Shown here piece after piece: positions 1-64,000 of a stretch of DNA of 64,000 nucleotides. The notes under the pieces were generated by a model. It saw nothing but the letters and a program-made list of their open reading frames with translations, searched no databases and had not been told where the DNA came from. How positions within the stretch are numbered: the first letter of the stretch is position 1; every line of letters starts with the position of its first letter. A program made the translations under genes and the position numbers. Origin of the DNA: a virus (Duplodnaviria > Heunggongvirae > Uroviricota > Caudoviricetes); the IMG/VR virus record IMGVR_UViG_3300022719_000283, positions 188,067-252,066 of that record; one strand, given 5' to 3'.

Positions 1-1778
1 CACGGATCCTGGACGTTGGAATTTACGTTGGCAGTAGGGCCCAGGTAGCGGTAGTTGACCGCCGTGATGGACCACGCCATGTTTTGGTAGTCAACGTTGT
101 CCTGGTCGTGATCGTTGGTCCACCCCGAGAAGTTGGCTGCTCCAACACCGAACCCAGCTTGGTTCAAAGTAGGGAGCCCGTACTCGGGGCCGTTGATCGT
201 CACGTTCGTCGGGATACGTTGGGTATCCCGGTTGAGCTGGTCCATGTCCGTGACATCAACCGTAAAATCCGAACCGAGGATGTAGTACTCGAGACCTGAC
301 AGGTGCTTCACAACCTGACCACCGCCCGTCTCCGCGATGGTCACGACACCGTTGATGGAAGGCGTCGTAGGATTGTCGTCGTAGAAAGCATCAGACTGGA
401 CGTAGGTGTAGGGACCGGTACCATCCGTCGCCGGGTCCGTATTGTGTGTGACCTCAATGTGGTACCGGCCGCCCTCGAGCGCGTTGTCGACGAAAACCCC
501 ATCTACATCGACATCCACAGACGCGTTTGCTGAGAATCTCGTGGAGTCCACCGCAAAAGCCGTGATCGTCACCGTGATCCGACCGCTCCCGGAGACGTGC
601 ACCGCATTACCCACAAGGGAAGGCGTGGTGTACGTGTCCAACACGGTGGTTCCGTCGGCGGAGTACATCGTCACCACCATGGTGGAGGTGCCTCCGAACC
701 CAGTAGTACTCCCCGGTGTTGTGTTGATGTTGGTGGCGTCGATACTGGCGTCTTCGTTCGTGCCGGCCCAACCGTCGGTGAAGAAAGGGATGCCTTCGCC
801 TCCAGCCGGAGTTGAAATGCGGGCGGTAGTTCTTGAGATGCTTTCCGTGACGAACTGAGCCCCATTGGAACCATCCGCTGTGTTCCAGTGCGACAAGAAT
901 GACGGGGGTGGGATGTAGATATTGGCGACACCCGGGACCCCGTTGTCCGCCAGCACTCCGGTGCCGATGAAGTTCAAGGTGGAGAAAGGGTTCCCCGTCA
1001 GGAGGACGCCTTCGTCCTGAACCAGAATGGTGCTTCCACCACCGCCTCCAGTACCTGCGGTCGGAAGGAGCATCCCGGCCACGTACCCGAACACATCGGA
1101 CCCAAGACCACCCACATCCCCAGTCGCATTGAACTGTGACGTGACGCGTCCCTCAGACAGGCACAAGCTCACTCCGGGTGGGTGGGTGATCGCAGCGATG
1201 TCGGGACCGGGAGAAGGGACTTCGACGAGGTAACTTCCAACCGCTGCTCCGGCCAACCCCGTGCCTGGAACGATCGTCGAGATGACGTAATCTCCGTTGA
1301 GGTTCACAAAGGCCGGATCGGTCAGCCCCGTAATCGTCAAGGGCTCGCCAGCAAGGAACCCCACGGACGTCAGATCAACAGGAGGCCCCGCATTTGGAAG
1401 CACCACGTCGGGGATGACCATTCGCAGGACCCCACCAACACGCTCAATATTCAGGACTGCTGGCAGCAGGTCCTGACCCGTTCCAGCCGGTCCTCCGCAA
1501 TTGGATTTGTCACGAAGCTGGAGAATGATCTCGGACGTGATCAGTCCTTGCTTCGTAAACGTACAAATGTCGCCTTCGTGCCACGAGATGAAGGTTCTCG
1601 TGGACATCGGGATATCCACGAAACCATTGGGAGGCACCGGTACCGCTCGCGTACGGTTTTTCTGAATCGTGATCTCGTCGAGATCGTAGAGAGTCACCGA
1701 CGCCGTGTTCGGGCGCCCGTCTGCGTACACCCCCGTGTGAGTGCACCGGACGATCAAGACGGCGACGATGTTGCTCAT
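1..1778 (-). CDS. Large Gly/Thr-rich structural protein (tail-fibre-like), C-terminus cut by window edge
   Basis: Uninterrupted minus-strand reading frame checked at 1-240, 600-660 and 1400-1778. ATG at 1778-1776 gives MSNIVAVLIVRCTH... and the frame runs off the left edge, so the ORF track missed it for lack of a stop. It ends ...NFSGWTNDHDQDNVDYQNMAWSITAVNYRYLGPTANV and has Gly runs (GTGGGGGS). The tail-fibre call is only an inference. Confidence 0.5.
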   Translation of the reverse strand, partial: MSNIVAVLIVRCTHTGVYADGRPNTASVTLYDLDEITIQKNRTRAVPVPPNGFVDIPMSTRTFISWHEGDICTFTKQGLITSEIILQLRDKSNCGGPAGTGQDLLPAVLNIERVGGVLRMVIPDVVLPNAGPPVDLTSVGFLAGEPLTITGLTDPAFVNLNGDYVISTIVPGTGLAGAAVGSYLVEVPSPGPDIAAITHPPGVSLCLSEGRVTSQFNATGDVGGLGSDVFGYVAGMLLPTAGTGGGGGSTILVQDEGVLLTGNPFSTLNFIGTGVLADNGVPGVANIYIPPPSFLSHWNTADGSNGAQFVTESISRTTARISTPAGGEGIPFFTDGWAGTNEDASIDATNINTTPGSTTGFGGTSTMVVTMYSADGTTVLDTYTTPSLVGNAVHVSGSGRITVTITAFAVDSTRFSANASVDVDVDGVFVDNALEGGRYHIEVTHNTDPATDGTGPYTYVQSDAFYDDNPTTPSINGVVTIAETGGGQVVKHLSGLEYYILGSDFTVDVTDMDQLNRDTQRIPTNVTINGPEYGLPTLNQAGFGVGAANFSGWTNDHDQDNVDYQNMAWSITAVNYRYLGPTANVNSNVQDP

Positions 1779-1878
1779 GACAGGTCCGAAGGCGGGATGC
1801 GCGAATCCCTACCTACCCCCTACTATTGAGCGAAAACCGATCTACGACCGAAGCGCGGTACAGGCGCAGTCCCTGAGC

Positions 1879-4308
1879 TCAGGCCAGAAACTCAGCCAAC
1901 CGTATTTTCACGTTCTCGGGATCGGCCTTGACCTCGGATTCCCAGATCACCAGGCATTCGAGCCCGACTTCGGCGTAGGCTTCGATGAGCTCGGACTCGT
2001 GCTCGAACGGCGCCTTTCCCGTGAACATCCGTGAGTGCCAGAAGTCGCCGAAGGCTTCGACAATTTTGGTCACGTTCTTCTTCGGTTTCTTCGGATCAGG
2101 CCCCGGCAAGATGAAGTCCGGGTTCTTATGGTGCCCAAGTTTCGGCAGCCACCTCCAGAATTTCCGATCCCCTGTGTACATGAGCCGGGACTCGAGCCTG
2201 GCCACGCGACGCTCGAGGCCGTTCGGACCGAACTTCGTGGACTCTCCCATCTGATGCAGGAAGTAGGACGCGTAATCGCGATCGCTCTGTGGGTGCGTGA
2301 CCCCGTAGCGCTCGACCAAATCGTCCTCCGATGAAGCCGGGGTCTCGTAATCCGGGAACGTCTTTCCCACCTTGGCGAGACAGGTGCGAATCGTCTTTTC
2401 ACGTACAGGGATAGCGACAAGCGTGTAGTCAACTCCGAACCGCTCAAGAACCGTCTCACGGATCTTCTCCCTGATGACAGGAGAAGCCCCTGCTTTCCGC
2501 GCCCCATACCGTTCCTCCAGCACGTCCCCGACATGCTCGGATTCGATGGCGGATTTTGAGCCATACCGGTCCAAACAAGTGGCCACGACCTTGGCCATGG
2601 TCTCGGGGCTTTGGAGCGGGCTGTTTACCCCGTAACGCTCTTGGCAGGTCTCCCGGCGCTTCTCCAGAAACTCCTCGAGCTGGAGCGGGTGGGGGACCCC
2701 GTACTTCTCGATGAATCTCTCAACCTGCTGCTCCCAGAAACCTTCGACCTGGGCGTAGTAGTCCACGCCGTACTTGGCCTGCATCCCCTCAACCACACGA
2801 CGCTTGCCCTCCTCGGAGGCGAAGAAATGTGAGCCATAGTTCGTCTCCATCGTCTCAAGTTGCCGGCGACGTACATCAGGGTCCATCGTGGTCCACGGCA
2901 CCCCATACCGCTCAAGATTCGTTTGCCGCTGCTTCTCCATCACTTCAGGGGAACACGAAGGGGCAGAGCCCCCGTAACGCTCCTCGTTAGTCGCCACGAT
3001 CTTCTCCCGGATTTCTGGAGCAGCGAGCACCTCCTCATGCCCATACCGCTCGAGGTTCGTCTCCATCGTCCGAGCTCGGATCTCTGGCACTTGCTGCGGG
3101 TTCTCGGCCCCATACCGCTCGGTCATCGTCTCCCTGATCTTCTCCTGCACCTCGGGCTGTGCGAACGGGTTGTCCTCTCCACGGAGTACAGGGCGTTTGC
3201 CCTCCAAAGATGCCTGGACCTCGTCGAACTTGCTGGACTCCTTGGAGAAGATACTCTCGGCGCCATACCGCTCAAGATTCGTGGCGCCCACCTTGGCGCG
3301 AATCTCCTCGGATTGCATCGGATTCTCCACTCCGTGGCGCTCCAGCATCGTCCGCACACGTCGAGCGCGGGCCACCGCATCCGCATCCCGCGTCTGCCAC
3401 ACCACACACACCTGCCGGTGCCTCTTCATCTGGGTCAACGAGGTGCTCTCATGCCCGCACAGACACGGCTCGGGATCTTCCGTGTCAGACCACCCCTCGC
3501 AGATCGCCTTATGGCGACTCGTGACCTTGGTGAACACCTCGTCACAATGAGGACAGATCTCGTAGTTGCCCGAAGCGATCAGATCTTCTCTCCGCGCCTT
3601 TTCGCGTTCTCCTCGAACACGCGCCAGCTCGGCATGCCAAATCGCGGATTGCAGGAACGAAACAGACCCGTGACGCTCCAACGTGGTCTGCTCGGTGCGT
3701 CGTCGAATCTCAGGAACCTGCTGCGGATTCTCGGCCCCGTGACGGTCAAGGTTTGTCGCGCGGATTTTCTCCTTGATCCCCTCGGACGCGAACACGTTGT
3801 CGACGCCGTACCTTTTGAGATTGGTCTTCTTTCGCCGCCGTTTCACCTCTTCAGCTTGGAGATGGTGATCAACACCGTACTTCTCCTGGGCAATTTGGCG
3901 CGTCTTCTCCTTGACTTCTTCGCTCTGACCGACGTTATCGACGCCGTACCGTTTCTGCGTCGTCTTCTTCCGTTTGGCGCCTGAAGAACGCGCGACCACC
4001 GGAACTCCAGGAAACCGGGTCTCGTACTCCTTGCGTTTCATCCCGTCGTGAACGCGCTTTAGATGGTCGCTCAGACGCTTCACACGGACCTCTGCGCCCT
4101 CGGAGGCGCAGAGAAGGCATCCGACGTAGTCCTCCCCCTCGACCTTCTCAGGGGCCCACAGACCGCGCTCGAAGTGCCTATCAAAGTTGAACTCCGACGG
4201 CGGCACTCCGATGACCTCGTCCCATTTCGAACAACTGTTCGTGTGCTTGGGAACGGCCTTGGGGGAGGAGAGGAGTTTCTGGCAAGCGGGACAGCGCAAC
4301 TCGGTCAC
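1879..4308 (-). CDS. Homing-endonuclease-like protein: N-terminal Cys/His zinc finger, about 16 tandem ~30-aa NUMOD3-like repeats, C-terminal Vsr/DUF559-like PD-(D/E)XK nuclease domain
   Basis: 809-aa ORF. N-terminus CPACQ...H..C. Repeated units of the type [SQ]EEI+AK+xATNLERYG[VA]ENPxQ occur about 16 times. C-terminus KIVEAFGDFWHSR resembles the Vsr FVDGCFWH motif. Confidence 0.6.
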   Translation of the reverse strand: MTELRCPACQKLLSSPKAVPKHTNSCSKWDEVIGVPPSEFNFDRHFERGLWAPEKVEGEDYVGCLLCASEGAEVRVKRLSDHLKRVHDGMKRKEYETRFPGVPVVARSSGAKRKKTTQKRYGVDNVGQSEEVKEKTRQIAQEKYGVDHHLQAEEVKRRRKKTNLKRYGVDNVFASEGIKEKIRATNLDRHGAENPQQVPEIRRRTEQTTLERHGSVSFLQSAIWHAELARVRGEREKARREDLIASGNYEICPHCDEVFTKVTSRHKAICEGWSDTEDPEPCLCGHESTSLTQMKRHRQVCVVWQTRDADAVARARRVRTMLERHGVENPMQSEEIRAKVGATNLERYGAESIFSKESSKFDEVQASLEGKRPVLRGEDNPFAQPEVQEKIRETMTERYGAENPQQVPEIRARTMETNLERYGHEEVLAAPEIREKIVATNEERYGGSAPSCSPEVMEKQRQTNLERYGVPWTTMDPDVRRRQLETMETNYGSHFFASEEGKRRVVEGMQAKYGVDYYAQVEGFWEQQVERFIEKYGVPHPLQLEEFLEKRRETCQERYGVNSPLQSPETMAKVVATCLDRYGSKSAIESEHVGDVLEERYGARKAGASPVIREKIRETVLERFGVDYTLVAIPVREKTIRTCLAKVGKTFPDYETPASSEDDLVERYGVTHPQSDRDYASYFLHQMGESTKFGPNGLERRVARLESRLMYTGDRKFWRWLPKLGHHKNPDFILPGPDPKKPKKNVTKIVEAFGDFWHSRMFTGKAPFEHESELIEAYAEVGLECLVIWESEVKADPENVKIRLAEFLA

Positions 4309-4372
4309 TTGTGATAGTGTACCCGAACGAAAAGATGAGGGAAGTCAAGGCGATATGAGAAACTTCACAAAC

Positions 4373-5281
4373 TCAAACGAACGACCTCGGGCTGAGCACA
4401 CCTCGACCCACGTTTGGGCCAAAACTTGAGCGAACCCCAAAGCCGAACTTGGGCTGCTTCAATCCACGGATAAACTTCACGGTCCGAGCTTTAGCTTCAG
4501 TGGCCTTATCCAACTGCCCTTCGGCATTCTGTTTCAGGCTCTCGTACTTGCTGGACTTCTCCAGGCTCAGGCTGATACCGCCAATGCTGTAGTCGAATTC
4601 GTCCGCCACCCAGTTGATACTCAACGCAAACAGGGCGTGGACTGCTGCACCCCACAAGATGAAAGTACGCCATACAGGCTTGCGGGCACACAGATCGTTG
4701 AGGGTGCGGATCCCCTCCGTCTCGGGAGGCATCGCATTGAACCAGTCCAGAGCCATCTCGAGGTAGCACAAGAGCTCATGGTCCTCCCAGATATAGCCGA
4801 AGACACGGTTGTACTTTTTGACAACGCCCTCCTGTTCTGGGGGACGAAAATGGTAGTTCCGATCGGGGTTGTGGTCTCGGAGCATGACCCGAAGCTTGCT
4901 GATCAGATCCTTCTCGCAGGTCGAAAAGAGGCGCTGCCCAAGTTCCGAGCTCGAAGGAGCGACCACCCCGAACTCCTGAACGACTTCTTGGGGGTCATCC
5001 ATCAACGTTTTGCGGAAGGTCCATCGGATCCGATAGTCCCCGGCTGAGGCGCCAGGAGGCACCATGATGGCCGCATAATACTCCCCAACGGCGGGGTTTA
5101 CTGGAATACGTTCAGGAGGCCCCACGAGGACCTCAACGCCAGGAGGGCCCATGCTCTGATCCACGAAGTACAGGGCATAGGAGATCTCGGCAGCATCACA
5201 GGGGACACCGAGCTCATCGACCAGAAAGATTTTCAGATCGTTGCGGCCCAGCTCCTGTCCCACAGTGAAACAGACAGCCAT
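4373..5281 (-). CDS. Hypothetical protein (302 aa)
   Basis: Long ORF, minus strand like its neighbours, protein-like composition, no recognisable motif. Confidence 0.5.
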   Translation of the reverse strand: MAVCFTVGQELGRNDLKIFLVDELGVPCDAAEISYALYFVDQSMGPPGVEVLVGPPERIPVNPAVGEYYAAIMVPPGASAGDYRIRWTFRKTLMDDPQEVVQEFGVVAPSSSELGQRLFSTCEKDLISKLRVMLRDHNPDRNYHFRPPEQEGVVKKYNRVFGYIWEDHELLCYLEMALDWFNAMPPETEGIRTLNDLCARKPVWRTFILWGAAVHALFALSINWVADEFDYSIGGISLSLEKSSKYESLKQNAEGQLDKATEAKARTVKFIRGLKQPKFGFGVRSSFGPNVGRGVLSPRSFV

Positions 5282-5284
5282 AGG

Positions 5285-5800
5285 CTACAACCTCAAATCG
5301 CCCACATCGAAGATGTCGGCCATGGAAATTGGCAGCTTCTCTTCATCCGACTTTCCGGAGAACTCAACTTCGACGTTGTCGCCGCCTTCGGTTTTTACGT
5401 TGATGTCCGATTCGACCTCGACCTTCACTTTCACCTCACCTGGGTCGGTGGGTTTACCTTCCTCGAGAACCTTCTGAGTCTTCTCGGCCCACTCGTCCAT
5501 GACGTGCATGAGATCGTCCAGAAATTGGTCGTCGGACTGGTCGATCGACTTGTACTGGATGAGTCGCGTATAGATCTCGCTCTTGGCCTTGAAGGCGGCC
5601 TCGATATCGTCCTTCGTTGACTTCGCGAGCTCTTCGATGTCTTTTGCGCTCGTTACAGAGTCATCGAGCTGTGGAAGCACTTCCTTTTCAATTGCCCTGC
5701 GCGCCATAGGGGATACGGCTTCCAACGCATGTTTCTCACGTTCAGAAGCGACATGTTGTTGGACCGAATCATCTCCCTGAATCAGTTGCTCAAGGCGCAT
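5285..5800 (-). CDS. Acidic hypothetical protein (171 aa)
   Basis: ORF abutting its neighbours; D/E-rich, helical-looking composition. Confidence 0.45.
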   Translation of the reverse strand: MRLEQLIQGDDSVQQHVASEREKHALEAVSPMARRAIEKEVLPQLDDSVTSAKDIEELAKSTKDDIEAAFKAKSEIYTRLIQYKSIDQSDDQFLDDLMHVMDEWAEKTQKVLEEGKPTDPGEVKVKVEVESDINVKTEGGDNVEVEFSGKSDEEKLPISMADIFDVGDLRL

Positions 5801-5806
5801 AGGCGG

Positions 5807-6061
5807 CTACCCCCTGTCTTCGTGAGTCAAAGCCTTCATGACCTTGATCTCATCTGCGTATGTCAGGGCGGCAACTTTGCTGGTGCGGTTATAGTACTGA
5901 TCTCGCAACTCACGCATATTGTTCGTGTCTCCCTCATCGAAGAGGAAGTAAACACGACCTCCGTCGCGATCTGTGCCCGTCAGCTTCACTCCTGCCACCT
6001 TGAGATACGCGGCGTAATACAGGTCTGAAGTCCTGTAACCGCTCTTCTTCTCTTCCGTCAT
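5807..6061 (-). CDS. DUF5659-like small phage protein
   Basis: YRTSDLYYAAYLKVAGVKL...GGRVYFLFDE...YYN...AL resembles the DUF5659 consensus (tsDlylAayL...g.rv.F.F...l..l...Y). Confidence 0.5.
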   Translation of the reverse strand: MTEEKKSGYRTSDLYYAAYLKVAGVKLTGTDRDGGRVYFLFDEGDTNNMRELRDQYYNRTSKVAALTYADEIKVMKALTHEDRG

Positions 6062-6107
6062 GTTTCATCTCCGTTCGTTGGGTTTGACCGTTCCCAAAGG
6101 GAAGGAA

Positions 6108-6135
6108 GGGCGCCGACTAGAATGAGCCGGCGCCC
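6108..6135 (-). terminator. Candidate intrinsic terminator after the 6144-6818 gene
   Basis: Perfect 8-bp inverted repeat gggcgccg...cggcgccc with a 12-nt loop. On the minus strand it is followed by UUCCUUCCCUUUGGG, 8 nt after the stop. Confidence 0.35.
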
Positions 6136-6143
6136 TTAATCGA

Positions 6144-6818
6144 CTACAGGATGGCGCCCGCGGCGTCGTACACCGTGACAGCAGCGCCCATCGTGTCGTC
6201 GTAGGTGAAGTTCGCCGACTTGAGCAGCGATACGTTGCCGTTCAGGTTCGAGACCAGGAACTGTCCGATATCATAGAGCTGCTTGTAGACACCCTCGACG
6301 AAGTCGCCGACGCGTCCCGCGAAAGCTCCGGCGCCATCCGACAGCTCGGAGCCATTCGGAATCAGGTAGCCTTGTCCTGCCATGACCGCCAGGAGCTCCG
6401 TGAGCACGCCAGTCGAGCCGCCGCCACTGAGGGTCGTACCCGCCACAACGCCTCCCAGGACGCCGTCTACGGCCGCTGTGTCGAGAACCGTACCAGCCTG
6501 GGCAATGGCGACGAGACCGGCCGCTGCCGTGTCGGCTTCGGCATCCGTGAAGGGAGCTCCGCCCGCACCTGCGCCCGTGTCGATGTTGCCGATCAGGTAG
6601 GCCGCAAGACCCGTGAGATCGGCGAGGGCGACCACTGGGGGACCAGCAGCCGTGAGCCCTGTGATCTCGGGTGCAGGGATGTTGTGGATGTATCCGGTCT
6701 GACCGAGTCCCGGCGGGTAGATGTAGTTCTTGCTCGAGGTGTTGGGCCACAGGTCGAGCACCTGAAGCACCCCGTCCGGGATGTCGGTGCGACGCATGAT
6801 GAGGTAAACTTCCGGCAT
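6144..6818 (-). CDS. Paralog 1 of a triplicated structural-like protein family (224 aa)
   Basis: N-terminus MPEVYLIMRRTDIPDGVLQVLDLWPNTSSKNYIYPPGLGQTGY and C-terminus ...VTVYDAAGAIL are shared with 6831-7859 and 7872-8537. The middle is Ala/Gly-rich. Confidence 0.7.
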   Translation of the reverse strand: MPEVYLIMRRTDIPDGVLQVLDLWPNTSSKNYIYPPGLGQTGYIHNIPAPEITGLTAAGPPVVALADLTGLAAYLIGNIDTGAGAGGAPFTDAEADTAAAGLVAIAQAGTVLDTAAVDGVLGGVVAGTTLSGGGSTGVLTELLAVMAGQGYLIPNGSELSDGAGAFAGRVGDFVEGVYKQLYDIGQFLVSNLNGNVSLLKSANFTYDDTMGAAVTVYDAAGAIL

Positions 6819-6830
6819 CGTTTTGTCTCC

Positions 6831-7859
6831 TTACGGGGTGAAGAAAGTCCCGTCATCGTTGTAAACGACGACCGCTTCGCCGTTCGGATCACCAGCCACG
6901 CCCTGGTAGACGAAGCTGCTATCAGTGAACTCGGCGAGCTCACCCACCACGAACGAGAGCGGAAGCCCGTCGTTCCGGAAAAGGGAGCGGTTGCCGCTGG
7001 GCGGGTTCACCGGAGGATCCACGATGAAGAAACCACCCGCATCCGCCACCTGCGTCCCCGCCGGCAACGTGAACTTCGCACCCGCCAGCATGTTGAGCAG
7101 CTCGGCATGCGAAGCAGCATCGAGCACCGCGCCCACCAGAAGACCGTTCACGGTCGCAATGTCCAGCGCGCCCGCTGCCGAGGTGAGGTCGCCAAAGGCA
7201 AACTGACCAAGCACCGCAAGCGCACTTGCGTTGGCGTCGGCAGCCGAGATGGCCATCGCATCCACACCACCAGCCATCGCGGCGGAAACCGAAAGGTTGG
7301 CACCAACGGCCGCGAGAGCGATGCTGTTGGCAGCGGTACCCGCAGTCACTGCCGTGAGGTCCACGTCGGAAGGAGGACCGCCACCCGGCGCTGCGGCACT
7401 GACATACGCGGACACCCCATTGAGTGGGTTGTTAATCGCCGCAGCCAGGTTGGTCGCAGAGTCATCCTCTGTACCTCCAACGGCCACGTCTGTGCTGGCC
7501 GATGGGGCAGCCCGGAAGGTGAAGGTGACCGAAGGGCCTCCCACTGGAGAGGTATCGACCGTGACCGTATCCCCGTCCGCAGCATTGCCGGCTGCGATCT
7601 CGAAGGACCCTGTCGCAGCGACAGCCGTGCCGTCATTGGTGCGCGCCAGGAACCAGGCCGAGAGCCCGGAATATGTCCGGAAAGACGTCACCGGGCCCGC
7701 ACCAAGTGTCACGACGGTCTCGTTGTCTACCGCATTGACGTACTTGGTCTGGCCTGGAGCATCGAGAGTGTAGTTCCGCTGAGACGTATTCGGCTCCATG
7801 TCGAGAACTTGGAGCGTCCCATCGGGGATATCATTCCGCTTCATGATGATGTACGGCAT
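6831..7859 (-). CDS. Paralog 2 of the triplicated family (342 aa, longer Ala-rich middle)
   Basis: MPYIIMKRNDIPDGTLQVLDMEPNTSQRNYTLDAPGQTKYV ... ELLNMLAGAKFTLPAGTQV ... VVVYNDDGTFFTP. Confidence 0.7.
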   Translation of the reverse strand: MPYIIMKRNDIPDGTLQVLDMEPNTSQRNYTLDAPGQTKYVNAVDNETVVTLGAGPVTSFRTYSGLSAWFLARTNDGTAVAATGSFEIAAGNAADGDTVTVDTSPVGGPSVTFTFRAAPSASTDVAVGGTEDDSATNLAAAINNPLNGVSAYVSAAAPGGGPPSDVDLTAVTAGTAANSIALAAVGANLSVSAAMAGGVDAMAISAADANASALAVLGQFAFGDLTSAAGALDIATVNGLLVGAVLDAASHAELLNMLAGAKFTLPAGTQVADAGGFFIVDPPVNPPSGNRSLFRNDGLPLSFVVGELAEFTDSSFVYQGVAGDPNGEAVVVYNDDGTFFTP

Positions 7860-7871
7860 TTTCTTTTCTCC

Positions 7872-8537
7872 CTAGAGGACGGTCCCGTCGTCGGCAAGAA
7901 CGAGGACGGCCGGACCGAACACGCCGTTGTATTCAAAGTCGGCACGCTTGTAGTTGAAAAGGTCCCCCGCGCCATTGCTGACGTTGAAGGCACCCGTGGC
8001 TTCGATGCGCTTCACCCCTGGAGTGGTGGCGAAAAATCCGAGACGAGTCGTATTGAACAAGTTTCCACCGTCCTCGACCTCGGATCCAGCGGGAAGCTGA
8101 TACTTGGCTCCCATGAGGATCTCAAGGAGCTCGGAGAGCATGCCGGTAGAGGCACCCGCTTCGAGACCTGTGCCAGCCGTCGCACCTGCGGCAACGAGAG
8201 CAGCGTCGACATCAGCCAAAGTCACCGCCAAACCAGCCACCGCTCGAGCGATGATCGTCGCTGCGGAACTGTTGGCCACGGCGGCTGTGATCGCTGTACC
8301 TGAAGAATCCTCGACGTTGTCGATCAGGTAACCAGCCAGGCCACACACATCACGCACAATCAGGATTGGCCCACCGCCCGTGGTGATGACGGTATCGCTG
8401 GCCGGGATTTCACGGACGTACCCGCTCTGACCCGGAGGATCGAGCGTGTAATTCCGCTGGGAATCGTTGGGCTTGAGATCGTCGACTTGCAGCACCCCAT
8501 TCGGGATGTCCGTGCGACGCATGATGATGTACGGCAT
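7872..8537 (-). CDS. Paralog 3 of the triplicated family (221 aa)
   Basis: MPYIIMRRTDIPNGVLQVDDLKPNDSQRNYTLDPPGQSGYV ... ELLEILMGAKYQLPAGSEV ... AVLVLADDGTVL. Confidence 0.7.
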   Translation of the reverse strand: MPYIIMRRTDIPNGVLQVDDLKPNDSQRNYTLDPPGQSGYVREIPASDTVITTGGGPILIVRDVCGLAGYLIDNVEDSSGTAITAAVANSSAATIIARAVAGLAVTLADVDAALVAAGATAGTGLEAGASTGMLSELLEILMGAKYQLPAGSEVEDGGNLFNTTRLGFFATTPGVKRIEATGAFNVSNGAGDLFNYKRADFEYNGVFGPAVLVLADDGTVL

Positions 8538-8615
8538 CGTAAAAATTCCTCCGGTCCCGAGTAGGGCTCTCTCTGTATTGGAGTGCCCTATAGAGGGATA
8601 ACCGATAGAGCGTTA

Positions 8616-9404
8616 TTAGCGCAGACCCGTCACGGTCGAAATGAGCAGGGAGAAGTTCGGGTTGCCGCCCGACGCGCAAAACACGAGGTCATCCTTCATC
8701 CCGCTTGCGTGGGTGATGCTCCTCTCAGGGTCAATCTGCATCAGAGGCTGATCCTCTGCGACCGAGAACAGGAGCGGAGTCGCAGCGTCGTGATTGGTGA
8801 TCACGATGGCGTCGGCAAACGCGGGAACACCAAACACAAGGGCTTCAGGAGGGGCCGGCAGTCCGGGGGCGGCCGTCGCCAAGTCGGGAGCCGTCCCATA
8901 CAAAGACAGGGCCGGCCGCGGAACGACTCGGAAGTCCGGGTCCCGTATGATGACGATCTTCGACTGATTGGTGTTGTCAGCAGTGCCAGGAAAAACACCA
9001 CCAGGGAATCCAGCAGGAACGCTACCGGCCGCCGCAGCCGTCGAGACCGTCGACACCTGCACACGCAGGAACCAGAGCTGGCTGTCGGGAGGGACTTCGG
9101 GACTCAGACCGAAATACTCGTTGGGATCAAATGTCGCTCGAGTCTGTCCTCGAGTGATATCTCCCGAAATTCCTGTTCCCTTCTGGCGAATCTCCTTGCT
9201 GATGAAAGAGCGGCCACGAAGAACATCGAAAAGAGCGGTCGTACCAGCCCCTCCAACGCCGTTATCGGCCCCGTAGGCGTTGTCGAGCGTATTCGCAACA
9301 CGAATCCGGTAACCGAGGATATCGGAGTCGTTGATGAATTGGAGTACAGCAAACTGCTTCTGCCGCTCCAAGAGGTTGGGAACTGGGATGCCGCTGGTGG
9401 TCAT
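8616..9404 (-). CDS. Hypothetical structural-candidate protein (262 aa)
   Basis: ORF in the same operon-like run as the paralog triplet; Gly/Ala/Thr-rich; no named motif. Confidence 0.5.
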   Translation of the reverse strand: MTTSGIPVPNLLERQKQFAVLQFINDSDILGYRIRVANTLDNAYGADNGVGGAGTTALFDVLRGRSFISKEIRQKGTGISGDITRGQTRATFDPNEYFGLSPEVPPDSQLWFLRVQVSTVSTAAAAGSVPAGFPGGVFPGTADNTNQSKIVIIRDPDFRVVPRPALSLYGTAPDLATAAPGLPAPPEALVFGVPAFADAIVITNHDAATPLLFSVAEDQPLMQIDPERSITHASGMKDDLVFCASGGNPNFSLLISTVTGLR

Positions 9405-9799
9405 GTCGAACTAGCCTTTTCTTTCCGAGCCAGCCGCTCGTAACCGCTGGAGTCTTTGCCCTTGGACTTCGCGAGTTTGGCGGCCTCACCCCATGAATCG
9501 ACACGCTCACCTCCCACATTGGGAGCCAGCCGAGGAGTCAACCCAGCGGCCTTCTGCTCCTGCTCTCGGGACGCGAGCCGCTTGTTCTTCTTCCGCATCT
9601 GTTGGGCGATTCGGGTGTTCTTGGTCGCCCAACCATCACCCGAAAAGTTGATCATCGGAGGCGTGAAAATTCGAAGCACCTGCTGTTCACGCCCGCACTC
9701 GGGGCATGGGGGCTTTACCTTCGAGTCGTACTCGGACATCTTCATCACGATCTCGAAGTGGTGTTCGCAACCTTGGCATTCGTAGTCGTAGGTGGGCAT
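9401..9799 (-). CDS. FmdB-family zinc-ribbon protein
   Basis: MPTYDYECQGCEHHFE...PCPECG matches the FmdB MPxYEYxCxxCGxxFE ... CPxCG zinc-ribbon signature. Its stop overlaps the next start by 4 nt. Confidence 0.5.
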   Translation of the reverse strand: MPTYDYECQGCEHHFEIVMKMSEYDSKVKPPCPECGREQQVLRIFTPPMINFSGDGWATKNTRIAQQMRKKNKRLASREQEQKAAGLTPRLAPNVGGERVDSWGEAAKLAKSKGKDSSGYERLARKEKASST

Positions 9800-11667
9800 C
9801 AGCGGTTCTCCTCCTTGGCAAGGTACCGACGTAGGACGCGACGGCTGATTTGCCGTTCCTGATGCTTTTGCGCTACGCGCGCTGCGATGTGGGACTCCAC
9901 GAGCTCGATCTCAATTTCGTGCTCGCTATCGACCAAAAACCGTGAACCAAGCTTCTTGAGCGGGCTCTTTCTGGGGCGCACGAAGAAGTCCTTCGACTTC
10001 TCCAGAACAGCGTAGGCGTGCTTGCACACGGGTCTCCACTTCGCTGGATCACGGATTTTTGGGTAAGCCCCCGTCCCACGGAGAGCTCCTTTTTGGTAGT
10101 CCCCCTTCGTTCCCCAGTGCTCGGGACCCCACCACCTCCAGAAGGGACAGCTACATGAAATTCGGAGGTTGAGCTTCGGAAGGTTCTTGGCGTTCCCCCG
10201 TTTGAACGCTTGGACCCGAACGGTGTGATCTCCGGACTTCCAGTGCCAGATCCAGTTTTTGGTGTCGATGCGACTGAGCTTGGGAGGACGGTTTTTGGCG
10301 CGCTCCTTGATCTTCCTGTCGCATCGCTTGAGGATCTCGCCCATTGTCATGGCCACGCGGGAGTGGTCTCCCTCGGGACCGGATGACCCCCGCACCTCTC
10401 GACCGAAGCCCGGATGACAGAGCTCGTGGATGAAGGTTCGCGTGGCCTGTTTCACCTCGAAGTTGTTGTTGTGGAGGTAGCGGTCTTGCCGACCGTCCGG
10501 GATGGCCTGCGTGTTGTTGACGATATCCGTGTAGTAGGACATCGGAAGGACTTTCCCGGATCCATCAGTAGGGTTCATCGTCGTGACCTGGGGGTAATCG
10601 AGACCGCCAGAGGCCGGGGGCTCGAGCTCCCACTTCAACCCCTTTTGGGGTTTTCGATCCAGATCCGGAGCACGCAACGATTCACCCTTCTGCTTCTTCG
10701 GATCCTTGCGGGGAGTGCCCGTGTCACGGCTGCGCCCTTTGCCGTAGTTCTGATCCAGTTGCTCGGGAGGCTGTGTTTTCTTGACGTGCGTGTTCCAGTT
10801 GGAAGACCAATTCGCCCCCTCCATCTCAAACCCCAGCAGCTCCAACACCTCTCCCAGGAGCTCCATCCCGGCACGGCGATCTCCAGAGTCACGTCCCTCG
10901 CGTTTTTGCTCTTCGCGCCAGTCTTTGGTCTTCTGCGCAGGCGTACGGGGATCGATACCTCGCCGCTTGTACCGATGCGGATACATGCGTCGGTACTTCC
11001 GTTTCAGCTTTTTCCGGGGAAGCCGTTTCCCTCGCGTGCGGTACTTGATTCTTTCCTTGCGACCTTTGGCCGGGTGTCGCTTGTACCACCGTTTGGACCG
11101 GATACGCCCGACTGCACCTTGATTCTTCTGGCGTTTTTTCGGGAAGATGCTGCCGCCAGCACCTACGACCTCTTGCTGGTCATCGATGGGATCTTCTTCG
11201 TAGATGTCCTCTGTTTCAGCATCAGCCAGCATCTCGAGAAGACTGGCCAGAGCTTCCTCGTAGTCGCCCTCGCCCTCATCCTCGTCCTCCTCCAACGCCG
11301 TTACATCCTGGCGGCGACGGACATAGTTGTAGTCGTACTTGGTAGGATGGCCATAGTCCTTACCAGGAACATCCAGGGTGCGATTCGGGCTTCGCCGTGG
11401 CTTGTTGTACGTGGTCGGGCCGATTCGTTTCTCACGCTTCTTGTCGTGATTGGACGGCAATGGGAGGGCCCGTTGCTTTTCCCTCGACTGGGGCGCTTGG
11501 ACAGGCCACATCGAATCGAGGTTGGACTGCCCTCGATCTACGGAGTCGCTTTCGGTCTGCTCCGGGAAGATCCCCATCTGGGAATCCTGATCAACCACCG
11601 TCTTGTACCCGGGCGTGTCTTGCCACCGGGGACGGTAAGCTTTCTTCTTGATGCCGAAGTCTGGCAC
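9799..11667 (-). CDS. SWIM zinc-finger protein, highly charged (622 aa)
   Basis: CSCPFWRWWGPEHW...CKHAYAV fits the SWIM pattern CxC-x(n)-CxH. Long K/R-rich and D/E-rich tracts. Confidence 0.5.
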   Translation of the reverse strand: MPDFGIKKKAYRPRWQDTPGYKTVVDQDSQMGIFPEQTESDSVDRGQSNLDSMWPVQAPQSREKQRALPLPSNHDKKREKRIGPTTYNKPRRSPNRTLDVPGKDYGHPTKYDYNYVRRRQDVTALEEDEDEGEGDYEEALASLLEMLADAETEDIYEEDPIDDQQEVVGAGGSIFPKKRQKNQGAVGRIRSKRWYKRHPAKGRKERIKYRTRGKRLPRKKLKRKYRRMYPHRYKRRGIDPRTPAQKTKDWREEQKREGRDSGDRRAGMELLGEVLELLGFEMEGANWSSNWNTHVKKTQPPEQLDQNYGKGRSRDTGTPRKDPKKQKGESLRAPDLDRKPQKGLKWELEPPASGGLDYPQVTTMNPTDGSGKVLPMSYYTDIVNNTQAIPDGRQDRYLHNNNFEVKQATRTFIHELCHPGFGREVRGSSGPEGDHSRVAMTMGEILKRCDRKIKERAKNRPPKLSRIDTKNWIWHWKSGDHTVRVQAFKRGNAKNLPKLNLRISCSCPFWRWWGPEHWGTKGDYQKGALRGTGAYPKIRDPAKWRPVCKHAYAVLEKSKDFFVRPRKSPLKKLGSRFLVDSEHEIEIELVESHIAARVAQKHQERQISRRVLRRYLAKEENR

Positions 11668-11670
11668 CTG

Positions 11671-12099
11671 CTACTCCCTCCTGAGATGACGTCGAGCGAC
11701 TCGTCGAGCAAGGTGTCGATGAAACACGCGCTTAGCTGTCATCCGGAGCATGGGAGCTCCAAAGGCTCGAGCTCCCTCGATCGTCTCATCAACACGATTG
11801 CGACGGGTCAAAGGAAGACGCTCACGAAGATGGTCTTTTCCCATCACCGAAAGGGCGTAGTTGATCTCATCGAGCTGGGCCTCGAGCATCTCAAGACGCT
11901 TCGGAAAATCCACAATGATATCTCCAGCCACCTGGTACAGGTGTTCCTTGGCTGGAGAGGTCTCGACGAGCTTCAAGACTTTCGTCAAAAGCTGGTGAAG
12001 CCGGTGAGCCTCCACCCGTGCGGCACTGACGCCCCCCGTGATGAGGGCCCAGCCTGCTTGGCTTCCTGCGCTTCGTGAAATCGACATCGGCGCCTTCAC
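11671..12099 (-). CDS. Hypothetical protein (142 aa)
   Basis: ORF packed between its neighbours; Arg-rich C-terminus. Confidence 0.4.
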   Translation of the reverse strand: MKAPMSISRSAGSQAGWALITGGVSAARVEAHRLHQLLTKVLKLVETSPAKEHLYQVAGDIIVDFPKRLEMLEAQLDEINYALSVMGKDHLRERLPLTRRNRVDETIEGARAFGAPMLRMTAKRVFHRHLARRVARRHLRRE

Positions 12100-12135
12100 A
12101 GAGGGGGCGCCATTGGCCGAAAACCGAAATCAGGG

Positions 12136-13905
12136 CTACTCGGTGATTTCCTCTTGCACGATGGCAGCAAAACCGTCGAGATCGGGCGCCTTCTTGTCTT
12201 TCGACGAAGTGCTCGATTTCGCCGCTTTTTTGATCTTCTCAAGCTCCTTGGCGAGCGCCGTCTTGATTTCCTCTCGCGCCAGTTCGGTCTCTACCGCCAG
12301 GATTCCCTTGATGTACTGCGGGTTTTTGATGTGCTTCAGCGCTTCGGCCACACGTTCTTTGACTGGCCGATCTTTGTCCCATTTGAAGTCTGGAATCAGC
12401 ATCTTCACAGCTTGGTAAGCCGGATCGTCCTCGGGGCGCCGATGCACCTCGGGCTTAGGTCCAGTCGCAGCATTCGGAAGGACTTCCTCCAAACTGTCCC
12501 CGGCTGTGGTTTCTTGCACGTCCCCTGTAGCCGCCGTTTTCGCCTCAGCCCCTTCAGAGACATGACCGACCACGTTCTCGTCGGCCTCGAACTTCTCGAC
12601 CCGAAGCTGTTTTCCTTGCTCCGCTCGTTGAATGGCTGAGCTCGAGGTGTTGGCATCACTGGCTACGAAACTTCGCTTGGTAGGTGAAAGCACACGCCCA
12701 ACCGCAACACCCCCATCCACACTGACGGAGGGCGCCTTTCGACCCACTTCAGCCTCTCCCATCTTGATGCTTTCCTGGCTCGAAGAGGCAACCTTGGCCG
12801 ACTCGTCCAGGCGAATAGGAGCCGCACCTCCGGACAAAGAAATCTGCCCCATGTCTCGTTGCTCATCCACCACGATCGCCCCTGTGTCCCCGAACCGTTT
12901 ACGCGGAGCCGGGCTTTTCTGAGGCGGTTTGGCTTGCGCCACATCGATGGCAATCTCTTCCTCGCGCTCGATCACCGTCTTCTTTTGCTCCGTGACGTTG
13001 CCGATAACGGTGCCTCCGCTTTCGCTTTCGTCCTCTTCGACTACGGGCATCGTCTTGCGCTCATGATCCGCATCGACGGGGAGGTTTCGCGCACTTCCAG
13101 TCTTCACCGCAGCGTACCCCGACAAAGATGCCTGGTTCGGCACAGCCGCTTTCGCCTTGGCGATGGGTGTCGTTTGCTGATCTTCGGGTGCGTCGATCGG
13201 AAGGTTTCGAGCCGTCTTTTTGGTTCGCTTCTTCGTCTTGGGTTTTGCGTCTTCTTCTTCGGCCCAGTTCAGCATTGAGAGGATATCCGACTCAACCTGC
13301 TCTTCGATGTCGACATAGGAGTCATTGACTTCCTCCCCCGTTTCCTCTTCAAGCCCCTCGAAGAGGGCTCGCATCTCGTCATCCATTTCGGTGATGAGCT
13401 CATCGAGGTCCTGATCACCCGTCAAACTGGAAGCGGCCATAGCCTGGGCGGCCATAGCATCTCGAGCGGCTTGGCTTTCCAGTGGTACTCGACGAGTAGC
13501 CTCGAGATTTGTGGCTTCACGGTTTTTCTTGCGATCGGCGATCGAAACTACTTCCCGCTCGTCATGTTGTTCCGTTGTGACAGTAGTCCGAACCGCTCGC
13601 TCGTTTCCTCGCGTTTCAGTGGGGCGCACCTGGATCCCAGCGGACTTGGGACGCACCTGGGTCACTTTGTCGCCAACGGGGACAAGCCAGTTCGAGTTGA
13701 GGATAGCGGAGCGGAGCTGAGGTACATCGGTGAACTCGCGACCATCCTTGAGGATGACGGTAGTTCCATCGTATTGAAGCTTCTCGCCGAGGCCAGGGGT
13801 GTAAGCACCCCCACCCGGGTTGATAAAACCCAGGGAGAGTCCTTCAACCCTCACCTCATAGGTCCGGAAGTGGTTCACTTGAAAGTCGATTGAAGACATG
13901 GGCAT
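12136..13905 (-). CDS. Acidic hypothetical protein with an internal direct repeat (589 aa)
   Basis: Long ORF with D/E-rich tracts. KTARNLPIDAPEDQ and GSARNLPVDADHER are encoded by a DNA direct repeat near 13050-13220. Confidence 0.55.
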   Translation of the reverse strand: MPMSSIDFQVNHFRTYEVRVEGLSLGFINPGGGAYTPGLGEKLQYDGTTVILKDGREFTDVPQLRSAILNSNWLVPVGDKVTQVRPKSAGIQVRPTETRGNERAVRTTVTTEQHDEREVVSIADRKKNREATNLEATRRVPLESQAARDAMAAQAMAASSLTGDQDLDELITEMDDEMRALFEGLEEETGEEVNDSYVDIEEQVESDILSMLNWAEEEDAKPKTKKRTKKTARNLPIDAPEDQQTTPIAKAKAAVPNQASLSGYAAVKTGSARNLPVDADHERKTMPVVEEDESESGGTVIGNVTEQKKTVIEREEEIAIDVAQAKPPQKSPAPRKRFGDTGAIVVDEQRDMGQISLSGGAAPIRLDESAKVASSSQESIKMGEAEVGRKAPSVSVDGGVAVGRVLSPTKRSFVASDANTSSSAIQRAEQGKQLRVEKFEADENVVGHVSEGAEAKTAATGDVQETTAGDSLEEVLPNAATGPKPEVHRRPEDDPAYQAVKMLIPDFKWDKDRPVKERVAEALKHIKNPQYIKGILAVETELAREEIKTALAKELEKIKKAAKSSTSSKDKKAPDLDGFAAIVQEEITE

Positions 13906-14298
13906 CGTCCCTGAGTTGGTGAAAACCGACCAGGATCATGTTACCCGCCTCCTCGCGCACCAGATCAGTGAAGTGTCTTGCCGTTTTTTCCCGCAGAGGC
14001 CCCGTTTTGGCCTTCTTCGACATCTTCGCCTGGAAATTCCTCCATCGCAGACGTCAGGGTATTCCGGATATGGGGCAGGAAGTCCCGTCGAACCCGGACT
14101 CGAGACACCACCGTGGCCTCTTGAAGGTCCGCGGAGTAGATCATGAAATCCAAAAAGCAGTCGGGCCCAACTTCTTCGACTACGCGAAAGGCATTGGCGA
14201 ACTGACCGAACTTGTTCACATCATCCTGGATGTGGACCTTGGTGGTGCGTCGTGTTTCGGCCATGGGTGAGCTTTCAAAGGGTCACTGTACCGGCAGT

Positions 14299-14622
14299 TC
14301 AAGAGTTGTCTTCGACGGGTTCGAACCCCATCTTGAGCAGTGAAGAACGATACCGACGAGGCACTTGGAAAACGAAGACAAGGTGTCCGTCGATGAAGTG
14401 TGTTCCTGTCTTGTAAGTGGCTTCAGGGCACTCCTCGAACAACAAGGCGAGATCGTCGAACTGCTCAGCGACCTGCTGCATAGCGACAGCAACATGGGAC
14501 ATGCCAGCCGCAGGATCCTCATGCTCCCCCAACGTGGAACTTACGTTGGGGAACCAGATGTGATAGGTGAGCTTCTCATCCGCTGAAGGGAAGGGAAGCA
14601 CATTTGCTTCCGAGGCCATCAC
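14299..14622 (-). CDS. Hypothetical protein (107 aa)
   Basis: ORF with balanced composition; no motif. Confidence 0.35.
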   Translation of the reverse strand: MMASEANVLPFPSADEKLTYHIWFPNVSSTLGEHEDPAAGMSHVAVAMQQVAEQFDDLALLFEECPEATYKTGTHFIDGHLVFVFQVPRRYRSSLLKMGFEPVEDNS

Positions 14623-14635
14623 TTCTTAGCCCCTG

Positions 14636-15205
14636 CTATAGAGGGTTCACCGCCAAATCCCGCAAGAAATCGTGGATTTCGTGGGAATTTCGAAACCATT
14701 CGGCCTCGAGCCGCAGATGGGAAAACCGCGCGTGTAAAGAGGCTTCCGTCTCCATCGTCCCAGGAAGAGTGGCGAGGAGAACGAGTTTCTGAGCATTCGC
14801 GGTTTGGAGCTCCGCAATTCGACGATCAACATTTTGAGTCCAGCCCACCTTGATAGCCCCTTCGGTGCCCGCCTGGATGAAGTAGACCAAACCCTCCCGC
14901 TCTTGAAGGGGTACGTAATCGGCGTCATACCGTACAGACGTGACCTCTACTCGGCCGTGGATCTGGAAAGATTGCCACAGGCCAGTCGAAAGAACCCCGT
15001 ATAGAGGCGTACTGGGATCCGGGCCGTAAGCGTAACGGACTCCTCGATCTCCGACGCTGCCCAGACGTACATAATCCATGCACAGAACATGCGTAGGTGA
15101 TCTCGGGTCCAGCACACGTACGCGATGCGTGGGGACAAAGGGTTCTTCAAGATCAGGGTAACGATCTTGAACGTCCGCACGCGTCACGGTTAGACGCCGA
15201 GCCAC
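14636..15205 (-). CDS. T5orf172 / GIY-YIG-like domain protein
   Basis: VYFIQAGTEGAIKVGWTQNVDRRIAELQTANAQKLVLLATLPG...EASLHARFSHLRLEAEWF matches the T5orf172 (MUG113) signature Y.I...G..KIG.T.N...R...LQT..P..L.....G....E..LH..F...R..GEWF. Confidence 0.6.
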   Translation of the reverse strand: MARRLTVTRADVQDRYPDLEEPFVPTHRVRVLDPRSPTHVLCMDYVRLGSVGDRGVRYAYGPDPSTPLYGVLSTGLWQSFQIHGRVEVTSVRYDADYVPLQEREGLVYFIQAGTEGAIKVGWTQNVDRRIAELQTANAQKLVLLATLPGTMETEASLHARFSHLRLEAEWFRNSHEIHDFLRDLAVNPL

Positions 15206-15235
15206 AAACTCTCTCTACCGCACCCGCAACAGATG

Positions 15236-15871
15236 CTACGGGCTATCCAACATCCAGATCTCGACTGCCTTGTTGACAGCATAGTCCCTTGGCATCGCGC
15301 CGAGGTCATAGCTTTCGTAGAGTTTTTCAGCGCGTGGCTTCATCCGTTCACGAATAGTTTCTTCGGGAACTCCGAAAATCCGCTGCACCCGAAAACTTTC
15401 ACGATATGCCTGGACTTCGAGTGCCCAGCGACCTTCCGGCACTACGTACATAGCCCCCATCTCCAAAGGCGTGTGCTCATCGTATTCCCGGACATGAACG
15501 AGCTCGTGCCAAAGGATCTCGGCTTGGACATCCTCGGAGAGCTCATCCCAGTGCTTGGCGACAAAGATCTTCGTCGGAAAGGTGGTTGTGAAGCGGTCCC
15601 ACTTCTCGATCCCCTGCGCCTTGTGGAGGATCCGAATCCCATTGTCCTCGATCTCCTGCATGGCAACGAGCCACGCTTCGTGTGGATCCGAAGGGATCTC
15701 CCCGTCCCGCGCCATCTCCGAAGTGCGCTTGGCCAGGTCTTCGTAAAAAAGATCCTGGGGAACGCCATCCTCGTAGACCGGGGGCCCGACAACCTCAATG
15801 GTGGGCCCGTGAGGACACCCGGTCATAAAAAGGCCGAAAGCAAATACGAACGGAGTGAGTACCTTCTTCAT
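15236..15871 (-). CDS. Lipoprotein with HExxH zinc-metallopeptidase motif
   Basis: The N-terminus MKKVLTPFVFAFGLFMTGC has a signal peptide and a lipobox (LTGC). WHELVHV supplies the HExxH motif. Confidence 0.5.
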   Translation of the reverse strand: MKKVLTPFVFAFGLFMTGCPHGPTIEVVGPPVYEDGVPQDLFYEDLAKRTSEMARDGEIPSDPHEAWLVAMQEIEDNGIRILHKAQGIEKWDRFTTTFPTKIFVAKHWDELSEDVQAEILWHELVHVREYDEHTPLEMGAMYVVPEGRWALEVQAYRESFRVQRIFGVPEETIRERMKPRAEKLYESYDLGAMPRDYAVNKAVEIWMLDSP

Positions 15872-15989
15872 GATGATGTTCCATTGAATGGACCCCTATA
15901 GGGGGAACAGCGATCATGTGGTGGGTCTACGTCATTCAAAGCGAGCAATCTCGGTTCACCAAAACGGGCAGGGAAGCCCCTGGATTTCA

Positions 15990-17354
15990 TTACGTGGGCT
16001 CCACAACCGACCCAGCACGCCATTCATCCGGCGTGGGCGGTCTCCATGCAGGATCTCGAACCCAGGGGTGATCAGCCCCGTCACCGTGACAAAGTTCAGA
16101 ATCTTCGAGGGACCATGCCGGTCGCCCTTCTCCGCGTTTCTGTCGTTTGAGCGCATACTCAGCTCGAAGAGCCTCTGACCGCGTGAAATAGGGCCCATAT
16201 AATGCACGCGCCACCCACGGACGATGTTTTGCGGTGTACTTCCCACCGCCTTTCAATCCCGGACGCCCATCCGCTCGAAGTCCGTTGTGCTGCCTCAGAC
16301 GGGCCGCCGGGTCCACAGCCATGCCAACGTAGAAAAACCCTGGAAGTTGTTGTCCGCGTTTGCCCACCCGACGTTGCTGGCTCTGAATGACGTAGACCCA
16401 AAAGAGTTTCCGCGGCAGAGTAGGAACCACGGTGTTGAGACATAGAGGGTCCCCCTGCGCCTCTCGAATCAGGGCCGCTTCTTTTTCCAAAGCCTCAAGC
16501 TCATCTCCACACTCGTGTAGAACGGAGAGCTGTGCTTCCTCGAAATCCTTGTCATTCAAGGCTTCGATGTGTTTTTTCTTCTTGGCCTTCGACTTGTGGT
16601 TGTTAAACCGAAGATCGTAGTGACTCGAAGACCCCAGGTAGTAGGTGCTGTCCGCGAACTGAATCTTGTAGACCGCCCACCGGCGCCGGAGTTCACGTTT
16701 TTGTCTGATCAGCTCCTTGTTCCTGGCGTAGTACGCCCGATCCTGGTGTCGATTCTTACGGCGGTACCTTTTGATTTCGTCCTTGTTCTGTGAACGCCAT
16801 CGCTGCTGACGATCCTTCACTTCTTCGGGGTGATTGGCAGCGTACTCCCGGGCAACCTGCCGGCGCTCGTCTGCATGACGAGTGTACGATCGTCGGTTCT
16901 GGACGCGCACCTTCTCCGGATTGCGTTCTTTCCACCCCCGGTTGTAAGCAGCACGCTGTGCCTTCACCTCGGGACGTGCTCGGCGACGAGCACGGTTTTC
17001 TTTCACCTTCTCAGGGTTGGCTTTTCGCCACGCCTGGGTCGTCTCATTCAATCGTTTCCGGTTTGCTTTCCGGTACTCCTGCTGGCACAGCTTGCACCAA
17101 ACCTGAAGACCGTCTTTCCGTGATTGATCCTTTCCAAATGCGGACAAAGGCCGTTCTGACCCGCATTTAGAGCACCTCTTCACCCCACTAAGATAACACG
17201 AAAACGGTGAAATCCAAAGCGGAGGGGTACACCGAACGTCACTACCGATTGAGCAGCCAGTGAAGATGCGGAGCCGCGTAGTAGGCCCACGCATAGTCGG
17301 CGTACCCATGGTTGTCGAACACCGCCTGCGTGGTCTCGGATCCTGCAAGCACAA
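15990..17354 (-). CDS. GIY-YIG homing-endonuclease-like protein with two GIY-YIG modules and basic NPEKV repeats
   Basis: VYKIQFADSTYYLGSS and FWVYVIQSQ...GFFYVGMAVDPAARLRQHN...RSEALRAEYALK are GIY-YIG-type motifs. The repeats AWRKANPEKVKENRARR, GWKERNPEKVRVQNRRS and ANHPEEVKDRQQRWR are typical of phage homing-endonuclease linkers. The true start may lie downstream of 17354. Confidence 0.6.
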   Translation of the reverse strand: MCLQDPRPRRRCSTTMGTPTMRGPTTRLRIFTGCSIGSDVRCTPPLWISPFSCYLSGVKRCSKCGSERPLSAFGKDQSRKDGLQVWCKLCQQEYRKANRKRLNETTQAWRKANPEKVKENRARRRARPEVKAQRAAYNRGWKERNPEKVRVQNRRSYTRHADERRQVAREYAANHPEEVKDRQQRWRSQNKDEIKRYRRKNRHQDRAYYARNKELIRQKRELRRRWAVYKIQFADSTYYLGSSSHYDLRFNNHKSKAKKKKHIEALNDKDFEEAQLSVLHECGDELEALEKEAALIREAQGDPLCLNTVVPTLPRKLFWVYVIQSQQRRVGKRGQQLPGFFYVGMAVDPAARLRQHNGLRADGRPGLKGGGKYTAKHRPWVARALYGPYFTRSEALRAEYALKRQKRGEGRPAWSLEDSELCHGDGADHPWVRDPAWRPPTPDEWRAGSVVEPT

Positions 17355-17516
17355 GTGCTCCGGGTCCGACCGCTGTGACGGTGAAGACCGTGCAGCGATC
17401 CATGGCCAAGAGACGGTCTCCGAGCTCGAGCGCAGACACGAGTCCGGCGGGGAGGTGAAACAGCGGGACAGAAGGGTATTGGCGGCGACGAATCCACCGG
17501 TCCGCGACTTGCTGCG

Positions 17517-18188
17517 CTATGCGGGCCTGTTCTTCTCGAACCATTTCCAGTACCCATGCACGAGCTCTTTGTAGTCGTCGTTCATCACGCCGGCCGAGGG
17601 AAGAGCATCCGCCAACTTCATGGCACTCGCCAGGTTCATGCCGAGATACCGCATGGCGTAGGCGGCCACTGTGGCTCCTGTACGGTCTGTCCCGTTCATG
17701 CAGTGGATGTAGATGAGCCCCTTGTTGAGCGTTCGCAGAACACCGAGGTACTCGATGAACCCGATGAAGTTGTAGCTTCGAACCGCGGGTCCCAACGTGA
17801 TCTCGTTGGAGCCCCCTTCGATCTGCCACCAGACCAGATGACCGGGTGCTTTGCCCTGCCGAACCTTCACCCCGTCACCGAGTAGCTGGGCAGGATTCCA
17901 GTCCGGCTCGTTGAACTGCGGTGGGATATCGCGGCCTCCGGGGAACCGGGTGACCGGTACTTCGTAGGCTCCGAGCTCGACTAGCCACTGAGGGCGCTCG
18001 CCTCCCTCCACGTTGTCGATCACGCTCACGTCGACGAGGACGGTGGCCGGTTCCAAGCCGAGTGCCGCTGCCATCTCGTGGTAGGCAAAATTCCCGGCCT
18101 CATTGACCGGGAGGTTCCCACGCCAAACTTGGGTCGTTCCCACCTTGTCGATGCAGGCGCATCGCTCTGGATCGAACACGGCAGCCAT
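17517..18188 (-). CDS. Protein tyrosine / dual-specificity phosphatase
   Basis: HCMNGTDRTG is the CX5R(S/T) P-loop signature of the PTP/DSP family. Confidence 0.65.
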   Translation of the reverse strand: MAAVFDPERCACIDKVGTTQVWRGNLPVNEAGNFAYHEMAAALGLEPATVLVDVSVIDNVEGGERPQWLVELGAYEVPVTRFPGGRDIPPQFNEPDWNPAQLLGDGVKVRQGKAPGHLVWWQIEGGSNEITLGPAVRSYNFIGFIEYLGVLRTLNKGLIYIHCMNGTDRTGATVAAYAMRYLGMNLASAMKLADALPSAGVMNDDYKELVHGYWKWFEKNRPA

Positions 18189-18190
18189 AA

Positions 18191-20353
18191 TCAGACCGTC
18201 AGGAACCAGCCAGTGTGCTTCTCGAAAGTCTTGGCAAGCTCTTCCTTCGGCACCGTGTAGTTCGCCACGATCACCTGAACGCCATCAGCCCTCTTCGCGA
18301 AAAAACCGATGCGGTACTTGTCGTCCTGCTTGGTGATCGCGCAGCGCGTGCCCTTGGAGGCCACCCGGTTTGGCCACCGGAACGCCACCGTCTCCTTGAG
18401 GAACCGGAACCGCCGGGCTCCGATGAGAGAAGCCAACTTCTCCTGACCTCCCAGGGCCTCCAGGATCTCCTGGACCACAGGATCTTCGCTGGCTTGCTTG
18501 TTCTCGGCCTTGAGCTTGTCGATGAGCTTGCTGACCTCGACCTCGGACATCTTCTTGACCGAGTCTTCGGACGGGGAGCCGCGGCCGAGACTGTCCAAGA
18601 GGCTCATAGCGTAGGACACCTGCTTCTCAGAGGCGACGGTCTCCTCCTTCTCCATGTCCTCGATGATCTTGGAGATCTCATCCTTGGTCTTCTTTTGAAG
18701 ATCCGACTTGGAGTAGCTTTTCCCCTTCTCCTTGGCGAGATCCATGGCGAACTCAACCTGAGCGGCAGTCGCCTTGTCGCTTTGGGCCTCGGCCTCTGCC
18801 GCGAGTTTCGAATGGACGATCTTGAGCTGGATGACGGGTCGTGCCGGTTCGCTGGCTCCCGGCTCCCACATCAAGGGCATTCCCTGACCTCGATCCACCA
18901 GCAACTCCTCTTCTTGAGAGGTTCCCCGAAGCGCTACTCCGGGGATGGCCGGATCGAAATCTGAGGCCACAAGGCGCGTTGCAATACGACGTGGTTTGGG
19001 TTCCCCGGGCTCGTATGTGATCTCCACGAGGTCTCCTTCACGCAGGTTTCGAAGCATCTGGTGCTGCGAGAACTCGTCGACTGCAAAGTCGCGGATGTTG
19101 ATGTTGATGTTGGACTCTTTGGTGACCTCTCGAAGCAGGGCGGTACGGAAATCCTGGTTCTCCCTGGCGAGAGCAATGAGAGCTCGGGTTGAAATTTTGG
19201 TCGTCATGGTCTTGTCCTTCTTCTTGGGCGTCTTGGGAAGGCTGTCCCAAATCTTGCCCAAGATTTGGAGATCATCCTTGTCGAGCCGGGGAGCCTGCTC
19301 GATCTTGTTTCGGGTGCTGTTTTTTCCTCGTATCTTCTTGGAGGCGTTATGGAGGAACTGGCCTACCGTCTTTCCGGCGTCCTTCGCTTTGTGTTCCACG
19401 TATTTTTGGAGCACCTCATCGTTGTCAACGGTGAACTCCAAATCCTCGAGCTCATTGCCGTTCTCTTTCCACCAATCACGTCCTTCCTGGAAGGACATGA
19501 GCTCGCTGATGTAAAAAGGAGGGCCTCCGCCGGTATCGATGAGCTCTTCTTTGAGCTCGCGAGGCATCTGATCCACTTCGTTCTCCGGAATAGGAGCATC
19601 AAACCCAAGCAGGGGCCAGACGTAGTACCCCACGTAGTCAGAATCCGCGTTTCCGGCCCCGGTAGTCACGATGTGACTGCAACCTGCGTCTTTTACGGAA
19701 GCCACCTGAGTAGCAAGCATACGTGTACCGGTTCCCGGCGGTGCTTCTTCACTCAACTCCAGGATCATGTTTCGAACACTTCGGAGCCGACCATTTTTGA
19801 AGGTGAGCAGGCGCTCCATCTCCATGATGTGATCGCCTTCTCCCAGTACCGTCACGGCAGATCGGTCACCCAGTGTCTGGACCACAATCCTGGCCTCCTT
19901 GATCTGCCCTGCTAACCCGCCTCCTCCAGCCAAATCCATCACCATCTGTTCTGGGGTCATTCCAGCCGATTTGGCTTGCTCACCCAAAAGACCGTGGAGC
20001 TCCTGGCGGATTTTCTCGGGATCTTCTTCCAGGGCCCCGTACTGAACCTTCACCCCTCGATACCGATCGGGATCCCGATTGGAGATGAGCTTTGTGGATT
20101 TGAGGGCTTCCTCCGGGATCCGTCGTTGTGAAGGCTGCTCCCCTTCCTGGCGCCGCTGACGAGCCTTACTCCACATCTGATAGATGCGCGCCTGCTCCGG
20201 ATCCGGCAACGAATCGAAAACTACTTCGCGTTTACGGGCATTCGGGTTCGGGTTGTGGAACCTCCGTCCTCGAGTCCATTCCAAAAACTCGGGAGTGTAC
20301 CGGGCCCGACGACGCATGCCAGGAGGCGGAGCGAAGAGATCGAGGTCCACCAC
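18191..20353 (-). CDS. Large proline-rich protein (720 aa), paralogous over about 300 aa to the C-terminus of 20353-23835
   Basis: The N-terminus MVDLDLFAPPPG matches the motif repeated in the upstream gene. The block GDHIMEMERLLTF...RMLATQVA...GYYVWPLLGFDA...GRDWWKENG aligns with GDHINSMRRYISF...KMFATQVA...GYYVWPRFGYDG...ARDWWKDRG. Its start overlaps the upstream stop by 1 nt. Confidence 0.7.
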   Translation of the reverse strand: MVDLDLFAPPPGMRRRARYTPEFLEWTRGRRFHNPNPNARKREVVFDSLPDPEQARIYQMWSKARQRRQEGEQPSQRRIPEEALKSTKLISNRDPDRYRGVKVQYGALEEDPEKIRQELHGLLGEQAKSAGMTPEQMVMDLAGGGGLAGQIKEARIVVQTLGDRSAVTVLGEGDHIMEMERLLTFKNGRLRSVRNMILELSEEAPPGTGTRMLATQVASVKDAGCSHIVTTGAGNADSDYVGYYVWPLLGFDAPIPENEVDQMPRELKEELIDTGGGPPFYISELMSFQEGRDWWKENGNELEDLEFTVDNDEVLQKYVEHKAKDAGKTVGQFLHNASKKIRGKNSTRNKIEQAPRLDKDDLQILGKIWDSLPKTPKKKDKTMTTKISTRALIALARENQDFRTALLREVTKESNININIRDFAVDEFSQHQMLRNLREGDLVEITYEPGEPKPRRIATRLVASDFDPAIPGVALRGTSQEEELLVDRGQGMPLMWEPGASEPARPVIQLKIVHSKLAAEAEAQSDKATAAQVEFAMDLAKEKGKSYSKSDLQKKTKDEISKIIEDMEKEETVASEKQVSYAMSLLDSLGRGSPSEDSVKKMSEVEVSKLIDKLKAENKQASEDPVVQEILEALGGQEKLASLIGARRFRFLKETVAFRWPNRVASKGTRCAITKQDDKYRIGFFAKRADGVQVIVANYTVPKEELAKTFEKHTGWFLTV

Positions 20354-23300
20354 TACCCCTTCTCCTTGACCAACTCTTTCAGAAACAAAGCGCGGAACTG
20401 AGGAACTTCTCCGGCCAGGTCAAGAAGGTAAGTCGCGGCTTTTTTCTTGCGCTCTTTCTTCTCGTTGGTCTCCCGGACCTCCTCCCCCATCTTGTCCCAG
20501 ATCTCGTCGGAGATCTCCTCTTCCTCGGGCCCAAAGGTGGGATACCACTCGTGTTGATCCTTCTGGTCCTTCTTCGCTGCTGCTCGGTTCAGGAATTTGT
20601 CAGCCCCTACATTGGCCTTTTTCTTCGCAACATCTCGCACGTACTCGGTCAGGTACTTGAAGCTTCGGGAATCGGAGTCAAGGTCAAACGACAAATCTGA
20701 ACGGCTTCCGCGATCCTTCCACCAGTCACGAGCTTCCTGACTCGCCATCATCACGTCGAGAAAACGCAGGCCATTAGGAGCTTCCGGTCGGATCTGACGA
20801 ATCTGGTTTTGAATCTCTTCGGGCATCCGCTCAAACTTGGAGCTGGGAAAATTTCCGTCGTACCCAAACCGTGGCCAAACGTAGTATCCGTTGTACTGGT
20901 CATTCCGCCACGGGCCGTGTCCCGCCGCCGACACGTTGATGTGTTTGAACCCGTACTTGTTTGCTGCCGCCACCTGCGTAGCAAACATCTTGAGCCCCAT
21001 CGATGGAGGAGCGGAAGATCTAAGTGTGAAGTGCGAATTGCTAATCGAGTAGGGACTTCTATCCTGAAAACTGATGTAGCGACGCATGCTATTGATGTGA
21101 TCACCGGCCCCCGTCACAGTCACTTCTGATCCTCTAACCTTGATGGAGAGGCTCTTGAGTGATTTGGCCAGACCCCCAGCTCCGGACAAATCCGCGATAA
21201 CATGTCTTGGATTTGGCCCGTCCGCAGGCAAGTTCAACAACCTGCGCAGGGTTCCGTCATTCCCCCCAGTCACCGAAATCCGCACATCGTCGTAACGGCC
21301 GGACTGCATGTTGGGAGAGAGCTCTCCCTTCCCGGGTTCGGCGAATCCCCCAGGAGGTTCCTCAAGTGGGGGCAGAAGGGCCTCGGGTAAACTGCCAGTC
21401 TTGGTGAGGTAAGCCCAGCGTTTCAGGTCGGTTTTCGACAGCTCTTCAGGCTCTCCTTCGGGGTTACCCGTCTCAGCGTTGATAGGTTGAATCTTGAGCT
21501 TGTCCCCGATCGATTCGACACGAACCCATTTGGGGTTCCGGTAGTGCATCGCTTTCACTACCTGACCTTCACGAAGACGGGCGAACGACGTGACGCGTTG
21601 TCCGGTCTCGGCCCCTTCAGGAGAGAGAGCAATCTTGTATTCCCCTCCTTCCAGATCAGCCTTACGAACCCTCGTGGGGCGTCCCACACCACGACCCTCG
21701 TGCACATCTTGAATCTGAAATTGGGTCTTTGTCCGATGCACGACTCGGTACAGGTTATCCCCCTTCTTGACGTACGTACCGGGACCAACATCGGAAGGTG
21801 AGCTCACCGTGTGTCCAGGACCTATGAACCGCTTGTATGGGCCATGATTCCTGATGGAGGCGGCGGTGAAAGGCTCAGGACCTGCCCTCTGCCGGCCGCT
21901 CTCGTGCATGAGTCGAGCCATTACTGTGCCGTCTGGCCGAATTTCGACAACCTCACGATATAGGCTACTACCTTTCAGGTAGTCGTTACGGAAAGTGTCA
22001 CCGACCCGAAGAGCGCCAGGAAGGGTGATCGGTTCGCCCACGGGAACATGGGGTTGTTGCTCCTGCCTCTGTTGCTCCTGCCTCTGTTGCTCCTGCCTCT
22101 GTTGCTCCTGCCTCTGTTGCTCCTGCCTCTGTTGCTCCTGCCTCTGTTGCTCTTCGTCAGGATTCGGCTCGCGTCGATACTGACCGTAATTGCTATACGG
22201 ACCTGATCGCTGAATCTGCAACCGAGGGGTCGTTTGCGGGTCTTCCATAGGAGATCCGTTTCGAGCATTCACGCGCTGTGTCTTGAGATCTCCATTTGGC
22301 AACACTTCCAGCACCTTGCGGACCGTTCCATGGTTACGCAAGACGTTATTGGAGATGACATCTCCAGCACGGAGCTGGTTAGTGTCGTCGATGTTGTCCC
22401 CGACAGAAACTCGCGGCCCCTCGTCCGCTTGCTCGATAATCTTGTGGTTTTCGATCTGAGAACCGCTGATATGGGATCTCCCAATGAGGCCCCCATCCTC
22501 ATCGAGATTCTCAGTCCTGACGTTGTTGCCACTAATCTCCACGATCCTACGACGTGGAGCATTTTGCCGATCCGATTGAATCACATCTCCAACACGCAAA
22601 CGATCGAGACTTTGAACCCGCTCGCCCACTTGAGCTCGAGGTTGTGCCTCTTCCTCGCGCTCTTGAAGAACATAGTTTCGACGGAGGAAGTTCTCTGCGC
22701 CGCTCGTGCGCGTGCGACTACTCCAGGAGCCGTCGTCTTTCTTCCACTGAAACCGAACCACATGATCATCGACACTAACAACGCGAATGTTTTGGGGGGT
22801 GCCTGCTTCGGATTTCAGCACCATGCCCTCGCTGAGCTGATCAAGGCTCTGCACTTGAGATCCTGGCTCCAACCGGCCAACAGGTTGTGGCTGTTGTTGT
22901 TGCTGCTGCTGGCGCTGTTGCTTCCAGGCTTCGTACTCTCGCCCGATTGTGTTACGGAAATTCTCGTAGTTCATCGCGGTGTTGAACCGAATACGGGGTT
23001 CGGCTCGGTTGCGACGACGGCGACGCTGAACTGGATCGGGGTGCTCCACAAGCTCTCGGCCGCCTTGGTGTTTCTCGTTGAGGAACACCTGGAACAGATC
23101 TTCGTTCTCGAATCGGGCGGGCTCTCGACGCGGTCGACGTGGTCGCTGAGGAGCCGGACGGCGAGGAACTCCAGGAGGGGGCGCAAAAAGGTCCAGATCG
23201 TCGGATGGAGCTGCCGGGGGTGCTGGAGCTTGAGGCGCCGCAGGAGGTCGCTCAGGAGCTCGAGAAGGGGCACTCGGGGGCGGCGCGAAGAGATCAAGCT

Positions 23301-23835
23301 CGGGTTCGGGCTCAGGTTGCGCCTCCGCCGGTTCAGGGGCCCTCGATGGGCGTCTTGGAGGAGCACTCGGGGGCGGGGCGAAGAGATCAAGCTCGGGCTC
23401 CCTACGGGCTTGGGAAGGGGCCGCAGGGCGCTCAGGAGCGGGTTCTTGCGCAGCTCCTGGCGGGGGAGCAAAAAGGTCCAGACCATCGTCCTGACGCTGA
23501 GGCTCGGAAGAAAAGGGCTGGAACAGATTGAACTCAACCGCACGACCACCACCCCTCAAAATCGCATCTCGGAGCTCTTCATGCTGCTGAGCTAGATCGA
23601 GGATCTTGGCAGCTCGCTTTTTGCGTTGTTGGGCCTTCTCGCGCCTCCGTTTTTCCATGAGTTCGCGCCTCATCCGGTCCCACACGCTATCCATGATCTT
23701 CTCGTCCTCTTCCGTCAGGACAATCTCTTCGACCAGGCGACGCATCTGGGTCTTCGTCTTGGGGCGCGGTTTTCGGGAACTGGCCATGAGTCGGGTCCTA
23801 AAAGGGTGCAGGTCTCCCGTCCAAGGGAGACCCAT
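20353..23835 (-). CDS. Giant proline-rich protein (1160 aa) with 4 copies of ELDLFAPPP, a (QQRQE)n tract and a C-terminal domain shared with 18191-20353
   Basis: Long ORF. Repeats LDLFAPPPGAAQ, ELDLFAPPPSAP (twice) and DLDLFAPPPGVP. (QQRQE)7 is encoded by the 15-bp tandem repeat. C-terminal GYYVWP domain. Confidence 0.7.
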   Translation of the reverse strand: MGLPWTGDLHPFRTRLMASSRKPRPKTKTQMRRLVEEIVLTEEDEKIMDSVWDRMRRELMEKRRREKAQQRKKRAAKILDLAQQHEELRDAILRGGGRAVEFNLFQPFSSEPQRQDDGLDLFAPPPGAAQEPAPERPAAPSQARREPELDLFAPPPSAPPRRPSRAPEPAEAQPEPEPELDLFAPPPSAPSRAPERPPAAPQAPAPPAAPSDDLDLFAPPPGVPRRPAPQRPRRPRREPARFENEDLFQVFLNEKHQGGRELVEHPDPVQRRRRRNRAEPRIRFNTAMNYENFRNTIGREYEAWKQQRQQQQQQQPQPVGRLEPGSQVQSLDQLSEGMVLKSEAGTPQNIRVVSVDDHVVRFQWKKDDGSWSSRTRTSGAENFLRRNYVLQEREEEAQPRAQVGERVQSLDRLRVGDVIQSDRQNAPRRRIVEISGNNVRTENLDEDGGLIGRSHISGSQIENHKIIEQADEGPRVSVGDNIDDTNQLRAGDVISNNVLRNHGTVRKVLEVLPNGDLKTQRVNARNGSPMEDPQTTPRLQIQRSGPYSNYGQYRREPNPDEEQQRQEQQRQEQQRQEQQRQEQQRQEQQRQEQQPHVPVGEPITLPGALRVGDTFRNDYLKGSSLYREVVEIRPDGTVMARLMHESGRQRAGPEPFTAASIRNHGPYKRFIGPGHTVSSPSDVGPGTYVKKGDNLYRVVHRTKTQFQIQDVHEGRGVGRPTRVRKADLEGGEYKIALSPEGAETGQRVTSFARLREGQVVKAMHYRNPKWVRVESIGDKLKIQPINAETGNPEGEPEELSKTDLKRWAYLTKTGSLPEALLPPLEEPPGGFAEPGKGELSPNMQSGRYDDVRISVTGGNDGTLRRLLNLPADGPNPRHVIADLSGAGGLAKSLKSLSIKVRGSEVTVTGAGDHINSMRRYISFQDRSPYSISNSHFTLRSSAPPSMGLKMFATQVAAANKYGFKHINVSAAGHGPWRNDQYNGYYVWPRFGYDGNFPSSKFERMPEEIQNQIRQIRPEAPNGLRFLDVMMASQEARDWWKDRGSRSDLSFDLDSDSRSFKYLTEYVRDVAKKKANVGADKFLNRAAAKKDQKDQHEWYPTFGPEEEEISDEIWDKMGEEVRETNEKKERKKKAATYLLDLAGEVPQFRALFLKELVKEKG
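22054..22158. repeat. Seven tandem copies of a 15-bp unit (ctgttgctcctgcct), last copy degenerate
   Basis: Read directly at 22054-22158. It lies inside the 1160-aa ORF and encodes QQRQEQQRQE... on the minus strand. Confidence 0.9.
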
Positions 23836-23876
23836 AGGCCGAAAACCACGAAAATGAGCCGTGCGCTCTGAGCGCC

Positions 23877-25280
23877 CTAGCTCTTGAAGGTGAGCAGCGG
23901 CCGAAGACGAAGGACCGGGCTTGCAAGTCCTTGCTCTTCTTGGATTTTCACGATGGGATCGATGTCCTTGTAGGCTGCGGGAGCTTCCTCCCAGAGCCGC
24001 TCTTCACGAAGTGTCACGCAGTCCACCCCATCGAGTCCAAGATCGAAATCCGGCCGGCCTTTTCGAGTCATCTCAAACCGGGTCCGAGACCGACCCGCCC
24101 CGTGGGAAGCCGACCGCAAGAAACGGTCGTTCCCCAATCCTCGCATTACGTACGAGGATGTTCCCATGGAGCCGGGAATCAGAACCCACTGTCCTTCCCA
24201 GGCCGGCGTCGCACCCTTGCGATGAACGAAGGCATCGTCTTCGTAGGTCACGATGTTATGGGACACGTCGTAGAAACAGCTCGCATCAACATTTCCGAAA
24301 ACCTGACGAAATCGGTAACGCACCATCGTGGAGAGAAGGGCACGGTTCACAGCAGCGAAGTTAGCCGCACATCCCATGGCAAGCATGTACTCGTGGGCGT
24401 CCTCATTGTAGAGCGGGAACACTTCCGGCCACTTGAGCCCTTTCGGCCACTTTTTCTTCGCAATCTCTTGGAACCGTGTACCGATCCCCTTCCCCACCGA
24501 ACGGGAACCTGTGTGAATCATGAACACGATGTCTCCGTACTTCAGGTTGGGCCAGGTCCATTGGAGAGCCTCGTAATCAAGAACCTCTTCGACCATCTGG
24601 ATTTCGACGAAATGGTTCCCTCCTCCGACCGTCCCCAGGTCTGGGTCTCGGATCACGTCCCTGCTGTAGTCGATCCGGTCTTGAACCCACTTGGTGTCGG
24701 ACACGAAAGACCCCTGGTGCCAGATGTACTTGGCATCAAGGGCCAAGTGATCCTTGGCGCGAGCCATCAATCCCATCGGGTTCTTATAGAGCTCCTGTTC
24801 CCAACCATAGGCCCCGTGCTCGTAGATCGCGTGCAGGGTGGACGGAGTCATCGGAAGGTCCCGGGTCCCCAGCAAAAGATCACCGCGAAGTAGCTCCACG
24901 AGCTCGTCCTTGCGAGCGAGGAATTGGTCGACCGTTACGTCGATCAGATCCAAACGCATCCCGCAATTGATGTCCGTCCCGATGGCCTGCGGAATCACCA
25001 TGTCGGCCGTTGCCACAACGCATCCGACAGGAACGATGTTGCCAGGATGAAAGTCGGGAGTGGCACAGGCTTGACACACGTGGCCGCCACTTGGGTGGGA
25101 AGCCGAGGCAAATGACACGAGCTGTTTCACCGCTTTGGTCTCGAGCGGGGAGCCTTCGGGCAAAAGAATCTCAGCCGCCGGGCCTTCGTGAGAGGCGCGA
25201 CGAACCTTGTAAACAGGACCGTCTTGAGAAATCTCGATGCCTTCACGCAGGAGGGCTCGAGCCAGTCGTTTGAATTTCAT
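23877..25280 (-). CDS. rtcB: RNA ligase RtcB (3'-phosphate/5'-hydroxyl RNA ligase)
   Basis: GTVGGGNHFVEIQ, HTGSRSVGKGIG, IPGSMG and SHGAGR are RtcB active-site signatures. The start is set at the internal MKFKRL (residue 50 of the 516-aa ORF) to drop an implausible N-terminal extension. Confidence 0.85.
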   Translation of the reverse strand: MKFKRLARALLREGIEISQDGPVYKVRRASHEGPAAEILLPEGSPLETKAVKQLVSFASASHPSGGHVCQACATPDFHPGNIVPVGCVVATADMVIPQAIGTDINCGMRLDLIDVTVDQFLARKDELVELLRGDLLLGTRDLPMTPSTLHAIYEHGAYGWEQELYKNPMGLMARAKDHLALDAKYIWHQGSFVSDTKWVQDRIDYSRDVIRDPDLGTVGGGNHFVEIQMVEEVLDYEALQWTWPNLKYGDIVFMIHTGSRSVGKGIGTRFQEIAKKKWPKGLKWPEVFPLYNEDAHEYMLAMGCAANFAAVNRALLSTMVRYRFRQVFGNVDASCFYDVSHNIVTYEDDAFVHRKGATPAWEGQWVLIPGSMGTSSYVMRGLGNDRFLRSASHGAGRSRTRFEMTRKGRPDFDLGLDGVDCVTLREERLWEEAPAAYKDIDPIVKIQEEQGLASPVLRLRPLLTFKS

Positions 25281-25429
25281 GATGCTGAACTCCAGTGAAC
25301 CTCTCTCAACCGCGCGGGAGAGAGGCTCGGAAAGGGTCTGGTTGTTCAGCAGCCGCGGCAGTGCGCGGACAGCTCCTTGTAACCCAAGACCCGAAGAAGT
25401 GCAAGCGGGGCTGCCGGTAAGGTGCATGC

Positions 25430-26074
25430 GTGGCCGTCGTCCTTCCCGGCAAGTTCATCTTCCTGGCCCATCCTCACACCGGATCCAGCGCCATGGTCCT
25501 GGCCCTCCAAGACGTGTTCCCGGAAACATTCGATTTACGACCCCACCACATGCGCCTCACCGATGTTCGAAGTCATCAGGGAGGGGTAAGGATCACACAA
25601 ATCAGCCGGATACGTCAGCGTGTTTGGGATGAACGTCCGCACAAACGGATGCGAGATTCCGACGTGGATCCGGAGATGGTGCGGGCAGCTATCCAGGGAA
25701 CTGAGCGCATCTTCACGATCATCCGCAACCCTTACGACTTTCTGGTGACCTGCTACGTGCGCCGAGGACGGGATGCTTCCTTCGAAAAGTTTGTCCAGAG
25801 CTACAACGAGCCACCCTATATCGTGGACGGCCGGCTGTACTACCACGAACCCGACTGCGAGACCGTTTTACGTTGGGAAAAGCTTCAGGTCCAGCTCAAC
25901 AAGCTCATGCGGGAACTGAAGCTCCCCAAGGTCGAGCTCGGGAAACACAACGTCACGAAGGACAAGAAGCCTTGGGAAAGCTACTACACCCCCAAGGCTT
26001 TCGAAATCGTGAACGCACGGTTCAGAAAAGAGTTCGAACCATTCTACGAGCCCCGCAAGTCCGGTGCAGGATAG
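25430..26074 (+). CDS. Sulfotransferase-family protein
   Basis: The N-terminal P-loop-like LAHPHTGSS corresponds to the 5'-PSB PKSGTT motif. IRNPYDFLVTCY matches the 3'-PB motif R[ND]PxDxxVSxY. It is on the plus strand and overlaps the 3' end of the Tpt1 gene by 31 nt in convergent orientation. Confidence 0.5.
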   Translation: MAVVLPGKFIFLAHPHTGSSAMVLALQDVFPETFDLRPHHMRLTDVRSHQGGVRITQISRIRQRVWDERPHKRMRDSDVDPEMVRAAIQGTERIFTIIRNPYDFLVTCYVRRGRDASFEKFVQSYNEPPYIVDGRLYYHEPDCETVLRWEKLQVQLNKLMRELKLPKVELGKHNVTKDKKPWESYYTPKAFEIVNARFRKEFEPFYEPRKSGAG

Positions 26075-26658
26075 ATCCCCTTGCCGATCGAATTGTAACG
26101 ACGGTCCTCTGGCCAGAGCAGAAACTCGATGGGCACGTGATCCGTATACCAGACTCCGTTACCAGTCAGGTAAAACTTGTGCCCCTCATCGTGCATGACC
26201 TTGGCTCGGACCTTGATGATGATCGGACGACCCCGCCGCTCACCCACGCGAATGGCAGTCTCGTAGTCAGGGGATAGATGGACCGCATGACGATTCATCT
26301 TGAGTAGGCCCTCTTCTCGGATCGCAGGTACGAACCTCTCCGGAGTCCCGTGGTACAGACACTCCGGAGGCTCCCTCTCTTCGTATCCGAGGTCCACCGG
26401 AACGGAGTGTCCTTGTCGGGCGCGGATTCGTTCCCCGTCTTCGCTGAGTTCAAACCGTTTCTTGTCGTTGGTGTCGACGACTTCTTGCAGGAGCTCTCGG
26501 GTGAGTCCTCGAGCCCGTTTCTGATCGACAGAGCGCTTGAGTAGCTCATCCACATCGGCCCATCCGGCGTTGTCCAGCTCGATGCCGATTTTGCCCGGGT
26601 TGTGCCGGAGCACCAAGCTCAGGAACTTCGAATAGTTCTTCAGCTTTCGTTCTTCCAT
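26044..26658 (-). CDS. kptA: RNA 2'-phosphotransferase Tpt1/KptA
   Basis: SKFLSLVLRHNPGKIGIELDNAGWADVDEL, RFELSEDGERIRARQGHS, LYHGT and HAVHLS match the conserved Tpt1/KptA blocks. Confidence 0.85.
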   Translation of the reverse strand: MEERKLKNYSKFLSLVLRHNPGKIGIELDNAGWADVDELLKRSVDQKRARGLTRELLQEVVDTNDKKRFELSEDGERIRARQGHSVPVDLGYEEREPPECLYHGTPERFVPAIREEGLLKMNRHAVHLSPDYETAIRVGERRGRPIIIKVRAKVMHDEGHKFYLTGNGVWYTDHVPIEFLLWPEDRRYNSIGKGIYPAPDLRGS

Positions 26659-26668
26659 CGCGGCTCTC

Positions 26669-27001
26669 CTACTCTTCGGGTTCCATCGAAGACATCAACG
26701 GGTAATCGCTTCGACGCGCTAGTTCATGCACAATGGCACATTTGGTTTCGGCGATCTCGTGAGTATAGACCCCGGCCACCGACAGACCTTCTTGATGCAC
26801 TTGCATCGTGATCCGTTCCGCTTCGGTGCGCCCCTTACGGAAGACCTGCTGAACGAGCTGTACCACCCATTCGACAGGGGTGAAGTCATCGTTGTGAAGA
26901 AGGACTTTGTAGCGCCGGGGTTTTTGGAGTTCCTGCTTCTTTTTCTCGAGAAGACCCACTCCTCCCTGGCGGTTGTCTTCAGTATCATCGCGCTCAGGCA
27001 T
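26669..27001 (-). CDS. clpS: ClpS, ATP-dependent Clp protease adaptor
   Basis: YKVLLHNDDFTPVEWVVQLVQQVF...AERITMQVHQEGLSVAGVYTHEIAETK matches the ClpS core (YKV.LLNDDYTPMEFV...VH..G...CGVYT.EVAETK). Confidence 0.8.
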   Translation of the reverse strand: MPERDDTEDNRQGGVGLLEKKKQELQKPRRYKVLLHNDDFTPVEWVVQLVQQVFRKGRTEAERITMQVHQEGLSVAGVYTHEIAETKCAIVHELARRSDYPLMSSMEPEE

Positions 27002-27006
27002 CGTTC

Positions 27007-27654
27007 CTACTTTCTACGCCCCCGCTCAAAGATGCGCCAAACTTCAGTCACCTCCGGGCCAAACAGCCGGCTAGGGACCTCCTCCACAAGACGCATCTCA
27101 CGGTACTCCGGAACCTGTTGATCCTCGAGCGCGTGGAGGGTCTGCCAAGGAACAAGACCTCCCGTCTCCTCAATCGGATTCACGTTCTTGGACGACCTGT
27201 AGTAGAAGCCTGACACGAGCCCCCACCGGAGCCCGTCGATGCGACGGAAAAGCTCTTGGTAGTACTCCGTGTTCTGAGCTGCCGAGGCGGTGATCTCCGT
27301 GGAGAACAAACTGACGAAGGCCGTGATGGGCTTTCCCTCGAGCTCGGCGAGAAATGCAGGATCCCGGTAATTACCGGGACGTGGGTCTTGAGGTTCCGAA
27401 GGGTTTGAACTGGCGTTCTCATCGAACCCGACGTAACTCTCCCAAATTCCGTGTTGCCGGAACTCCTGCGATCGTCCACAACCCAGATCAACAACCCGGG
27501 GGACGCCGGCCACCATGGTGAAAAAGCGCAAGGCTCGGTCATGAGCCCGCCGCACCCCAGTTTCTGCCAAGTAGCTATCGTACTGCTCGTAAAAATCGTG
27601 GTCGTATCCCATCGAATCCTCTACATAGTACGAGGTCTCGATAGAATCAGTCAT
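27007..27654 (-). CDS. Putative SAM-dependent methyltransferase-like protein
   Basis: VVDLGCGRS resembles SAM-binding motif I (D/E-x-G-x-G). This is weak evidence. Confidence 0.35.
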   Translation of the reverse strand: MTDSIETSYYVEDSMGYDHDFYEQYDSYLAETGVRRAHDRALRFFTMVAGVPRVVDLGCGRSQEFRQHGIWESYVGFDENASSNPSEPQDPRPGNYRDPAFLAELEGKPITAFVSLFSTEITASAAQNTEYYQELFRRIDGLRWGLVSGFYYRSSKNVNPIEETGGLVPWQTLHALEDQQVPEYREMRLVEEVPSRLFGPEVTEVWRIFERGRRK

Positions 27655-27666
27655 GTGACAGATGCG

Positions 27667-27888
27667 TTAAGGGGTCAAACGGCGAGCAATCCCAGCATTT
27701 GCCCACATGCGCACTTCTTCCAGATGGGTCATGGCCAGGGACTGCTCACGAGAATCGGGGCAAAGCGCCACAATCAGGTCTGCCAGCTCGCGGACCTTGT
27801 CCCCGATTTTCGTGTATCGCTCGGGCTGGTCTCCGTGAGGAGGGTGGTAGGTGAACCGGGTATCGAGCTCTTCTTGGGTGAGAGGCAT
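27667..27888 (-). CDS. Small conserved phage-type protein (73 aa, RFTYHPP motif)
   Basis: MPLTQEELDTRFTYHPPHGDQPERY...ALCPDSREQSLAMTHLEEVRMWANAGIARR. The author recalls seeing this as a hypothetical in actinobacterial phages; function unknown. Confidence 0.45.
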   Translation of the reverse strand: MPLTQEELDTRFTYHPPHGDQPERYTKIGDKVRELADLIVALCPDSREQSLAMTHLEEVRMWANAGIARRLTP

Positions 27889-27910
27889 CCTCTACCATAC
27901 CCGATCAAGC

Positions 27911-28096
27911 TCAATCGGGTTTTCCATGACTCTCGAGAGTCACGTTACCGTGCTCGTCGACAGTGGTCTTGATGCCGTACTTCCCCCGAATGCCTCCTTT
28001 GCCGCATCCAGGATTCGGGCAAAAGTAGTTGCCAGTCTCGAGATCCCGCTCGAACTCGGCCCCGCACTCACGACAGCTCATCTTGATGCTTCCCAC
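27911..28096 (-). CDS. Small zinc-ribbon protein (61 aa)
   Basis: CRECG...CPNPGCGKGG is a four-Cys ribbon. Confidence 0.4.
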   Translation of the reverse strand: MGSIKMSCRECGAEFERDLETGNYFCPNPGCGKGGIRGKYGIKTTVDEHGNVTLESHGKPD

Positions 28097-28116
28097 GGTG
28101 CGACTCTACCGGTGCC

Positions 28117-28434
28117 TCACTCTTTGAGGCGCCATTCGTATATCGGTACTTGCCGCACATTTCCGCCCAGAGGACGAACGTTGTTGGCTGTACGCCAACG
28201 GCAAAAATGCTTGCCCTCCCCACCCCCCTTCACAAAACACCACGGGCACCGGGGCCGGGCGTCCACCACACTAGGATGGTGCCCGCGCCCTTCCGCTTGG
28301 GCGATCTCATCAACCTGGCTAGCCTGCATGGCTACCAGGCGGTACCCCACAACCACTCGCTCGTAGCGAGGGTCGTGCTCCTTACTGGGGTTGGGGTTGT
28401 TGTTCTGGCTCTTGTTGGAGTTGGACGTGTTCAT
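28117..28434 (-). CDS. Hypothetical protein (105 aa)
   Basis: ORF only; a plus-strand alternative overlaps it. Confidence 0.25.
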   Translation of the reverse strand: MNTSNSNKSQNNNPNPSKEHDPRYERVVVGYRLVAMQASQVDEIAQAEGRGHHPSVVDARPRCPWCFVKGGGEGKHFCRWRTANNVRPLGGNVRQVPIYEWRLKE

Positions 28435-28539
28435 GACGAGTTGCGAAGTGCAACTACGTCATGGCGGCTGTCTCCAAGGGAGCTTCAGTTGTGGTGCAGT
28501 GCGCACGAGTCCTCAAGATAGAGGGAGCTCGGATCGGAG

Positions 28540-29061
28540 TCAAGTCGAAAAAAGATCAAGAGCCGAAGGCTGATTCTCCCCCAGCCTCTCTCGGATTTCG
28601 TGCTCCGTCGCAAGCTCCCCGTCCTTCAGGATGTGAAGGAGCTCGATGCCTTGCTCGACCAGATCAGCCCCCACCAAGCGCCGCCGATGGCATCCAGAAG
28701 GGTCAGCTTCGCTACACATAAGCGTCACTTCACCGAGCTCCTTGTTCATCTCAAAGCCACGAAGGAGCTCCTGAAGGCCATCCTGGTACTTCTGCGAGGC
28801 CCGGATCTTGTCGTAGTCGGGAGCCCCCATTGTGAAAAGGTTAGGGTCGTCCGGAAGACCCCCCAGAGAGTGCCCCATCCAAACGTACGGAACCCCGGCC
28901 CTCCGCAAGTCCTCTGCAATCACGTACCGGTTGTACTGAGGGTTGTGGCGGCTAAAAGGCTTGCTCCGGATGTCGACGACCACGGCGATATTGCAGCCGC
29001 GCAGACGCCTGATGAGCTCCTCAGTGGACAGGTTGCTGTGGCCGATCGTGTAGCTCTTCAT
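28540..29061 (-). CDS. DUF488-family protein
   Basis: MKSYTIGHSNLSTEELIRRLRGCNIAVVVDIRSKPFSRHNPQY matches the DUF488 N-terminal consensus TIGHS....EF..LL....I..VVDVR..P.SR..P.F. Confidence 0.6.
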   Translation of the reverse strand: MKSYTIGHSNLSTEELIRRLRGCNIAVVVDIRSKPFSRHNPQYNRYVIAEDLRRAGVPYVWMGHSLGGLPDDPNLFTMGAPDYDKIRASQKYQDGLQELLRGFEMNKELGEVTLMCSEADPSGCHRRRLVGADLVEQGIELLHILKDGELATEHEIRERLGENQPSALDLFST

Positions 29062-29245
29062 CGAGCTCCCTGTCCAGGGCCTGGCACTGTTCCGGCGTCA
29101 ATTCGAACACGGAGGTATCGTCGTCGGGCAGGATGCACTTCGCCGCCGCCTCGGCTTCTTGGCGCGTCTTGTAAGGCCCGACACATCCTTCGTCGGGATA
29201 CTCTGTGATGTAGAAGGCGTAGCCGCCTTCGGACCAGTTGTTCAT
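29021..29245 (-). CDS. Small hypothetical protein (74 aa)
   Basis: ORF overlapping its neighbours by a few nt on both sides, as in an operon. Confidence 0.3.
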   Translation of the reverse strand: MNNWSEGGYAFYITEYPDEGCVGPYKTRQEAEAAAKCILPDDDTSVFELTPEQCQALDRELDEELHDRPQQPVH

Positions 29246-29919
29246 GTTTCACTTCCGTTGAGTAGGTCCATGATGTTGGGACCTTCGATGACTTCGGGTT
29301 TCTTCCGCCACGTCCACGACTTGCGTGCTTCGAAGGGGAGTCGCCCATGTTTGGCCTCGAAAGCTTCAAGGAATTGGCGAGTCCCTTTGTTGACATACCC
29401 CCCACCAGTAATCTTGCCATACTCGGGCTCATATCGGGCCAGAATGCGGTCCATCTCTTCGTCCCGAGTAGTCTTAGCAACGATCGACGCCGCCGAAACG
29501 GACACGTGTTTTGTGTCGGCTTTGTTCTCCGCGATGAGGTTAGGCCATTCTGAAGAAAGGCAACCGAAGATAGGAGCTCCGTCACACACGATATGGTCTT
29601 CAGAAGTGGCCTCAAGCATCTTGAGGAGCTCAAGAGCTCCTCGCCTTTCAAGATCATCCAAGGCACCCCGCTCCACGTAGGTGTCAATCTCGGCAGGCTC
29701 GAAGATAAGGACCGCACAGTGACATCGCTGGTAAATCCAGGGGCGAGCCTTAAGCCGTGCCGTTTTGGCTTTCCCTCCACTACCGTATTTCTTGCTGTCT
29801 TGGATGCCCAACCCTCGGAGCTCGGTCTCATGCTCTGGAGTCAAGGCGACAGCCGCCATCACCAGTGGCCCCAATACAGGTCCGCGTCCAGCTTCATCGA
29901 TCCCGATCAAGCGCACCAC
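29242..29919 (-). CDS. rnhB: Ribonuclease HII
   Basis: LIGIDEAGRGPVLGPLVMAAV, DSKK and SAASIVAK are RNase HII catalytic and substrate-binding motifs. Confidence 0.85.
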   Translation of the reverse strand: MVRLIGIDEAGRGPVLGPLVMAAVALTPEHETELRGLGIQDSKKYGSGGKAKTARLKARPWIYQRCHCAVLIFEPAEIDTYVERGALDDLERRGALELLKMLEATSEDHIVCDGAPIFGCLSSEWPNLIAENKADTKHVSVSAASIVAKTTRDEEMDRILARYEPEYGKITGGGYVNKGTRQFLEAFEAKHGRLPFEARKSWTWRKKPEVIEGPNIMDLLNGSET

Positions 29920-30296
29920 GATCTCTTCCCTACCTCCACATCACCGAAAAACCGTTTACACGACCAGTCATACATCCCGTGACTAGCGTCGTAGTTATAC
30001 TGCTTCACGAGGTACTGGAGACGTAACCCGATAGAGACCGGGTCGGGGCGGTTCGTTTTGGGGCCTGGGGTTTTGACCGTGATGAGTTGGTAGCCGCGAC
30101 CTCCACGCGAAATCCTAACGGAATACTTAGCATTCGGGAGGATACCCGCACGAACATCGTCTTTGATGTCCCGCCGAATCCTTTTAGCAACTTCAGTCAG
30201 ATCAATATTCCGCGTTTCCCAGTACTTCGCCCCGATGTGGGGTGCGGCTTCGTAGGCAGCAATCTCCTTGATGAACTTCTCGAGCGTATCAGCCAC
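29907..30296 (-). CDS. Hypothetical protein (129 aa)
   Basis: ORF overlapping the rnhB start by 13 nt; no motif. Confidence 0.4.
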   Translation of the reverse strand: MADTLEKFIKEIAAYEAAPHIGAKYWETRNIDLTEVAKRIRRDIKDDVRAGILPNAKYSVRISRGGRGYQLITVKTPGPKTNRPDPVSIGLRLQYLVKQYNYDASHGMYDWSCKRFFGDVEVGKRSWCA

Positions 30297-30828
30297 CCCA
30301 GTTGATCCTTTTGTAGACTCCTTCTTTCTCTCCCCAGTCGAGCCACCGTTCGATCAGGACAGGCAGGCGTCCGGCCTCTTCCTGGCTGTGAACCGTCTCC
30401 CCCGTGATGTCGTGCAACGCAGCCAGAGGCTCCCAGATCGCAAGATCATCCCATGGCTCTTCGAAACAATCGAGCCGACGTAGGAGGGCTGGAACAGCCT
30501 CTTCGCCTAAATCAACGAGCTCTTTGTAGAGCGGATCATCAGTCACGATTCGGGACAGAAACTTGTGCTTCTTGTAGAGCTCTCGACAGAGTTCCTTGAC
30601 CTGATCCATGTGTGGGTAGTCTCCGAGTTGGTAAGTTCCGCTCTCGAGAGCTTTCACGGCTGCTTCCACACAGTCCGGGCAAGCTAAAAGCCGTCCTTCA
30701 TCCAAGGCATTAGCACTGGCGTGATCGAGCCCGGTGAACGCGAACTCACGATACCATGGCGTGTTACACCAGAAAACCTTCTTCTCTTTCGGGTGCTGAA
30801 TGTGCTTTACGTAACTCGGGAGTTTCAC
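30289..30828 (-). CDS. Hypothetical protein (179 aa)
   Basis: ORF in the operon-like run; no motif. Confidence 0.4.
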   Translation of the reverse strand: MKLPSYVKHIQHPKEKKVFWCNTPWYREFAFTGLDHASANALDEGRLLACPDCVEAAVKALESGTYQLGDYPHMDQVKELCRELYKKHKFLSRIVTDDPLYKELVDLGEEAVPALLRRLDCFEEPWDDLAIWEPLAALHDITGETVHSQEEAGRLPVLIERWLDWGEKEGVYKRINWGG

Positions 30829-31121
30829 CCCACCTCCACCAACTTTTCACGAAAGGTCTTGCGGGTGATCGCGTTGTAATCCCGCCGTGTGCGCGTCATC
30901 GGCTCCAGAAGTTTAGCCGACAGCTTGCGGCGTCCCTCCGGTGTACGGAAGTACTCCGACATCAGCTTTTGATTTCGCTCTCTTTGAGTGAGCATCTTTC
31001 CGGAGCCTTTGCATAAGTCGCAAGGGCGCCGGGTGACCAGCAGTACGATCTCGCCTTGGCCCAGACAGTCAGGACATTCGGCCATGCCCTGACTATACCG
31101 GCCAATCAATACGGATGTCAC
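30825..31121 (-). CDS. DnaJ-type CxxCxGxG zinc-finger protein whose C-terminal 40 aa mimic the capsid-protein N-terminus
   Basis: CPDCLGQGEI...CDLCKGSGK is the DnaJ-type finger. KLMSEYFRTPEGRRKLSAKLLEPMTRTRRDYNAITRKTF has 22 of 38 residues identical to KLISEYIKTPTGRAKLAASLTQPLRTRRDYTSVGRKTF at the N-terminus of 60096-60974. Confidence 0.6.
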   Translation of the reverse strand: MTSVLIGRYSQGMAECPDCLGQGEIVLLVTRRPCDLCKGSGKMLTQRERNQKLMSEYFRTPEGRRKLSAKLLEPMTRTRRDYNAITRKTFREKLVEVG

Positions 31122-31133
31122 TGGGCTTCCTCA

Positions 31134-31496
31134 TCAAGGAGCTACCTTCTTCTCGAACTCATCGAGAGCCTTCTCGTGCTCCTCTTGAGCCTCCTTCATC
31201 GGATCCGGTTTCGACGCTGGCTTGATCTCCACCTTCTGGGCAGGAGGGGTCGGTTCCGGCTTTTCAGGGAGCTCGATCCCTTCGGGCTCGAGAGGGTTCG
31301 GCAGTTTGTAGATGTAGCTGTCGACGATGCCAATGACGCCCAGGAGAGCCATGAGGGCAGCTCCAGCGGCTGCCCATCGTAGACCCCAAGCCAGGTGTTC
31401 GTCCTTCTCTTCGTCAGCAACCTCATGGAGCTTGCGGCGAAGAGCAAAGAGAAAGCCGATGCCGGCGGCAACGGCGATGATACTGACGATGCCCAT
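31134..31496 (-). CDS. Small membrane protein with two predicted TM helices
   Basis: Hydrophobic stretches IVSIIAVAAGIGFLFAL and WAAAGAALMALLGVIGIV, followed by a Pro/Glu/Lys-rich tail. Confidence 0.45.
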   Translation of the reverse strand: MGIVSIIAVAAGIGFLFALRRKLHEVADEEKDEHLAWGLRWAAAGAALMALLGVIGIVDSYIYKLPNPLEPEGIELPEKPEPTPPAQKVEIKPASKPDPMKEAQEEHEKALDEFEKKVAP

Positions 31497-31498
31497 GG

Positions 31499-32479
31499 TT
31501 ACTTGGCTTGCTCTTTCTCGGACTTCGGAGCCTCGGGTGCGGGGGTTTGCACGATCACATCGTGGTTGCCTTCGGCTACCGCCTCCGCCATCGCATCAGC
31601 GGAATCAGCGAACCGCTCCTGGTTCTTGAGCTCGACGTAGGTAGCGTAATCCACTCCGGCGATCTGGGCGTTGACCACGTCATTCTCCGCGCGTACTTTC
31701 TGAACGATCTGCCTCTGCTGTTCGACCTCGAGTTCGGCCTTGAGCGCACGGACGGTCCGGGCCTTCTCCTCATCGACCGCGTAGAGACGACGCTTGGCCT
31801 GAATCACCTCTCGAGGCACCTCACCAATCCCGTTCGGAAATCCGAGTTCGGTCACCACGATGGGGGCATCTCCGAGCATCTCGCTGATCGCCTGCTTGGT
31901 GGAATCCGCGATCTCAGGGACGTTTGTCAGGACCTCTTCGACAGTATGCTTGCGCAGCTCGGTCACGATGGCATCAGGAGCCTTGCGGGCCAGGTACTTC
32001 TCGTAGACTTGGTCTGCGGAGATCAGCATCGTGAAAGGGGCATCGCCTTCCGCGGACACCTTGGCGAAGATCTCATCTTGGCTCTCCTGGTCTGGCTTGA
32101 CTTCGAAAACCAGACCCACCTGCACGTTCTTGATGTCCACGTTGGAGTCGGGGAGGTACAGCGTATCGATCGTCATGTCTTTGGTGCTCTTGCTGACCTG
32201 AAGACGGACAAGCTTTTCGCACGCCTCGAGAGGCCCGCACCAATCCAGAAGGTACGCTCCCGGACCAACCGTTTTCTCTTCCAAACCATGTTTGCCGAGG
32301 ACGCGACCGACTTCGCCCGTTTCGACGGTCACACGCTCACCGACGCATGCGCCCAAGAAAAGGGCGGAGAACAGAACGGGAATGAAACGTTTCACAGGAC
32401 TTTTACCCTTCGCACGAAAGACCTTACCAGGTACCGAGTCTCGGTATTCCCAGGGCCTCCACAGCAGGGTTTTCGTCAA
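31499..32479 (-). CDS. SPFH (band-7/stomatin/HflK-like) domain lipoprotein
   Basis: Lipobox LFLGAC. VTVETGEVGRVLGKHG...TVGPGAYLL...TKDMTIDTLYLPDSNVDIKNVQV follows the SPFH pattern. Confidence 0.6.
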   Translation of the reverse strand: MTKTLLWRPWEYRDSVPGKVFRAKGKSPVKRFIPVLFSALFLGACVGERVTVETGEVGRVLGKHGLEEKTVGPGAYLLDWCGPLEACEKLVRLQVSKSTKDMTIDTLYLPDSNVDIKNVQVGLVFEVKPDQESQDEIFAKVSAEGDAPFTMLISADQVYEKYLARKAPDAIVTELRKHTVEEVLTNVPEIADSTKQAISEMLGDAPIVVTELGFPNGIGEVPREVIQAKRRLYAVDEEKARTVRALKAELEVEQQRQIVQKVRAENDVVNAQIAGVDYATYVELKNQERFADSADAMAEAVAEGNHDVIVQTPAPEAPKSEKEQAK

Positions 32480-32500
32480 TCCACGCCTTGATCCCCAAGA

Positions 32501-32794
32501 TCAGGGCTTGGCCATGAGCTCTTGGAAAGATCCCCCAGGAGGAGGCGTGACCACCTGCGTGGGATCTTTGGCCCCCTCGGGGAGCCGAATCCAGACCGTC
32601 TCGTAGACGAAGGCGACGAACTTTTTTAGATCGGTCTTCTTCTTGAGATCCTCGTAGCCTGTGGCTTGATCCACCAAGACTGCCATGGGTGTTCGCGGTT
32701 CTCCTCCGATGTGGGTACCGGCAACCCGGTCAAACTCCCGCACGAACCCCTCGTTCTCCAAACACTCCTGGACGCACTCTTCAAATTTCAGCAT
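32501..32794 (-). CDS. Hypothetical protein
   Basis: ORF; start placed at the internal MLKFEEC to avoid overlap with the next gene. Confidence 0.3.
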   Translation of the reverse strand: MLKFEECVQECLENEGFVREFDRVAGTHIGGEPRTPMAVLVDQATGYEDLKKKTDLKKFVAFVYETVWIRLPEGAKDPTQVVTPPPGGSFQELMAKP

Positions 32795-32804
32795 GTCGAG
32801 GATT

Positions 32805-33242
32805 CTACCCCATCCTGCTGAAAACCCAGGCATCCGAGGTAGGAACAAGGCGCCATTCCCCCCAGTGGCTACGCCCATCTTTGCCTGGACGCCATCTGAC
32901 CAGGTAGCTCCCGTCTTGATCCTTCTTCACGATGTGCCACTGATGCTGGCAGATCGCAATGGTGTCCTCCATCACCCCTCCGTAAACGAGGTCCTTCTCA
33001 ACGACCGCCTCTCCGTCCTCGATGAGCGAGTACCACGGACGTGAAAACGCGAGAGGAGGTGTATGCTCGAGAGGCTCTTTCTCCTCGATGAGAAGCCGGT
33101 ACAAGAGACCGCCCCGAAGAGAGTGCTCGGCCTCGATCAGGAACCGTTTTCTATCGATGACGGGGGAGTATCCTCCTTGCTCGCGGAGCTCCATCCAACG
33201 AGCAATCGCCTCCAAAGTTTTCTGAGCTTCCTGGTGATCCAT
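32805..33242 (-). CDS. Hypothetical protein (145 aa)
   Basis: ORF; no motif. Confidence 0.4.
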   Translation of the reverse strand: MDHQEAQKTLEAIARWMELREQGGYSPVIDRKRFLIEAEHSLRGGLLYRLLIEEKEPLEHTPPLAFSRPWYSLIEDGEAVVEKDLVYGGVMEDTIAICQHQWHIVKKDQDGSYLVRWRPGKDGRSHWGEWRLVPTSDAWVFSRMG

Positions 33243-33250
33243 GGTGGTTC

Positions 33251-33586
33251 CTAGTCAGGTTCGTTGCGAAGCCACTCCGCAAACGCTGCAAAATCCAAAT
33301 TCAAGAAAGCCCTACAGTAAGGCATCTTGTGCGTGATCACGTCTCGGTTATCTCTCACTCCCAACACGAGAGGCTGCCCGCATCGACACAAGGTCTCTTC
33401 TTCCTCTTCTTCGATGTTAGATCGAGAGAGCTCAAAGACCTTCTCGGCTACCTGACGGTACGGGTAGTGAGGAGGGCCTTCCTTGCCGCATGCACATGTG
33501 GCCGGTTCCGGGTCAGCATCAGGAGCCTCCTCCGGGACGCCGTAAACCCGAGCAGCTCCGCAAAAAGGACACGGCTCGTGGGACAC
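33251..33586 (-). CDS. Cys-rich hypothetical protein
   Basis: CPFCG...CACG...CRCG...YC suggests metal-binding. The start is uncertain; the N-terminus of the ORF as listed overlaps the upstream gene. Confidence 0.3.
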   Translation of the reverse strand: MSHEPCPFCGAARVYGVPEEAPDADPEPATCACGKEGPPHYPYRQVAEKVFELSRSNIEEEEEETLCRCGQPLVLGVRDNRDVITHKMPYCRAFLNLDFAAFAEWLRNEPD

Positions 33587-33623
33587 CTCCCATGTTACCC
33601 GCCCAGACCCATGTTCGAAACGC

Positions 33624-34274
33624 TTACCACCGCCCCATGACCTCTCGGTAGTCGTACTTGGATCCCAATGCTTCTTGAATTGTGATCTGGTCCGTGGAGT
33701 AGCCCAGACACTGACCGTTGTAGCCCCAAGCGGTCTTGGCAATCCGGACCTCGCCGCGTACAAACCGGATCCCCTTTTCCGTGGGACGCCAAAAACCCGA
33801 GCTCCGTTTGGAGGGGTCCGTCTCATTGGGCTTCTCTTCAGCTAGCCCGAAGAACTTGAGCTTGTCCTTGTCTCCGCCCCCACGTCGCCCTTGAAGCAAA
33901 GGCGCATCTTGAAGAGAGGCCCACGCACCATCTTTGCACGTGCGAACGAGCCAGATGAGGAAAACTGCAACTGCTCCGTAGACCTTACGTGGGTAAAGCT
34001 GGACGCGCTGATTACAGCAAGGGCAGTAGGTGCCTGCGTAGAAACTGGCGTCAAAGAGAGGCCACGCTTGCGCCATCGTCATGTCTTCGCGCGTCGAAGG
34101 GCGTGGAAAAAAGATGCCCGGATCTGCTTTCGACTTCGTAGACTTGGGTGGTGTTCGTATCTCCTGTTGTCGACGAGCCACCTCTGACAAGAGGTCCGCT
34201 GTCGACGCAGCACTCAGGTCCAGTTTGTACTCCTGAACGGAATCCTCAAACCCAAAATCGTCCCACTCTGCCAT
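33624..34274 (-). CDS. Hypothetical protein (216 aa)
   Basis: ORF; contains CPCCN and one hydrophobic helix. Confidence 0.4.
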   Translation of the reverse strand: MAEWDDFGFEDSVQEYKLDLSAASTADLLSEVARRQQEIRTPPKSTKSKADPGIFFPRPSTREDMTMAQAWPLFDASFYAGTYCPCCNQRVQLYPRKVYGAVAVFLIWLVRTCKDGAWASLQDAPLLQGRRGGGDKDKLKFFGLAEEKPNETDPSKRSSGFWRPTEKGIRFVRGEVRIAKTAWGYNGQCLGYSTDQITIQEALGSKYDYREVMGRW

Positions 34275-34291
34275 GGTCTGCCCCTACCCCC

Positions 34292-34849
34292 CTACCCCGT
34301 ACTCCGAATCCGTTGCCGGGCCTCCATGATGGCGAACCCGAGCAGATTCTGTCCCCGCCACTTGTGAGGGTTATGGGCGGCCTTATCTTCGCGCCGAAGA
34401 CCGATGCCCCAAATGCAGTCGTGTGGGCTGGCCTCGACGAGCACCATGTCCTTAGTGCCCAGCAGGTACTTTCGAAGCTCGGTATCCTGGCTGAACTTGG
34501 CAACATTGCCTTTGACCACAGCCTCGAACTTGTGAGCGTCCCACTTGGCCTGATCCCAGTTACGAACCTGACGACCCAGCTCCTTCGCTTCGTCGGGGCC
34601 ACCACAGGCGAGGATCTGCTGGAGTGTGTCCTCGTCACCCATGACCCGAGCCTTTTCGGCCATCATCCCATGCTCGGCCGTAGGGTACTCGATACCGTCA
34701 ATCTCGAAGTCCGAAAAGTGCCACTGACTGAAGACATAGGGCCCGATGGTGCTGACATCGTGTCCCTTGCGGCCCCAAAACATCAGGAACTCGGGACGGT
34801 GCCCTTCGTCCCAAGCTTTGGTGAGAGTTTCTCGATCTCGAAATTCCAT
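34292..34849 (-). CDS. NADAR (YbiA-like) domain protein
   Basis: FWG...FSQWH..DFEIDGIEYPTAEHGMMAEKA...AKELGRQV..WDQAKWD...NVAKFSQDTELRKYLLGT...LVEASPHDCIWGIGL matches the NADAR/DUF1768 blocks. The start is set at the internal MEFRD. Confidence 0.65.
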   Translation of the reverse strand: MEFRDRETLTKAWDEGHRPEFLMFWGRKGHDVSTIGPYVFSQWHFSDFEIDGIEYPTAEHGMMAEKARVMGDEDTLQQILACGGPDEAKELGRQVRNWDQAKWDAHKFEAVVKGNVAKFSQDTELRKYLLGTKDMVLVEASPHDCIWGIGLRREDKAAHNPHKWRGQNLLGFAIMEARQRIRSTG

Positions 34850-34904
34850 ACGCCCCTTATACCCGATGCGGATCTCGCGATCCTGGATTTTCACGGAAAG
34901 CGCG

Positions 34905-35426
34905 CTACGGCTTCCGAGAAGCCCACCGCTTGATCGCGCGACGATCCTTCCCCGTCGCTCGGTCGCTGAGCAGGGTACCTTCCAGGTGGTCGTATTCGTG
35001 TTGGAGGGCCACCGAAAACAGGTGGTTGTGGGTCGCATCTAGCGTGAACTGTTCACCCTGGCGATTAAAAGCCGTTACCTTCACCCACTCCTGGCGCTCT
35101 ACCTCGGCAAGTAGACCAGGAAAACTGAGGCAGCCTTCGGGACGCACAACCTGATTGTCATTAGTAGGTTCGAGTTCAGGATTGATGAAGACCCAAGGCT
35201 CCACCAGGCGGTTGCCGTTAATGGGTCGCTGGTCGATGATGAACAGCCGCAAGTTGCGTCCCACTTGTGGCGCCGCAAGCCCAACTCCCTCCTGGTAGAA
35301 CATGGTGTAGATCATGTTCTCGATGAACTCCTGGAGACCCTCGAGCTCGTCGAGATCTACCGGAACGCTTGGCGCCTCAAGACTCGGTGCCGGGTATTCG
35401 AGGACCGTGAGAAGCTTCGAAGGCAT
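34905..35426 (-). CDS. def: Peptide deformylase
   Basis: GLAAPQVG, EGCLSFPG and HEYDHLEG are the three canonical PDF motifs. Confidence 0.85.
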   Translation of the reverse strand: MPSKLLTVLEYPAPSLEAPSVPVDLDELEGLQEFIENMIYTMFYQEGVGLAAPQVGRNLRLFIIDQRPINGNRLVEPWVFINPELEPTNDNQVVRPEGCLSFPGLLAEVERQEWVKVTAFNRQGEQFTLDATHNHLFSVALQHEYDHLEGTLLSDRATGKDRRAIKRWASRKP

Positions 35427-35504
35427 GGGACACCTTACCAGAGCGCGATCTTGGCGTCCTCACCAACGCGCCCCTAACGAGCCTATGCGTCACCCTTAGC
35501 GAAG

Positions 35505-36272
35505 ATGGTCGACTCCGAAAAGCTCCGCGTTCTCATCGCTGAGGACAACCCAGGGGATGTTGCAATCTTAGAGCATATTCTGGCGGGGTTGAATACAGAA
35601 TTGCGGCATACGAGATCGCTCAAGCAGCTCCGTGAAGACGGCCACATTTGGGACCCAGACGTGGTCCTGCTCGACCTTCATCTTGAGGACAGCCAGGACT
35701 TCATGGTGACGGCACGGACCGTAGTCAGTCTCTTCCCTACCATTCCCGTCATCGCCGTAACCGGGCTAGATGAAAAAGAGTTCGCCCTCCGAGCGCTTCA
35801 AGCAGGCATCTCCGCGTACCTGATCAAAGGCACGTTGTCAGGGTCTGATCTGATGAAACACATCCACGAGGCCATCGCGCGCAAGAAAGCTCAGTACCGA
35901 TCTCTTACCACAGCCGTCTCACAGGATGAACTACGCGCCATGGTCAAGGAGGCGGTGGAAGAAGCTCTGACCGATGAGCCTGAGCCCCCGACCTCAATGC
36001 GCACCGTGATCCTCGCCGTCTTGGCAATCCTTCTGTTGCTAGGGGGCACCGGTGCATGGGCCTATTTCCAGCTCGCCAAAATCGAAAAGCAACGCAAAGA
36101 GATCCATCGCAAGAGCTCCGAAGATCTTCGGGCCGAGAAGTTCCAAGAGTTCCAAGAGCTCCGTCAGGAGCATATGGACAACCGAAGGCAGTGGGAAACC
36201 GGTGGGGAAGTCGGTCCCAAGCCCAAGAAGCCACCTCGTCTTCTTCAACTCGAACAAGAACTTGCCCAGTAG
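35505..36272 (+). CDS. Response-regulator receiver-domain protein with C-terminal TM helix and coiled-coil
   Basis: RVLIAEDNPGDV...VVLLDLHL...YLIKG gives the receiver-domain Asp and Lys positions. ILAVLAILLLLGG is a TM segment, followed by a charged helical tail. Confidence 0.65.
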   Translation: MVDSEKLRVLIAEDNPGDVAILEHILAGLNTELRHTRSLKQLREDGHIWDPDVVLLDLHLEDSQDFMVTARTVVSLFPTIPVIAVTGLDEKEFALRALQAGISAYLIKGTLSGSDLMKHIHEAIARKKAQYRSLTTAVSQDELRAMVKEAVEEALTDEPEPPTSMRTVILAVLAILLLLGGTGAWAYFQLAKIEKQRKEIHRKSSEDLRAEKFQEFQELRQEHMDNRRQWETGGEVGPKPKKPPRLLQLEQELAQ

Positions 36273-36274
36273 CC

Positions 36275-37444
36275 ATGTCCGACCATTACCTCAAAGCTGA
36301 GCTCTATGATCGACTTAGCTCCGACCCCACCCTCTTCGAATGGCTTGAGGCCGGGAGCTTAGACGGTGTCTGGTTTCTCAACGTCGAAAACTTCATCGAC
36401 CAATGGTATTCGCCACGGTTCAAGAGACTTTTCGGCTACGAAGATCACGAGATCCCCAACACATTCCAGTGGTGGCAAGAAAACATCTTCCCCGAAGACA
36501 AACAACTTGCTCTGGACAGCTACTACAAACACCTCGAGAACCCCGAAAAGTTCCCCTACGACCAAATCGTCCGATACCGACACAAGAACGGCTCCACTGT
36601 CTGGGTTCGTTGTCGTGGGCTTGTTTTGAAGGAGAAAGGCAAGCCTGTGCGTATGCTAGGAGCCCACACCGACATCACTCCCATCAAGAAGGCTGAAATC
36701 GAAGCAGGCCAGCGAATTGAGGAACTTGAGACCCTGTCCGCTGCTCTTCAACGTTCCAACTACGAACTCGAGCAGTTCGCCTACCTAGCAAGCCACGATC
36801 TACAAGAACCACTGCGCATGGTGGCATCCTTCGCCAAGATGATCGACGACACGTATGGCGAAACGGGAGCCCCTCTTGATGAGCGTGGGCGCCAATGGCT
36901 CGGGTACCTGGTCGAAGGGGCAAGTCGGATGCAGATACTCATCAACAGCTTGCTCTCCTTGAGTCGGATCAAGGAACAGGTAGAGGAGATGGCATCCATC
37001 GACATGGAACAGATCATGGAAGAGATTGTCACCGATCTCGGTATCCGTATCATCGAGAAGAACGCCAAGATCCTCACCGGAGACCTACCGTCTTTTATGG
37101 GGGTACGCAGCCAAGTACGACAGGTGTTTCAAAACCTCATCTCTAATACACTTAAGTTCCATGGCGACAAGCCACCAGTGGTTCGCATCCGTGGGGACGA
37201 ACTCGATGATGGGATGGTGCGCTACACGGTTCATGATGAAGGCATCGGGATCCTCCCTTATGACGCGGGCAAGATCTTCGAGGCGTTCTATCGAGGGAAA
37301 GAAACGCAAGACATTTCGGGAAGTGGTATCGGGCTTTCCATTTGCAAAAAGATCGTCACATTACACGGCGGCACTATCCGATGCGAATCGGAACTCGGCG
37401 TGGGAACGACTTTCATCGTTACGTTCAAGGGAACAGGAAAATGA
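36275..37444 (+). CDS. Sensor histidine kinase (PAS - HisKA - HATPase_c)
   Basis: H-box LASHDLQEPLR. G-boxes HDEGIGI and GSGIGLSICKKIV. An N-terminal PAS-like segment. The start is set at the ATG just after the stop of the response-regulator gene, not at 36056 inside that gene. Confidence 0.8.
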   Translation: MSDHYLKAELYDRLSSDPTLFEWLEAGSLDGVWFLNVENFIDQWYSPRFKRLFGYEDHEIPNTFQWWQENIFPEDKQLALDSYYKHLENPEKFPYDQIVRYRHKNGSTVWVRCRGLVLKEKGKPVRMLGAHTDITPIKKAEIEAGQRIEELETLSAALQRSNYELEQFAYLASHDLQEPLRMVASFAKMIDDTYGETGAPLDERGRQWLGYLVEGASRMQILINSLLSLSRIKEQVEEMASIDMEQIMEEIVTDLGIRIIEKNAKILTGDLPSFMGVRSQVRQVFQNLISNTLKFHGDKPPVVRIRGDELDDGMVRYTVHDEGIGILPYDAGKIFEAFYRGKETQDISGSGIGLSICKKIVTLHGGTIRCESELGVGTTFIVTFKGTGK

Positions 37445-37860
37445 GACCACTGGAAATCTTACTCATCGAAGACAACGACGCCGACGTAGAGATCCTCCGC
37501 CACACCCTCGAACAGGAGAATGTGGTGCTGACGTTGTCTCGTGCCCGTGACGGGGATGAGGCGATAAGGTACCTGCGGAACAGTAACAACCCACGGCCCG
37601 ACCTCATTTTCTTGGACCTCAACATGCCGCACATGGACGGTCGTGAGGTACTAGGGGAGCTACGCGTAGATCCGAAGCTCGACCCTATCCCCGTGGTTGT
37701 CATGACCTCGAGCGAGGAAGAGAAAGACATCGTGCGCAGCTACAACCTCGGGGCCGCCGCCTACGTGGTCAAACCGCTCAAGCTCCAGGACATCGAAGAA
37801 GTCGTTCGCTCGATCAGCAAGTTCTGGCTGAGAGTCGTTCGATACCCCAACCGTAAGTGA
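37441..37860 (+). CDS. Single-domain (CheY-like) response regulator
   Basis: LLIEDNDADVEILR...LIFLDLNMP...PVVVMTSS...AYVVKP is a receiver domain. Its start shares ATGA with the kinase stop. Confidence 0.75.
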   Translation: MRPLEILLIEDNDADVEILRHTLEQENVVLTLSRARDGDEAIRYLRNSNNPRPDLIFLDLNMPHMDGREVLGELRVDPKLDPIPVVVMTSSEEEKDIVRSYNLGAAAYVVKPLKLQDIEEVVRSISKFWLRVVRYPNRK

Positions 37861-37866
37861 TTTGGC

Positions 37867-38304
37867 TTAGTCTTTCTGGTTTTGGGAGAATTGGAATTCG
37901 CCGTTGAAAACAAAGATCTCACGACCTTCGTCTTGATATAGCCGGTGACGTGTAGCGGTGTCGTTGTCTGGACCGCCGTAGAGCCATTCTTCGCCTTTGT
38001 ACAAGACGACGGCCCGATTCTGACGCAACGCGTTATACCACCGAGCCGTTTCGGAGGCCGCAAGATGCTCTCGCCAATGAGGAACCTGGGAAGCCAGAAA
38101 CTCCGTAAATTCACCTGCCAGGCAATTGAGGATGTCTGTGGCCGTGTCTACCTTGACACTGTTGCGATAGGTCGAAATCCCGGGAAGCTCTCCTTCTTCG
38201 GGAAGCTTAAATGTAACCAGAGCCCGCTGGAAACCGTCGTCCGAATCCTCGGGGACTTCGAGCTCGAGAACTACGGTCTTCTTCCAAACGCGTCGGCGTC
38301 CCAT
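37867..38304 (-). CDS. Hypothetical protein
   Basis: ORF; start set at the internal MGRRRV. Confidence 0.35.
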   Translation of the reverse strand: MGRRRVWKKTVVLELEVPEDSDDGFQRALVTFKLPEEGELPGISTYRNSVKVDTATDILNCLAGEFTEFLASQVPHWREHLAASETARWYNALRQNRAVVLYKGEEWLYGGPDNDTATRHRLYQDEGREIFVFNGEFQFSQNQKD

Positions 38305-38678
38305 CAGGACCCCTTGTTGCCAGTGGTTGCGTGCTCCTTGTGCCAGGCGATGTAACGTAGCAACTCCTGGCTGAAATCCAGACCTACTTCCTTGCTTCCT
38401 GTCGCAACGCACCGAATCGGCCCTGGGACCTTCGGATACCGTTCGTACATGTAGTGCCGCTGATCGTCCCGGCTCACTCCCTCATTCCCCATCGCACAAT
38501 CACGGATATGGAGCAGGATTCGAACCATAACTTCCGCCGCATGGAGATGCTCTTCACCCCCTACGTACATGAGAGGGCGTTGGGCAATTTGCATGATCTG
38601 AACATCGATGCTTTCAAGTGTCTCCTTGAGACGCTGAGAAGCCATGCGGTCATCAAAAGAATCGGAGCCTTCCACCAT
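38304..38678 (-). CDS. Hypothetical protein (124 aa)
   Basis: ORF; no motif. Confidence 0.4.
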   Translation of the reverse strand: MVEGSDSFDDRMASQRLKETLESIDVQIMQIAQRPLMYVGGEEHLHAAEVMVRILLHIRDCAMGNEGVSRDDQRHYMYERYPKVPGPIRCVATGSKEVGLDFSQELLRYIAWHKEHATTGNKGS

Positions 38679-38686
38679 GAATCACT

Positions 38687-38944
38687 CTACCCGCACTGGA
38701 TGCACCGGATCTTGTTCGGTGCAGGTGCTGCATCCTTGAGAGATCGCAAAGGACCGTCTTTCCGACGCCCTCCCCAGGTCAGGCCCACGTTTCCCCGATA
38801 GACCACACGCCTCACGTCCTCGTGACCACACTCGAGCTCCAAGCACCAGAAACGGCCCAGCTCGTCGTCCTGGAGATCGGCTTTCACGACACGACGGAAA
38901 GGATCCTTTCGGTGCGCTGTCATAGAATCTGATCGCGATCCCAT
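38687..38944 (-). CDS. Small Cys-containing protein (85 aa)
   Basis: CLELECGHE...CIQCG. Confidence 0.35.
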   Translation of the reverse strand: MGSRSDSMTAHRKDPFRRVVKADLQDDELGRFWCLELECGHEDVRRVVYRGNVGLTWGGRRKDGPLRSLKDAAPAPNKIRCIQCG

Positions 38945-39224
38945 TTCCTTAACCTTGACTCCTGATCAAGGAGGATCGCGGAGGGCTTCGAGCATCGCGG
39001 TCTTGAGACGACTCATCATCTCGGGACTCTCATACTGATCTGACGCGATTCCCAGCGTGCCGCAGACCGCCCCGATCACCCGCTCCATCTCCACATCGAC
39101 AGGAGGGACACGAGCCAAGCGCCGATGACGATGGGCAAAGCCCCTCCATGGTGCATTCGAAACACGGAAGATCGTGATCTGGACTTCGTCCTTGAGATCC
39201 AGGATGCGAACCGTACTCCGAAAC

Positions 39225-40667
39225 CTAGGTAATCCTAGGTGACTCGGATTCGAGGCTGTGCCGACCTCTCCTCGGGGGAGATGCTCCGGTAGTAAGCCTC
39301 CGGCCTGACGGTTCAGGCGCGGGGGGTGCCTTTCGGCAGAGTCCCGCGGGACTGGTCCTCGATCCCCTTCGGAGATCTCGGAATCGCGCTCGCAGCAACT
39401 CCCTCACGTCTCGATGGTGATCTCCAAGACCAACCTGTTCATCCTCGGAACGTCCGAGCAGATTGATCCCTCCCACCACATCAGCGTGAGACCGCCTGCC
39501 GCATGAGCGACAGACGAAATTAACTCCTGATCGGTTCCGTCGTGAGACGTAACCACAGGAAGGACAAGTCTGGGACGTGTACGCCGGATTCGCCTTGATG
39601 GTCGGCGCCTTCGTCTCCAAACTGTGGGCTAGAGCCCTGTAAGCAAATCTCTTCTGCCCTCGACAACCTCGGAGGTCGAGGTCTTCGACCACGAACACCG
39701 TGCCCTTGGGGGCATCACGAACGAGCTTGTTCGCTACCTCTCCAGTGATCGTTTTCACCATCCCCGTGAGTTTCGACTCTAAGCGGTCGAGCCTGGGGCT
39801 GTTCTCCTTCAAACCCTGTCGTTGGCGGTTGGCCCGGAGACTCCTGACGCGCTCGTAGAGCCGGTCGAACTTGGGCTTGAGTTCGGCACCAAAGGTTCGG
39901 CCGTCCGACGTGGCAGCCACCACGTTCAGGCCAACATCAACACCGATTCTGGGAGCGTCAGGTTGGGGTTCGGGGACAACCCATTCCTTCTTCTCGACCG
40001 TCTCAAACCTCCAACGTCCCCTCTTGTCCTTGCGAGCGTGAATCCCTTTCGACACGTCGGATGCGGACTTGACGTAGGGGTTCCCACACAACGGGAGCCA
40101 GATGACTTTCCTGGAGACCAAGGTGGAGATCTTGATCCACATGGGCGCCACCACGGCTTCGTCGGCGTCGGTCAACGTGCAGGTGTTCTCCGACAACCGC
40201 ATCGGGATGCGTTCGGACACCTTTGGTGGATTGCCGGAGATCTCGGTATCGAGGAGGATCGCCCAATAGGCGTTGATGGCCTCCTGAGTGACGTGTTTCC
40301 AGGGCTCTGATATCAGGTGCTTGCCGACCGTGCAGAGGGCGTATCGTTCCTCTTGGGAGATTCCCCCGAACCTGTGGAGACGAGTGATGTACTTCTTGAG
40401 GGCGCGCTCGTAGGTAGCCTTGGCCCATGTGGAGACGATTTGGATGGCGTGGTCGCGTGCGTTCTTTTGAATCTGGGAAGTGAGCCCCTCGGCTTTCGGG
40501 AAGAACGCCTGTTTCTCCGACCGCTTAAGGTTCAGGCGGTGGTTGTCGAGCATGTGCTGCACGCAGATGCGGACGTAGGACACGTACTCGACGTGTAACG
40601 CCTCCAAGGCGGCGACCTTGCCCGGATTGGTCTCCGAGTGGAGGTAGAGGTGTCGTGACTTCTTCAT
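39225..40667 (-). CDS. tnpB: TnpB (OMEGA / RuvC-like RNA-guided nuclease), IS605/IS607 OrfB family
   Basis: RuvC-I IGVDVGLN, RuvC-II VFVVEDL, zinc finger CPSCG...CRSCG, RuvC-III HADVVGGINLL. The C-terminal tail probably reads through the omega-RNA region. Confidence 0.8.
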   Translation of the reverse strand: MKKSRHLYLHSETNPGKVAALEALHVEYVSYVRICVQHMLDNHRLNLKRSEKQAFFPKAEGLTSQIQKNARDHAIQIVSTWAKATYERALKKYITRLHRFGGISQEERYALCTVGKHLISEPWKHVTQEAINAYWAILLDTEISGNPPKVSERIPMRLSENTCTLTDADEAVVAPMWIKISTLVSRKVIWLPLCGNPYVKSASDVSKGIHARKDKRGRWRFETVEKKEWVVPEPQPDAPRIGVDVGLNVVAATSDGRTFGAELKPKFDRLYERVRSLRANRQRQGLKENSPRLDRLESKLTGMVKTITGEVANKLVRDAPKGTVFVVEDLDLRGCRGQKRFAYRALAHSLETKAPTIKANPAYTSQTCPSCGYVSRRNRSGVNFVCRSCGRRSHADVVGGINLLGRSEDEQVGLGDHHRDVRELLRARFRDLRRGSRTSPAGLCRKAPPAPEPSGRRLTTGASPPRRGRHSLESESPRIT

Positions 40668-40915
40668 TCGTCTTTCGGGTCAAGTGCAGGACCATCCGGC
40701 TCAGCCATAGGCTCCCCAGGATCAAGGCTATCGTCTAATGCGTTCGCAAGGTGATCGCGTGCGCGTGTAACAAAGCCCGGCGGCTTATCCATACCATTCA
40801 ACCACTGTTGAAGTTCCGCCCAAGCCTGCACGACGTTTTGAAACTGCCGACGTGCCAGGTGATTGTCGGGCAGTTGCCGCAGATATTCTTTCATTGACAT
40901 TTCCCTATCAGCCAT
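40664..40915 (-). CDS. 83-aa ORF between tnpA and tnpB
   Basis: Its start is 22 nt after the tnpA stop and its stop overlaps the tnpB start by 4 nt (ATGA). Helical-looking composition. Confidence 0.4.
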   Translation of the reverse strand: MADREMSMKEYLRQLPDNHLARRQFQNVVQAWAELQQWLNGMDKPPGFVTRARDHLANALDDSLDPGEPMAEPDGPALDPKDE

Positions 40916-40936
40916 CGATGCCTCCTTGAATTCCGG

Positions 40937-41683
40937 TCATGCTGCTTTCTCCTTCCGTTTCTTCTTGCGGCGGTTCTCCGCGCTTCGTTTGCCGTAGATG
41001 CGGGCCGAGAAGCTCGACATCAGCGACAGCATGTCCTCCACCAACTCTTCCTCGTAACTCTTGCCCAACACGTCTTCTACCCACTCCACCTCGACACCGT
41101 GGCTCTGGAAATACGCCTGCAAGAACCCGAAGTTGAACCGGCACAGACGGTCCTTGTGCTCGACCACGACAACATCGACCTCGTGGGCGTCCACCAGCTT
41201 GAACAGCCGGTGGAGTTTTGGCCTCGTGTCCGACATGCCCGAACCTATTTCTTCAAATGCGCCAACGAGTTTGTATCCTTGACGGGCGACATGGGCGACG
41301 ACGCGATCCGACTGGCGTTCGAGATCACCCTTCTGTTTCTGGTCGTGACTGCTGACCCGGCAATAGGCAACCGCCCGAATCTCCTGGTTTTCACGCTCGG
41401 GGGATTCTCGACCCTGGAACTTCTCGACGTCGGAGAGCCGGTACTTCCGCCACCCTCCGGGCGTCCTGACGGCTTTCAAGGTGCCGTCAGCGTCCCAACG
41501 GCGGAGGGTACTGATGTGGACGCCGAGAAGCTCAGCGGTCTTTCCTGGACCCAGGAGCCTGTCCTGGGAGGAGTCCTTGGGTTTTGAAGATTTCCCGCCA
41601 CTGGTCGTGGATCGCCTGGAACTCCTTGACGGACGGGATTTTGCCGTCTTGGAAGGGGATCGGGTGCGGGAAGACTTTGCCAT
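40937..41683 (-). CDS. tnpA: IS607-family TnpA serine recombinase with N-terminal MerR-like HTH
   Basis: TAELLGVHISTLRRWDADGTL is a MerR-type HTH. AVAYCRVSSHDQK is the serine-recombinase catalytic motif, followed by a resolvase-like core. Confidence 0.8.
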   Translation of the reverse strand: MAKSSRTRSPSKTAKSRPSRSSRRSTTSGGKSSKPKDSSQDRLLGPGKTAELLGVHISTLRRWDADGTLKAVRTPGGWRKYRLSDVEKFQGRESPERENQEIRAVAYCRVSSHDQKQKGDLERQSDRVVAHVARQGYKLVGAFEEIGSGMSDTRPKLHRLFKLVDAHEVDVVVVEHKDRLCRFNFGFLQAYFQSHGVEVEWVEDVLGKSYEEELVEDMLSLMSSFSARIYGKRSAENRRKKKRKEKAA

Positions 41684-41962
41684 CTTCGGTCTCGAATTCG
41701 GTGGCGCTGACGCGAATCACCTTGATCTTGGACATCGCGTCTCTCCTTTCGTGGAAAGTATAGGCAGAAAAACGCAGCTTTGAGAAACTATACCCACGTT
41801 TCACCCGAACAGTTCAGAACCCCTCTGGGGTCCGGATTTCGATGAGCCACTGGTCCTCTACCACGCGCCGGATGGGAGCGATTTCAGTCCCGGCCCGATG
41901 GACGTGTCCCGGGCGATCCTTGCTGGGGAGGTCAACCTTCAAACGTGAAATGTAGCTGACGG

Positions 41963-42235
41963 TCATAGTCCCTTCTCCAAGAGATCGTTGACCATCTCAA
42001 GGGTGACCTTGCAGTGGGCACGATACACGACGATGTCGGGAGGCTCGAGAGGAGTCATGGGAGGTTCTTTGTCATGGAGGCCCAAAGTCAAAATACTCTG
42101 AACGCCCCACCGAAACGAGTCCCACCAACTCGGGGGCTGAGGCTCCGGGTGCGTGTCAAGCCAGTCTTGGCAGCGCTTCCTGACGCGTACGCAGAGGGCA
42201 ATATCCTCAGCGGAAAGTTCCTCGGCCTTATCCAC
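41963..42235 (-). CDS. Hypothetical protein (90 aa)
   Basis: ORF. Confidence 0.35.
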   Translation of the reverse strand: MDKAEELSAEDIALCVRVRKRCQDWLDTHPEPQPPSWWDSFRWGVQSILTLGLHDKEPPMTPLEPPDIVVYRAHCKVTLEMVNDLLEKGL

Positions 42236-42316
42236 GCGTCAAGTTGCCTTTCCAAATCGAACCCGAAATACCTCGAGAACTACCTGGCCCGGTAGGCCAA
42301 TTTGGATTCGCGGACA

Positions 42317-42784
42317 TCAGGCCGCCTTTCTACTCTGCTGCGTGATCCATTCTCGTAGAGTTTGCCAGAACCCGCCCTTGGGTTTTTCGGGCAGCTCTTC
42401 CTGGTCGGCGTAGACATACCAGATGGATGCCGGTGCCCAGGCATCATGGCCTTGAACCTGCCGGGGTCCTTTGAGCCGGAAAAGCTTCTCGGAGTGGACC
42501 CGGAGTGCGTCTCCCTCTTTCACACCAAGAAGCGCACGACCATCCCCGGGCTCCCAGGGCTTCCAGAAGTTCTGTTGGAGCATGCGTTTGTTCTTGTCCA
42601 GAATTGCAGAGGTGATCTTCAGGGCCTCCATGCAGTCACACGAGTACCCGAACTCCCCATGGCCGCACCCCCGGATATGGTGTTTCGTGTACCCGACGAT
42701 CCTAATGGAGCCGTAGTACAAGATGATGTCCCAGTCCCAGATGTCCATGTAGACCGGGCTTTCTTCTCGGTAAACCATAGACAT
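42317..42784 (-). CDS. Hypothetical protein (155 aa)
   Basis: ORF; contains HIRGCGHGEFGYSCDC. Confidence 0.4.
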   Translation of the reverse strand: MSMVYREESPVYMDIWDWDIILYYGSIRIVGYTKHHIRGCGHGEFGYSCDCMEALKITSAILDKNKRMLQQNFWKPWEPGDGRALLGVKEGDALRVHSEKLFRLKGPRQVQGHDAWAPASIWYVYADQEELPEKPKGGFWQTLREWITQQSRKAA

Positions 42785-42875
42785 TTCAACCCTTATACGC
42801 CATCTCCAGCCTGCATGGTTCTAAAGGCTGTAACCCTCCTCGCAGACCCCGTGTAGGCCAAAAGGCAGGTGATCC

Positions 42876-43097
42876 TCAGTTCTGGACGTCGTCGACCCGT
42901 TTCCGGATCCACTTGGCAGCATCCTCGTTTCCGAGCTCTTCGGCGGCATTCCCCAAGATCTTGTGCCATGCGAGCGCGGCGTCTTGGTCAGGGAGCACCT
43001 GGAAAAGTTGTTCGAGCAGCCACGTCATCTCGAACCAGATTTGGCCCTGGCGTTTCTCGACGCCTGGCGCTTCGGGGTCTTCATGGGCATCTGTCAT
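42876..43097 (-). CDS. Small hypothetical protein
   Basis: Start set at the internal MTDAHED to remove overlap with 43105-43923. Confidence 0.3.
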   Translation of the reverse strand: MTDAHEDPEAPGVEKRQGQIWFEMTWLLEQLFQVLPDQDAALAWHKILGNAAEELGNEDAAKWIRKRVDDVQN

Positions 43098-43104
43098 AGG
43101 GTCT

Positions 43105-43923
43105 CTACTCGGGCCTGAAGGATTCAAGATCTGGATGTCGAGCCGGGCCTCGCAGAAACCGGCACAACCGCTCAACGGTTTTCTCCGACGCTCCCTTGTA
43201 CTGCCGTGCCTTTTCGTCCATCGACTCCAAAGCATCGGCGAGCTGCAACCTTTGGCCTACACGGAGCTCGTGAAGTCGGGATCGCATGGTGTGGATGGTA
43301 AACAACGCCGATCGGTATTCAGGGAACCCCCATGTCGTCTGTCGCTCGACACGAAACACGGCCTGCGAAGGAAGACAAGTCTCCCACCGATCGGAATGAT
43401 CGAGTCGATCCAAAGCCATCGTGGTATGGACCCCCCAGGCAAACCGCTCAAAAGGACCGTGGTCCACCATGGCACCCACGATTTTGTTTTGCCGAGCAGC
43501 CATGGCTTCAAAATGTGCAACGGGTTCATGGACCGAAGCGAAGGTGCCACCAATCTTCTCGGCTGGATTCCACCCATTCGGAAACGACACATGCAAGTAG
43601 ACAACTCGGTTGCCATGCCCCTCTTGACGCACGATGGCCAGATCCTCCTGCACCTGCATGCCCAGACGAGCACCCATCGTCAAAGGGCGCTCGGGGTGTT
43701 CCTGGACATACCTACCTCCCACACGCAACAGGATGTCGTCAATGGCCTCTCGGTCAGCGCAAGGAGCGATATGGAGCGGAGAACGTTTCACCGCACATCG
43801 TTGTTTTGCTCGAATCTGTTCGTCAAACTCGTCGGTGATCCAAAAGAAGCACTCACGGTCCGGGTCCATCTTGCGCAGACCTGGAACAACCTCGTACTTG
43901 CCACCGCGAATCGGGAACAGCAT
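43105..43923 (-). CDS. Hypothetical protein (272 aa)
   Basis: Long ORF with enzyme-like composition; no motif assigned with confidence. Confidence 0.5.
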   Translation of the reverse strand: MLFPIRGGKYEVVPGLRKMDPDRECFFWITDEFDEQIRAKQRCAVKRSPLHIAPCADREAIDDILLRVGGRYVQEHPERPLTMGARLGMQVQEDLAIVRQEGHGNRVVYLHVSFPNGWNPAEKIGGTFASVHEPVAHFEAMAARQNKIVGAMVDHGPFERFAWGVHTTMALDRLDHSDRWETCLPSQAVFRVERQTTWGFPEYRSALFTIHTMRSRLHELRVGQRLQLADALESMDEKARQYKGASEKTVERLCRFLRGPARHPDLESFRPE

Positions 43924-43973
43924 AGCAACCTTGATTCCAGCGTAGCATTGGGGTCCCTATGAAGCATGGCGCT

Positions 43974-44513
43974 TCACGCGTGTTTCAGGATTGCGGAAAC
44001 GGTGTTTCGAAGCTTCTTTGCAAGCAGGGGTCGGTCCCGCTTTGCGTCCGTCTTCGCCTCGTCCTCCAGGACGTCGCTGAGGGCTCTCAGGAACTCAGAT
44101 CGGACCTCGGGACGCTCCAGACACGACAGCCAGTAAGACGGCTCCTGATCCCTCACACGGGCCTTATGAGGGTCTCCTATCCGGGGTCGACAGAACTGCC
44201 AAAGGCGATCAAATTTCTTGGCTATGTCGGCGTATCCAAGCAGTTCGAAGAGCTCCTGGTGGTATCGATATTCCACACGCCGAAAATCCCGAGCCAGATC
44301 ACGCATCTCCTGCTTTTTCGTGAACTTCGCGTGAAGCGCATAAACCTCCCGTCCCGCCGCTTCTCGAGTTCCACGAATTCGAGAACACTCCGTACCATCG
44401 GGGCCAAAGGCGTGCCACCCGTCTCGCTCCTTGCTCACGGTGCCCACCTCTGCACCCCGCACGAGCACCTTTGCCAACCCAGGCCGGATCGTCTGGAACT
44501 TGAACAGCTTCAA
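43974..44513 (-). CDS. Hypothetical protein (179 aa)
   Basis: ORF. Confidence 0.45.
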   Translation of the reverse strand: MKLFKFQTIRPGLAKVLVRGAEVGTVSKERDGWHAFGPDGTECSRIRGTREAAGREVYALHAKFTKKQEMRDLARDFRRVEYRYHQELFELLGYADIAKKFDRLWQFCRPRIGDPHKARVRDQEPSYWLSCLERPEVRSEFLRALSDVLEDEAKTDAKRDRPLLAKKLRNTVSAILKHA

Positions 44514-44515
44514 GG

Positions 44516-44932
44516 TCAGCGTGCTTCGTTGTGCATCTGGCTAAGAAGGCGCCCGATCTCTGTCCACCGGGCGTCGTTTGGATCGACAGCCTTCGGAAGA
44601 GACACCAACAGCTCTCCCACCTCCACAGCTTTGGTACCTGCGGCATTGAATACCGGGTTGATGTCATACGAGGCCAGGTGTCCGTACGGAACTTTGTCCA
44701 AGTAGCCTTCCCGCTGGAGGTAGGCACCACGTTCACGGAAGTGCATGTGCAGGATATCCTCGGAATCGAAGTAGAGAGACACCGTACCAATGCGAGATCC
44801 GTGACCGTTGAACTCCGGGTTCCGGCCTTGAGGCCATTGCCGGTCTATCTCGCGGAGAAAATTGCCGAGGTAGCTGTCCCCCTCGATCAAAAGGTCGGGA
44901 GGGGTCACATCGATATCGAGGGAGTTGCCCAT
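44516..44932 (-). CDS. Hypothetical protein (138 aa)
   Basis: ORF abutting the previous gene. Confidence 0.45.
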   Translation of the reverse strand: MGNSLDIDVTPPDLLIEGDSYLGNFLREIDRQWPQGRNPEFNGHGSRIGTVSLYFDSEDILHMHFRERGAYLQREGYLDKVPYGHLASYDINPVFNAAGTKAVEVGELLVSLPKAVDPNDARWTEIGRLLSQMHNEAR

Positions 44933-44967
44933 GGATCATCTTACCCTCTTGATCCTCTCGGCAGTCC

Positions 44968-45192
44968 GTGTTCCCATGGAACCGCATGTTCGACATCAAA
45001 AGCGCCTTCCGAGCTCTGAATGACACAGTCTTCTCCCCCAAGGAACTCCACAAGACGCTCGACAAGATGCGCCGAGACAACTTCCGCCTCATCCCCGTCT
45101 CCGTGGATACGAAGAGTTTCTTCCGAATCGGCGTAGAACAACGCTGGATCTGGAAGACCAAAGAAGGCGACTACCTGATTCGAGTCAGTTAG
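44968..45192 (+). CDS. Small plus-strand hypothetical protein (74 aa)
   Basis: ORF in a short plus-strand run from 44968 to 45963; no antisense competitor. Confidence 0.35.
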   Translation: MFPWNRMFDIKSAFRALNDTVFSPKELHKTLDKMRRDNFRLIPVSVDTKSFFRIGVEQRWIWKTKEGDYLIRVS

Positions 45193-45468
45193 GGTCTCAC
45201 TCGATCTCCCGGTAAGGAGCTCCATGAGGAAATTTTCACGGCACATGAAGGCACCCTCTGCTAGCTTCACATGGTGAGCGAGTTGCCCGAAACTGTTCGA
45301 CGTGCCTACGAGGCCGAAATTCGACGGCTCGAAGAGGCACTCGAACATGCGACAGAAGATGAGGCCGCGAAGATCCGGGAATCAATCGTGGATCTTCAAA
45401 TGGAGCTCATGTCCGAGATGTTCGACATCAACTAAGCGCCGTTACCGCTCCTTTGTTTTCACGTAGAT

Positions 45469-45963
45469 GTGGAAACGGTCCCGACGCTTGAGATGTACTT
45501 CTACGATCGGGTGGAGCCCTCGTCGCTCCACGGGGATGTGAAAGCGTACCTGGTAATGCGGCTCGCCCACTGGGCGAAGAACGAGCCAGCCAACGACACC
45601 GCGCTTGGGATCGCCTACATGGAGGCGATCCACGCGCACCGCTGGCAGCTCCGAGAAATCGGAGACCGGGCGCTGTACTGGGCCGGCGTCGTGCCCCACA
45701 GCATGGGTCCGATGGTCACACGCCGGTATGTGGAAGACGTGGGGAGCTCCGCCTATGCCCGGTTCGCCGAGGCCATCGACTCAGCGCTGTTCTGGACCCT
45801 CTCAGAGGCGTTCAGGGAGGCCACAGACGTGTTGTACGAAGCCTGCCGGGGTCACGACGAACCCATCGAAGAGCTCGTCCAAAGGGCACTCAGGAACGCT
45901 GACGAGCGCGACGAAGAAGAACTCCGCCAGCAGGGGGTCGTGCTACTCAAACATCCCCGATAA
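45469..45963 (+). CDS. Hypothetical protein (164 aa, plus strand)
   Basis: ORF with helical, acidic C-terminus. An unlisted 55-aa ORF at 45272-45436 precedes it in the same orientation. Confidence 0.45.
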   Translation: METVPTLEMYFYDRVEPSSLHGDVKAYLVMRLAHWAKNEPANDTALGIAYMEAIHAHRWQLREIGDRALYWAGVVPHSMGPMVTRRYVEDVGSSAYARFAEAIDSALFWTLSEAFREATDVLYEACRGHDEPIEELVQRALRNADERDEEELRQQGVVLLKHPR

Positions 45964-46044
45964 AGACACCAGACCAAGAGTTTCAAGCCTTTACTCTTGC
46001 GCACGGAGCCCCGTGCTGCTCCATGCACGCGACCCCAAGAGGGC

Positions 46045-46326
46045 TTATGGCCACTCAGAGCAAGCAATGACCTCGGGATTCTTCGTGTCTCGGAACACGT
46101 CCCAAAGTAGGCGCTCGGATCCGGCCTCGTCGTCCATGCGGATCTTGATCTTCCGGGCGCCCCCTTCGTAGACCTGGTCAATTTGGATACCATCAAGAGT
46201 CGCCACGTCCTCGAGAGAGCCTTCGTTTTCCCAGCAGGCACGGGCGACCTCAAATGCCTGGATCAGGTTCTTCGCCACGACCCAATACGTAGCACATACG
46301 TCGACTTCGTAGAGGTTCATCTCCAT
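46045..46326 (-). CDS. Small hypothetical protein
   Basis: Start set at the internal MEMNLYEV. The 120 aa upstream of it in the listed ORF are R/S-rich and look non-coding. Confidence 0.4.
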   Translation of the reverse strand: MEMNLYEVDVCATYWVVAKNLIQAFEVARACWENEGSLEDVATLDGIQIDQVYEGGARKIKIRMDDEAGSERLLWDVFRDTKNPEVIACSEWP

Positions 46327-46531
46327 TGTTGTGTCCTTCGTTACCGGTAAATGCCGAGGCTGGCCTTCGGTGGATCTTCTTTTTGGGTCCCCAACATTCC
46401 CGCGGCTTTGAGGGTGTAGTACGCTGCGGCCGTAGGGATGATGTAGACAGTGCTCTGCTTCTCGATGTGCTCGGCTAGTGACGGCATCCCGAGCCGCCGG
46501 GCGAGCTCGGCCTGTGCTCGGGCCTCGGGAC

Positions 46532-46870
46532 TCACGGACGGCCCTGCTCACGGATAAGCTTGAGGAGGAGCTTGATCTCAGGGAAATGCCCGTACTTTTC
46601 CTCGATCTTCGGCAGTTTTTCGCCGTACAGTTTGTCGTACTCCTCAAGCGCTTGATTGGCCTTCGACGCAATGGAGTCATCCTCATGACCGCAGAGCTTT
46701 CGGAGCTCCGTCATGTTGAAACTGACGGTCCCGAGACCACGAAGCGCTCCCCACAGCTCCCTCTCAGCCCGGCTCTTGTCGCAGTTGTGGACCCCGTTTC
46801 CGGGGATGTCATCGCCGCACCGTGGGCAGTGTCGTGGTAAAAGACATCGTTCGTCTCCTGGCATCTCCAC
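46532..46870 (-). CDS. Cys-rich small protein (112 aa)
   Basis: CPRCGDD...HNCD. Preceded by a variant of the recurrent upstream element; GTG start. Confidence 0.45.
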   Translation of the reverse strand: MEMPGDERCLLPRHCPRCGDDIPGNGVHNCDKSRAERELWGALRGLGTVSFNMTELRKLCGHEDDSIASKANQALEEYDKLYGEKLPKIEEKYGHFPEIKLLLKLIREQGRP

Positions 46871-46931
46871 CCTTCTACCCCCCCTTTCCGGCGCTCTCCC
46901 GTATTTTCACGTTCCTCGCCCGTGCGGCACC

Positions 46932-49055
46932 TCACCGCCCGGCCTTCTTCTTGCCCTTGTTCTTCGCCTCGACGTCGGCGACGAACTTCGCGTACTCCAT
47001 CTTGTGGTGCTCGAGCAGGCCCGCGTAGCGCTTCTCGTCGCTGAACTGCTCGACGCCCGCCATGTCCTTCTCGTTGAAGGCCATCTCGCCCCGCATGTTC
47101 TCCGTGCCGTAGTCGAAGGTGACCACGAGGTGCGAGGACGAGTGACCCTCCCCGCTTCCTCGAAGGACGCGGCCTACAGCCTTGAGCGGGATCATGGACG
47201 GGGGTCGTGCACTCGCGTCGACGTGGAGGTGCCCCATCTTCGACTGCGTGCCGCTCAGGACCCCGATCGCGTACCGCTCCGCATCCTCCTTCTTCGCCCA
47301 GCACCCCTGGGCCCAGCAGAATGATCCGTCTTCGATCTTCGACGCGTCGAAGACGAAGTAGTCGCCCTTCTTGACGGTCGAGGGTGGCTCACGCCGACGT
47401 TCATCGTCCTCGGGGGGATTCGTGACCCCGTAGTCGAACTCGGCCACGTACCTGTCGAGGTCCGTCTCCTGCATCCAGCGGTCGAACTCCTCGTCGAAGA
47501 CGATGTCCGGGTACTTCTTCCGGTAGGCCCGGTAGACCTCGACGAACTTCGCCATATTGTCCCTGGCAAAGGGGACTTCGTAGGCCGGAGGATACACGTC
47601 GGTGTTGAGCCGGGGCTCCTCCCCGTGCCTGATCGCGCTCTGGCAGATGTTGAGTCCGAGCAGCACGAAACTCGGCGCGAGATCGGGGAAGGGGCCGAAC
47701 ATGCTCTCGCCGAGGCCGGCGCCGAGGCAGATGGCGTCGTAGTCCTCCGAGGGGCTCCCCCACGGGCCCTGGAAATCGAAGGAGCCGATGTCGCCGTACT
47801 CGGCCGCGAGCTGCTTGACCTCGTCGGTCACCACGGTGCGCGGGAACCCGTTCTCATGCCAGTCGTCGGCACGCGACGTGAACATGGCCTGCCGAGCCGC
47901 GTGGGCGAACGAGTGGAGACGCTGCTCGTCGTCGAACTCCTTCCACCGCTCGATGGCAGCCTCCATGCTCTGGTCGCCGTCAAGGCTGCTCACGCCCATG
48001 TACAGAGTCGGCCATGAGAGACACTGCTGGAGCAGAACCTCGGTGGCGGTGTAGCTCTTTTCACGCTCTTCCTGGATGTAGTCGCGTACGGGATCCGGTT
48101 CCCGAACCCACTCGAACGTCGCGAACTCGACGATGCCCGCATCTCGGTTGACCCCTTGTTCCTGCCGAAACTTGTAGACCCCCGGCTTCACGTCCACGAC
48201 GTGCACGGTCCAGTGCTCGATGATCTCCTTGACCGTCCTGTCGGGCGTGTGATGGGCCACGCGACGCACGAACTCGTCGTAGTCCGCGATCGAATACCAC
48301 CACAGATCAGTGCAGATAGAGGCGACGGGCTCTTCCCACGGGCACGGGTCAGGGTTCGGGTAATCCTCGTTCTTTTCCCGGTCCCACAGGTCCTCACGGT
48401 AGCTGCCGATGACGAACTTGTCCTCCCCGTTACGGTAGACCTCGGGACTGGTGTTGCCCACGAAGCCGTAGGCCATGCCGACCTTGGCCGCCGCAAGGCT
48501 GCTCAGGTGACAGCCGATCATGGCGTTCACGTTGTAGTCCTCGTCGACGGGGAACCACTGTCGCAGGTCATCGTCCACGACGATCTTCCCGGACGGCACG
48601 TTGAGCTCGTACTCGGTGATGAGCCCGTCGGGGTAGGGGCACGCTTCGTTGAAAGCCACAAAGCCCTTCCCATTGAAGGCCAGGCTGAACACGGCTCCAC
48701 AGAACGTGCATTCGTGCCGCAAACTTAAAGAAGCCAGGGAGATGGGCTCTTCGAGCTCAACCCCAGCCTCAATGGCATCCGCGAACTTTTGGAGCTGCGG
48801 GACCTGCATGAACCCCCATAGGAGGGATTCCCGAACCATGTCTCTGAGCCGTTTTTCGGGGCTGTCGAACCATCCTTCGTCATGCCAGTACTTTCCGCTG
48901 CGGTAGTGCCCTCGCCAGTCGAGAAGATCTCCACCCTTGCAGAAGGGCATGAGCATCTCCTGCACCTTCATCGCAAGCTGGAAGCGCTCGTGCGCCTCTC
49001 CGGAATCGTCGGCCATGAGCTCCTTGAGTCGGGTCAAATCATCGATTTGCGGCAT
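46932..49055 (-). CDS. Large hypothetical protein (707 aa)
   Basis: Long ORF, Trp/Asp/Glu-rich, several Cys pairs, no named motif. Confidence 0.6.
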   Translation of the reverse strand: MPQIDDLTRLKELMADDSGEAHERFQLAMKVQEMLMPFCKGGDLLDWRGHYRSGKYWHDEGWFDSPEKRLRDMVRESLLWGFMQVPQLQKFADAIEAGVELEEPISLASLSLRHECTFCGAVFSLAFNGKGFVAFNEACPYPDGLITEYELNVPSGKIVVDDDLRQWFPVDEDYNVNAMIGCHLSSLAAAKVGMAYGFVGNTSPEVYRNGEDKFVIGSYREDLWDREKNEDYPNPDPCPWEEPVASICTDLWWYSIADYDEFVRRVAHHTPDRTVKEIIEHWTVHVVDVKPGVYKFRQEQGVNRDAGIVEFATFEWVREPDPVRDYIQEEREKSYTATEVLLQQCLSWPTLYMGVSSLDGDQSMEAAIERWKEFDDEQRLHSFAHAARQAMFTSRADDWHENGFPRTVVTDEVKQLAAEYGDIGSFDFQGPWGSPSEDYDAICLGAGLGESMFGPFPDLAPSFVLLGLNICQSAIRHGEEPRLNTDVYPPAYEVPFARDNMAKFVEVYRAYRKKYPDIVFDEEFDRWMQETDLDRYVAEFDYGVTNPPEDDERRREPPSTVKKGDYFVFDASKIEDGSFCWAQGCWAKKEDAERYAIGVLSGTQSKMGHLHVDASARPPSMIPLKAVGRVLRGSGEGHSSSHLVVTFDYGTENMRGEMAFNEKDMAGVEQFSDEKRYAGLLEHHKMEYAKFVADVEAKNKGKKKAGR

Positions 49056-49136
49056 ACCACCCTTTGTACACTCTTCCGGACGAAGTCGGCGTTCTGAAGG
49101 TATGAGGCACCCCAGAACACAAAATCCGGTTGATCC

Positions 49137-49454
49137 CTAGTCCTTACGGGCGAGGGCGAAAAGCCGATCCCGGATATCCGAAATTTCACCATATTCAGCG
49201 TTGGTGAGATCCTCCCCCATGAGGTCGAGCTCCGAAGCCATGCGGAGCAGTATGTCGCGCTCCGTCCCCTCCATGAACTCGAAACGGCCCTCGTCCTCAA
49301 ATTCGTCTTTGGGACGCACCCAAACCGTGCCGTTCAGAAGGTTTCTGTAGATGACAACATCGCCGCATGTCTCGCTGTCCTTCCCGAACTCGAGAATCTC
49401 GTAGCGACCGCCCTTCTTGTGTCGGTACCTTTGTCCCTTGATTGCTTGTGCCAT
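49137..49454 (-). CDS. DUF1653-family protein
   Basis: YRHKKGGRYEILEFGKDSETCGDVVIYRNLLNGTVWVRPKDEF matches the DUF1653 consensus YRHYKGG.YEVL.....SET.E.VVYR.L.......WVRP...F. Confidence 0.55.
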   Translation of the reverse strand: MAQAIKGQRYRHKKGGRYEILEFGKDSETCGDVVIYRNLLNGTVWVRPKDEFEDEGRFEFMEGTERDILLRMASELDLMGEDLTNAEYGEISDIRDRLFALARKD

Positions 49455-49996
49455 AGTCTATCGTTCTACTCTTGCCACAGCTCTTCAGGACGCAAGGTGA
49501 CAACATAGCCCACAACCACTCCCCTATTGAATGCGCTCAACGGGCCTGATCGAGCTCCACGGTGGGCTCAAGTGATTTGAAGCTCTTGGGGGGAGGGGAA
49601 CAGCTCACGTCAGCACAATGGCCGCAGTGCTTGCGATGCCTCCTCGCTATGGCCGACGAGTCGGCGCGCGACCGAGGTCAGACTACGACGTCCCGGCCGA
49701 TGACGATGATCTGGCTGAAACACGTTGAAAGGCCGAGGTTCCCGCGACCCCATGTGGCCCAGCCGCCTCCCCAGAGCTCATGAGGCTCATTGTGGTAGTG
49801 CTCTGGGGTCTTGACAGACCCCATCGGCACGGGCTCGTGCATCGTAGGAAACCGCTGAGGACTCGTGATCGTTTCTCCGTGGCCAGACATCTCAGGGGTT
49901 TTACCCCCCGTGGGGATGCCCATGTCTTCCCCTTTCTCGGGGGTCCCGTCGGCCTGCGCTCCTGGCCGGCGAAGGAGGGCATCTCAGGGGCTCTAC

Positions 49997-50413
49997 CTAT
50001 TTTTCCTCGGGCGCCCTGTCGGCAGCGCGCACCTCCCGGAGGGCCGGATCGTTCAGAGTCCTGCACTCGACCTCCGCCAAAACCGCGTTGCCTCTCGCCT
50101 CGAGCTCGGCATCCTCCGTCAACCGTCCTAGCGCCAGTGCCGTCTGTCCGTACTCCTTCAACAGCTCAAATCGCATGAGGTTGCCCAGGAATGCCGGTGT
50201 TGCATCGTGGAATCGACCGAAAGTCTTCCAGTGACGTCGCAGATGCTTTAGCAGCTCACGCTCCTCCTTGGTGCCCAGCCACCTTTGGAACTTGTCTATG
50301 GCCTCGGAACGGTTCAACAGGAGTAGGGCCGCGAGGGGCTCCTCAAACGCTATCCCGATCACAGCAAGCAACTGAAAAACCGGGTGCCGAGACGCCTTCA
50401 TCATGAAACCCAT
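49997..50413 (-). CDS. Hypothetical protein (138 aa)
   Basis: ORF; GGGTAGAGGTAGAG lies just upstream of its start. Confidence 0.4.
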   Translation of the reverse strand: MGFMMKASRHPVFQLLAVIGIAFEEPLAALLLLNRSEAIDKFQRWLGTKEERELLKHLRRHWKTFGRFHDATPAFLGNLMRFELLKEYGQTALALGRLTEDAELEARGNAVLAEVECRTLNDPALREVRAADRAPEEK

Positions 50414-50592
50414 GACCCACTCTACCTCTACCCAAGAGCCTCAGCGTGGCTTGGGAACGTCCATGACTTGCACGCAGACGGGGACGCCATCAATCTCGGA
50501 AGGGAACTCGTTCTCGATGCTCGCGTCGTAAAGACGCACCTCCACACTGTCCCCGGGCCCGATTCCAATCGAGAATTCACCCTCGTGCGCCT

Positions 50593-51009
50593 TCATCTGC
50601 TTGAGCACTTCCTTCCCTCGGGGGTCACCACGGCCTCCAGAGAGGCGTCAGGGCCCTCGTGAGGGATGGGGAGACAGTAGACGCACCCACCCGTCTTCTT
50701 GGCCTGATCGGCCTCATAGCGGTCCACAGCGACTCTCAGGGTGTCCTGGCGCCGGTGCCGGATAAAAGGGAGCCGTCTCGGCATTCCCGGCCTGCCCGGC
50801 TCCTCGCTCAGGACACGGTTGTAAAGATCCCTCCACGGGCCCGGATGGCCCACCGCCCACTCGAGCTCGTCGCCCTCCTCGGGGCTCAGGAGGCCGCTCA
50901 GCCAGTCCTCGATGCGTTTTCGGTCGTTCATCCCGCCCTCACCAGGAAGACGGAGGCCGGGGGCAAGACCTGACAGATGGGACTCGATTTTCTCGTCGTT
51001 GTGGCTCAT
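50593..51009 (-). CDS. Hypothetical protein
   Basis: Start set at MSHNDEK; contains CVYC. Confidence 0.35.
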   Translation of the reverse strand: MSHNDEKIESHLSGLAPGLRLPGEGGMNDRKRIEDWLSGLLSPEEGDELEWAVGHPGPWRDLYNRVLSEEPGRPGMPRRLPFIRHRRQDTLRVAVDRYEADQAKKTGGCVYCLPIPHEGPDASLEAVVTPEGRKCSSR

Positions 51010-51419
51010 CGGGGGTTCTACATGGAACACTCCCCCGAAACCCGAAGCTGATACCCCTTCGTGAAAAAGAAGGCGCGAGGGCCTCTGGGGTCAGCGCTTC
51101 GGCAGCTCGTAGACCCCGAGGAGCGCGGCCACCTCGGCGCAGTTGCGAGCTCGAGGGATGGTCGGGCTATTGATCCGGCAGGTCTCGCACTCGCAGACGC
51201 CGATCTTGAACCCGTAGTCCTTCATGTTCTGGCACCGCACCCGCGGCCAAGCTCCGAACACGCCGTGGGGCGGGGAACGTCGCGCCCGCGTCCTGTGCAC
51301 GCCGTCCCAACGTGAAACTCTCACGGAGACTGCGCTCGAGCTCGGTTTCCGGGGGCCCTTGGCTTCCCACCTCGACTTTCACCCGTCGTGCGCGCTCCAC
51401 ATTCATGTCGCTCATGCGG

Positions 51420-51722
51420 TCACTCTACTCGTTCTTCAGCGACAGGCCGGGCGCAAGCCCGCGCCTGCTCAGGGGTGAGAACTCGAACTCGTTGGGTGCC
51501 CTGGGTCAGCTCCAGTGTGTCCCCGTCGCGGACCCTCTCTCGGAGATAGAGTTGCCGCAGGAGACACTCTCGCACGAGTTGATCCTCCGGCATCTCGGGA
51601 TACACAGCCCGAAGACGATCCCATTGGTCCTGGTAGATCGTGCAGGAGACCGTAACCTCCTTGGTTTTGCCGAGGTCGATGTCCGCAGAGCTTACGTGGT
51701 CGGGGCCGGTGTGAAAGGGCAT
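51420..51722 (-). CDS. Possible ribbon-helix-helix-type small DNA-binding protein
   Basis: Start set at MPFHTG. TKEVTVSCTIYQDQWDRLRAVYPEM resembles an RHH beta-strand plus helix. Preceded by a variant of the recurrent upstream element. Weak. Confidence 0.3.
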   Translation of the reverse strand: MPFHTGPDHVSSADIDLGKTKEVTVSCTIYQDQWDRLRAVYPEMPEDQLVRECLLRQLYLRERVRDGDTLELTQGTQRVRVLTPEQARACARPVAEERVE

Positions 51723-51827
51723 CTCGCTCCTTCTACTCCTTCCTCGGGCGCTCGGGTAGAGTGACCTCGAGAGCACCGCAGCAAAGTGGGCGTAGCGCTG
51801 GCCCAAGAGTCGTGTGGAACCGGTAGA

Positions 51828-51852
51828 AGGGGTTCGATTCCCCCGGTGCGAG
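51828..51852 (+). other. tRNA-like 3' fragment: T-arm and acceptor 3' strand
   Basis: aGGGG-TTCGATT-CCCCC is a canonical T-stem and loop, followed by GGTGCGA and a G. No matching 5' acceptor strand, D-arm or anticodon arm could be folded upstream. A perfect 6-bp hairpin gggtat...ataccc follows at about 51852-51870. Coordinates are within 1 nt. Confidence 0.4.
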
Positions 51853-51916
51853 GGTATTTAGCTGATACCCAGGTACTCACTCCCTCAAGAACGACCTTGA
51901 GGGAGTGGGTTCTTTT

Positions 51917-52108
51917 TCACGAATCGAAACGCCCCTGCACCGCTCCACGAACCCAACGGAGGTATTCGCCGTGCTCCAGCTTCTTGAAGTGCTCGCAGTG
52001 TGGTTTCGTATGAACGACCACGATCGCCTCACCCTCCGGAGAACGTGGCATGACCACCGCGGTCCCCCCACATGGGCACTCGCCCGCCATGATTTCGTTG
52101 GCCTCCAC
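51917..52108 (-). CDS. Cys/His-rich small protein (63 aa)
   Basis: CPCGG...HTKPHCEHF. Immediately downstream of copy B of the conserved 47-nt upstream element. Confidence 0.4.
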   Translation of the reverse strand: MEANEIMAGECPCGGTAVVMPRSPEGEAIVVVHTKPHCEHFKKLEHGEYLRWVRGAVQGRFDS

Positions 52109-52301
52109 GACTGATTCTACCCCTTCGGAGGGCGCCCCCTCTTTTTACGTTCCTGGCCAGTCAGTACCGACGAATCCAGTGGCGAGGCAACAGGTCCTTG
52201 TATTGAAGCCACCGTCCGGGGTTGCTCCCTTCCTCGAGTTCGACGATGACAAGCCCCCATGAAGTGCGATTACGTCGCAGCAACCTTGTCATGGGTCAGT
52301 C

Positions 52302-52718
52302 TTACCGCAAATCCACTGAAACCGCAGAAACACGAACAAGACGTTCGTAGTTGCTCCGCAACAACGAAGGGTAGTCAGGTGAGGCCATCACTTCCGTGTA
52401 GCTCCTACCCAACGCCTCGTAGGCATAAGCATCTACGTCCCAACCCCGAGACTCCAATGCCTCAGCCGTTCGGTTGAAAAGAGCGTGCGCATTCCCTAAC
52501 CACGTGCCCTCTGGACACGCAAGAAGGAATCGAACAGGATCTTCTCCCTTTCCCACAACATCCACACAAGGACCCGCATCCTCCAACACCTCCTCGGCGT
52601 CGCCCGGACAGACGGGGCCTCCTCCACACTTCAGGCAAAACCTTGCCCAACCATCAGCGCGGTGCGAACAAGTGTCCTTGTGGTACAGACCGTCCCGGCG
52701 AAAAACGTAGTTTGCCAC
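52302..52718 (-). CDS. Cys-rich hypothetical protein (138 aa)
   Basis: CLKCGGGPVCPGD...CVD. Confidence 0.4.
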   Translation of the reverse strand: MANYVFRRDGLYHKDTCSHRADGWARFCLKCGGGPVCPGDAEEVLEDAGPCVDVVGKGEDPVRFLLACPEGTWLGNAHALFNRTAEALESRGWDVDAYAYEALGRSYTEVMASPDYPSLLRSNYERLVRVSAVSVDLR

Positions 52719-53049
52719 GGGAGCATCTTACCAAAATCGGAGTATCGGCGAGCGCCACCCTTGCGTCACACGTCTCTTTGGCCTCTGCCTCGGAGAAACA
52801 CACGCCCCCGACGAGCCACTCGTCGGACCCGTGCCAGCGCTCAGGCTCGCTGCCTTGGAAGGACACCGACCACGTCCAGTACTCCTCTTGCGGCGACCGC
52901 TCGTTCACGATCTTCTCGAGCTCGTGGCGCGGCTCACGAGGCGCCGAGTGGGCGACGTGCCACCTCCACTCGGGGTCAGGCCAGTACTCCCACTTCTCGA
53001 CGGTAGACACTCGAGGGTTGTCGACGACGGCGTGCTCCCACTCGGTCAT
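52654..53049 (-). CDS. Trp-rich hypothetical protein (131 aa)
   Basis: Preceded by GGGGTAGAAGGAGGGCCATG. Its C-terminal end overlaps the next gene. Confidence 0.4.
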   Translation of the reverse strand: MTEWEHAVVDNPRVSTVEKWEYWPDPEWRWHVAHSAPREPRHELEKIVNERSPQEEYWTWSVSFQGSEPERWHGSDEWLVGGVCFSEAEAKETCDARVALADTPILVRCSRGKLRFSPGRSVPQGHLFAPR

Positions 53050-53072
53050 GGCCCTCCTTCTACCCCAACCAA

Positions 53073-53108
53073 AGAGAAGACCCCGAGGCCGAAACCGCGG
53101 GGGTCTCT
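53073..53108 (-). terminator. Candidate intrinsic terminator after the 53118-53555 gene
   Basis: Imperfect 8-9-bp stem AGACCCCG / CGGGG(G)TCT with one bulge. On the minus strand it is followed by UUUGGUUGGGG. Confidence 0.3.
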
Positions 53109-53117
53109 CCCGTCAGG

Positions 53118-53555
53118 TCAGGCCGCACGGTAACTCCACCACGTCCGGTATTTGCAACCTGGACACTCCCACTGGTGCGCCACCTCGGGCCCCCTCGCCT
53201 GCACCTCCCCCGTGGAACGCACGGGACCCCCCGAGCAGCGTAGGCCGTCCTGACGGTACGGGCATTCCATCTCGTCGGGCTCCTCGTAGACGACCCGCAC
53301 GGTCTCGCCGACCAACCACCCCCTTGAACTTCGGTCCGGGTGCCAAGCGACCCACAGCGAGTCGTCCCCGGTCTTGCGCGTCACGGAGAAGTGGAACGGC
53401 ACCCCGTCACGACCGGCCCAGACGTAGGGCTTCTCGACGAGCTCACGGCCATCAACGAATACACGCAATGTGCCCCGTCGAGCAGGTCTCCGAGTCCAAA
53501 ATGGACCAGCACAGTGCGGCTCCCTCGGGGCCGGGAACGACTCAATCCTCAACAC
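53118..53555 (-). CDS. Cys-containing hypothetical protein (145 aa)
   Basis: ECPYRQ...CPGCK. Preceded by an element variant (GAAGGTGTAGAAGGAGGG). Confidence 0.4.
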   Translation of the reverse strand: MLRIESFPAPREPHCAGPFWTRRPARRGTLRVFVDGRELVEKPYVWAGRDGVPFHFSVTRKTGDDSLWVAWHPDRSSRGWLVGETVRVVYEEPDEMECPYRQDGLRCSGGPVRSTGEVQARGPEVAHQWECPGCKYRTWWSYRAA

Positions 53556-53635
53556 ACAGCCCTCCTTCTACACCTTCCTCGGGCGCCTTCAGTCCGCGCG
53601 TTCCTGAAACGCGGGACGGTTGGCCCCGTGCCGGC

Positions 53636-54076
53636 TCAGCACTCCGGACACCGAACCGACGAAATCATCCCGATGTTACCGGTGCCCCCACAGCGGCGAC
53701 ACGTCAGCGGCTTGCCCGCCCCGAACCTCCAAGACGAGCCGTCCCGGGCCACGAACACGATCTCCTCCGCGTCCAAATCGGCCTTTTTGAAAGCCATGAC
53801 CAGACGACCCCACAGAGTGGCTTGGAGACCTGCTCGGATGAGTTTCGCGTTACACTCGATGTCCAAAATGTCCCGGCTGAACTGCCTCAAGTCAGCGTAG
53901 GCAGCGGTACCCAACCCGAATACGTCCACATCCACGTTGTGGACGTGCTCGAGGTGATCCAGCACCTCCCCCAGGGGACCTGGGGAGAGAGGCCGGGGAA
54001 TGAAATCCATCCCCGGCACGACGAGAACACGATGCGACCCCTCCGTAATGATGTCCCTGGCTCGAGCGAGCTCCAC
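53636..54076 (-). CDS. Partial capsid-protein paralog fused to a C-terminal zinc ribbon
   Basis: YADLRQFSRDILDIECNAKLIRAGLQATLWG has 22 of 29 residues identical to YADIRKFGRDILDIESQATLLKTGLQATLWG in 60096-60974. The encoding DNA is also similar. Ends CRRCGGTGN...CPEC. Confidence 0.6.
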   Translation of the reverse strand: MELARARDIITEGSHRVLVVPGMDFIPRPLSPGPLGEVLDHLEHVHNVDVDVFGLGTAAYADLRQFSRDILDIECNAKLIRAGLQATLWGRLVMAFKKADLDAEEIVFVARDGSSWRFGAGKPLTCRRCGGTGNIGMISSVRCPEC

Positions 54077-54085
54077 GTTGCAACT

Positions 54086-54766
54086 CTACCCTTTCTGTTT
54101 CGGAGGGGCGTCCCACCCGAGGTGACGCTCACGCCACGCAGCACAGTCCTGAGAGTGCTCGCCCGCGAAGGCCGGAGGGCTCACCGACCCGCAGCCGTCG
54201 CACCGGAACGAGAAAACGAACGCACCCCGCTCGTCCTCTCCCGTCTTCACGACCGTGAAGTCGCCGCGACACAGACCTGGAACAACCCGGAACCTCGTGT
54301 CCAGGGTCGTTCGCACTGTCCTCGTCGCGGGACGGTCGGAGAAGTCTGGCAAGTCGATGTGCCAGCGCAGCAGGTAGGAGCCGACCGCGACCTCGTCCTT
54401 CGGAACCAGCAGAGAGGCGTAATACACGTCGTCCTCGTCGAGGACCGGGACGCGCTCCTCTGGACCGATAAGCCCGAGAACCCCGTGAGGCACTTCGCTC
54501 ACGTCCACGTAGTAGAGGCTGTACCGGACGCGCCTCGCGAGCGGAAAGTGGATCGCCAGGTCCCGACGCCCCAGCTCCTGCCCGAGGACGAAAGTGGAAT
54601 GGGCCCCCAGCGTCTCCATGAGCCGGTCGGGGGAGCGCTCGTCGCCAGGAGGGTCAAGAGGACACGGGACGTACAGCGGCCTCCCGCGGGCGATCCCAGG
54701 CACGAGGGCCACGGCTGCTCCGGCCCCGACGGTCTTCACGAAGGTGCGGCGGTCCATGACGCCCAT
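54086..54766 (-). CDS. Tat-signal (twin-arginine) secreted protein
   Basis: Start set at the internal MGVMDRRTFVKTVGAGAAVALVPGIARG, which gives an RRxFVK twin-arginine motif, a hydrophobic core and an AxA cleavage site. Copy A of the conserved upstream element lies immediately 5'. Confidence 0.55.
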   Translation of the reverse strand: MGVMDRRTFVKTVGAGAAVALVPGIARGRPLYVPCPLDPPGDERSPDRLMETLGAHSTFVLGQELGRRDLAIHFPLARRVRYSLYYVDVSEVPHGVLGLIGPEERVPVLDEDDVYYASLLVPKDEVAVGSYLLRWHIDLPDFSDRPATRTVRTTLDTRFRVVPGLCRGDFTVVKTGEDERGAFVFSFRCDGCGSVSPPAFAGEHSQDCAAWRERHLGWDAPPKQKG

Positions 54767-54938
54767 TCTACCCCTTCGGAGGGCGTCCCATCTTTTTACG
54801 TTCCTGGCCAGCGATCCTGCACCACCGGAACACCAGGACGGCTGGTCCCGTGCGCCTTTTATTTTAACACCACGGAACACAGGAGACTCGGTTCTATACC
54901 CCATCTCTCCTAATTCGTCGCGGGACATGCCGCAGCCG

Positions 54939-55598
54939 TCATCGACGACCGTGCGGCAGTAAACTCCCAATCCCAGTTTCCGCCTCCCACGCCTCGGAGA
55001 ACTCCCGGTCCCGGAACGCCTCAGCCAGCCCCGTGATCTGCTTGAGTCTAAGAACCTCATCCGGGTCCATCCCGAGCTCCTCGCTGATCCTCTCGTTGGT
55101 CCAGTGGTGCTTCGTCAGGGACGTGACGAGCTTCGCGCTGAGCTCGACTTGGTGCGTGCCTCGCGCCATGTTGTGGCGCACCGTGGAGGTCATGCGATCC
55201 TCGATCGACTTCTCCAGCTCCACCAGAGGCACATACCCGGCCAGGCTCTCCTGCACCTCCTCGCACGTCTGGATGACCGTGGTCCGGTGAAAACCGTCCA
55301 CGACGACATGCTTCTCGAGACCCTCGTCGTAGGCCGCCACCACGGGCATCGTCATTCCATCCTTCCGGATCGAGAACTCCAAGAGACGCATCTCCGGAGG
55401 AGCGACCACGTTGGGGTTGTAGTCGTTCCCCTTCACCTGGTCGGCCTTCACGAGTTTCACGCCGGTGACCGGGTGCGGGAGACCCAAGAAGTCCTTCATC
55501 GTCTGAGAGACCTCGTTGAAGATCTCCACACGCTCGTCCACGTTCAGGTCTCCGCACTCCTTGAGAAGGGCGCGAAGTTTCTCAGCTACGTTGCTCAT
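54939..55598 (-). CDS. ParB/Srx-like nuclease-domain protein (IbrB-like)
   Basis: DYNPNVVAPPE...VVVDGFHR resembles the ParB N-terminal domain (DGHHR/GxxR region). It is paired and slightly overlapping with a PAPS-reductase-like gene, as in IbrA/IbrB. Confidence 0.45.
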   Translation of the reverse strand: MSNVAEKLRALLKECGDLNVDERVEIFNEVSQTMKDFLGLPHPVTGVKLVKADQVKGNDYNPNVVAPPEMRLLEFSIRKDGMTMPVVAAYDEGLEKHVVVDGFHRTTVIQTCEEVQESLAGYVPLVELEKSIEDRMTSTVRHNMARGTHQVELSAKLVTSLTKHHWTNERISEELGMDPDEVLRLKQITGLAEAFRDREFSEAWEAETGIGSLLPHGRR

Positions 55599-56886
55599 GT
55601 TCCTCCGAGAAGCTCGCTATCAGGGCGAGCTGCCTGCTCATCTCACGCTTCGTTTGACTGAAACTCAAACCCTTTGCCCAGTAATCGTTCTTCAGAAGGA
55701 CCTTCACGATCCTGCGCCACGAGGGAACCTTCCTCTGAGACTCCATCTTGGGGTCCGCCTCATCGGGAATCGGCGGGTAGGAGACCCCCAGCTTCTTCTC
55801 GCCATTCGCGTACCACCACGCGAGGAACTTGTCGATCTTCTCGCGGTAGTGGGCGGCGAGATAGGGAGGCATCGTGTCCAGAAGGAAGTTGGCGTAGCTC
55901 TCGTAGGTGTGGCCGGGAGGAAGAGACACCTTGAAGTTGCCGAACACAGTACCTCTGGTCTTGCTGTACCGGCACCCGAAATTCGCCCCCTCGACACGCG
56001 TCACCACGCGAATCCACGTCTCCGGCTCGAGAAGTCGGAAAAGGTAGAGACCCTTGCGCTGGTCGTCTCCGTACGGCTGACACAGCCGCTGCTGCGAGAG
56101 GGGGACACCGGCGAGGTGCATGAGATCGTAGATCTCGTTGTAGTCCCACCCGAACTTTCCGTTGGCCGTCCAGACGTCCTCCGTCCTCCAGTCGTAGATG
56201 GGGAAGGCGGTGTAAGTGTCCCTCGTCTGCCGGGTGGTCCACGGGCGCCCTCCGAGCGTCTCCTTGCGATCGTTGATGAGCGTCCGGAACCGGTTGAGGC
56301 TCTCGTCGCTCCGGATGCCCACCAAGCAGCATGTCCTGCGCCCGTCGGCGATCCACTCCCCGAACTCCGGGACGAAGTCCTCGAACTCCATGCCCCTGTA
56401 GAAGAAAGGATAGTGCGTCTCGCTCGAGACGACCCCGGGAGCCTCGGGCATCGGCCGCACCCACGCGTCCTTCTTGTCCGGATTCCAGCACAGCCAGTGC
56501 GGTTGAACCTGGCTCACAGCATTGCGGAGGTGCAAGGGGAGACACACCCAGTGGGGGCGTACCTCGGGCCGGGCAAGTGTCCTCTCCACGTACCGGATGG
56601 TGTGGGCGTACTGGGCCTCGAGGTCCACAAGAAGCACGTCGAGGGGGAGCCGGCCGCGCTCCCGGGCAACCTCGACGGCGAGGTTGAGGAGAACCCCGGA
56701 GTCCTTTCCCCCGGAGAACGAGAGGTACACGTGCTCGAACTCATCGAACACCTCGTGCAGGCGCTCCACGGCCGCGTCGTAAACACTTTTCCCTAGCGGT
56801 CTCTTCGGCATCCTCCCACCTTGTACTCCGACGAAGAAAACACGAAGATTATGCCCCCCGCGTCCTCTTGAGCGCCGCACGCTCAC
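55582..56886 (-). CDS. PAPS-reductase / PP-loop ATPase-family protein (IbrA- or DndC-like)
   Basis: YLSFSGGKDSGVLLNL is the PP-loop SGGxDS. Followed by a long C-terminal extension typical of phage PAPS-reductase-like proteins. Confidence 0.7.
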   Translation of the reverse strand: MSVRRSRGRGGHNLRVFFVGVQGGRMPKRPLGKSVYDAAVERLHEVFDEFEHVYLSFSGGKDSGVLLNLAVEVARERGRLPLDVLLVDLEAQYAHTIRYVERTLARPEVRPHWVCLPLHLRNAVSQVQPHWLCWNPDKKDAWVRPMPEAPGVVSSETHYPFFYRGMEFEDFVPEFGEWIADGRRTCCLVGIRSDESLNRFRTLINDRKETLGGRPWTTRQTRDTYTAFPIYDWRTEDVWTANGKFGWDYNEIYDLMHLAGVPLSQQRLCQPYGDDQRKGLYLFRLLEPETWIRVVTRVEGANFGCRYSKTRGTVFGNFKVSLPPGHTYESYANFLLDTMPPYLAAHYREKIDKFLAWWYANGEKKLGVSYPPIPDEADPKMESQRKVPSWRRIVKVLLKNDYWAKGLSFSQTKREMSRQLALIASFSEEHEQRS

Positions 56887-58054
56887 TTTTGGAGATTGCA
56901 GTAATCCCGTACTTCTTTCGTCGAGACCGGATCGGCATTTTACTTACGCCGTAGAGGTCTCCGATCTCCGTGTCGGTGAGAAGCTCCTTTTGGTAGAGAC
57001 GGGCGAGCTCCTCCCCCGTCAAGGTCGAGAGCCGGAGACCTCCCTCCTGCCGCCGTTCTTTTCGTTCTTGATTAGAGACCGACGGGATGCCCCACTTCCT
57101 CCGAACACGCGCCACCGCAGCTCCATCGAAAGGAGGGTCTACACCCGCCTCCCGAGACAATAAAAGCGCAATTTCCCCGTCTGTCTTCAGTTCCCCTTCG
57201 TATAGGTCCCTGAGTAGGTCCGGGGTCAGCAAAGAAATGAGTTCTCCTCTGCGCGCACTGCCTCTTGCGGACCCGGGACGGCGAACCCCCAGCCGAGGCT
57301 GAGGCAGTTTAGCCCCCATGCAAACGGGCATGTGCTCTCGGACGAGAGCGAAAAAGCGATCATCTTGCCCAGAAAAGGTGAGGCTTTTAGCGCCATTGCC
57401 CGGGTGAACCGTTGCGCTCAGATCCAAAGCCTCAAGCGCCTCCAAAGCCCGCTCCAAACTAAGGTTATCGAGCCCGAAGGTGATCCTCGGGTAGTACCGG
57501 TTCATGATCCCCCCATCATCCATGTACCACACCGCAAGTACAAAGGGGTCTATGATCTCAGGCAGCGTAGCCGGAAACACACGATGCCCGGAGGTGTAAA
57601 AAAGATCGTAAAAAGGACGAAGCCTTGTTGTCGAAACCGTGGCAAAGTTCCAAGCGTGGAACTCCCGACCGTCCTCCCCTCGCTTCGTAGAAGGATAGCG
57701 CGACGAAACGTAAGGACCCAAGAGGTCCGCTTTCCAGTCCGTATACTCTCGCTGTTTTAGGGAGTGTCCCTCCGAAAAACGTGCGGTGGTCGGACTGGGG
57801 GCTGACATGCTCCCATCCCCCAAAAGGGACCCGATGATGAGGCTTCTCTGTCTTGACGAAAGCTCGTCAAGTTGCTTTTCAATCCGCCCCGTCTTACCCA
57901 AATTCTCCAGCCCGTGTCGCGCCTTGAACCGGTTCACAGCCACTTGGTAAGTCCCGTATCGCTCGGCGATCTGGGACTCTGTCAGGAGCTCATCGTAGTA
58001 AAGTCGTTGAAAGTCTTCGACCGTAAGGTCTTCAATAGGCACGGTGCCTATCAT
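56849..58054 (-). CDS. LAGLIDADG homing endonuclease (two motifs, monomeric type) with flanking HTH modules
   Basis: LIIGSLLGDGS and LAVWYMDDGG are the two LAGLIDADG motifs. HTH-like LYYDELLTESQIAERYG (N-terminus) and LYQKELLTDTEIGDLYG (C-terminus). Confidence 0.8.
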   Translation of the reverse strand: MIGTVPIEDLTVEDFQRLYYDELLTESQIAERYGTYQVAVNRFKARHGLENLGKTGRIEKQLDELSSRQRSLIIGSLLGDGSMSAPSPTTARFSEGHSLKQREYTDWKADLLGPYVSSRYPSTKRGEDGREFHAWNFATVSTTRLRPFYDLFYTSGHRVFPATLPEIIDPFVLAVWYMDDGGIMNRYYPRITFGLDNLSLERALEALEALDLSATVHPGNGAKSLTFSGQDDRFFALVREHMPVCMGAKLPQPRLGVRRPGSARGSARRGELISLLTPDLLRDLYEGELKTDGEIALLLSREAGVDPPFDGAAVARVRRKWGIPSVSNQERKERRQEGGLRLSTLTGEELARLYQKELLTDTEIGDLYGVSKMPIRSRRKKYGITAISKSERAALKRTRGA

Positions 58055-58096
58055 ACCCTATCTGAAAACATACGCAAACAGTCGGGTAGTTTCTTC

Positions 58097-59068
58097 TTAG
58101 GACTCATATTGCGGGTTTCCTTTGGCCCGGAGGTGCTCAATGCCATGCCTTCGAAGATGGCGGTCGATCGTCGAAGCCCCAACTCCAAGGATCTTCCCCA
58201 TACGTCGAAGAGGAACTCCGTCGGCCGCCAACTCACGCAGGGCAACTGGGTCTAGCCTTTCCTTGATCCGGTTGTTTCGACCACTGTTGTAGCCAAAACC
58301 GCTGAGTTTGTGTCTCATGCACTCGGGGACGTGAGGCGTGATGATTTCCAAGAAGCGACCGGCCGTGTCTTCCCTCTCCATGTGAAAAGCCCCAGTCTCA
58401 CGTCCGTCCTTCTCTTTAACAGGCTGCCACCTGGGGCTAAGTTTGAACCTTTCAAAGATGGCCCACGCGATCTTTCGGCTCTCGGCAGTCCCTCCGAACG
58501 TGATGTCTGGCCACCAGCAAACACACCCGTCATCGAGATACCAGAGGGCAAGAGCGAGATCGTCCACATGGTCCACGATCTCTGGAGACAGAATTTTCCA
58601 TCCCTTATATCGACTCTCGTAAAACAGGCGTTGCCACTTGTTGAGACTTGGATGGGCGACCGTGTTGAAGCGCCATGCTCGGTAGTTTTTACCCCTCACG
58701 GTCTTGTCATTGTACTGAGGCTCAGACTGAACCCAAGGACCCCACCTCCGCATCTTCCAGTCGAGGTAGGGTCTCTGCTCATCACTATGGCGCTCGGTGT
58801 AGTGGGTCGCGTTGGTGCGGTGGACGAGTCTCCCGTCGCCCAGCATAGAGCCCACAAGAAGGGACTTGAGGCACCCCTCAATGGGCGGTACGTCATGACG
58901 CTCCCACCTCTGAAGCGTGCGGATGCCAAAGCGCTTGCGCCACGTCCGGACGCGCTTGGCGGTAGTTTCCTTTCCGATGCGGACCGCGATCTCTTCGTCG
59001 GTGAGCTTCTCGACGAGATAAAGCTGCTCAAGTTCAGACTTGCTGACGGGACAGAGGATCGACCTCAC
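58097..59068 (-). CDS. LAGLIDADG homing endonuclease (second of three)
   Basis: LLVGSMLGDG and LALWYLDDG motifs. HTH-like modules at both ends. Confidence 0.8.
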   Translation of the reverse strand: MRSILCPVSKSELEQLYLVEKLTDEEIAVRIGKETTAKRVRTWRKRFGIRTLQRWERHDVPPIEGCLKSLLVGSMLGDGRLVHRTNATHYTERHSDEQRPYLDWKMRRWGPWVQSEPQYNDKTVRGKNYRAWRFNTVAHPSLNKWQRLFYESRYKGWKILSPEIVDHVDDLALALWYLDDGCVCWWPDITFGGTAESRKIAWAIFERFKLSPRWQPVKEKDGRETGAFHMEREDTAGRFLEIITPHVPECMRHKLSGFGYNSGRNNRIKERLDPVALRELAADGVPLRRMGKILGVGASTIDRHLRRHGIEHLRAKGNPQYES

Positions 59069-59081
59069 CGAAAAACGCTCC

Positions 59082-59963
59082 TTACACCTTAACCAGTTTG
59101 CGCCTCATTGAGGGAAGAATGTGGGGGGCCACGATCGGCCAGAACTTCTCAGGTTCCATCACTCGCAGGTGCCACTCCTTGGCATACCTCCTGGCCGAAA
59201 ACTCCAAACTGAAAATCTCAGACACCACAGGCGCGATAGGCTCAAGATCAATCTGAAGCCCCACATGAAACACAGCCGTGTTTCGGTTCTTTGAGCCATC
59301 GCCCATGTACCACACAGCGAGAGCCAGAGGAGTCAGCCTCTCCGCCGTCCGGGGAGTCAAAGTCTTGTGCCCCTTCCCACTCGGGTAAAACTCGCGCCGC
59401 CATGAGGAGAGCGCGCGACAGCTCCACGTTCCCATCGAGCAGACGCCAAGCTTCTCGAGTTCTCGCACCCTTGAGGTGAGAGGCGAAAACTCGCAAGCCT
59501 TCCACTCCACGAACTCCTTCTGAGCGGTCGAGTGTCCACAGTGGTAGTAAGCGCTGCGGTCCGAAGTTCCCCAAAGACCCCCATCCCCGAACATCTCGCC
59601 GAGCAGTACCTCCTCTTGACGACCCGTGAGGCGGTAACCTGCAACCCACTCCGGAGGCGACGGACGATATTCCGGCCACTGGTACCCATTGCGACGCAGG
59701 AGACGTGCTACCGAGGTGCGGTTGATTCCCATGTCGCTGGCAACAGCGGTCATGGTCTCGCCGTTTTCTAGACGCCTCACGATCTGGATGCACTGGTCCG
59801 GATCGAGTCCCTTCTTGTTCGTCTTCGACGGGATACCATGTCTCCTGCGCCACTCTCGGAGACGACTACGACCTACTCGGAGCATCCTCGCCACCTCGTA
59901 GTCGTTGAACCCCTCCACGAGGAACATGTGACGCAGTTGATCGTCGTCGAGTTCGACGCTCAC
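59082..59963 (-). CDS. LAGLIDADG homing endonuclease (third of three)
   Basis: LLGEMFGDGGL and LAVWYMGDGS motifs. N-terminal HTH-like modules. Confidence 0.8.
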   Translation of the reverse strand: MSVELDDDQLRHMFLVEGFNDYEVARMLRVGRSRLREWRRRHGIPSKTNKKGLDPDQCIQIVRRLENGETMTAVASDMGINRTSVARLLRRNGYQWPEYRPSPPEWVAGYRLTGRQEEVLLGEMFGDGGLWGTSDRSAYYHCGHSTAQKEFVEWKACEFSPLTSRVRELEKLGVCSMGTWSCRALSSWRREFYPSGKGHKTLTPRTAERLTPLALAVWYMGDGSKNRNTAVFHVGLQIDLEPIAPVVSEIFSLEFSARRYAKEWHLRVMEPEKFWPIVAPHILPSMRRKLVKV

Positions 59964-60095
59964 CTCATGACTTTACCAGATCAAAAACTTGACTTCCTCC
60001 CCTGCCTGAAGGCCGGGGACTTTCTCGCTCAACCCGGGTAAAAAGAGACCCCCACTCCGAAGAGCAGGGGTCTCTTACCGTCTAGGCTAGCAGGA

Positions 60096-60974
60096 CTAAC
60101 GGGTGACGGTGAGGCGCGTGAGGCCGCGGGGGTTGTAAGCCCCGATGCCGAGGTTCTCGAAGACCGAGAACCCGATGGTGCGCGCCTTGGGATCGTCCGC
60201 GGACAGGACCGTGAGCTCCGTGCGAACAGGGATGCGGCCAAACATCTCTGGCTCGCAGCACACGTAGACCGTGCCGGCGGGCACGATGCGGCTCGTGATG
60301 ACCTGGGCACCCCAGAGGGTAGCCTGAAGGCCGGTCTTGAGCAGCGTCGCCTGGCTCTCGATGTCCAGGATGTCCCGACCGAACTTGCGGATGTCGGCGT
60401 AGTCCCTGGCATTCATGTACACGCGCGCGACCCGGAGGTCGTGGCGCTCGATGAGAGCGAAGGCGTCGGCCAGCACAGCACCCGAGATCGGAGCGACCAC
60501 GGGAATGTCCGGGTTGAGACCACCGGGCAACGAATCGAAGCCGTTGGTGGCGATGGCATCCAGAACAGCGAAGACACGCTCGTCCTCGGCGGCCTGGATC
60601 TGCGCACGGGCAAGATCCTGGGCACGCTCGATGAGGTCGAAACGACGCTCCTTGATCTGGGTGAGCGGGATCTCGGGGTTCGAGGCAATCTCGAACAGCG
60701 GGAAGATCACACGACGCGGCTTGGTGACCGCGATGATGTTCTCGCCCTCTTCACCGACCACGTAGGCGGTGACATCGGGATCCTTGTCGTAGATCGGCAG
60801 GGCACCATCGGGAAGCTGCTCGACCAAGAAGGTCTTGCGGCCAACCGAAGTGTAGTCCCGTCGAGTACGAAGGGGTTGGGTGAGAGAAGCTGCGAGCTTG
60901 GCACGACCGGTTGGGGTCTTGATGTACTCGGAGATCAGCTTCTGCTTGACTGCGTTGGAAACACCAGTGGGCAT
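60096..60974 (-). CDS. HK97-fold major-capsid-protein-like (292 aa)
   Basis: Position: downstream of an acidic scaffold-like gene and a decoration-like gene. Size and composition fit. A conserved ILDIE...GLQATLWG region is present. No search was run, so the call is moderate. Confidence 0.5.
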   Translation of the reverse strand: MPTGVSNAVKQKLISEYIKTPTGRAKLAASLTQPLRTRRDYTSVGRKTFLVEQLPDGALPIYDKDPDVTAYVVGEEGENIIAVTKPRRVIFPLFEIASNPEIPLTQIKERRFDLIERAQDLARAQIQAAEDERVFAVLDAIATNGFDSLPGGLNPDIPVVAPISGAVLADAFALIERHDLRVARVYMNARDYADIRKFGRDILDIESQATLLKTGLQATLWGAQVITSRIVPAGTVYVCCEPEMFGRIPVRTELTVLSADDPKARTIGFSVFENLGIGAYNPRGLTRLTVTR

Positions 60975-60990
60975 TTTCTTTTCTCCTTTC

Positions 60991-61650
60991 CTAGACGCGC
61001 TGGTCGTAGACCAACTCGAACTGCTCCGAGTCGGGCGGCATCTTCAGGATAGCCAGCAGGGTTGAGGCAGCATTGCCGTTGGCCACTTCGGACGCGATGG
61101 TTGCGGTGTCCAGGGAGATCGCAGCACCGGTCTGGGTGGTGACTCGCATCATCAGGTAGCCATTGCGCGAGGCGATGAGCTCCTGACCAGCCGTGTAGAT
61201 GAGGTCGTCGCCAGCGGCGATCGCACCTGCGGCGTCGAGGGCTTGCGTCTCGAACAAGGCGTTCCCATACGTGCCCTGACCGGACATGTAGGGACCCTTA
61301 CCGGAAGCGGGTCCCGGCTGGTTTTCGAAGGCGTTGCCCACGGCGGTGTTGATGAAACATCCCAGAGGACGGATCAGAATGTTGTCGGGCGCGCCGGGTT
61401 CGACGGGTCCACCAACAAAGTTTGATCCTTGGTCGGGACGGGTGAAGGCGACGGAACCGCTCAGGACACCGGAAACACCGGTGTTGGTCTGAGTCGAAAC
61501 CGTCCCCGCGGTCGTGACGATGGGCGGGTTGGTCTGCGTGAAGGCATCCGCGGTCAGAACACCGACCGTGTTGCGCACTCCAGGGTGCAGGAGTCGAAGG
61601 GCTGAGGAGCTCTCCGTAAACCCACCACTCGCCTGTCCAAGTAGAGGCAT
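60991..61650 (-). CDS. Capsid decoration / auxiliary structural protein candidate (219 aa)
   Basis: Sits between the scaffold-like and capsid-like genes. Gly/Thr/Ala-rich. Confidence 0.4.
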   Translation of the reverse strand: MPLLGQASGGFTESSSALRLLHPGVRNTVGVLTADAFTQTNPPIVTTAGTVSTQTNTGVSGVLSGSVAFTRPDQGSNFVGGPVEPGAPDNILIRPLGCFINTAVGNAFENQPGPASGKGPYMSGQGTYGNALFETQALDAAGAIAAGDDLIYTAGQELIASRNGYLMMRVTTQTGAAISLDTATIASEVANGNAASTLLAILKMPPDSEQFELVYDQRV

Positions 61651-61840
61651 TTTGCTCGTACTCCTTGTTTACTGGTCGAGTGAGTTGGGGATCGTGTCGG
61701 CTGTTCTCACCATGAGCACATTTCACGTTACCGACCCGAACCTCGTCTGTTCACATAATTGGGCCCACGTATCGGGGCTTTACCGAGGCCGAGGGGTCTT
61801 ATAGGGAAACTAAAAATCCCCTCGGCCTGGAGTTTGAAGA

Positions 61841-63379
61841 TCAACGAGTCGGGGTGACTCCGAAGACCGACGAAACGTCGGGAGCGGACGCCCACAGTTT
61901 CGAGAGTTGGTCCATCTCATCGCCCGCGACCTTGGTCTGAGGAGCGACGTTGCCGAGACGCTGAGCGCCTTGGCTGGCGGCCTTCTGCTGAGGCTTGAGC
62001 TCGATGTTCTCGTCTCCAGCCTTCTTCTTGCCGCTCTCCTTCTCCTTGGGCGACTCTTCTTCACCCTCTTCCTTCGACTTCTCCTCGAGCTCTTCCATCT
62101 CCTCGAGAACGTCGCCGCCACCGATATCCTCGTCCTTGTCGGACTCGGCATCCTGGTCGTCAGCGCCAGTCTTGGGAAGATCGAGGTCCGCATAGAGCTT
62201 CATGAGCTCATCATCGGCGGAAGCCTCCTTCTCAACGAGGCTCAGAGGATCCTCCTCACCAGCAGTGAGTTGGATGTCGTTCTCCGCGGCTCCAGTGTCT
62301 TCGGCCTTCTTGCCATGAGGAGTGGGGTCGGCTTCCTTGTCCGAACCGTCACTCTGCGCGACGACGGGGGTAGGGGCGTATTCGTCGGGATTGACGTTGC
62401 CACCCTCGCCGCTTTGGATGGTAGGTCCCTTGGCGAGGTCCTCGGTGACGTCCTCGACTTCCGAAGCGCCCTTGGACATCTCCTCGTCCATCTCGTCGAG
62501 CATGGCCTTGAGCATGGCCTCTTCCTCGTCGTCCTCCTGGGCCATCTTGTCGCCTTCGGCCTCGTCGTACTCCTTGGTACCTTCCGACTCCTCACCGCGA
62601 TCGAACTCATCCTGCTCTTCGGATTGCTTGTCGCCGTAGCCGTAGTCGGGGGCATTTTGATCGACGCCATCGCCGTCCATGTCTTCGGCCATGAGGTACG
62701 CCATGAGCTCGTTGTCGCTCATGTCTTCCTCATCCCCCTCCCCGCCGAAAAAATGGGTCATAGCCTTGACCAGCTTGTTCATGCCGGACTCGAGCTTGTC
62801 GAGGCGGGCCGTGATCTCGTGGCTGGCCTTCTTGCCTCCCTCGATCTCGACTTCCTCTTCCTCTTCCTCTTCTTCTTCCTCGCCAGCGAGGACCTTGAGG
62901 GTGTTGGCGGTAGCGGAAAGCTGAGCGTCGTCGAGATCCATCAGCTCGAGGGCCTTGTTCTCGACAGCACCCGCATCAGCGCCGGGCATGAGGGCAGAAG
63001 CGATCCGCACGCAGAGGGTTGCGCGCTGTTCGGCCATCTCTTTGAGACTGGCCTGCTTCTTTCCACCACCGCCGCCTTGATCCATCGCCTCCTCGGGGCT
63101 CTCCGGGTCCTTTTGGAACTCGGAGGTAGCCGGGTGAGTGAGTTTGTCCGTCGTCAGGTTGCCGGGCATGGCCGGGGGAGGGGACTCCTCCGACATCGGC
63201 TTGTGGGGGTCCTCCGCCCAAGCGGAGGTGTCACCCTTCTCGTACTTGTCCTGATTGGGATCTTCGTAGTACGCCGGGTGGCTGGGCCCCTCGGTGCGAT
63301 CGACGGCCGGAACTTGAGGCGGCGGGGAAGCCGTCTTGTCCTGCTCGGCCTGCTTCCAAGTCTTGCGTTGACGTGCCAT
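61841..63379 (-). CDS. Very acidic scaffold-like protein (512 aa) with an E10 run
   Basis: Extremely D/E-rich with an EEEEEEEEEE tract. Sits upstream of the capsid module. Confidence 0.5.
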   Translation of the reverse strand: MARQRKTWKQAEQDKTASPPPQVPAVDRTEGPSHPAYYEDPNQDKYEKGDTSAWAEDPHKPMSEESPPPAMPGNLTTDKLTHPATSEFQKDPESPEEAMDQGGGGGKKQASLKEMAEQRATLCVRIASALMPGADAGAVENKALELMDLDDAQLSATANTLKVLAGEEEEEEEEEEVEIEGGKKASHEITARLDKLESGMNKLVKAMTHFFGGEGDEEDMSDNELMAYLMAEDMDGDGVDQNAPDYGYGDKQSEEQDEFDRGEESEGTKEYDEAEGDKMAQEDDEEEAMLKAMLDEMDEEMSKGASEVEDVTEDLAKGPTIQSGEGGNVNPDEYAPTPVVAQSDGSDKEADPTPHGKKAEDTGAAENDIQLTAGEEDPLSLVEKEASADDELMKLYADLDLPKTGADDQDAESDKDEDIGGGDVLEEMEELEEKSKEEGEEESPKEKESGKKKAGDENIELKPQQKAASQGAQRLGNVAPQTKVAGDEMDQLSKLWASAPDVSSVFGVTPTR

Positions 63380-63419
63380 TGTTGCAGTTCTCCTTCAGCT
63401 CTTGGTGTCTCGGGTTCGG

Positions 63420-63989
63420 CTAGAACCGGGTCTTCTTTCGAAGTGAAAGGATCCGCCCAAGACGAACCAAGGTCTTGGCTTCTCCCACTGTTGGTTTACG
63501 GGTCAGCACCTCAGCACAACGCTGTAGGTACCCCTCGAGAGACTCATGCCCATCGGTAGACCCGACCCGAAGAGCAGTTCTGTAGAGATCTCTCGAAACT
63601 TTCAGCCCGAAGCTCGCCTTGAGACGAGCAAGCCCATCGAGAAGCTCGATGTCGGAACGGGCAATCCGAAGCAGGGCTTCGGTGCCGGCGACGAGCTGCG
63701 CCGCCTGCTTGTTGAGGTTTTCGTTCTTGGACGTAGCGAGCTCCGGATCGGTCGCCGCATCCTCGCTGATCTCATCCGTCAGCTTGTCCTTGATCTTTTT
63801 CCGAATCTTGTCGAGGACGTACTTCTCGATATCGCCCTCGAGCTCCTCCATCGGATCCTTCTCTTCGCCGCCGGGGGCACCCGGCATGCCGCCTCCTGGA
63901 GGAGCCATAGGATCGGGAGCCCCGCCAGGGGCTGGTGCCATGGGGTCCGGAGCTCCCCCACCGGCGTCATCGCCAGGTGGAGGGGCCAT
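63420..63989 (-). CDS. Hypothetical protein with N-terminal GGAPDPMAP repeats (189 aa or longer)
   Basis: The ORF reaches within 11 nt of the window edge, so the N-terminus may extend beyond it. Repeats GGAPDPMAP and GGAPDPMAPPGGGMPGAPGG. Confidence 0.45.
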   Translation of the reverse strand: MAPPPGDDAGGGAPDPMAPAPGGAPDPMAPPGGGMPGAPGGEEKDPMEELEGDIEKYVLDKIRKKIKDKLTDEISEDAATDPELATSKNENLNKQAAQLVAGTEALLRIARSDIELLDGLARLKASFGLKVSRDLYRTALRVGSTDGHESLEGYLQRCAEVLTRKPTVGEAKTLVRLGRILSLRKKTRF

Positions 63990-64000
63990 AGGATCAGGGA

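Follow-up and report, generated by a model that had tools for sequence, protein, structure and literature searches.

A conserved three-gene two-component cassette with a predicted membrane-anchored receiver in a huge tailed phage

Phages are usually considered to sense the physiology of their host by way of its own regulators or of small peptide or quorum signals. A set of signalling genes on viral DNA raises the question of whether a phage may also own a His-Asp phosphotransfer pathway, and to whom such a pathway would report. We analysed a 64-kb stretch of this DNA (64,000 nucleotides; hereafter the window), in which open-reading-frame reading and Pfam matches revealed three adjacent plus-strand genes at 35505–37860, encoding a receiver with a membrane segment, a PAS kinase and a lone regulator (Table 1). 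The original prediction, made from the sequence, had given this content, these coordinates and a plus strand set against minus-strand neighbours, all of which are present, and the domains it had named for a search (Response_reg, PAS, HisKA and HATPase_c) were all matched with Pfam.

Table 1 Features of the cassette and its neighbours (positions in the window; parts of genes 1 and 2 in residues unless marked nt).
Feature	Position	Strand	Length	Assignment
NADAR	34292–34894	−		Pfam
Peptide deformylase	34905–35426	−		Pfam
Intergenic region, deformylase (−)/gene 1 (+)	35427–35504	+		Presumed promoter and translation-start region (function inferred)
Gene 1	35505–36272	+	255 aa	Response_reg (Pfam)
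Gene 1 parts	receiver 7–135; helix 140–155; acidic linker; hydrophobic segment 168–188 (nt 36006–36068); charged tail 189–255			
Gene 2	36275–37444	+	389 aa	PAS_3, HisKA, HATPase_c (Pfam)
Gene 2 parts	PAS_3 30–135; HisKA/DHp 165–234 with His174; HATPase_c 277–385			
Gene 3	37441–37860	+	139 aa	Response_reg alone (Pfam)
IS607-type TnpB	39225–40667	−		Pfam
Serine-recombinase TnpA	40937–41683	−		Pfam

Layout and predicted functions of the three genes

The three genes form one operon. Gene 2 starts at ATG 36275, 2 nt past the gene 1 stop codon (TAG, 36270–36272), and likewise in all orthologues; the longest listed open reading frame for gene 2 (36056–37444) opens inside gene 1, and ATG 36275 is the real start. 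At the other junction the gene 2 stop overlaps the gene 3 start in an ATGA at 37441–37444, as had been read originally. In the intergenic region upstream of gene 1, a CGATCTT(G/C)GC... element and a block right before the start codon align among relatives at approximately 55% gene-1 identity. Scanning for sigma-70-like promoter and terminator consensus gave nothing exceeding shuffles, and the intergenic motif has no second exact copy within the 64-kb window, which rules it out as a promoter motif of general use in the phage. A PADLOC scan of the three genes returned no meaningful defence-system match.

Gene 1 matched Response_reg over residues 9–119 (E = 1.1e-11; 45.3 bits, with the cut-off at 30.2), carries the complete catalytic set (E13, D14, D57, T86 and K108) and has a canonical receiver fold, with a target-normalised Foldseek TM-score of 0.87 and rmsd of 2.0 to the KdpE receiver. 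The transmembrane segment and tail foreseen beside the receiver were also found: a single strong hydrophobic segment (residues 168–188; Kyte-Doolittle 19-residue mean 2.35) is followed by a conserved, charged C-terminal tail of 67 residues (15 K/R and 13 D/E) ending ...GPKPKKPPRLLQLEQELAQ, and AlphaFold2 (mean pLDDT 79) places helices at residues 165–200, 205–232 and 244–254. The gene 1 family comprises 12 clusters, seen on syntenic phage-like contigs only. A profile search of 1.84 billion proteins revealed no homologue of the membrane and tail part outside this family, and receiver domains were the sole matches in the fold search; the output of gene 1 is therefore not assignable by homology. 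Its topology is likewise uncertain, because the charges flanking the hydrophobic segment (+1/−4 on the N side, +6/−2 on the C side) agree badly with the positive-inside rule for a cytoplasmic receiver. A holin- or antiholin-like lysis timer would be expected to be a small membrane protein with a charged C-terminus, encoded beside an endolysin; gene 1 has the single hydrophobic segment and the charged tail, and no lysin or holin family was matched among the scanned neighbours of the cassette or in syntenic relatives.

Gene 2 matched PAS_3 (E = 9.9e-22), HisKA (E = 1.3e-09, above the cut-off) and HATPase_c (E = 1.8e-25), in agreement with the PAS-HisKA-HATPase kinase originally described. The H-box (HDLQEPL) lies at residue 174, and the N, G1, F and G2 boxes of the ATP-binding domain are all present (NLISNTLKF at 287, DEGIGI at 321, FEAFY at 335 and GSGIGL at 349, respectively). 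By domains and motifs the protein is a HisKA-type sensor kinase, predicted to autophosphorylate and to transfer the phosphoryl group, and no hydrophobic or transmembrane segment was found in it. The nearest solved kinase cores are 8f71 and the bacteriophytochrome kinase modules 8sgk and 8avv; Pfam gave no GAF or PHY match, the sensor being PAS_3/PAS_9 only. Identity to the nearest bacterial homologues is only 45–48%.

Gene 3 is the stand-alone CheY-like regulator of the original prediction, with Response_reg (E = 2.3e-24, 86 bits) and no further Pfam domain. Its catalytic motifs are present (EDN..., LIFLDLNMP, VVVMTSS and AYVVKP), and the best PDB matches were 5te9, RcpA 1k68 (E = 3.7e-30) and Rcp1 1i3c (E = 1.4e-28), followed by 1k66 (E = 3.8e-27), making RcpA, Rcp1 and RcpB its closest named relatives. 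A phytochrome would be expected as the cognate kinase of an RcpA/Rcp1-type regulator; gene 2 lacks the PAS_2-GAF-PHY core. The absence of a DNA-binding output domain from both regulators, pointed out originally, is borne out by Pfam for gene 1 and gene 3 alike.

Phage context and inheritance of the locus

The major head protein in the window (phrog_2522, E = 4.9e-50) shares 90.7% identity with its counterpart in the 485-kb uncultured phage LR745208.1, 49% with that of Tunturi_5 (309 kb) and 39% with that of Bacillus phage G (498 kb), and capsid, kinase and gene 1 all lie on the record of one 618,736-bp contig. Homing endonucleases, a ParB-like protein with PAPS reductase, RtcB and many ORFans are spread across all 64 kb, nearly all genes are on one strand with a steady GC skew, structural genes run on past the window end, and no tRNA or housekeeping genes were found in the window. 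A relative of gene 1 was found on an IMG/VR viral contig. On this gene content, the window is phage DNA, and an HK97-fold major capsid gene akin to those of known huge phages, on a contig well over 200 kb, places it in a huge (jumbo-class) tailed phage context. No GenBank phage gave a DNA match to the cassette or its flanks, and LR745208.1 has the capsid in common, but showed no gene 1, deformylase or kinase above 60% identity. The capsid type is widespread (at least 578 contigs, with 88–99% identity among the matches listed), and a capsid scan is for that reason uninformative on whether kinase-bearing IMG/VR contigs share the window capsid.

The locus is conserved among relatives. The three genes occur in the same order at 85%, 81% and 56% gene-1 identity, with the deformylase preceding the cassette in the 85% and 81% relatives, whose contigs reach upstream, and a kinase is likewise found immediately downstream of gene 1 in a 58% relative (P0126) and in a 37% outgroup on a short contig (P0132). 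Wherever a relative's contig reaches upstream, down to 51–56% identity, gene 1 lies on the opposite strand straight after the deformylase, and the order NADAR, deformylase, gene 1 is constant in all relatives with contigs long enough to show it. RtcB and Tpt1, both RNA-repair genes, belong to the same conserved block; judged by this synteny, deformylase and NADAR are members of a long conserved accessory block and not island flanks. Genes 1–3 are under purifying selection and have diverged in step with the deformylase (dN/dS of 0.045–0.125 across the three genes and 0.10 for the deformylase, with similar dN). In GC3 and synonymous codon usage, genes 1–3 differ from 47 other window genes by no more than about 1 sd, and their GC content is slightly lower (0.52–0.57 vs 0.58). 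An IS607-type element lies 1.4 kb from the cassette, with four small ORFs between gene 3 and TnpB; neither TnpA nor TnpB is present in relatives L012–L014, which retain the cassette. The cassette was therefore rejected as an IS607 passenger, being outside the element (39225–41683) and kept where TnpA and TnpB are missing.

Two explanations would make the cassette a bacterial matter. One is that the window is ordinary bacterial chromosome, or carries a host regulator beside a prophage, in which case the cassette would be unremarkable; the original prediction had itself named this as the finding that would overturn it. The source contig does exceed most phages in length and two-component genes are typical of bacteria, but the phage genes throughout the 64 kb, the near-uniform strand and steady skew, the structural genes beyond the window end, the lack of tRNA and housekeeping genes, and relatives that are IMG/VR viral contigs and a published 485-kb huge phage make this explanation exceedingly improbable. 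The other is the horizontally acquired cassette originally suggested, namely a recent bacterial moron, taken as one piece from a host chromosome, possibly with help from the IS607-type element, and with no settled role in the phage. The opposite strand, the slightly lower GC content, the nearby element and the existence of bacterial PAS kinase/regulator pairs with the same overlap (e.g. locus L006, at 48% and 46% identity) speak for it, whereas locus and strand are unchanged down to 51–56% gene-1 identity, dN/dS is low (0.05–0.12) with dN similar to that of the deformylase, the IS is missing from cassette-bearing relatives, and gene 1 has no bacterial homologue that we could find. In the comparison proposed with the original prediction, GC3 and codon usage were not deviant. 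Furthermore, exact kinase peptide patterns searched in 185,579 species-representative genomes gave two unrelated 25–26% matches and no host or prophage copy. Recent acquisition is thus largely refuted and very unlikely, and vertical inheritance within the phage clade appears to be the best explanation of the module. In IMG/VR, scanning with gene 2 as a single protein gave no match, whereas an alignment-based scan did give matches.

Probable loss of the adjacent kinase and a second receiver-membrane family

Kinase absence was judged over approximately 10 kb on each side of gene 1. Lineages lacking a kinase next to gene 1 (P0129, P0130 and L023, and P0131/L015/L020) group as a single clan (100% bootstrap). 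At 99% support, this clan is nested with P0127 and with P0126, in which a kinase core lies downstream. D57N or D14N/S occurs in these kinase-less lineages only and nowhere else in the gene 1 family, and the same lineages keep the DFMVTAR motif, the hydrophobic segment, the tail and helix alpha-1. Alpha-1 of receivers is the usual kinase-docking surface, and its conservation here fits continued docking to some kinase. From residue state we had predicted beforehand that a kinase would be present in P0126 and absent in P0129: absence was confirmed in P0129, and a PAS ORF and the beginning of a kinase core, interrupted by an in-frame stop, lie downstream in P0126, whose contig ends there. An uncorrected Fisher exact test by hand (6 vs 3 lineages) gave p ~0.012, on few and non-independent lineages. 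The best explanation would be that the neighbouring kinase and regulator disappeared from one subclade, which retained gene 1 as a phosphorylation-independent pseudo-receiver. Since the catalytic aspartates decay only in the subclade without an adjacent kinase, gene 1 is likely a substrate of the phage kinase.

The same arrangement recurs in a second, remotely homologous REC-membrane family of 34 clusters, all found on large contigs (up to 530 kb) of viral or metagenomic origin. Its receiver and following helix are homologous to those of gene 1 (hhalign probability 98.7%, E = 3e-16), residues D14, D60, T88 and K110 are invariant, and the order REC-membrane, PAS kinase, regulator was observed in 6/6 distinct viral contigs of up to 436 kb. 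The prototype (L034/L046; IMGVR_UViG_3300027985_000918, 402 kb) has the gene order of the window and proteins of 256/387/153 aa, compared with 255/389/139 aa. Both families have a single hydrophobic anchor; in the second it follows a long helical linker and is close to the C-terminus, leaving only a short tail, unlike the anchor at 168–188 with its conserved 67-residue charged tail in the gene 1 family, and the C-terminal parts of the two are not alignable. The three genes stay one unit in both families, with surrounding genes that are not conserved. That the cassettes of the two families descend as a whole from one ancestor is not established, because the window kinase is closer to bacterial kinases (45–48%) than to those of the second family (33–41% identity). 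A link to membrane-stress proteins (PspA in L034, Band 7 in the window) was considered and dropped, as no cassette neighbours are conserved across the second family.

Proposed pathway, alternatives and known systems

Our preferred reading, to which we assign a probability of roughly 0.65, is a phage-owned, working two-component pathway with gene 1 as a target of the kinase. The soluble PAS kinase would read a cue inside the infected cell and autophosphorylate at His174, and the phosphoryl group would pass to two receivers, gene 3 and gene 1. Gene 3, being translationally coupled, may serve as a diffusible branch or a phosphate sink; gene 1 would be tethered to the membrane by its one hydrophobic segment, with the helical, charged C-terminal part as its output. 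Phosphorylation of D57 would most likely alter the oligomeric state or partner binding of gene 1, and in this way tune a membrane-associated step of infection. We infer phosphotransfer to gene 1, a membrane insertion that leaves its receiver on the cytoplasmic side, and likewise signal and output; for the phosphotransfer step the grounds are gene order and a correlation over few, non-independent lineages.

A different reading is interference with host signalling, in which the phage kinase would act on host regulators, the phage receivers would drain host kinases, or both, with no phage-internal circuit; the original prediction had likewise offered signalling into host pathways or a phosphorelay decoy. 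RcpA/Rcp1-type single-domain regulators, the PDB matches of gene 3, commonly act through protein contacts or as phosphate sinks, neither gene 1 nor gene 3 has a DNA-binding domain, and alpha-1 of gene 1 is conserved even where no kinase is adjacent; signalling from a phage phoR to host PhoB has also been proposed (PMC10987575). However, a gene 1 that drains host kinases should keep its aspartates in kinase-less phages, and there alone they are lost (D57N; D14N/S). The membrane and tail part, unneeded for a mere sink, is strongly conserved, and the three genes remain one unit in two remotely related families whose surroundings are not conserved. The decoy idea is thereby weakened for gene 1, whose phospho-acceptor residues are lost precisely in the lineages with no phage kinase next to it, and we consider host interference as a whole unlikely, though still a serious competitor. 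Far less credible is that gene 1 is a cRec-type enzyme, processing cyclic phosphates or ADP-ribose derivatives together with NADAR and accepting no phosphoryl group. cRec domains (Pfam PF20274) are divergent receivers tied to NADAR and Macro enzymes in jumbo phages (Iyer et al. 2021, PMC7824862), and gene 1 resembles them in its divergent receiver fold, its huge-phage setting and the constant order with deformylase and NADAR in a block that also holds RtcB and Tpt1. Gene 1 nevertheless passes the Response_reg threshold with no PF20274 (cREC_REC) match at E ≤ 0.01, is membrane-anchored by prediction and directly precedes a histidine kinase, with which cRec by definition never occurs (PMC7824862). 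The kinase-less clade loses the catalytic aspartates yet retains NADAR, and adjacency to NADAR is not specific, the whole 20-kb block being syntenic; a cRec-type role is accordingly most improbable.

The phage-owned pathway may be extended further, to a three-gene circuit private to huge phages in which gene 1 is a phosphorylation-gated effector on the host envelope. Depending on the metabolic state sensed by the kinase, such an effector could, for example, set lysis timing, exclude superinfecting phages or change membrane energetics, and the kinase-less clade would be its natural 'locked' version. We regard this extension as unlikely; if true, it would describe a virus-encoded sense-and-decide device whose output class (REC-membrane) is not seen in cellular two-component systems.

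Among known systems, genes 2 and 3 most resemble the Cph1-Rcp1 and bacteriophytochrome-RcpA pairs, in which a HisKA kinase (H-box ...SHDLQEPLR) is immediately followed by a single-domain regulator with no DNA-binding output. The phage system differs in having one PAS_3 as its sensor and not PAS_2-GAF-PHY, so nothing points to light sensing, in being phage-encoded and in the extra membrane-anchored receiver gene before the kinase. The bacterial kinase P0005 (MAG GCA_028279245.1, the L006 locus mentioned above) shares domain order, length and the kinase-regulator overlap with genes 2 and 3; its surroundings, with KaiB, KaiC and phytochrome genes, are unlike the phage locus, and the 284-aa receiver protein beside it is a divergent one that is encoded on the opposite strand and lacks a transmembrane segment. 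Phage-borne kinases and receivers with conserved catalytic motifs have been described as auxiliary phoR/phoB genes in soil phages (PMC10987575) and are seen in phrog_857, phrog_10912 and phrog_731, but these are single host-like genes presumed to plug into host regulons, whereas the module in the window is complete and conserved, spans three genes and has its own receiver family, for which no cellular counterpart was found. In architecture, with no relationship in sequence expected, gene 1 may be likened to MetOD3 of methanogens, a lineage-specific, membrane-anchored response-regulator output (PMC5847659), in that a receiver is fused to a rare, narrowly distributed membrane-anchored output; MetOD3 is an archaeal chromosomal gene, gene 1 a phage gene. 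Our search of the huge-phage and jumbo-phage literature found no description of such a three-gene module.

In a clade of very large phages, selection has maintained an inherited, complete set of genes for a His-Asp phosphotransfer pathway, and the virus itself probably senses the state of the infected cell, so that host sensors would not be its sole source of information. Should the proposed circuit work, huge phages would sense the infected cell autonomously, and receiver domains would gain a new membrane-tethered output class. The kinase-loss clade with its decayed acceptor residues offers a ready-made comparison for experiments. One kinase-less locus (L008) comes from a sample that also contains a 219-kb kinase-bearing viral contig; this contig is unlikely to be the genome of L008, the receivers being rich in Lys, Asn and Ile, which suggests a phage of lower GC content.

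The three-gene operon and its genomic setting

We located the three plus-strand two-component genes of the original prediction, with their Pfam domains and the ATGA overlap. Gene 1 encodes a receiver domain that exceeds the Pfam threshold, a single strongly hydrophobic segment (residues 168–188) and a charged, helical tail of 67 residues. For gene 2 the ATG 2 nt past the gene 1 stop was taken as the start, and the longest ORF's in-frame ATG further upstream was rejected; its His174 is present and the N, G1, F and G2 boxes are intact. The ATG of gene 3 overlaps the gene 2 TGA (37441–37444). The minus-strand flanks carry peptide deformylase and NADAR and, further off, IS607-type TnpB and TnpA. 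The suggestion of a phage-encoded two-component system without DNA-binding output also held.

Features of the operon, the adjoining conserved block and the capsid neighbourhood
Feature	Position	Strand	Length
Conserved block (RNA-repair, counter-defence and host-takeover genes)	23877–35426	−	
RtcB	23877–25427	−	
Tpt1/PTS_2-RNA	26044–26658	−	
ClpS	26669–27001	−	
Acb2/Tad1-hairpin protein	27667–27888	−	
DUF488	28540–29061	−	
RNase HII	29242–29919	−	
SPFH/Band 7	31499–32479	−	
NADAR	34292–34894	−	
Peptide deformylase	34905–35426	−	
Deformylase–gene 1 intergenic region	35427–35504		
Gene 1, receiver + hydrophobic segment + charged tail	35505–36272	+	255 aa
Gene 2, PAS_3-HisKA-HATPase_c kinase, soluble	36275 (start ATG)	+	389 aa
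Gene 3, receiver domain alone	37441–37860	+	139 aa
IS607-type pair (TnpB, TnpA)	39225–41683	−	
ParB-like and PAPS-reductase/DUF3440 pair	54939–56886	−	
Three LAGLIDADG homing-endonuclease genes	56849–59963	−	
Major capsid gene	60096–60974	−	
Further endonucleases (DUF7487 homing; GIY-YIG/endonuclease VII)	1879–4308; 15990–17354	−	

The window is phage DNA and not ordinary bacterial chromosome, as its capsid gene, homing endonucleases, ORFans and contig of 618,736 bp indicate. The capsid protein, a major head protein by its match to phrog_2522 (E=4.9e-50), has a counterpart at 90.7% identity in the uncultured 485-kb phage LR745208.1; identity is 49% with Tunturiibacter phage Tunturi_5 (309 kb) and 39% with Bacillus phage G (498 kb), and the single contig carries the records of capsid, kinase and gene 1. 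One strand bears almost all window genes, GC skew is monotonic, RtcB lies amid many large ORFans, no tRNA was found in the window, and structural-type genes go on past its end.

Within this phage, the cassette is not a recently acquired island. In both GC3 and synonymous-codon usage the three genes fell within about 1 sd of 47 other window genes; the sole deviating value was the low total GC of gene 2 (z = −2.0). The order gene 1-2-3 was kept in metagenomic relatives at 85% (L005), 81% (L012–L014, L016–L018) and 56% gene 1 identity (cluster P0128; L019 and L004). In L005 and L012–L014 the three genes follow the deformylase on the opposite strand, the L019 and L004 contigs stopping short of the upstream gene, and a ~20-kb syntenic block (Tpt1, ClpS, Acb2/Tad1-like, DUF488, RNase HII through NADAR and deformylase) extends across the relatives' contigs. 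Pairwise dN/dS was 0.045–0.125 for all three genes and 0.10 for the deformylase (approximate values, synonymous sites being near saturation), with dN values alike, so the three genes and their neighbours diverged together. Between the cassette and the IS607-type element, 1.4 kb further downstream, lie four small ORFs; the element is missing at this position in the cassette-keeping relatives L012–L014. Codon usage, synteny, dN/dS and the missing IS607 thus speak against recent horizontal acquisition, a point on which the original prediction was wrong, and the flanking genes and IS607 do not serve as the marks of acquisition it had seen in them.

The gene 1 family and kinase loss

A search of 5.8 billion proteins revealed 12 clusters with full-length similarity to gene 1 (37–100% identity), beyond which matches fell sharply to generic receivers (E about 1e-7); a profile of the C-terminal membrane segment and tail had no match outside this family among 1.84 billion representatives. 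Conserved across the family are the receiver catalytic set, an invariant and unusual DFMVTAR motif past the acceptor Asp, a Gly-rich hydrophobic stretch with W/Y after it, and two motifs in the tail, FQEFQxLR and GPKPKKPxRLLQLEQELAQ. In the AlphaFold2 model (mean pLDDT 79) long helices come after a canonical receiver fold, and Foldseek matched gene 1 to the KdpE receiver at a target-normalised TM-score of 0.87. We rejected gene 1 as a cRec domain, which is defined as never found with histidine kinases (PMC7824862), since a histidine kinase adjoins and there was no PF20274 match. The tail of the P0131 homologue (L008 10001–10747) is frameshifted and truncated relative to the near-identical L015 and L020 copies, which retain a ...RLEQLEQELSK ending, reflecting either an assembly error or tail decay in one population.

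We then compared what follows gene 1 across the family. The kinase gene comes directly after it in the window clade and P0128, and a different PAS-HisKA kinase does so in the outgroup P0132 (37% identical). In P0126 (L024), a PAS ORF and kinase core follow, split by one in-frame TAG (L024 2233–2235) between the PAS domain, of a different type, and the DHp region; a genuine split, a pseudogene, a sequencing error or read-through of the stop codon may explain it. Minus-strand genes (tRNA_bind, VWA) come at once after gene 1 in three further groups: P0129, P0130 with L023, and P0131/L015/L020. Through neighbour-joining analysis rooted on P0132, these kinase-less lineages formed one clan (100% bootstrap). 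This clan nests at 99% with P0127 and with P0126, whose downstream sequence holds the kinase core; a single kinase loss is the simplest reading.

Lost receiver catalytic residues were confined to the kinase-less clan, namely acceptor D57N in P0130 and L023, and Mg-binding D14 replaced by N in P0129 and by S in P0131/L015/L020; the remainder of the gene 1 protein is conserved there, helix alpha-1 included. The residue state was used in advance to predict a kinase in P0126 and none in P0129: the region inspected in P0129 (~10 kb each side) held no kinase, and P0126 showed the PAS ORF and the start of the kinase core, within which the contig ends. Residues are thus lost only where the adjacent kinase is absent. 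This pattern, seen in few, related lineages with ~10 kb inspected on either side and tempered by the conserved helix alpha-1 of the kinase-less clade, gives the chief reason to think that the phage kinase probably uses gene 1 as a physiological acceptor, and that gene 1 likely retains a phosphorylation-independent function once the kinase is gone. In the deformylase–gene 1 intergenic region, the window and L005, L009, L012, L015, L023, L024 and L025 (lineages at ~55% protein identity) share alignable blocks, CGATCTT(G/C)GC and one ahead of the start codon; the start codon that the kinase-less clade uses lines up with an ATG that, in the window, lies 21 nt ahead of the start and soon runs into a dead end.

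The best-supported mechanism builds on what the analysis shows directly: domain content and motifs, the operon arrangement, conservation and selection, and acceptor sites whose integrity goes with the presence of the kinase. The soluble PAS kinase would sense a cytoplasmic cue of the infected cell (no LOV or haem signature could be asserted), autophosphorylate on His174, and pass the phosphoryl group on both to the single-domain regulator of gene 3, which is of the RcpA/Rcp1 type, and to the membrane-tethered gene 1 receiver, whose conserved helical and tail region would be the output. We infer this phosphotransfer and output, as well as membrane insertion with a cytoplasmic receiver domain. 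Gene 1 topology is uncertain, since the charges beside the hydrophobic segment (+1/−4 on the N side, +6/−2 on the C side) conflict with the positive-inside rule for an N-terminus on the inside; the near-C-terminal anchor of a second REC-membrane family favours a receiver domain in the cytoplasm.

Recurrence on large viral contigs

An alignment-based scan of IMG/VR revealed related kinases (33–41% core identity) on 13 viral contigs, nine of which measure 186–527 kb. All 13 carry an RcpA/Rcp1-like regulator within about 4 kb (directly adjacent in 10), and most a second receiver gene. On a 402-kb contig (L034/L046), a REC-membrane protein (256 aa) is followed by a PAS_4-HisKA-HATPase kinase (387 aa) and a regulator (153 aa). 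This protein is the prototype of the second family, which comprises 34 clusters; the contigs that carry them reach 530 kb, and none has a bacterial name. Profile–profile comparison related it to the gene 1 family at 98.7% probability (E=3e-16) over 147 columns, including the post-receiver helix and a common YL(I/E)KGT(L/F)S motif. Its catalytic residues are invariant, and the three-gene order was present in 6/6 distinct IMG/VR members (GC 0.45–0.62). The same order amid flanking genes that are not conserved shows that REC-membrane protein, PAS kinase and small regulator form a recurrent unit on large viral contigs. The kinases need not share descent across the two families, because the window kinase is nearer bacterial kinases (45–48%) than those of the second family.

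Kinases and receivers borne by phages are already on record: several PHROG families match, distant kinase matches occur in 120 GenBank phage records, and phoR/phoB have been reported as phage auxiliary genes (PMC10987575). In the literature, keyword searches included, neither a conserved three-gene module nor REC-membrane proteins turned up for huge phages; kinases and two-component systems go unmentioned in the main text of Al-Shayeb et al. 2020, and the only receiver domains named in a jumbo-phage survey are cRec (PMC7824862). Noteworthy here are a receiver family without cellular homologue, a natural kinase-loss experiment and the recurrence on large viral contigs. The record of a 735-kb uncultured phage (LR756501.1 / LR756503.1, 37030–37839) likewise encodes a distant histidine-kinase core (26% identity, E=8e-10), and the largest phages may often carry kinases.

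The capsid neighbourhood

The selfish-endonuclease load around the structural genes is unusually heavy. Three tandem LAGLIDADG genes adjoin the major capsid gene, a DUF7487 homing endonuclease (809 aa) and a GIY-YIG/endonuclease VII protein also lie in the window, and a 955-aa protein with a Hint/LAGLIDADG intein lies just outside (L044 4688–7555). Conservation of the capsid protein is extreme, with 88–99% identity in at least 578 IMG/VR contigs, whereas the proteins beside it are only 30–57% identical to their LR745208.1 counterparts, reflecting either very strong constraint or capsid gene exchange among these phages, in which the homing endonucleases next to the gene might assist.

Homologues of window genes 7872–13905 lie only 7–13 kb from the capsid gene in LR745208.1 and ~46 kb from it here, indicating that a ~40-kb accessory block (window about 14000–56000) interrupts a structural region that is compact in the relative. 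The block holds RtcB, Tpt1, ClpS, Acb2/Tad1-like, DUF488, RNase HII, Band 7, NADAR, deformylase, the two-component operon, IS607, a ParB-like protein and PAPS reductase. The gene for the ParB-like nuclease/partition protein (phrog_2159, E=1.8e-63) overlaps that of the PAPS-reductase/DUF3440 protein (phrog_2302, E=5.9e-92), a recurrent phage gene pair. The IS607-type pair, a 480-aa TnpB (Cas12f1-like_TNB + OrfB_IS605) and a MerR-HTH serine recombinase TnpA, is identical in L001 and L002, two other assemblies of the same population, and TnpB-like matches also lie near the LR745208.1 capsid gene. Past the end of the window (L044 and L045 1–2145), the same phage encodes, ~8 kb upstream of the capsid gene, a protein of 2020 aa that bears a Topoisom_I (type IB topoisomerase) domain.

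Follow-up and report, generated by a model that had tools for sequence, protein, structure and literature searches.

The segment of the minus strand from approximately 41821 to 39211 of the window, which is the whole 64,000-nucleotide stretch of viral DNA that was analyzed, is very probably a single intact IS607-family transposon lying within a huge-phage genome. Along the minus strand the element consists of orfU, tnpA, a 10-codon mini-ORF, orfX, tnpB and a guide-RNA (omega RNA) scaffold. It appears to be an ordinary, well-preserved IS607/TnpB element whose 83-aa ORF, orfX, is an unconserved orphan. What the comparison with relatives adds is a covariation-supported scaffold and defined ends for a family of approximately 475-aa TnpB proteins that is essentially confined to huge phages. 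The features are as follows, in window positions.

41822-41966, minus strand: 5' half of the interrupted host ORF, codon score 0.21
41821-41825, minus strand: left junction GAGGG, the presumed target/TAM motif, with a GG core dinucleotide
39211-41821, minus strand: the whole IS607-type element, ~2.6 kb, delimited by comparison with ~60 related loci
41736-41820, minus strand: left end, non-coding, conserved in close relatives, with a promoter-like site and the orfU Shine-Dalgarno sequence
41532-41735, minus strand: orfU, 67 aa, upstream of tnpA and overlapping its start
40937-41683, minus strand: tnpA, 248 aa, an IS607-type serine recombinase with a MerR-like HTH
40908-40940, minus strand: mini-ORF of 10 codons, MTGIQGGIDG, read directly from the sequence
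40664-40915, minus strand: orfX, 83 aa, between tnpA and tnpB
39225-40667, minus strand: tnpB, 480 aa, of the ~475-aa family in huge phages
39210-39418, minus strand: guide-RNA scaffold, ~209 nt, overlapping the last ~64 tnpB codons and ending at the right end
39217-39248, minus strand: last scaffold stem-loop (consensus helices 9 and 10), with CCTAGG-ATTA-CCTAGG (39239-39224) at its tip
39190-39209, minus strand: presumed guide UUCGCAUCCUGGAUCUCAAG, flanking DNA transcribed after the scaffold
38966-39209, minus strand: 3' half of the interrupted host ORF; its frame stays open from the right end of the element down to a stop at 38966

The boundaries were placed by alignment with relatives that have different flanks, each to within about 2 nt, an uncertainty at both ends that is due to neighboring G runs. 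Similarity begins on the left at a conserved GGGT (window ~41822) and ceases on the right at ...GAGTACGG(T), window 39211/39210, with ...GAGTACGGT in all comparisons; the right end ...TACGG(T) is invariant among 30 relatives. No terminal inverted repeats joining the two ends were found, and the flanks CCCCAGAG and TTCGCATCC have only a G run in common, so that there is no target-site duplication, as expected of IS607. At 13 independent left junctions the conserved left end is preceded by RRGG(G), and the junction here reads GAGGG/G.... Published IS607 TAMs are GAGGG, AGGG and TGGG, and members of this family insert at a GG, or after it, within a G-rich motif and terminate in (C)GG (PMC13565253, PMC10690162). 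The G-rich left junction and CGG terminus found here agree with these rules, and by analogy GAGGG presumably serves as the TAM.

The left end is approximately 80% identical in nucleotide sequence to those of three relatives (L002, L090 and L005) though the flanks are unrelated. It contains the Shine-Dalgarno sequence of orfU, GAAAGGAGAG, and a weak promoter-like match, TTCTCA-18-TATACT at 41786-41757, one such site having been found against 0.6 expected. Only one copy of the element exists within the 64-kb window. From the reading frames, the insertion appears to split a host ORF of approximately 129 aa, as removal of the element in silico joins the two halves in frame into an ORF of that length. 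The 5' half now terminates at 41816-41814, in a stop codon that the left end contributes, and the 3' half has codon scores of 0.09 and 0.20. A search for an element-free allele or relative of the insertion locus found none.

The preliminary description had called both TnpA and TnpB intact, and both look so in profile searches and alignments. TnpA matches the NCBIfam IS607 transposase model NF033518 at 194 bits (cut-off 110), profile positions 2-187 of 187 aligning with residues 48-238, and also matches Pfam Resolvase (87 bits) and the MerR HTH; the catalytic motif YCRVSSHDQK is present. The conserved core begins near residue 44, and the region of the conserved N-terminus offers no ATG, GTG or TTG, which leaves TnpA with either a 40-aa extension or an unconventional start. 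In the former case the 40 aa would be encoded in the +1 frame of orfU, and the true start is uncertain.

For TnpB, 596 homologs were found, those listed covering about 88-100% of the query. The RuvC residues D244, E328 and D396 and the zinc finger cysteines C368/C371 and C386/C389 (CxxC...CxxC) are invariant in 25 homologs. The protein scores 50.8 bits against the Pfam Cas12f1-like TNB model (cut-off 26.3), 94.7 against NCBIfam guided_TnpB (cut-off 100), 31 against IS607_TnpB (cut-off 350) and 24.2 against Pfam OrfB_IS605 (cut-off 30.5), and matches PHROG transposase families at 1e-27. Only residues ~187-418 align to the models, and the N-terminal ~190 residues matched none in Pfam or NCBIfam. 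The homolog alignment confirmed that beyond RuvC-III the ORF continues for approximately 80 codons and enters the guide-RNA scaffold. These last 80 codons have no coding-like usage (score -0.11), and across the family identical conserved scaffold nucleotides are read in two different tnpB frames. Intact tnpB ORFs of the family usually stop 7-52 nt before the right end, and two read through. It is normal for a TnpB ORF to extend far over the guide RNA, a point that the preliminary description did not make.

The presumed omega-RNA region at the 3' end of tnpB proved, by covariation and folding, to hold a structured scaffold. The consensus from a 30-sequence alignment, with slid partners and 500 shuffles as controls, contains 44 predicted pairs, 32 of which have compensatory changes. 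Altogether 93.5% of cells pair, a figure that falls to 28-50% with slid partners, and the covariation score is 0.563, against at most 0.143 in the slid controls, with none of the 500 shuffles reaching 0.563. The single-sequence fold has z = -2.5. The scaffold terminus coincides exactly with the end of similarity between elements, which is also where the presumed guide starts; the position of the guide follows from the known TnpB mechanism (PMC8612924, PMC10690162). Rfam covariance models gave no match up to E = 5 in either strand of 38500-42300, and RAGATH-18, IS605-orfB RNA and a group I intron were rejected as identities of the scaffold on this basis.

A perfect palindrome had been reported at the tnpB stop. 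The sequence CCTAGGTAATCCTAGG is indeed present at 39224-39239, at the guide-RNA end, with the tnpB stop TAG (39227-39225) falling within its second arm, but strictly the 16-mer falls short of a perfect palindrome, as the central TAAT is not its own reverse complement; what it forms is a hairpin with 6 bp of stem and a 4-nt loop. The two CCTAGG sites are the only ones in the 64 kb, against 9.2 +/- 2.9 expected. Among the nine consensus pairs of helices 9 and 10, seven change on both sides and two on one side only, and the stem-loop sequence varies in relatives (e.g. GGAAC...GTTCC) with pairing retained. A 6-bp hairpin alone is unremarkable; its place in a stem-loop conserved by covariation in relatives raises it above chance.

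The genes originally listed, tnpA, the 83-aa ORF and tnpB, are all present, but a conserved fourth gene, orfU, had been overlooked. At least 15 non-identical elements have an orfU homolog at this position, with 33-91% identity, 12 invariant residues and a size across the lineage of 58-68 aa. With pN/pS of 0.13-0.51, orfU is under purifying selection. Its codon score is 0.23, and in the overlap with tnpA the orfU frame scores +0.17 versus -0.15 for the tnpA frame. It travels with the serine-recombinase TnpA irrespective of the TnpB lineage attached. Searches of Pfam, NCBIfam and PHROGs (E <= 0.1-1) gave no match, including no ribbon-helix-helix or AbrB/SpoVT domain, a profile search of the PDB gave chance-level matches only, and an hhalign comparison with the AbrB N-domain, for which the reference sequence was approximate, gave a probability of 0.4%. 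An Arc-type (ribbon-helix-helix) or AbrB/MazE-type regulator was rejected, a recognizable domain of either kind being absent in all searches. We infer that orfU is a TnpA-linked regulator or accessory factor; as a conserved small gene on a phage IS607-type TnpA, it is a candidate counterpart of the Arc repressor of IS605.

The junction between tnpA and tnpB is variable among the relatives. Where no cargo is present (L098, L099, L136, L128 and L211), tnpA and tnpB overlap directly by ATGA, and cargo-bearing relatives have the arrangement tnpA-(A/G)TGA-cargo-(A/G)TGA-tnpB. The cargoes, of 83, 136, 171+85, 111+144 and 188 aa, are mutually unrelated and occur in approximately five of approximately 12 non-redundant full elements of this TnpB family; the 188-aa ORF lies in L101, and L128, whose TnpA is 90% identical, has none. 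Among orfU-bearing elements with ordinary 399-412-aa TnpBs, the same slot holds N6/N4 or D12 DNA methyltransferases. Judging from these comparisons, the junction is a recurrent cargo slot in this phage-borne lineage. In the window it holds a 269-nt cassette containing orfX, rather than the two-gene arrangement of IS607. The window does depart from the canonical tnpA/tnpB overlap, as had been noted; since cargo-less relatives of the same lineage overlap by ATGA, it has a variant architecture and does not represent a different family.

The proposed coupling of orfX to tnpB was borne out, the TGA of orfX overlapping the tnpB ATG as ATGA. On its other side, the mini-ORF begins at the tnpA ATGA junction, stops 5 nt inside orfX and contains the AAGGAGG Shine-Dalgarno sequence of orfX, and it may act in translational coupling. 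As a conserved or defining component of the element, orfX did not hold up. Exhaustive searches of 5.8 billion clustered proteins and of 1.84 billion representatives found no homolog, so that a lack of conservation, which the preliminary description had itself named as counting against its reading, is indeed the case. Pfam, NCBIfam and PHROG profile searches found no recognizable domain. In the closest relatives it is absent or replaced by unrelated ORFs, and its coding signal is weak. We regard orfX as probably a lineage-specific orphan passenger, recently acquired or arisen, that lies outside the transposition and nuclease machinery. As it is co-transcribed and translationally coupled, its expression would ride on the operon.

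It is less likely, though well worth weighing, that orfX is not a gene and that the 269-nt spacer is non-coding or decaying, for example a remnant of earlier cargo that is open by chance. The lack of any homolog fits such a remnant, as do a GC3 of 0.51 versus 0.69-0.76 for the surrounding host and element genes and a codon score of 0.091, which is low, 8.7% of the non-coding shadow ORFs with 60 or more codons scoring as high. AlphaFold2 models a helical hairpin followed by an acidic, disordered tail, with only moderate confidence (pLDDT 67), and we estimate the chance of an 83-codon open frame at this G+C content at a few percent. However, orfX fills the tnpA-tnpB gap exactly, has the consensus AAGGAGG 5 nt before its ATG and meets tnpB in the junction type used by every cargo ORF in the relatives. 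Its frame scores best of the six and was also called by the independent gene caller of the source. Moreover, tnpB lacks a strong Shine-Dalgarno sequence of its own, so that its translation probably relies on coupling to a translated ORF ahead of it.

A functional accessory role for orfX, such as a regulator or inhibitor of TnpA/TnpB or an anti-defense factor aiding the element or the phage, seems improbable. Its coupling with tnpB would suit such a role, Arc offers a precedent as an accessory regulator in IS605 (bioRxiv 10.64898/2026.09.24.754181), and the methyltransferases in the slot of relatives would plausibly protect against restriction. But orfX has no recognizable domain and is missing in every relative, even where tnpB is approximately 80% identical in nucleotide sequence, and so neither transposition nor homing can require it.

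The host is a huge phage, which, like the variable cargo slot and the apparently split host ORF, was not part of the original description. In 185,579 genomes of bacterial and archaeal species the TnpB family is nearly absent; it occurs, often in several copies, in viral contigs of 125-497 kb, the longest carrying contig reported by the source being 618,736 bp. Most large ORFs in the window have no known domain. The scarcity of the family in bacteria and archaea, its residence in very large viral contigs and an eIF-1a-like domain encoded by one related contig could be taken to indicate an IS607 element of a eukaryotic (giant) virus with a Fanzor2-type nuclease instead of a phage TnpB element. 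We consider this very unlikely and rejected it, since the window genes use Shine-Dalgarno sites and 4-nt stop-start overlaps, the neighborhood encodes a peptide deformylase and a bacterial two-component system, a few neighboring proteins match PHROG families, and LR745208.1, a 485-kb record submitted as an uncultured phage, contains a relative.

The preliminary description had treated tnpA and tnpB as parts of one IS607-type element, and the relatives agree with this in sharing the left end, tnpA and tnpB. One relative, L005, in which a window-like left end is fused directly to tnpB, is a deletion derivative of a window-like element that retains the left end and the first eight orfU codons. 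That tnpA and tnpB are instead two independent adjoining elements with the 83-aa ORF as host DNA between them is scarcely credible and was rejected: most members of the TnpB family are solo tnpB elements, and orfU-tnpA modules do occur with different TnpB lineages, but the left end, orfU, tnpA, tnpB and the right end of the window all recur in L002 and L090, whose flanks are unrelated, similarity stops only at the outer ends, nothing resembling a right or left end lies between tnpA and tnpB, and the two genes overlap by ATGA in cargo-less relatives.

As a single element, it could work as follows, from promoter use to transposition and nuclease activity. Transcription from the left-end promoter would produce one tightly coupled operon of orfU, tnpA, the 10-codon bridging ORF, orfX, tnpB and the scaffold. 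By analogy with characterized IS607 elements, TnpA would excise the element as a double-stranded circle and reintegrate it beside a GG, here at GAGGG/.../...CGG. TnpB, with the scaffold and a flank-derived guide of about 16-20 nt, would by the same analogy cut copies of the site that lack the element, and recombination with the occupied copy would restore it, which in co-infecting phages would amount to homing. In this scheme orfX would be a passenger in the variable slot, expressed via the operon and taking no part in transposition or homing.

A further reading, which we put forward tentatively, is that these elements form an undescribed, huge-phage-specific IS607 lineage with orfU as a third core gene and a modular ATGA cargo slot. 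In such a lineage orfU may regulate the promoter or recombination, analogous to Arc of IS605; the slot would shuttle small phage genes and orphan DNA methyltransferases that are spread by TnpB homing; and orfX would be one cassette, possibly sampled shortly after it was acquired or born de novo. If TnpB homing does spread the elements among co-infecting phages, cargo including the DNA methyltransferases would gain a free gene drive. The findings bear on no long-standing open question.

The closest known systems are IS607 of Helicobacter pylori, IS1535 and the CboIStron of Clostridium botulinum, the last an experimentally studied IS607-type element. They share with the window a serine-recombinase TnpA with an N-terminal MerR-like HTH and a same-strand tnpB downstream, and the IS607 family likewise has neither terminal inverted repeats nor target duplication, inserts at GG motifs, ends in CGG and carries a right-end guide RNA overlapping the 3' end of tnpB (PMC10690162, PMC13565253). 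The window element differs in having four coupled ORFs instead of two, with orfU upstream of tnpA and an orphan ORF before tnpB; in its TnpB of ~475 aa, whose N-terminal half is unrecognized by existing models; and in its huge-phage host, the lack of a group I intron and a scaffold that is not RAGATH-18 or otherwise in Rfam.

Cargo-bearing TnpB transposons were described as rare, with no slot logic, by Altae-Tran et al. 2023 (PNAS, PMC10691335), who found in the Ser-3 branch an extra HTH protein, a helicase, a WhiA-like protein or proteins of unknown domain. Those elements resemble the present one in combining a serine recombinase and TnpB with occasional extra genes, many of them without known domains, whereas here the cargo is always at the tnpA/tnpB ATGA junction, with stop-start overlaps on both sides. 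Arc is a ribbon-helix-helix accessory repressor of IS605-family elements (bioRxiv 10.64898/2026.09.24.754181). Both Arc and orfU are small, promoter-proximal accessory ORFs overlapping tnpA, a resemblance of position only, and on account of this shared position Arc can serve as a functional model for orfU, a possible repressor of the element's own promoter. In contrast to Arc, orfU showed no sign of a ribbon-helix-helix or of any other domain that binds DNA, and its partner is a serine-recombinase TnpA, not a Y1 TnpA. More than 25 related loci are IS1341-type solo tnpB elements, with tnpB, a guide RNA and an ~90-nt left end but no tnpA; the window copy is the full, autonomous form.

The best PDB match to the TnpB-family profile is CasPhi-3 (7odf, E = 1.3e-13), in the zinc-finger and RuvC-III region. 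CasPhi/Cas12j also occurs in huge phages, but the match covers only ~50 residues, and the window TnpB is ~290 residues shorter, is transposon-borne with a fused guide RNA and has no CRISPR array. With its defined ends and scaffold and a zinc-finger region closest, among solved structures, to that of CasPhi, the family can be tested both for use as a compact editor and for a possible kinship with the CasPhi ancestor.

The transposon is a single IS607-type element on the minus strand (approximately 41821-39211), and the preliminary description, which had reported tnpA, an 83-aa ORF, tnpB, an ATGA overlap and a CCTAGG repeat, proved right in its basic reading; each of these features was found where it had been placed. 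The protein-coding genes of the element are as follows.

41735-41532, minus: orfU, 67 aa, with GAAAGGAGAG as the ribosome-binding site upstream; in a different frame from the annotated tnpA start, which it overlaps
41683-40937, minus: tnpA, 248 aa; Pfam Resolvase and MerR HTH matches, NCBIfam IS607-transposase at 194 bits
40915-40664, minus: orfX, 83 aa; no family match
40667-39225, minus: tnpB, 480 aa; Cas12f1-like TNB domain match

The tnpA match spans the whole NCBIfam profile (cut-off 110 bits), and the tnpB product scored 94.7 bits against the guided_TnpB model, for which the cut-off is 100. The orfX stop and the tnpB start overlap as ATGA.

A search with TnpB returned 596 homologues of approximately 475 aa, with query coverage of approximately 88-100% among the matches listed, and their genomic contexts were fetched and compared by blastn. 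Two pairs of these related loci (L002/L003 and L090/L091) have the left end, tnpA and tnpB in common with the window at approximately 80% nucleotide identity within unrelated flanks, and a third pair (L005/L006) has the same 110-bp left end joined straight to tnpB. In all comparisons similarity began at a conserved GGGT (approximately 41822) and ended at ...GAGTACGGT (39210), and the GGGT start and ACGGT end are conserved across the family. The possibility that tnpA and tnpB belong to two separate elements was rejected, since the window, L002 and L090 have common ends in unrelated flanks; this is one IS607 element, as had been proposed. It is present as a single copy, with no second copy or remnant in the 64-kb window.

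No terminal inverted repeats were found between the two ends of the element. Its left junction is GAGGG, 13 independent junctions end in RRGG(G), and its right terminus is CGG. The junction and terminus match the published rules, by which IS607 elements insert after GG, have TAMs such as GAGGG, AGGG and TGGG and a CGG terminus, and lack both inverted repeats and target duplication (PMC13565253, PMC10690162). The ends predict two junctions.

Empty site: CCCCAGAGG joined to TTCGCATCC
Circle: ...GAGTACGG joined to GTTCTGAAC...

Within the left end, an inverted repeat, GGTATAG...CTATAC (41797-41757, minus), is kept in the close relatives L002, L090 and L005. It overlaps a promoter-like -10 hexamer, and TnpA or OrfU are candidates to bind it.

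The preliminary description had asked whether the 83-aa orfX is conserved in other IS607 copies, and no conservation was found. A word-indexed search of 5.8 billion clusters, HMMER run exhaustively over 1.84 billion representatives, and tblastn on the window plus every fetched locus each returned orfX alone, and there was no match in Pfam, NCBIfam or PHROGs. The closest elements do without it: L005 lacks the entire tnpA region and hence orfX, while unrelated ORFs occupy its position in L002 (136 aa) and L090 (171 and 85 aa). What the description first highlighted is an orphan ORF that is not conserved, and the element around it is of a known kind.

We then have to ask whether orfX is a gene at all or a non-coding spacer. 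The coding signal is weak. For codon usage orfX scores 0.091, the highest of the six frames, but 8.7% of non-coding shadow ORFs reach this value and 21% of true-gene segments of equal length score lower, and the GC3 of orfX is 0.51 vs 0.69-0.76 for host genes and the other genes of the element. Translation is favoured by an AAGGAGG 5 nt upstream of the ATG, by the exact fit of orfX into the gap between tnpA and tnpB, by the ATGA junction with tnpB and by the call of an independent gene caller. We consider it fairly probable that orfX is a real passenger, recently acquired or newly arisen, and less likely that it is a non-coding spacer. A single-sequence AlphaFold2 model (pLDDT 67) shows a helical hairpin and a tail that is acidic, proline-rich and disordered. 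A mini-ORF of 10 codons (40940-40908, minus) opens at the tnpA ATGA, holds the orfX Shine-Dalgarno and overlaps the orfX start; it may be the scar of an ancestral tnpA-tnpB junction or a translational-coupling device.

The passenger reading of orfX sits within a wider pattern at the tnpA-tnpB junction, which serves as a slot for cargo. Among non-redundant full elements of this TnpB family, approximately seven have no cargo: five show a direct tnpA-(A/G)TGA-tnpB arrangement (L098, L099, L136, L128 and L211, the last with an ordinary TnpB), and L132 and L139 have near-zero tnpA-tnpB gaps. Five carry cargo, namely the window (83 aa), L002 (136 aa), L090 (171 and 85 aa), L093 (111 and 144 aa) and L101 (188 aa), and the cargo ORFs, the window's aside, start at the tnpA (A/G)TGA and end at the tnpB (A/G)TGA. 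Since the TnpAs of L101 and L128 are 90% identical and cargo is found in L101 only, cargo gain or loss is recent. No homology was found among the cargo ORFs of different elements. The L002 cargo has partial paralogues by tblastn in the window, both on the minus strand, at 60416-60270 (45% identity over 49 aa) and 54001-53729 (30% over 91 aa), so cargo ORFs can belong to small multi-copy phage gene families. The 85-aa cargo ORF of L090 has a 54%-identical homologue upstream of a solo tnpB in L007. In other viral contigs, where orfU-tnpA accompanies an ordinary TnpB, DNA methyltransferases and LAGLIDADG endonucleases occur inside the orfU-bearing IS607-type elements, mostly in the slot.

L206, 4284-5009: N6/N4 DNA methyltransferase, in the slot
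L208, 4284-4991: N6/N4 DNA methyltransferase, in the slot
L201, 4326-5048: D12-class methyltransferase, in the slot
L205, given as 3655-4632: C5 methyltransferase between orfU and tnpA, plus a LAGLIDADG endonuclease
L204, 4232-5263: LAGLIDADG endonuclease

The small ORF upstream of tnpA, orfU, was absent from the preliminary description. Homologues lie at the equivalent position in L002, L090, L093, L098, L099, L136 and L126, and an IMG/VR scan with an alignment of them identified 15 loci, among which the orfU-tnpA pair is also found with ordinary TnpBs of 399-412 aa; at least 15 related elements thus have the gene. OrfU is under purifying selection (pN/pS 0.13-0.51); its homologues are 33-50% identical, 12 residues being invariant, and where it overlaps tnpA the codon score is +0.17 in the orfU frame vs -0.15 in the tnpA frame. 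No relatives were found in Pfam, NCBIfam, PHROG or the PDB, and a structure model from a four-sequence alignment was poor (pLDDT 59); like the orfX model, it is not good enough to support a fold search. Assignment to AbrB/MazE-like or ribbon-helix-helix proteins was considered and rejected, as no such likeness was detectable. Two tnpA-deleted loci retain parts of it: L005 (624-656) has the left end and eight orfU codons, the codons serving as a leader coupled to tnpB by a GTGA overlap with its start, and in L126 (250-504) orfU is fused in frame to tnpB. Since orfU follows TnpA and not TnpB, and adjoins the left-end promoter region, we infer from its position a regulatory or accessory role for TnpA.

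The same overlap bears on the start of tnpA. The first approximately 43 annotated codons (41554-41683, minus) are Ser/Arg/Lys-rich, lie in the +1 frame of orfU, fall beyond every TnpA profile and are without coding-like codon usage. No ATG, GTG or TTG is found near the conserved TnpA N-terminus in the window; an ATG is present there in L093, L098 and L136. In this subfamily TnpA could carry a long extension at its N-terminus, be initiated at an unusual codon, or arise by frameshifting out of orfU.

At the other end of the element, the right end was located in approximately 60 loci with an HMM of the 3' region, and 30 non-redundant right ends of 240 nt each were aligned to derive a consensus structure for the guide RNA. 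This has 10 helices with 44 pairs, 32 of which show compensatory changes. Standard pairs fill 93.5% of cells vs 28-50% when partners are slid by 1-3 columns, and the covariation score is 0.563 vs at most 0.143 for the slid controls and was reached by none of 500 shuffles. The structured part corresponds to approximately 39418-39210, and a single-sequence fold gives the 3' helices again (z = -2.5). An Rfam scan, RAGATH-18 and group I introns (IStron) included, gave no family match.

The repeat described as a perfect palindrome, CCTAGG-ATTA-CCTAGG, does sit at the tnpB stop (39239-39224), with the stop codon in its second arm; it is not a strict palindrome, being a 6-bp stem with a 4-nt loop. 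Its suggested place at the omega-RNA end is borne out by covariation: it forms the tip of the last stem-loop (39248-39217), whose stem is kept in relatives with a different sequence. CCTAGG occurs at two sites in 64 kb vs 9.2 +/- 2.9 expected, both inside this hairpin; the phage genome seems to be depleted of the hexamer and the element not, which fits CTAG or restriction-site avoidance.

The scaffold overlaps the 3' end of tnpB, as had been presumed, and a long ORF tail across the guide RNA is normal for TnpB. What shapes this tail is the RNA, not the function of the protein. Codon usage over the final 80 tnpB codons is not coding-like (-0.11 vs +0.12 for the whole gene), and a conserved GGCACAG motif falls in frame 0 in 12 loci and in frame 1 in six others, the window being one of the six. 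Intact tnpB ORFs usually stop 7-52 nt short of the right end; two, those of L097 and L100, continue past it into the flank by 27-69 nt, so that their C-termini depend on the insertion site. Against the profile of this TnpB family, the best PDB match is CasPhi-3 (7odf; E = 1.3e-13), at TnpB residues 354-404 (approximately 39456-39608), ahead of Cas12f and the solved TnpBs. It is possible that this TnpB family of huge phages is linked to Cas12j by evolution.

Bacterial and archaeal species genomes almost entirely lack the TnpB family: 185,579 of them yielded one truncated 60% match, the others being approximately 30% identical. It is found in viral contigs of 125-497 kb, often in 2-4 copies, and LR745208.1 (485 kb), whose depositors describe it as an uncultured phage, has it too; the largest carrying contig is, according to its source, 618,736 bp. 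The neighbourhood encodes a peptide deformylase, a two-component system, RtcB and homing-endonuclease repeats.

34-38 kb, adjoining the element: response regulator, PAS histidine kinase, second response regulator, peptide deformylase and NADAR-domain protein
23877-25427: RtcB
1879-4308: 809-aa protein with repeated DUF7487/homing-endonuclease modules

The window genes use Shine-Dalgarno sites, almost none of the ten largest ORFs has a known domain, most ORFs >500 aa have none either, and the 64-kb window has no tRNA genes. By the family distribution, Shine-Dalgarno use, gene neighbourhood, few known domains and 618,736-bp contig, the host is a huge phage. A giant virus of eukaryotes (Fanzor) context was rejected on the Shine-Dalgarno sites, the phage-type neighbours and the relative in LR745208.1.

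Removal of 41821-39211 joins a 50-aa ORF upstream (41966-41822, minus) and the open frame downstream (39209-38966, minus), which likewise has a 50-aa ORF, into an in-frame 129-aa ORF; insertion of the element thus probably disrupted a phage gene. When IMG/VR was scanned with the reconstructed 129-aa protein, no element-free or uninterrupted relative came up, and an exact-match look-up of a flanking protein for an element-free locus returned only the same 13-kb contig. This JGI contig, which has the same sequence, stops approximately 330 bp upstream of the left end (42155), and the assembly break may reflect repeat copies or population heterogeneity.

The anatomy, ends, RNA structure, conservation pattern and slot variability are direct observations, onto which a life cycle can be projected from characterised IS607 and TnpB systems (PMC10690162, PMC8612924). 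TnpA would excise the element and integrate it at GG; vacant GAGGG-flanked sites would be cut by TnpB, loaded with the scaffold and a guide taken from the flank (approximately 39209-39190); and recombination with an occupied copy would restore the element, with orfX carried passively.

What the comparison adds is of moderate value: an IS607 lineage of huge phages in which orfU is conserved, a slot for cargo at the tnpA-tnpB junction, and a guide RNA, backed by covariation, for a TnpB family that is divergent. A literature search for IS607 elements that have a small ORF upstream or carry methyltransferases as cargo gave nothing specific. Serine-recombinase TnpB transposons have been reported to carry cargo rarely, some of unknown domain (Altae-Tran et al. 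2023, PMC10691335), so cargo as such is already known. For the putative accessory role of orfU, Arc of IS605 (bioRxiv 10.64898/2026.09.24.754181) offers an analogy, the likeness being one of position only.
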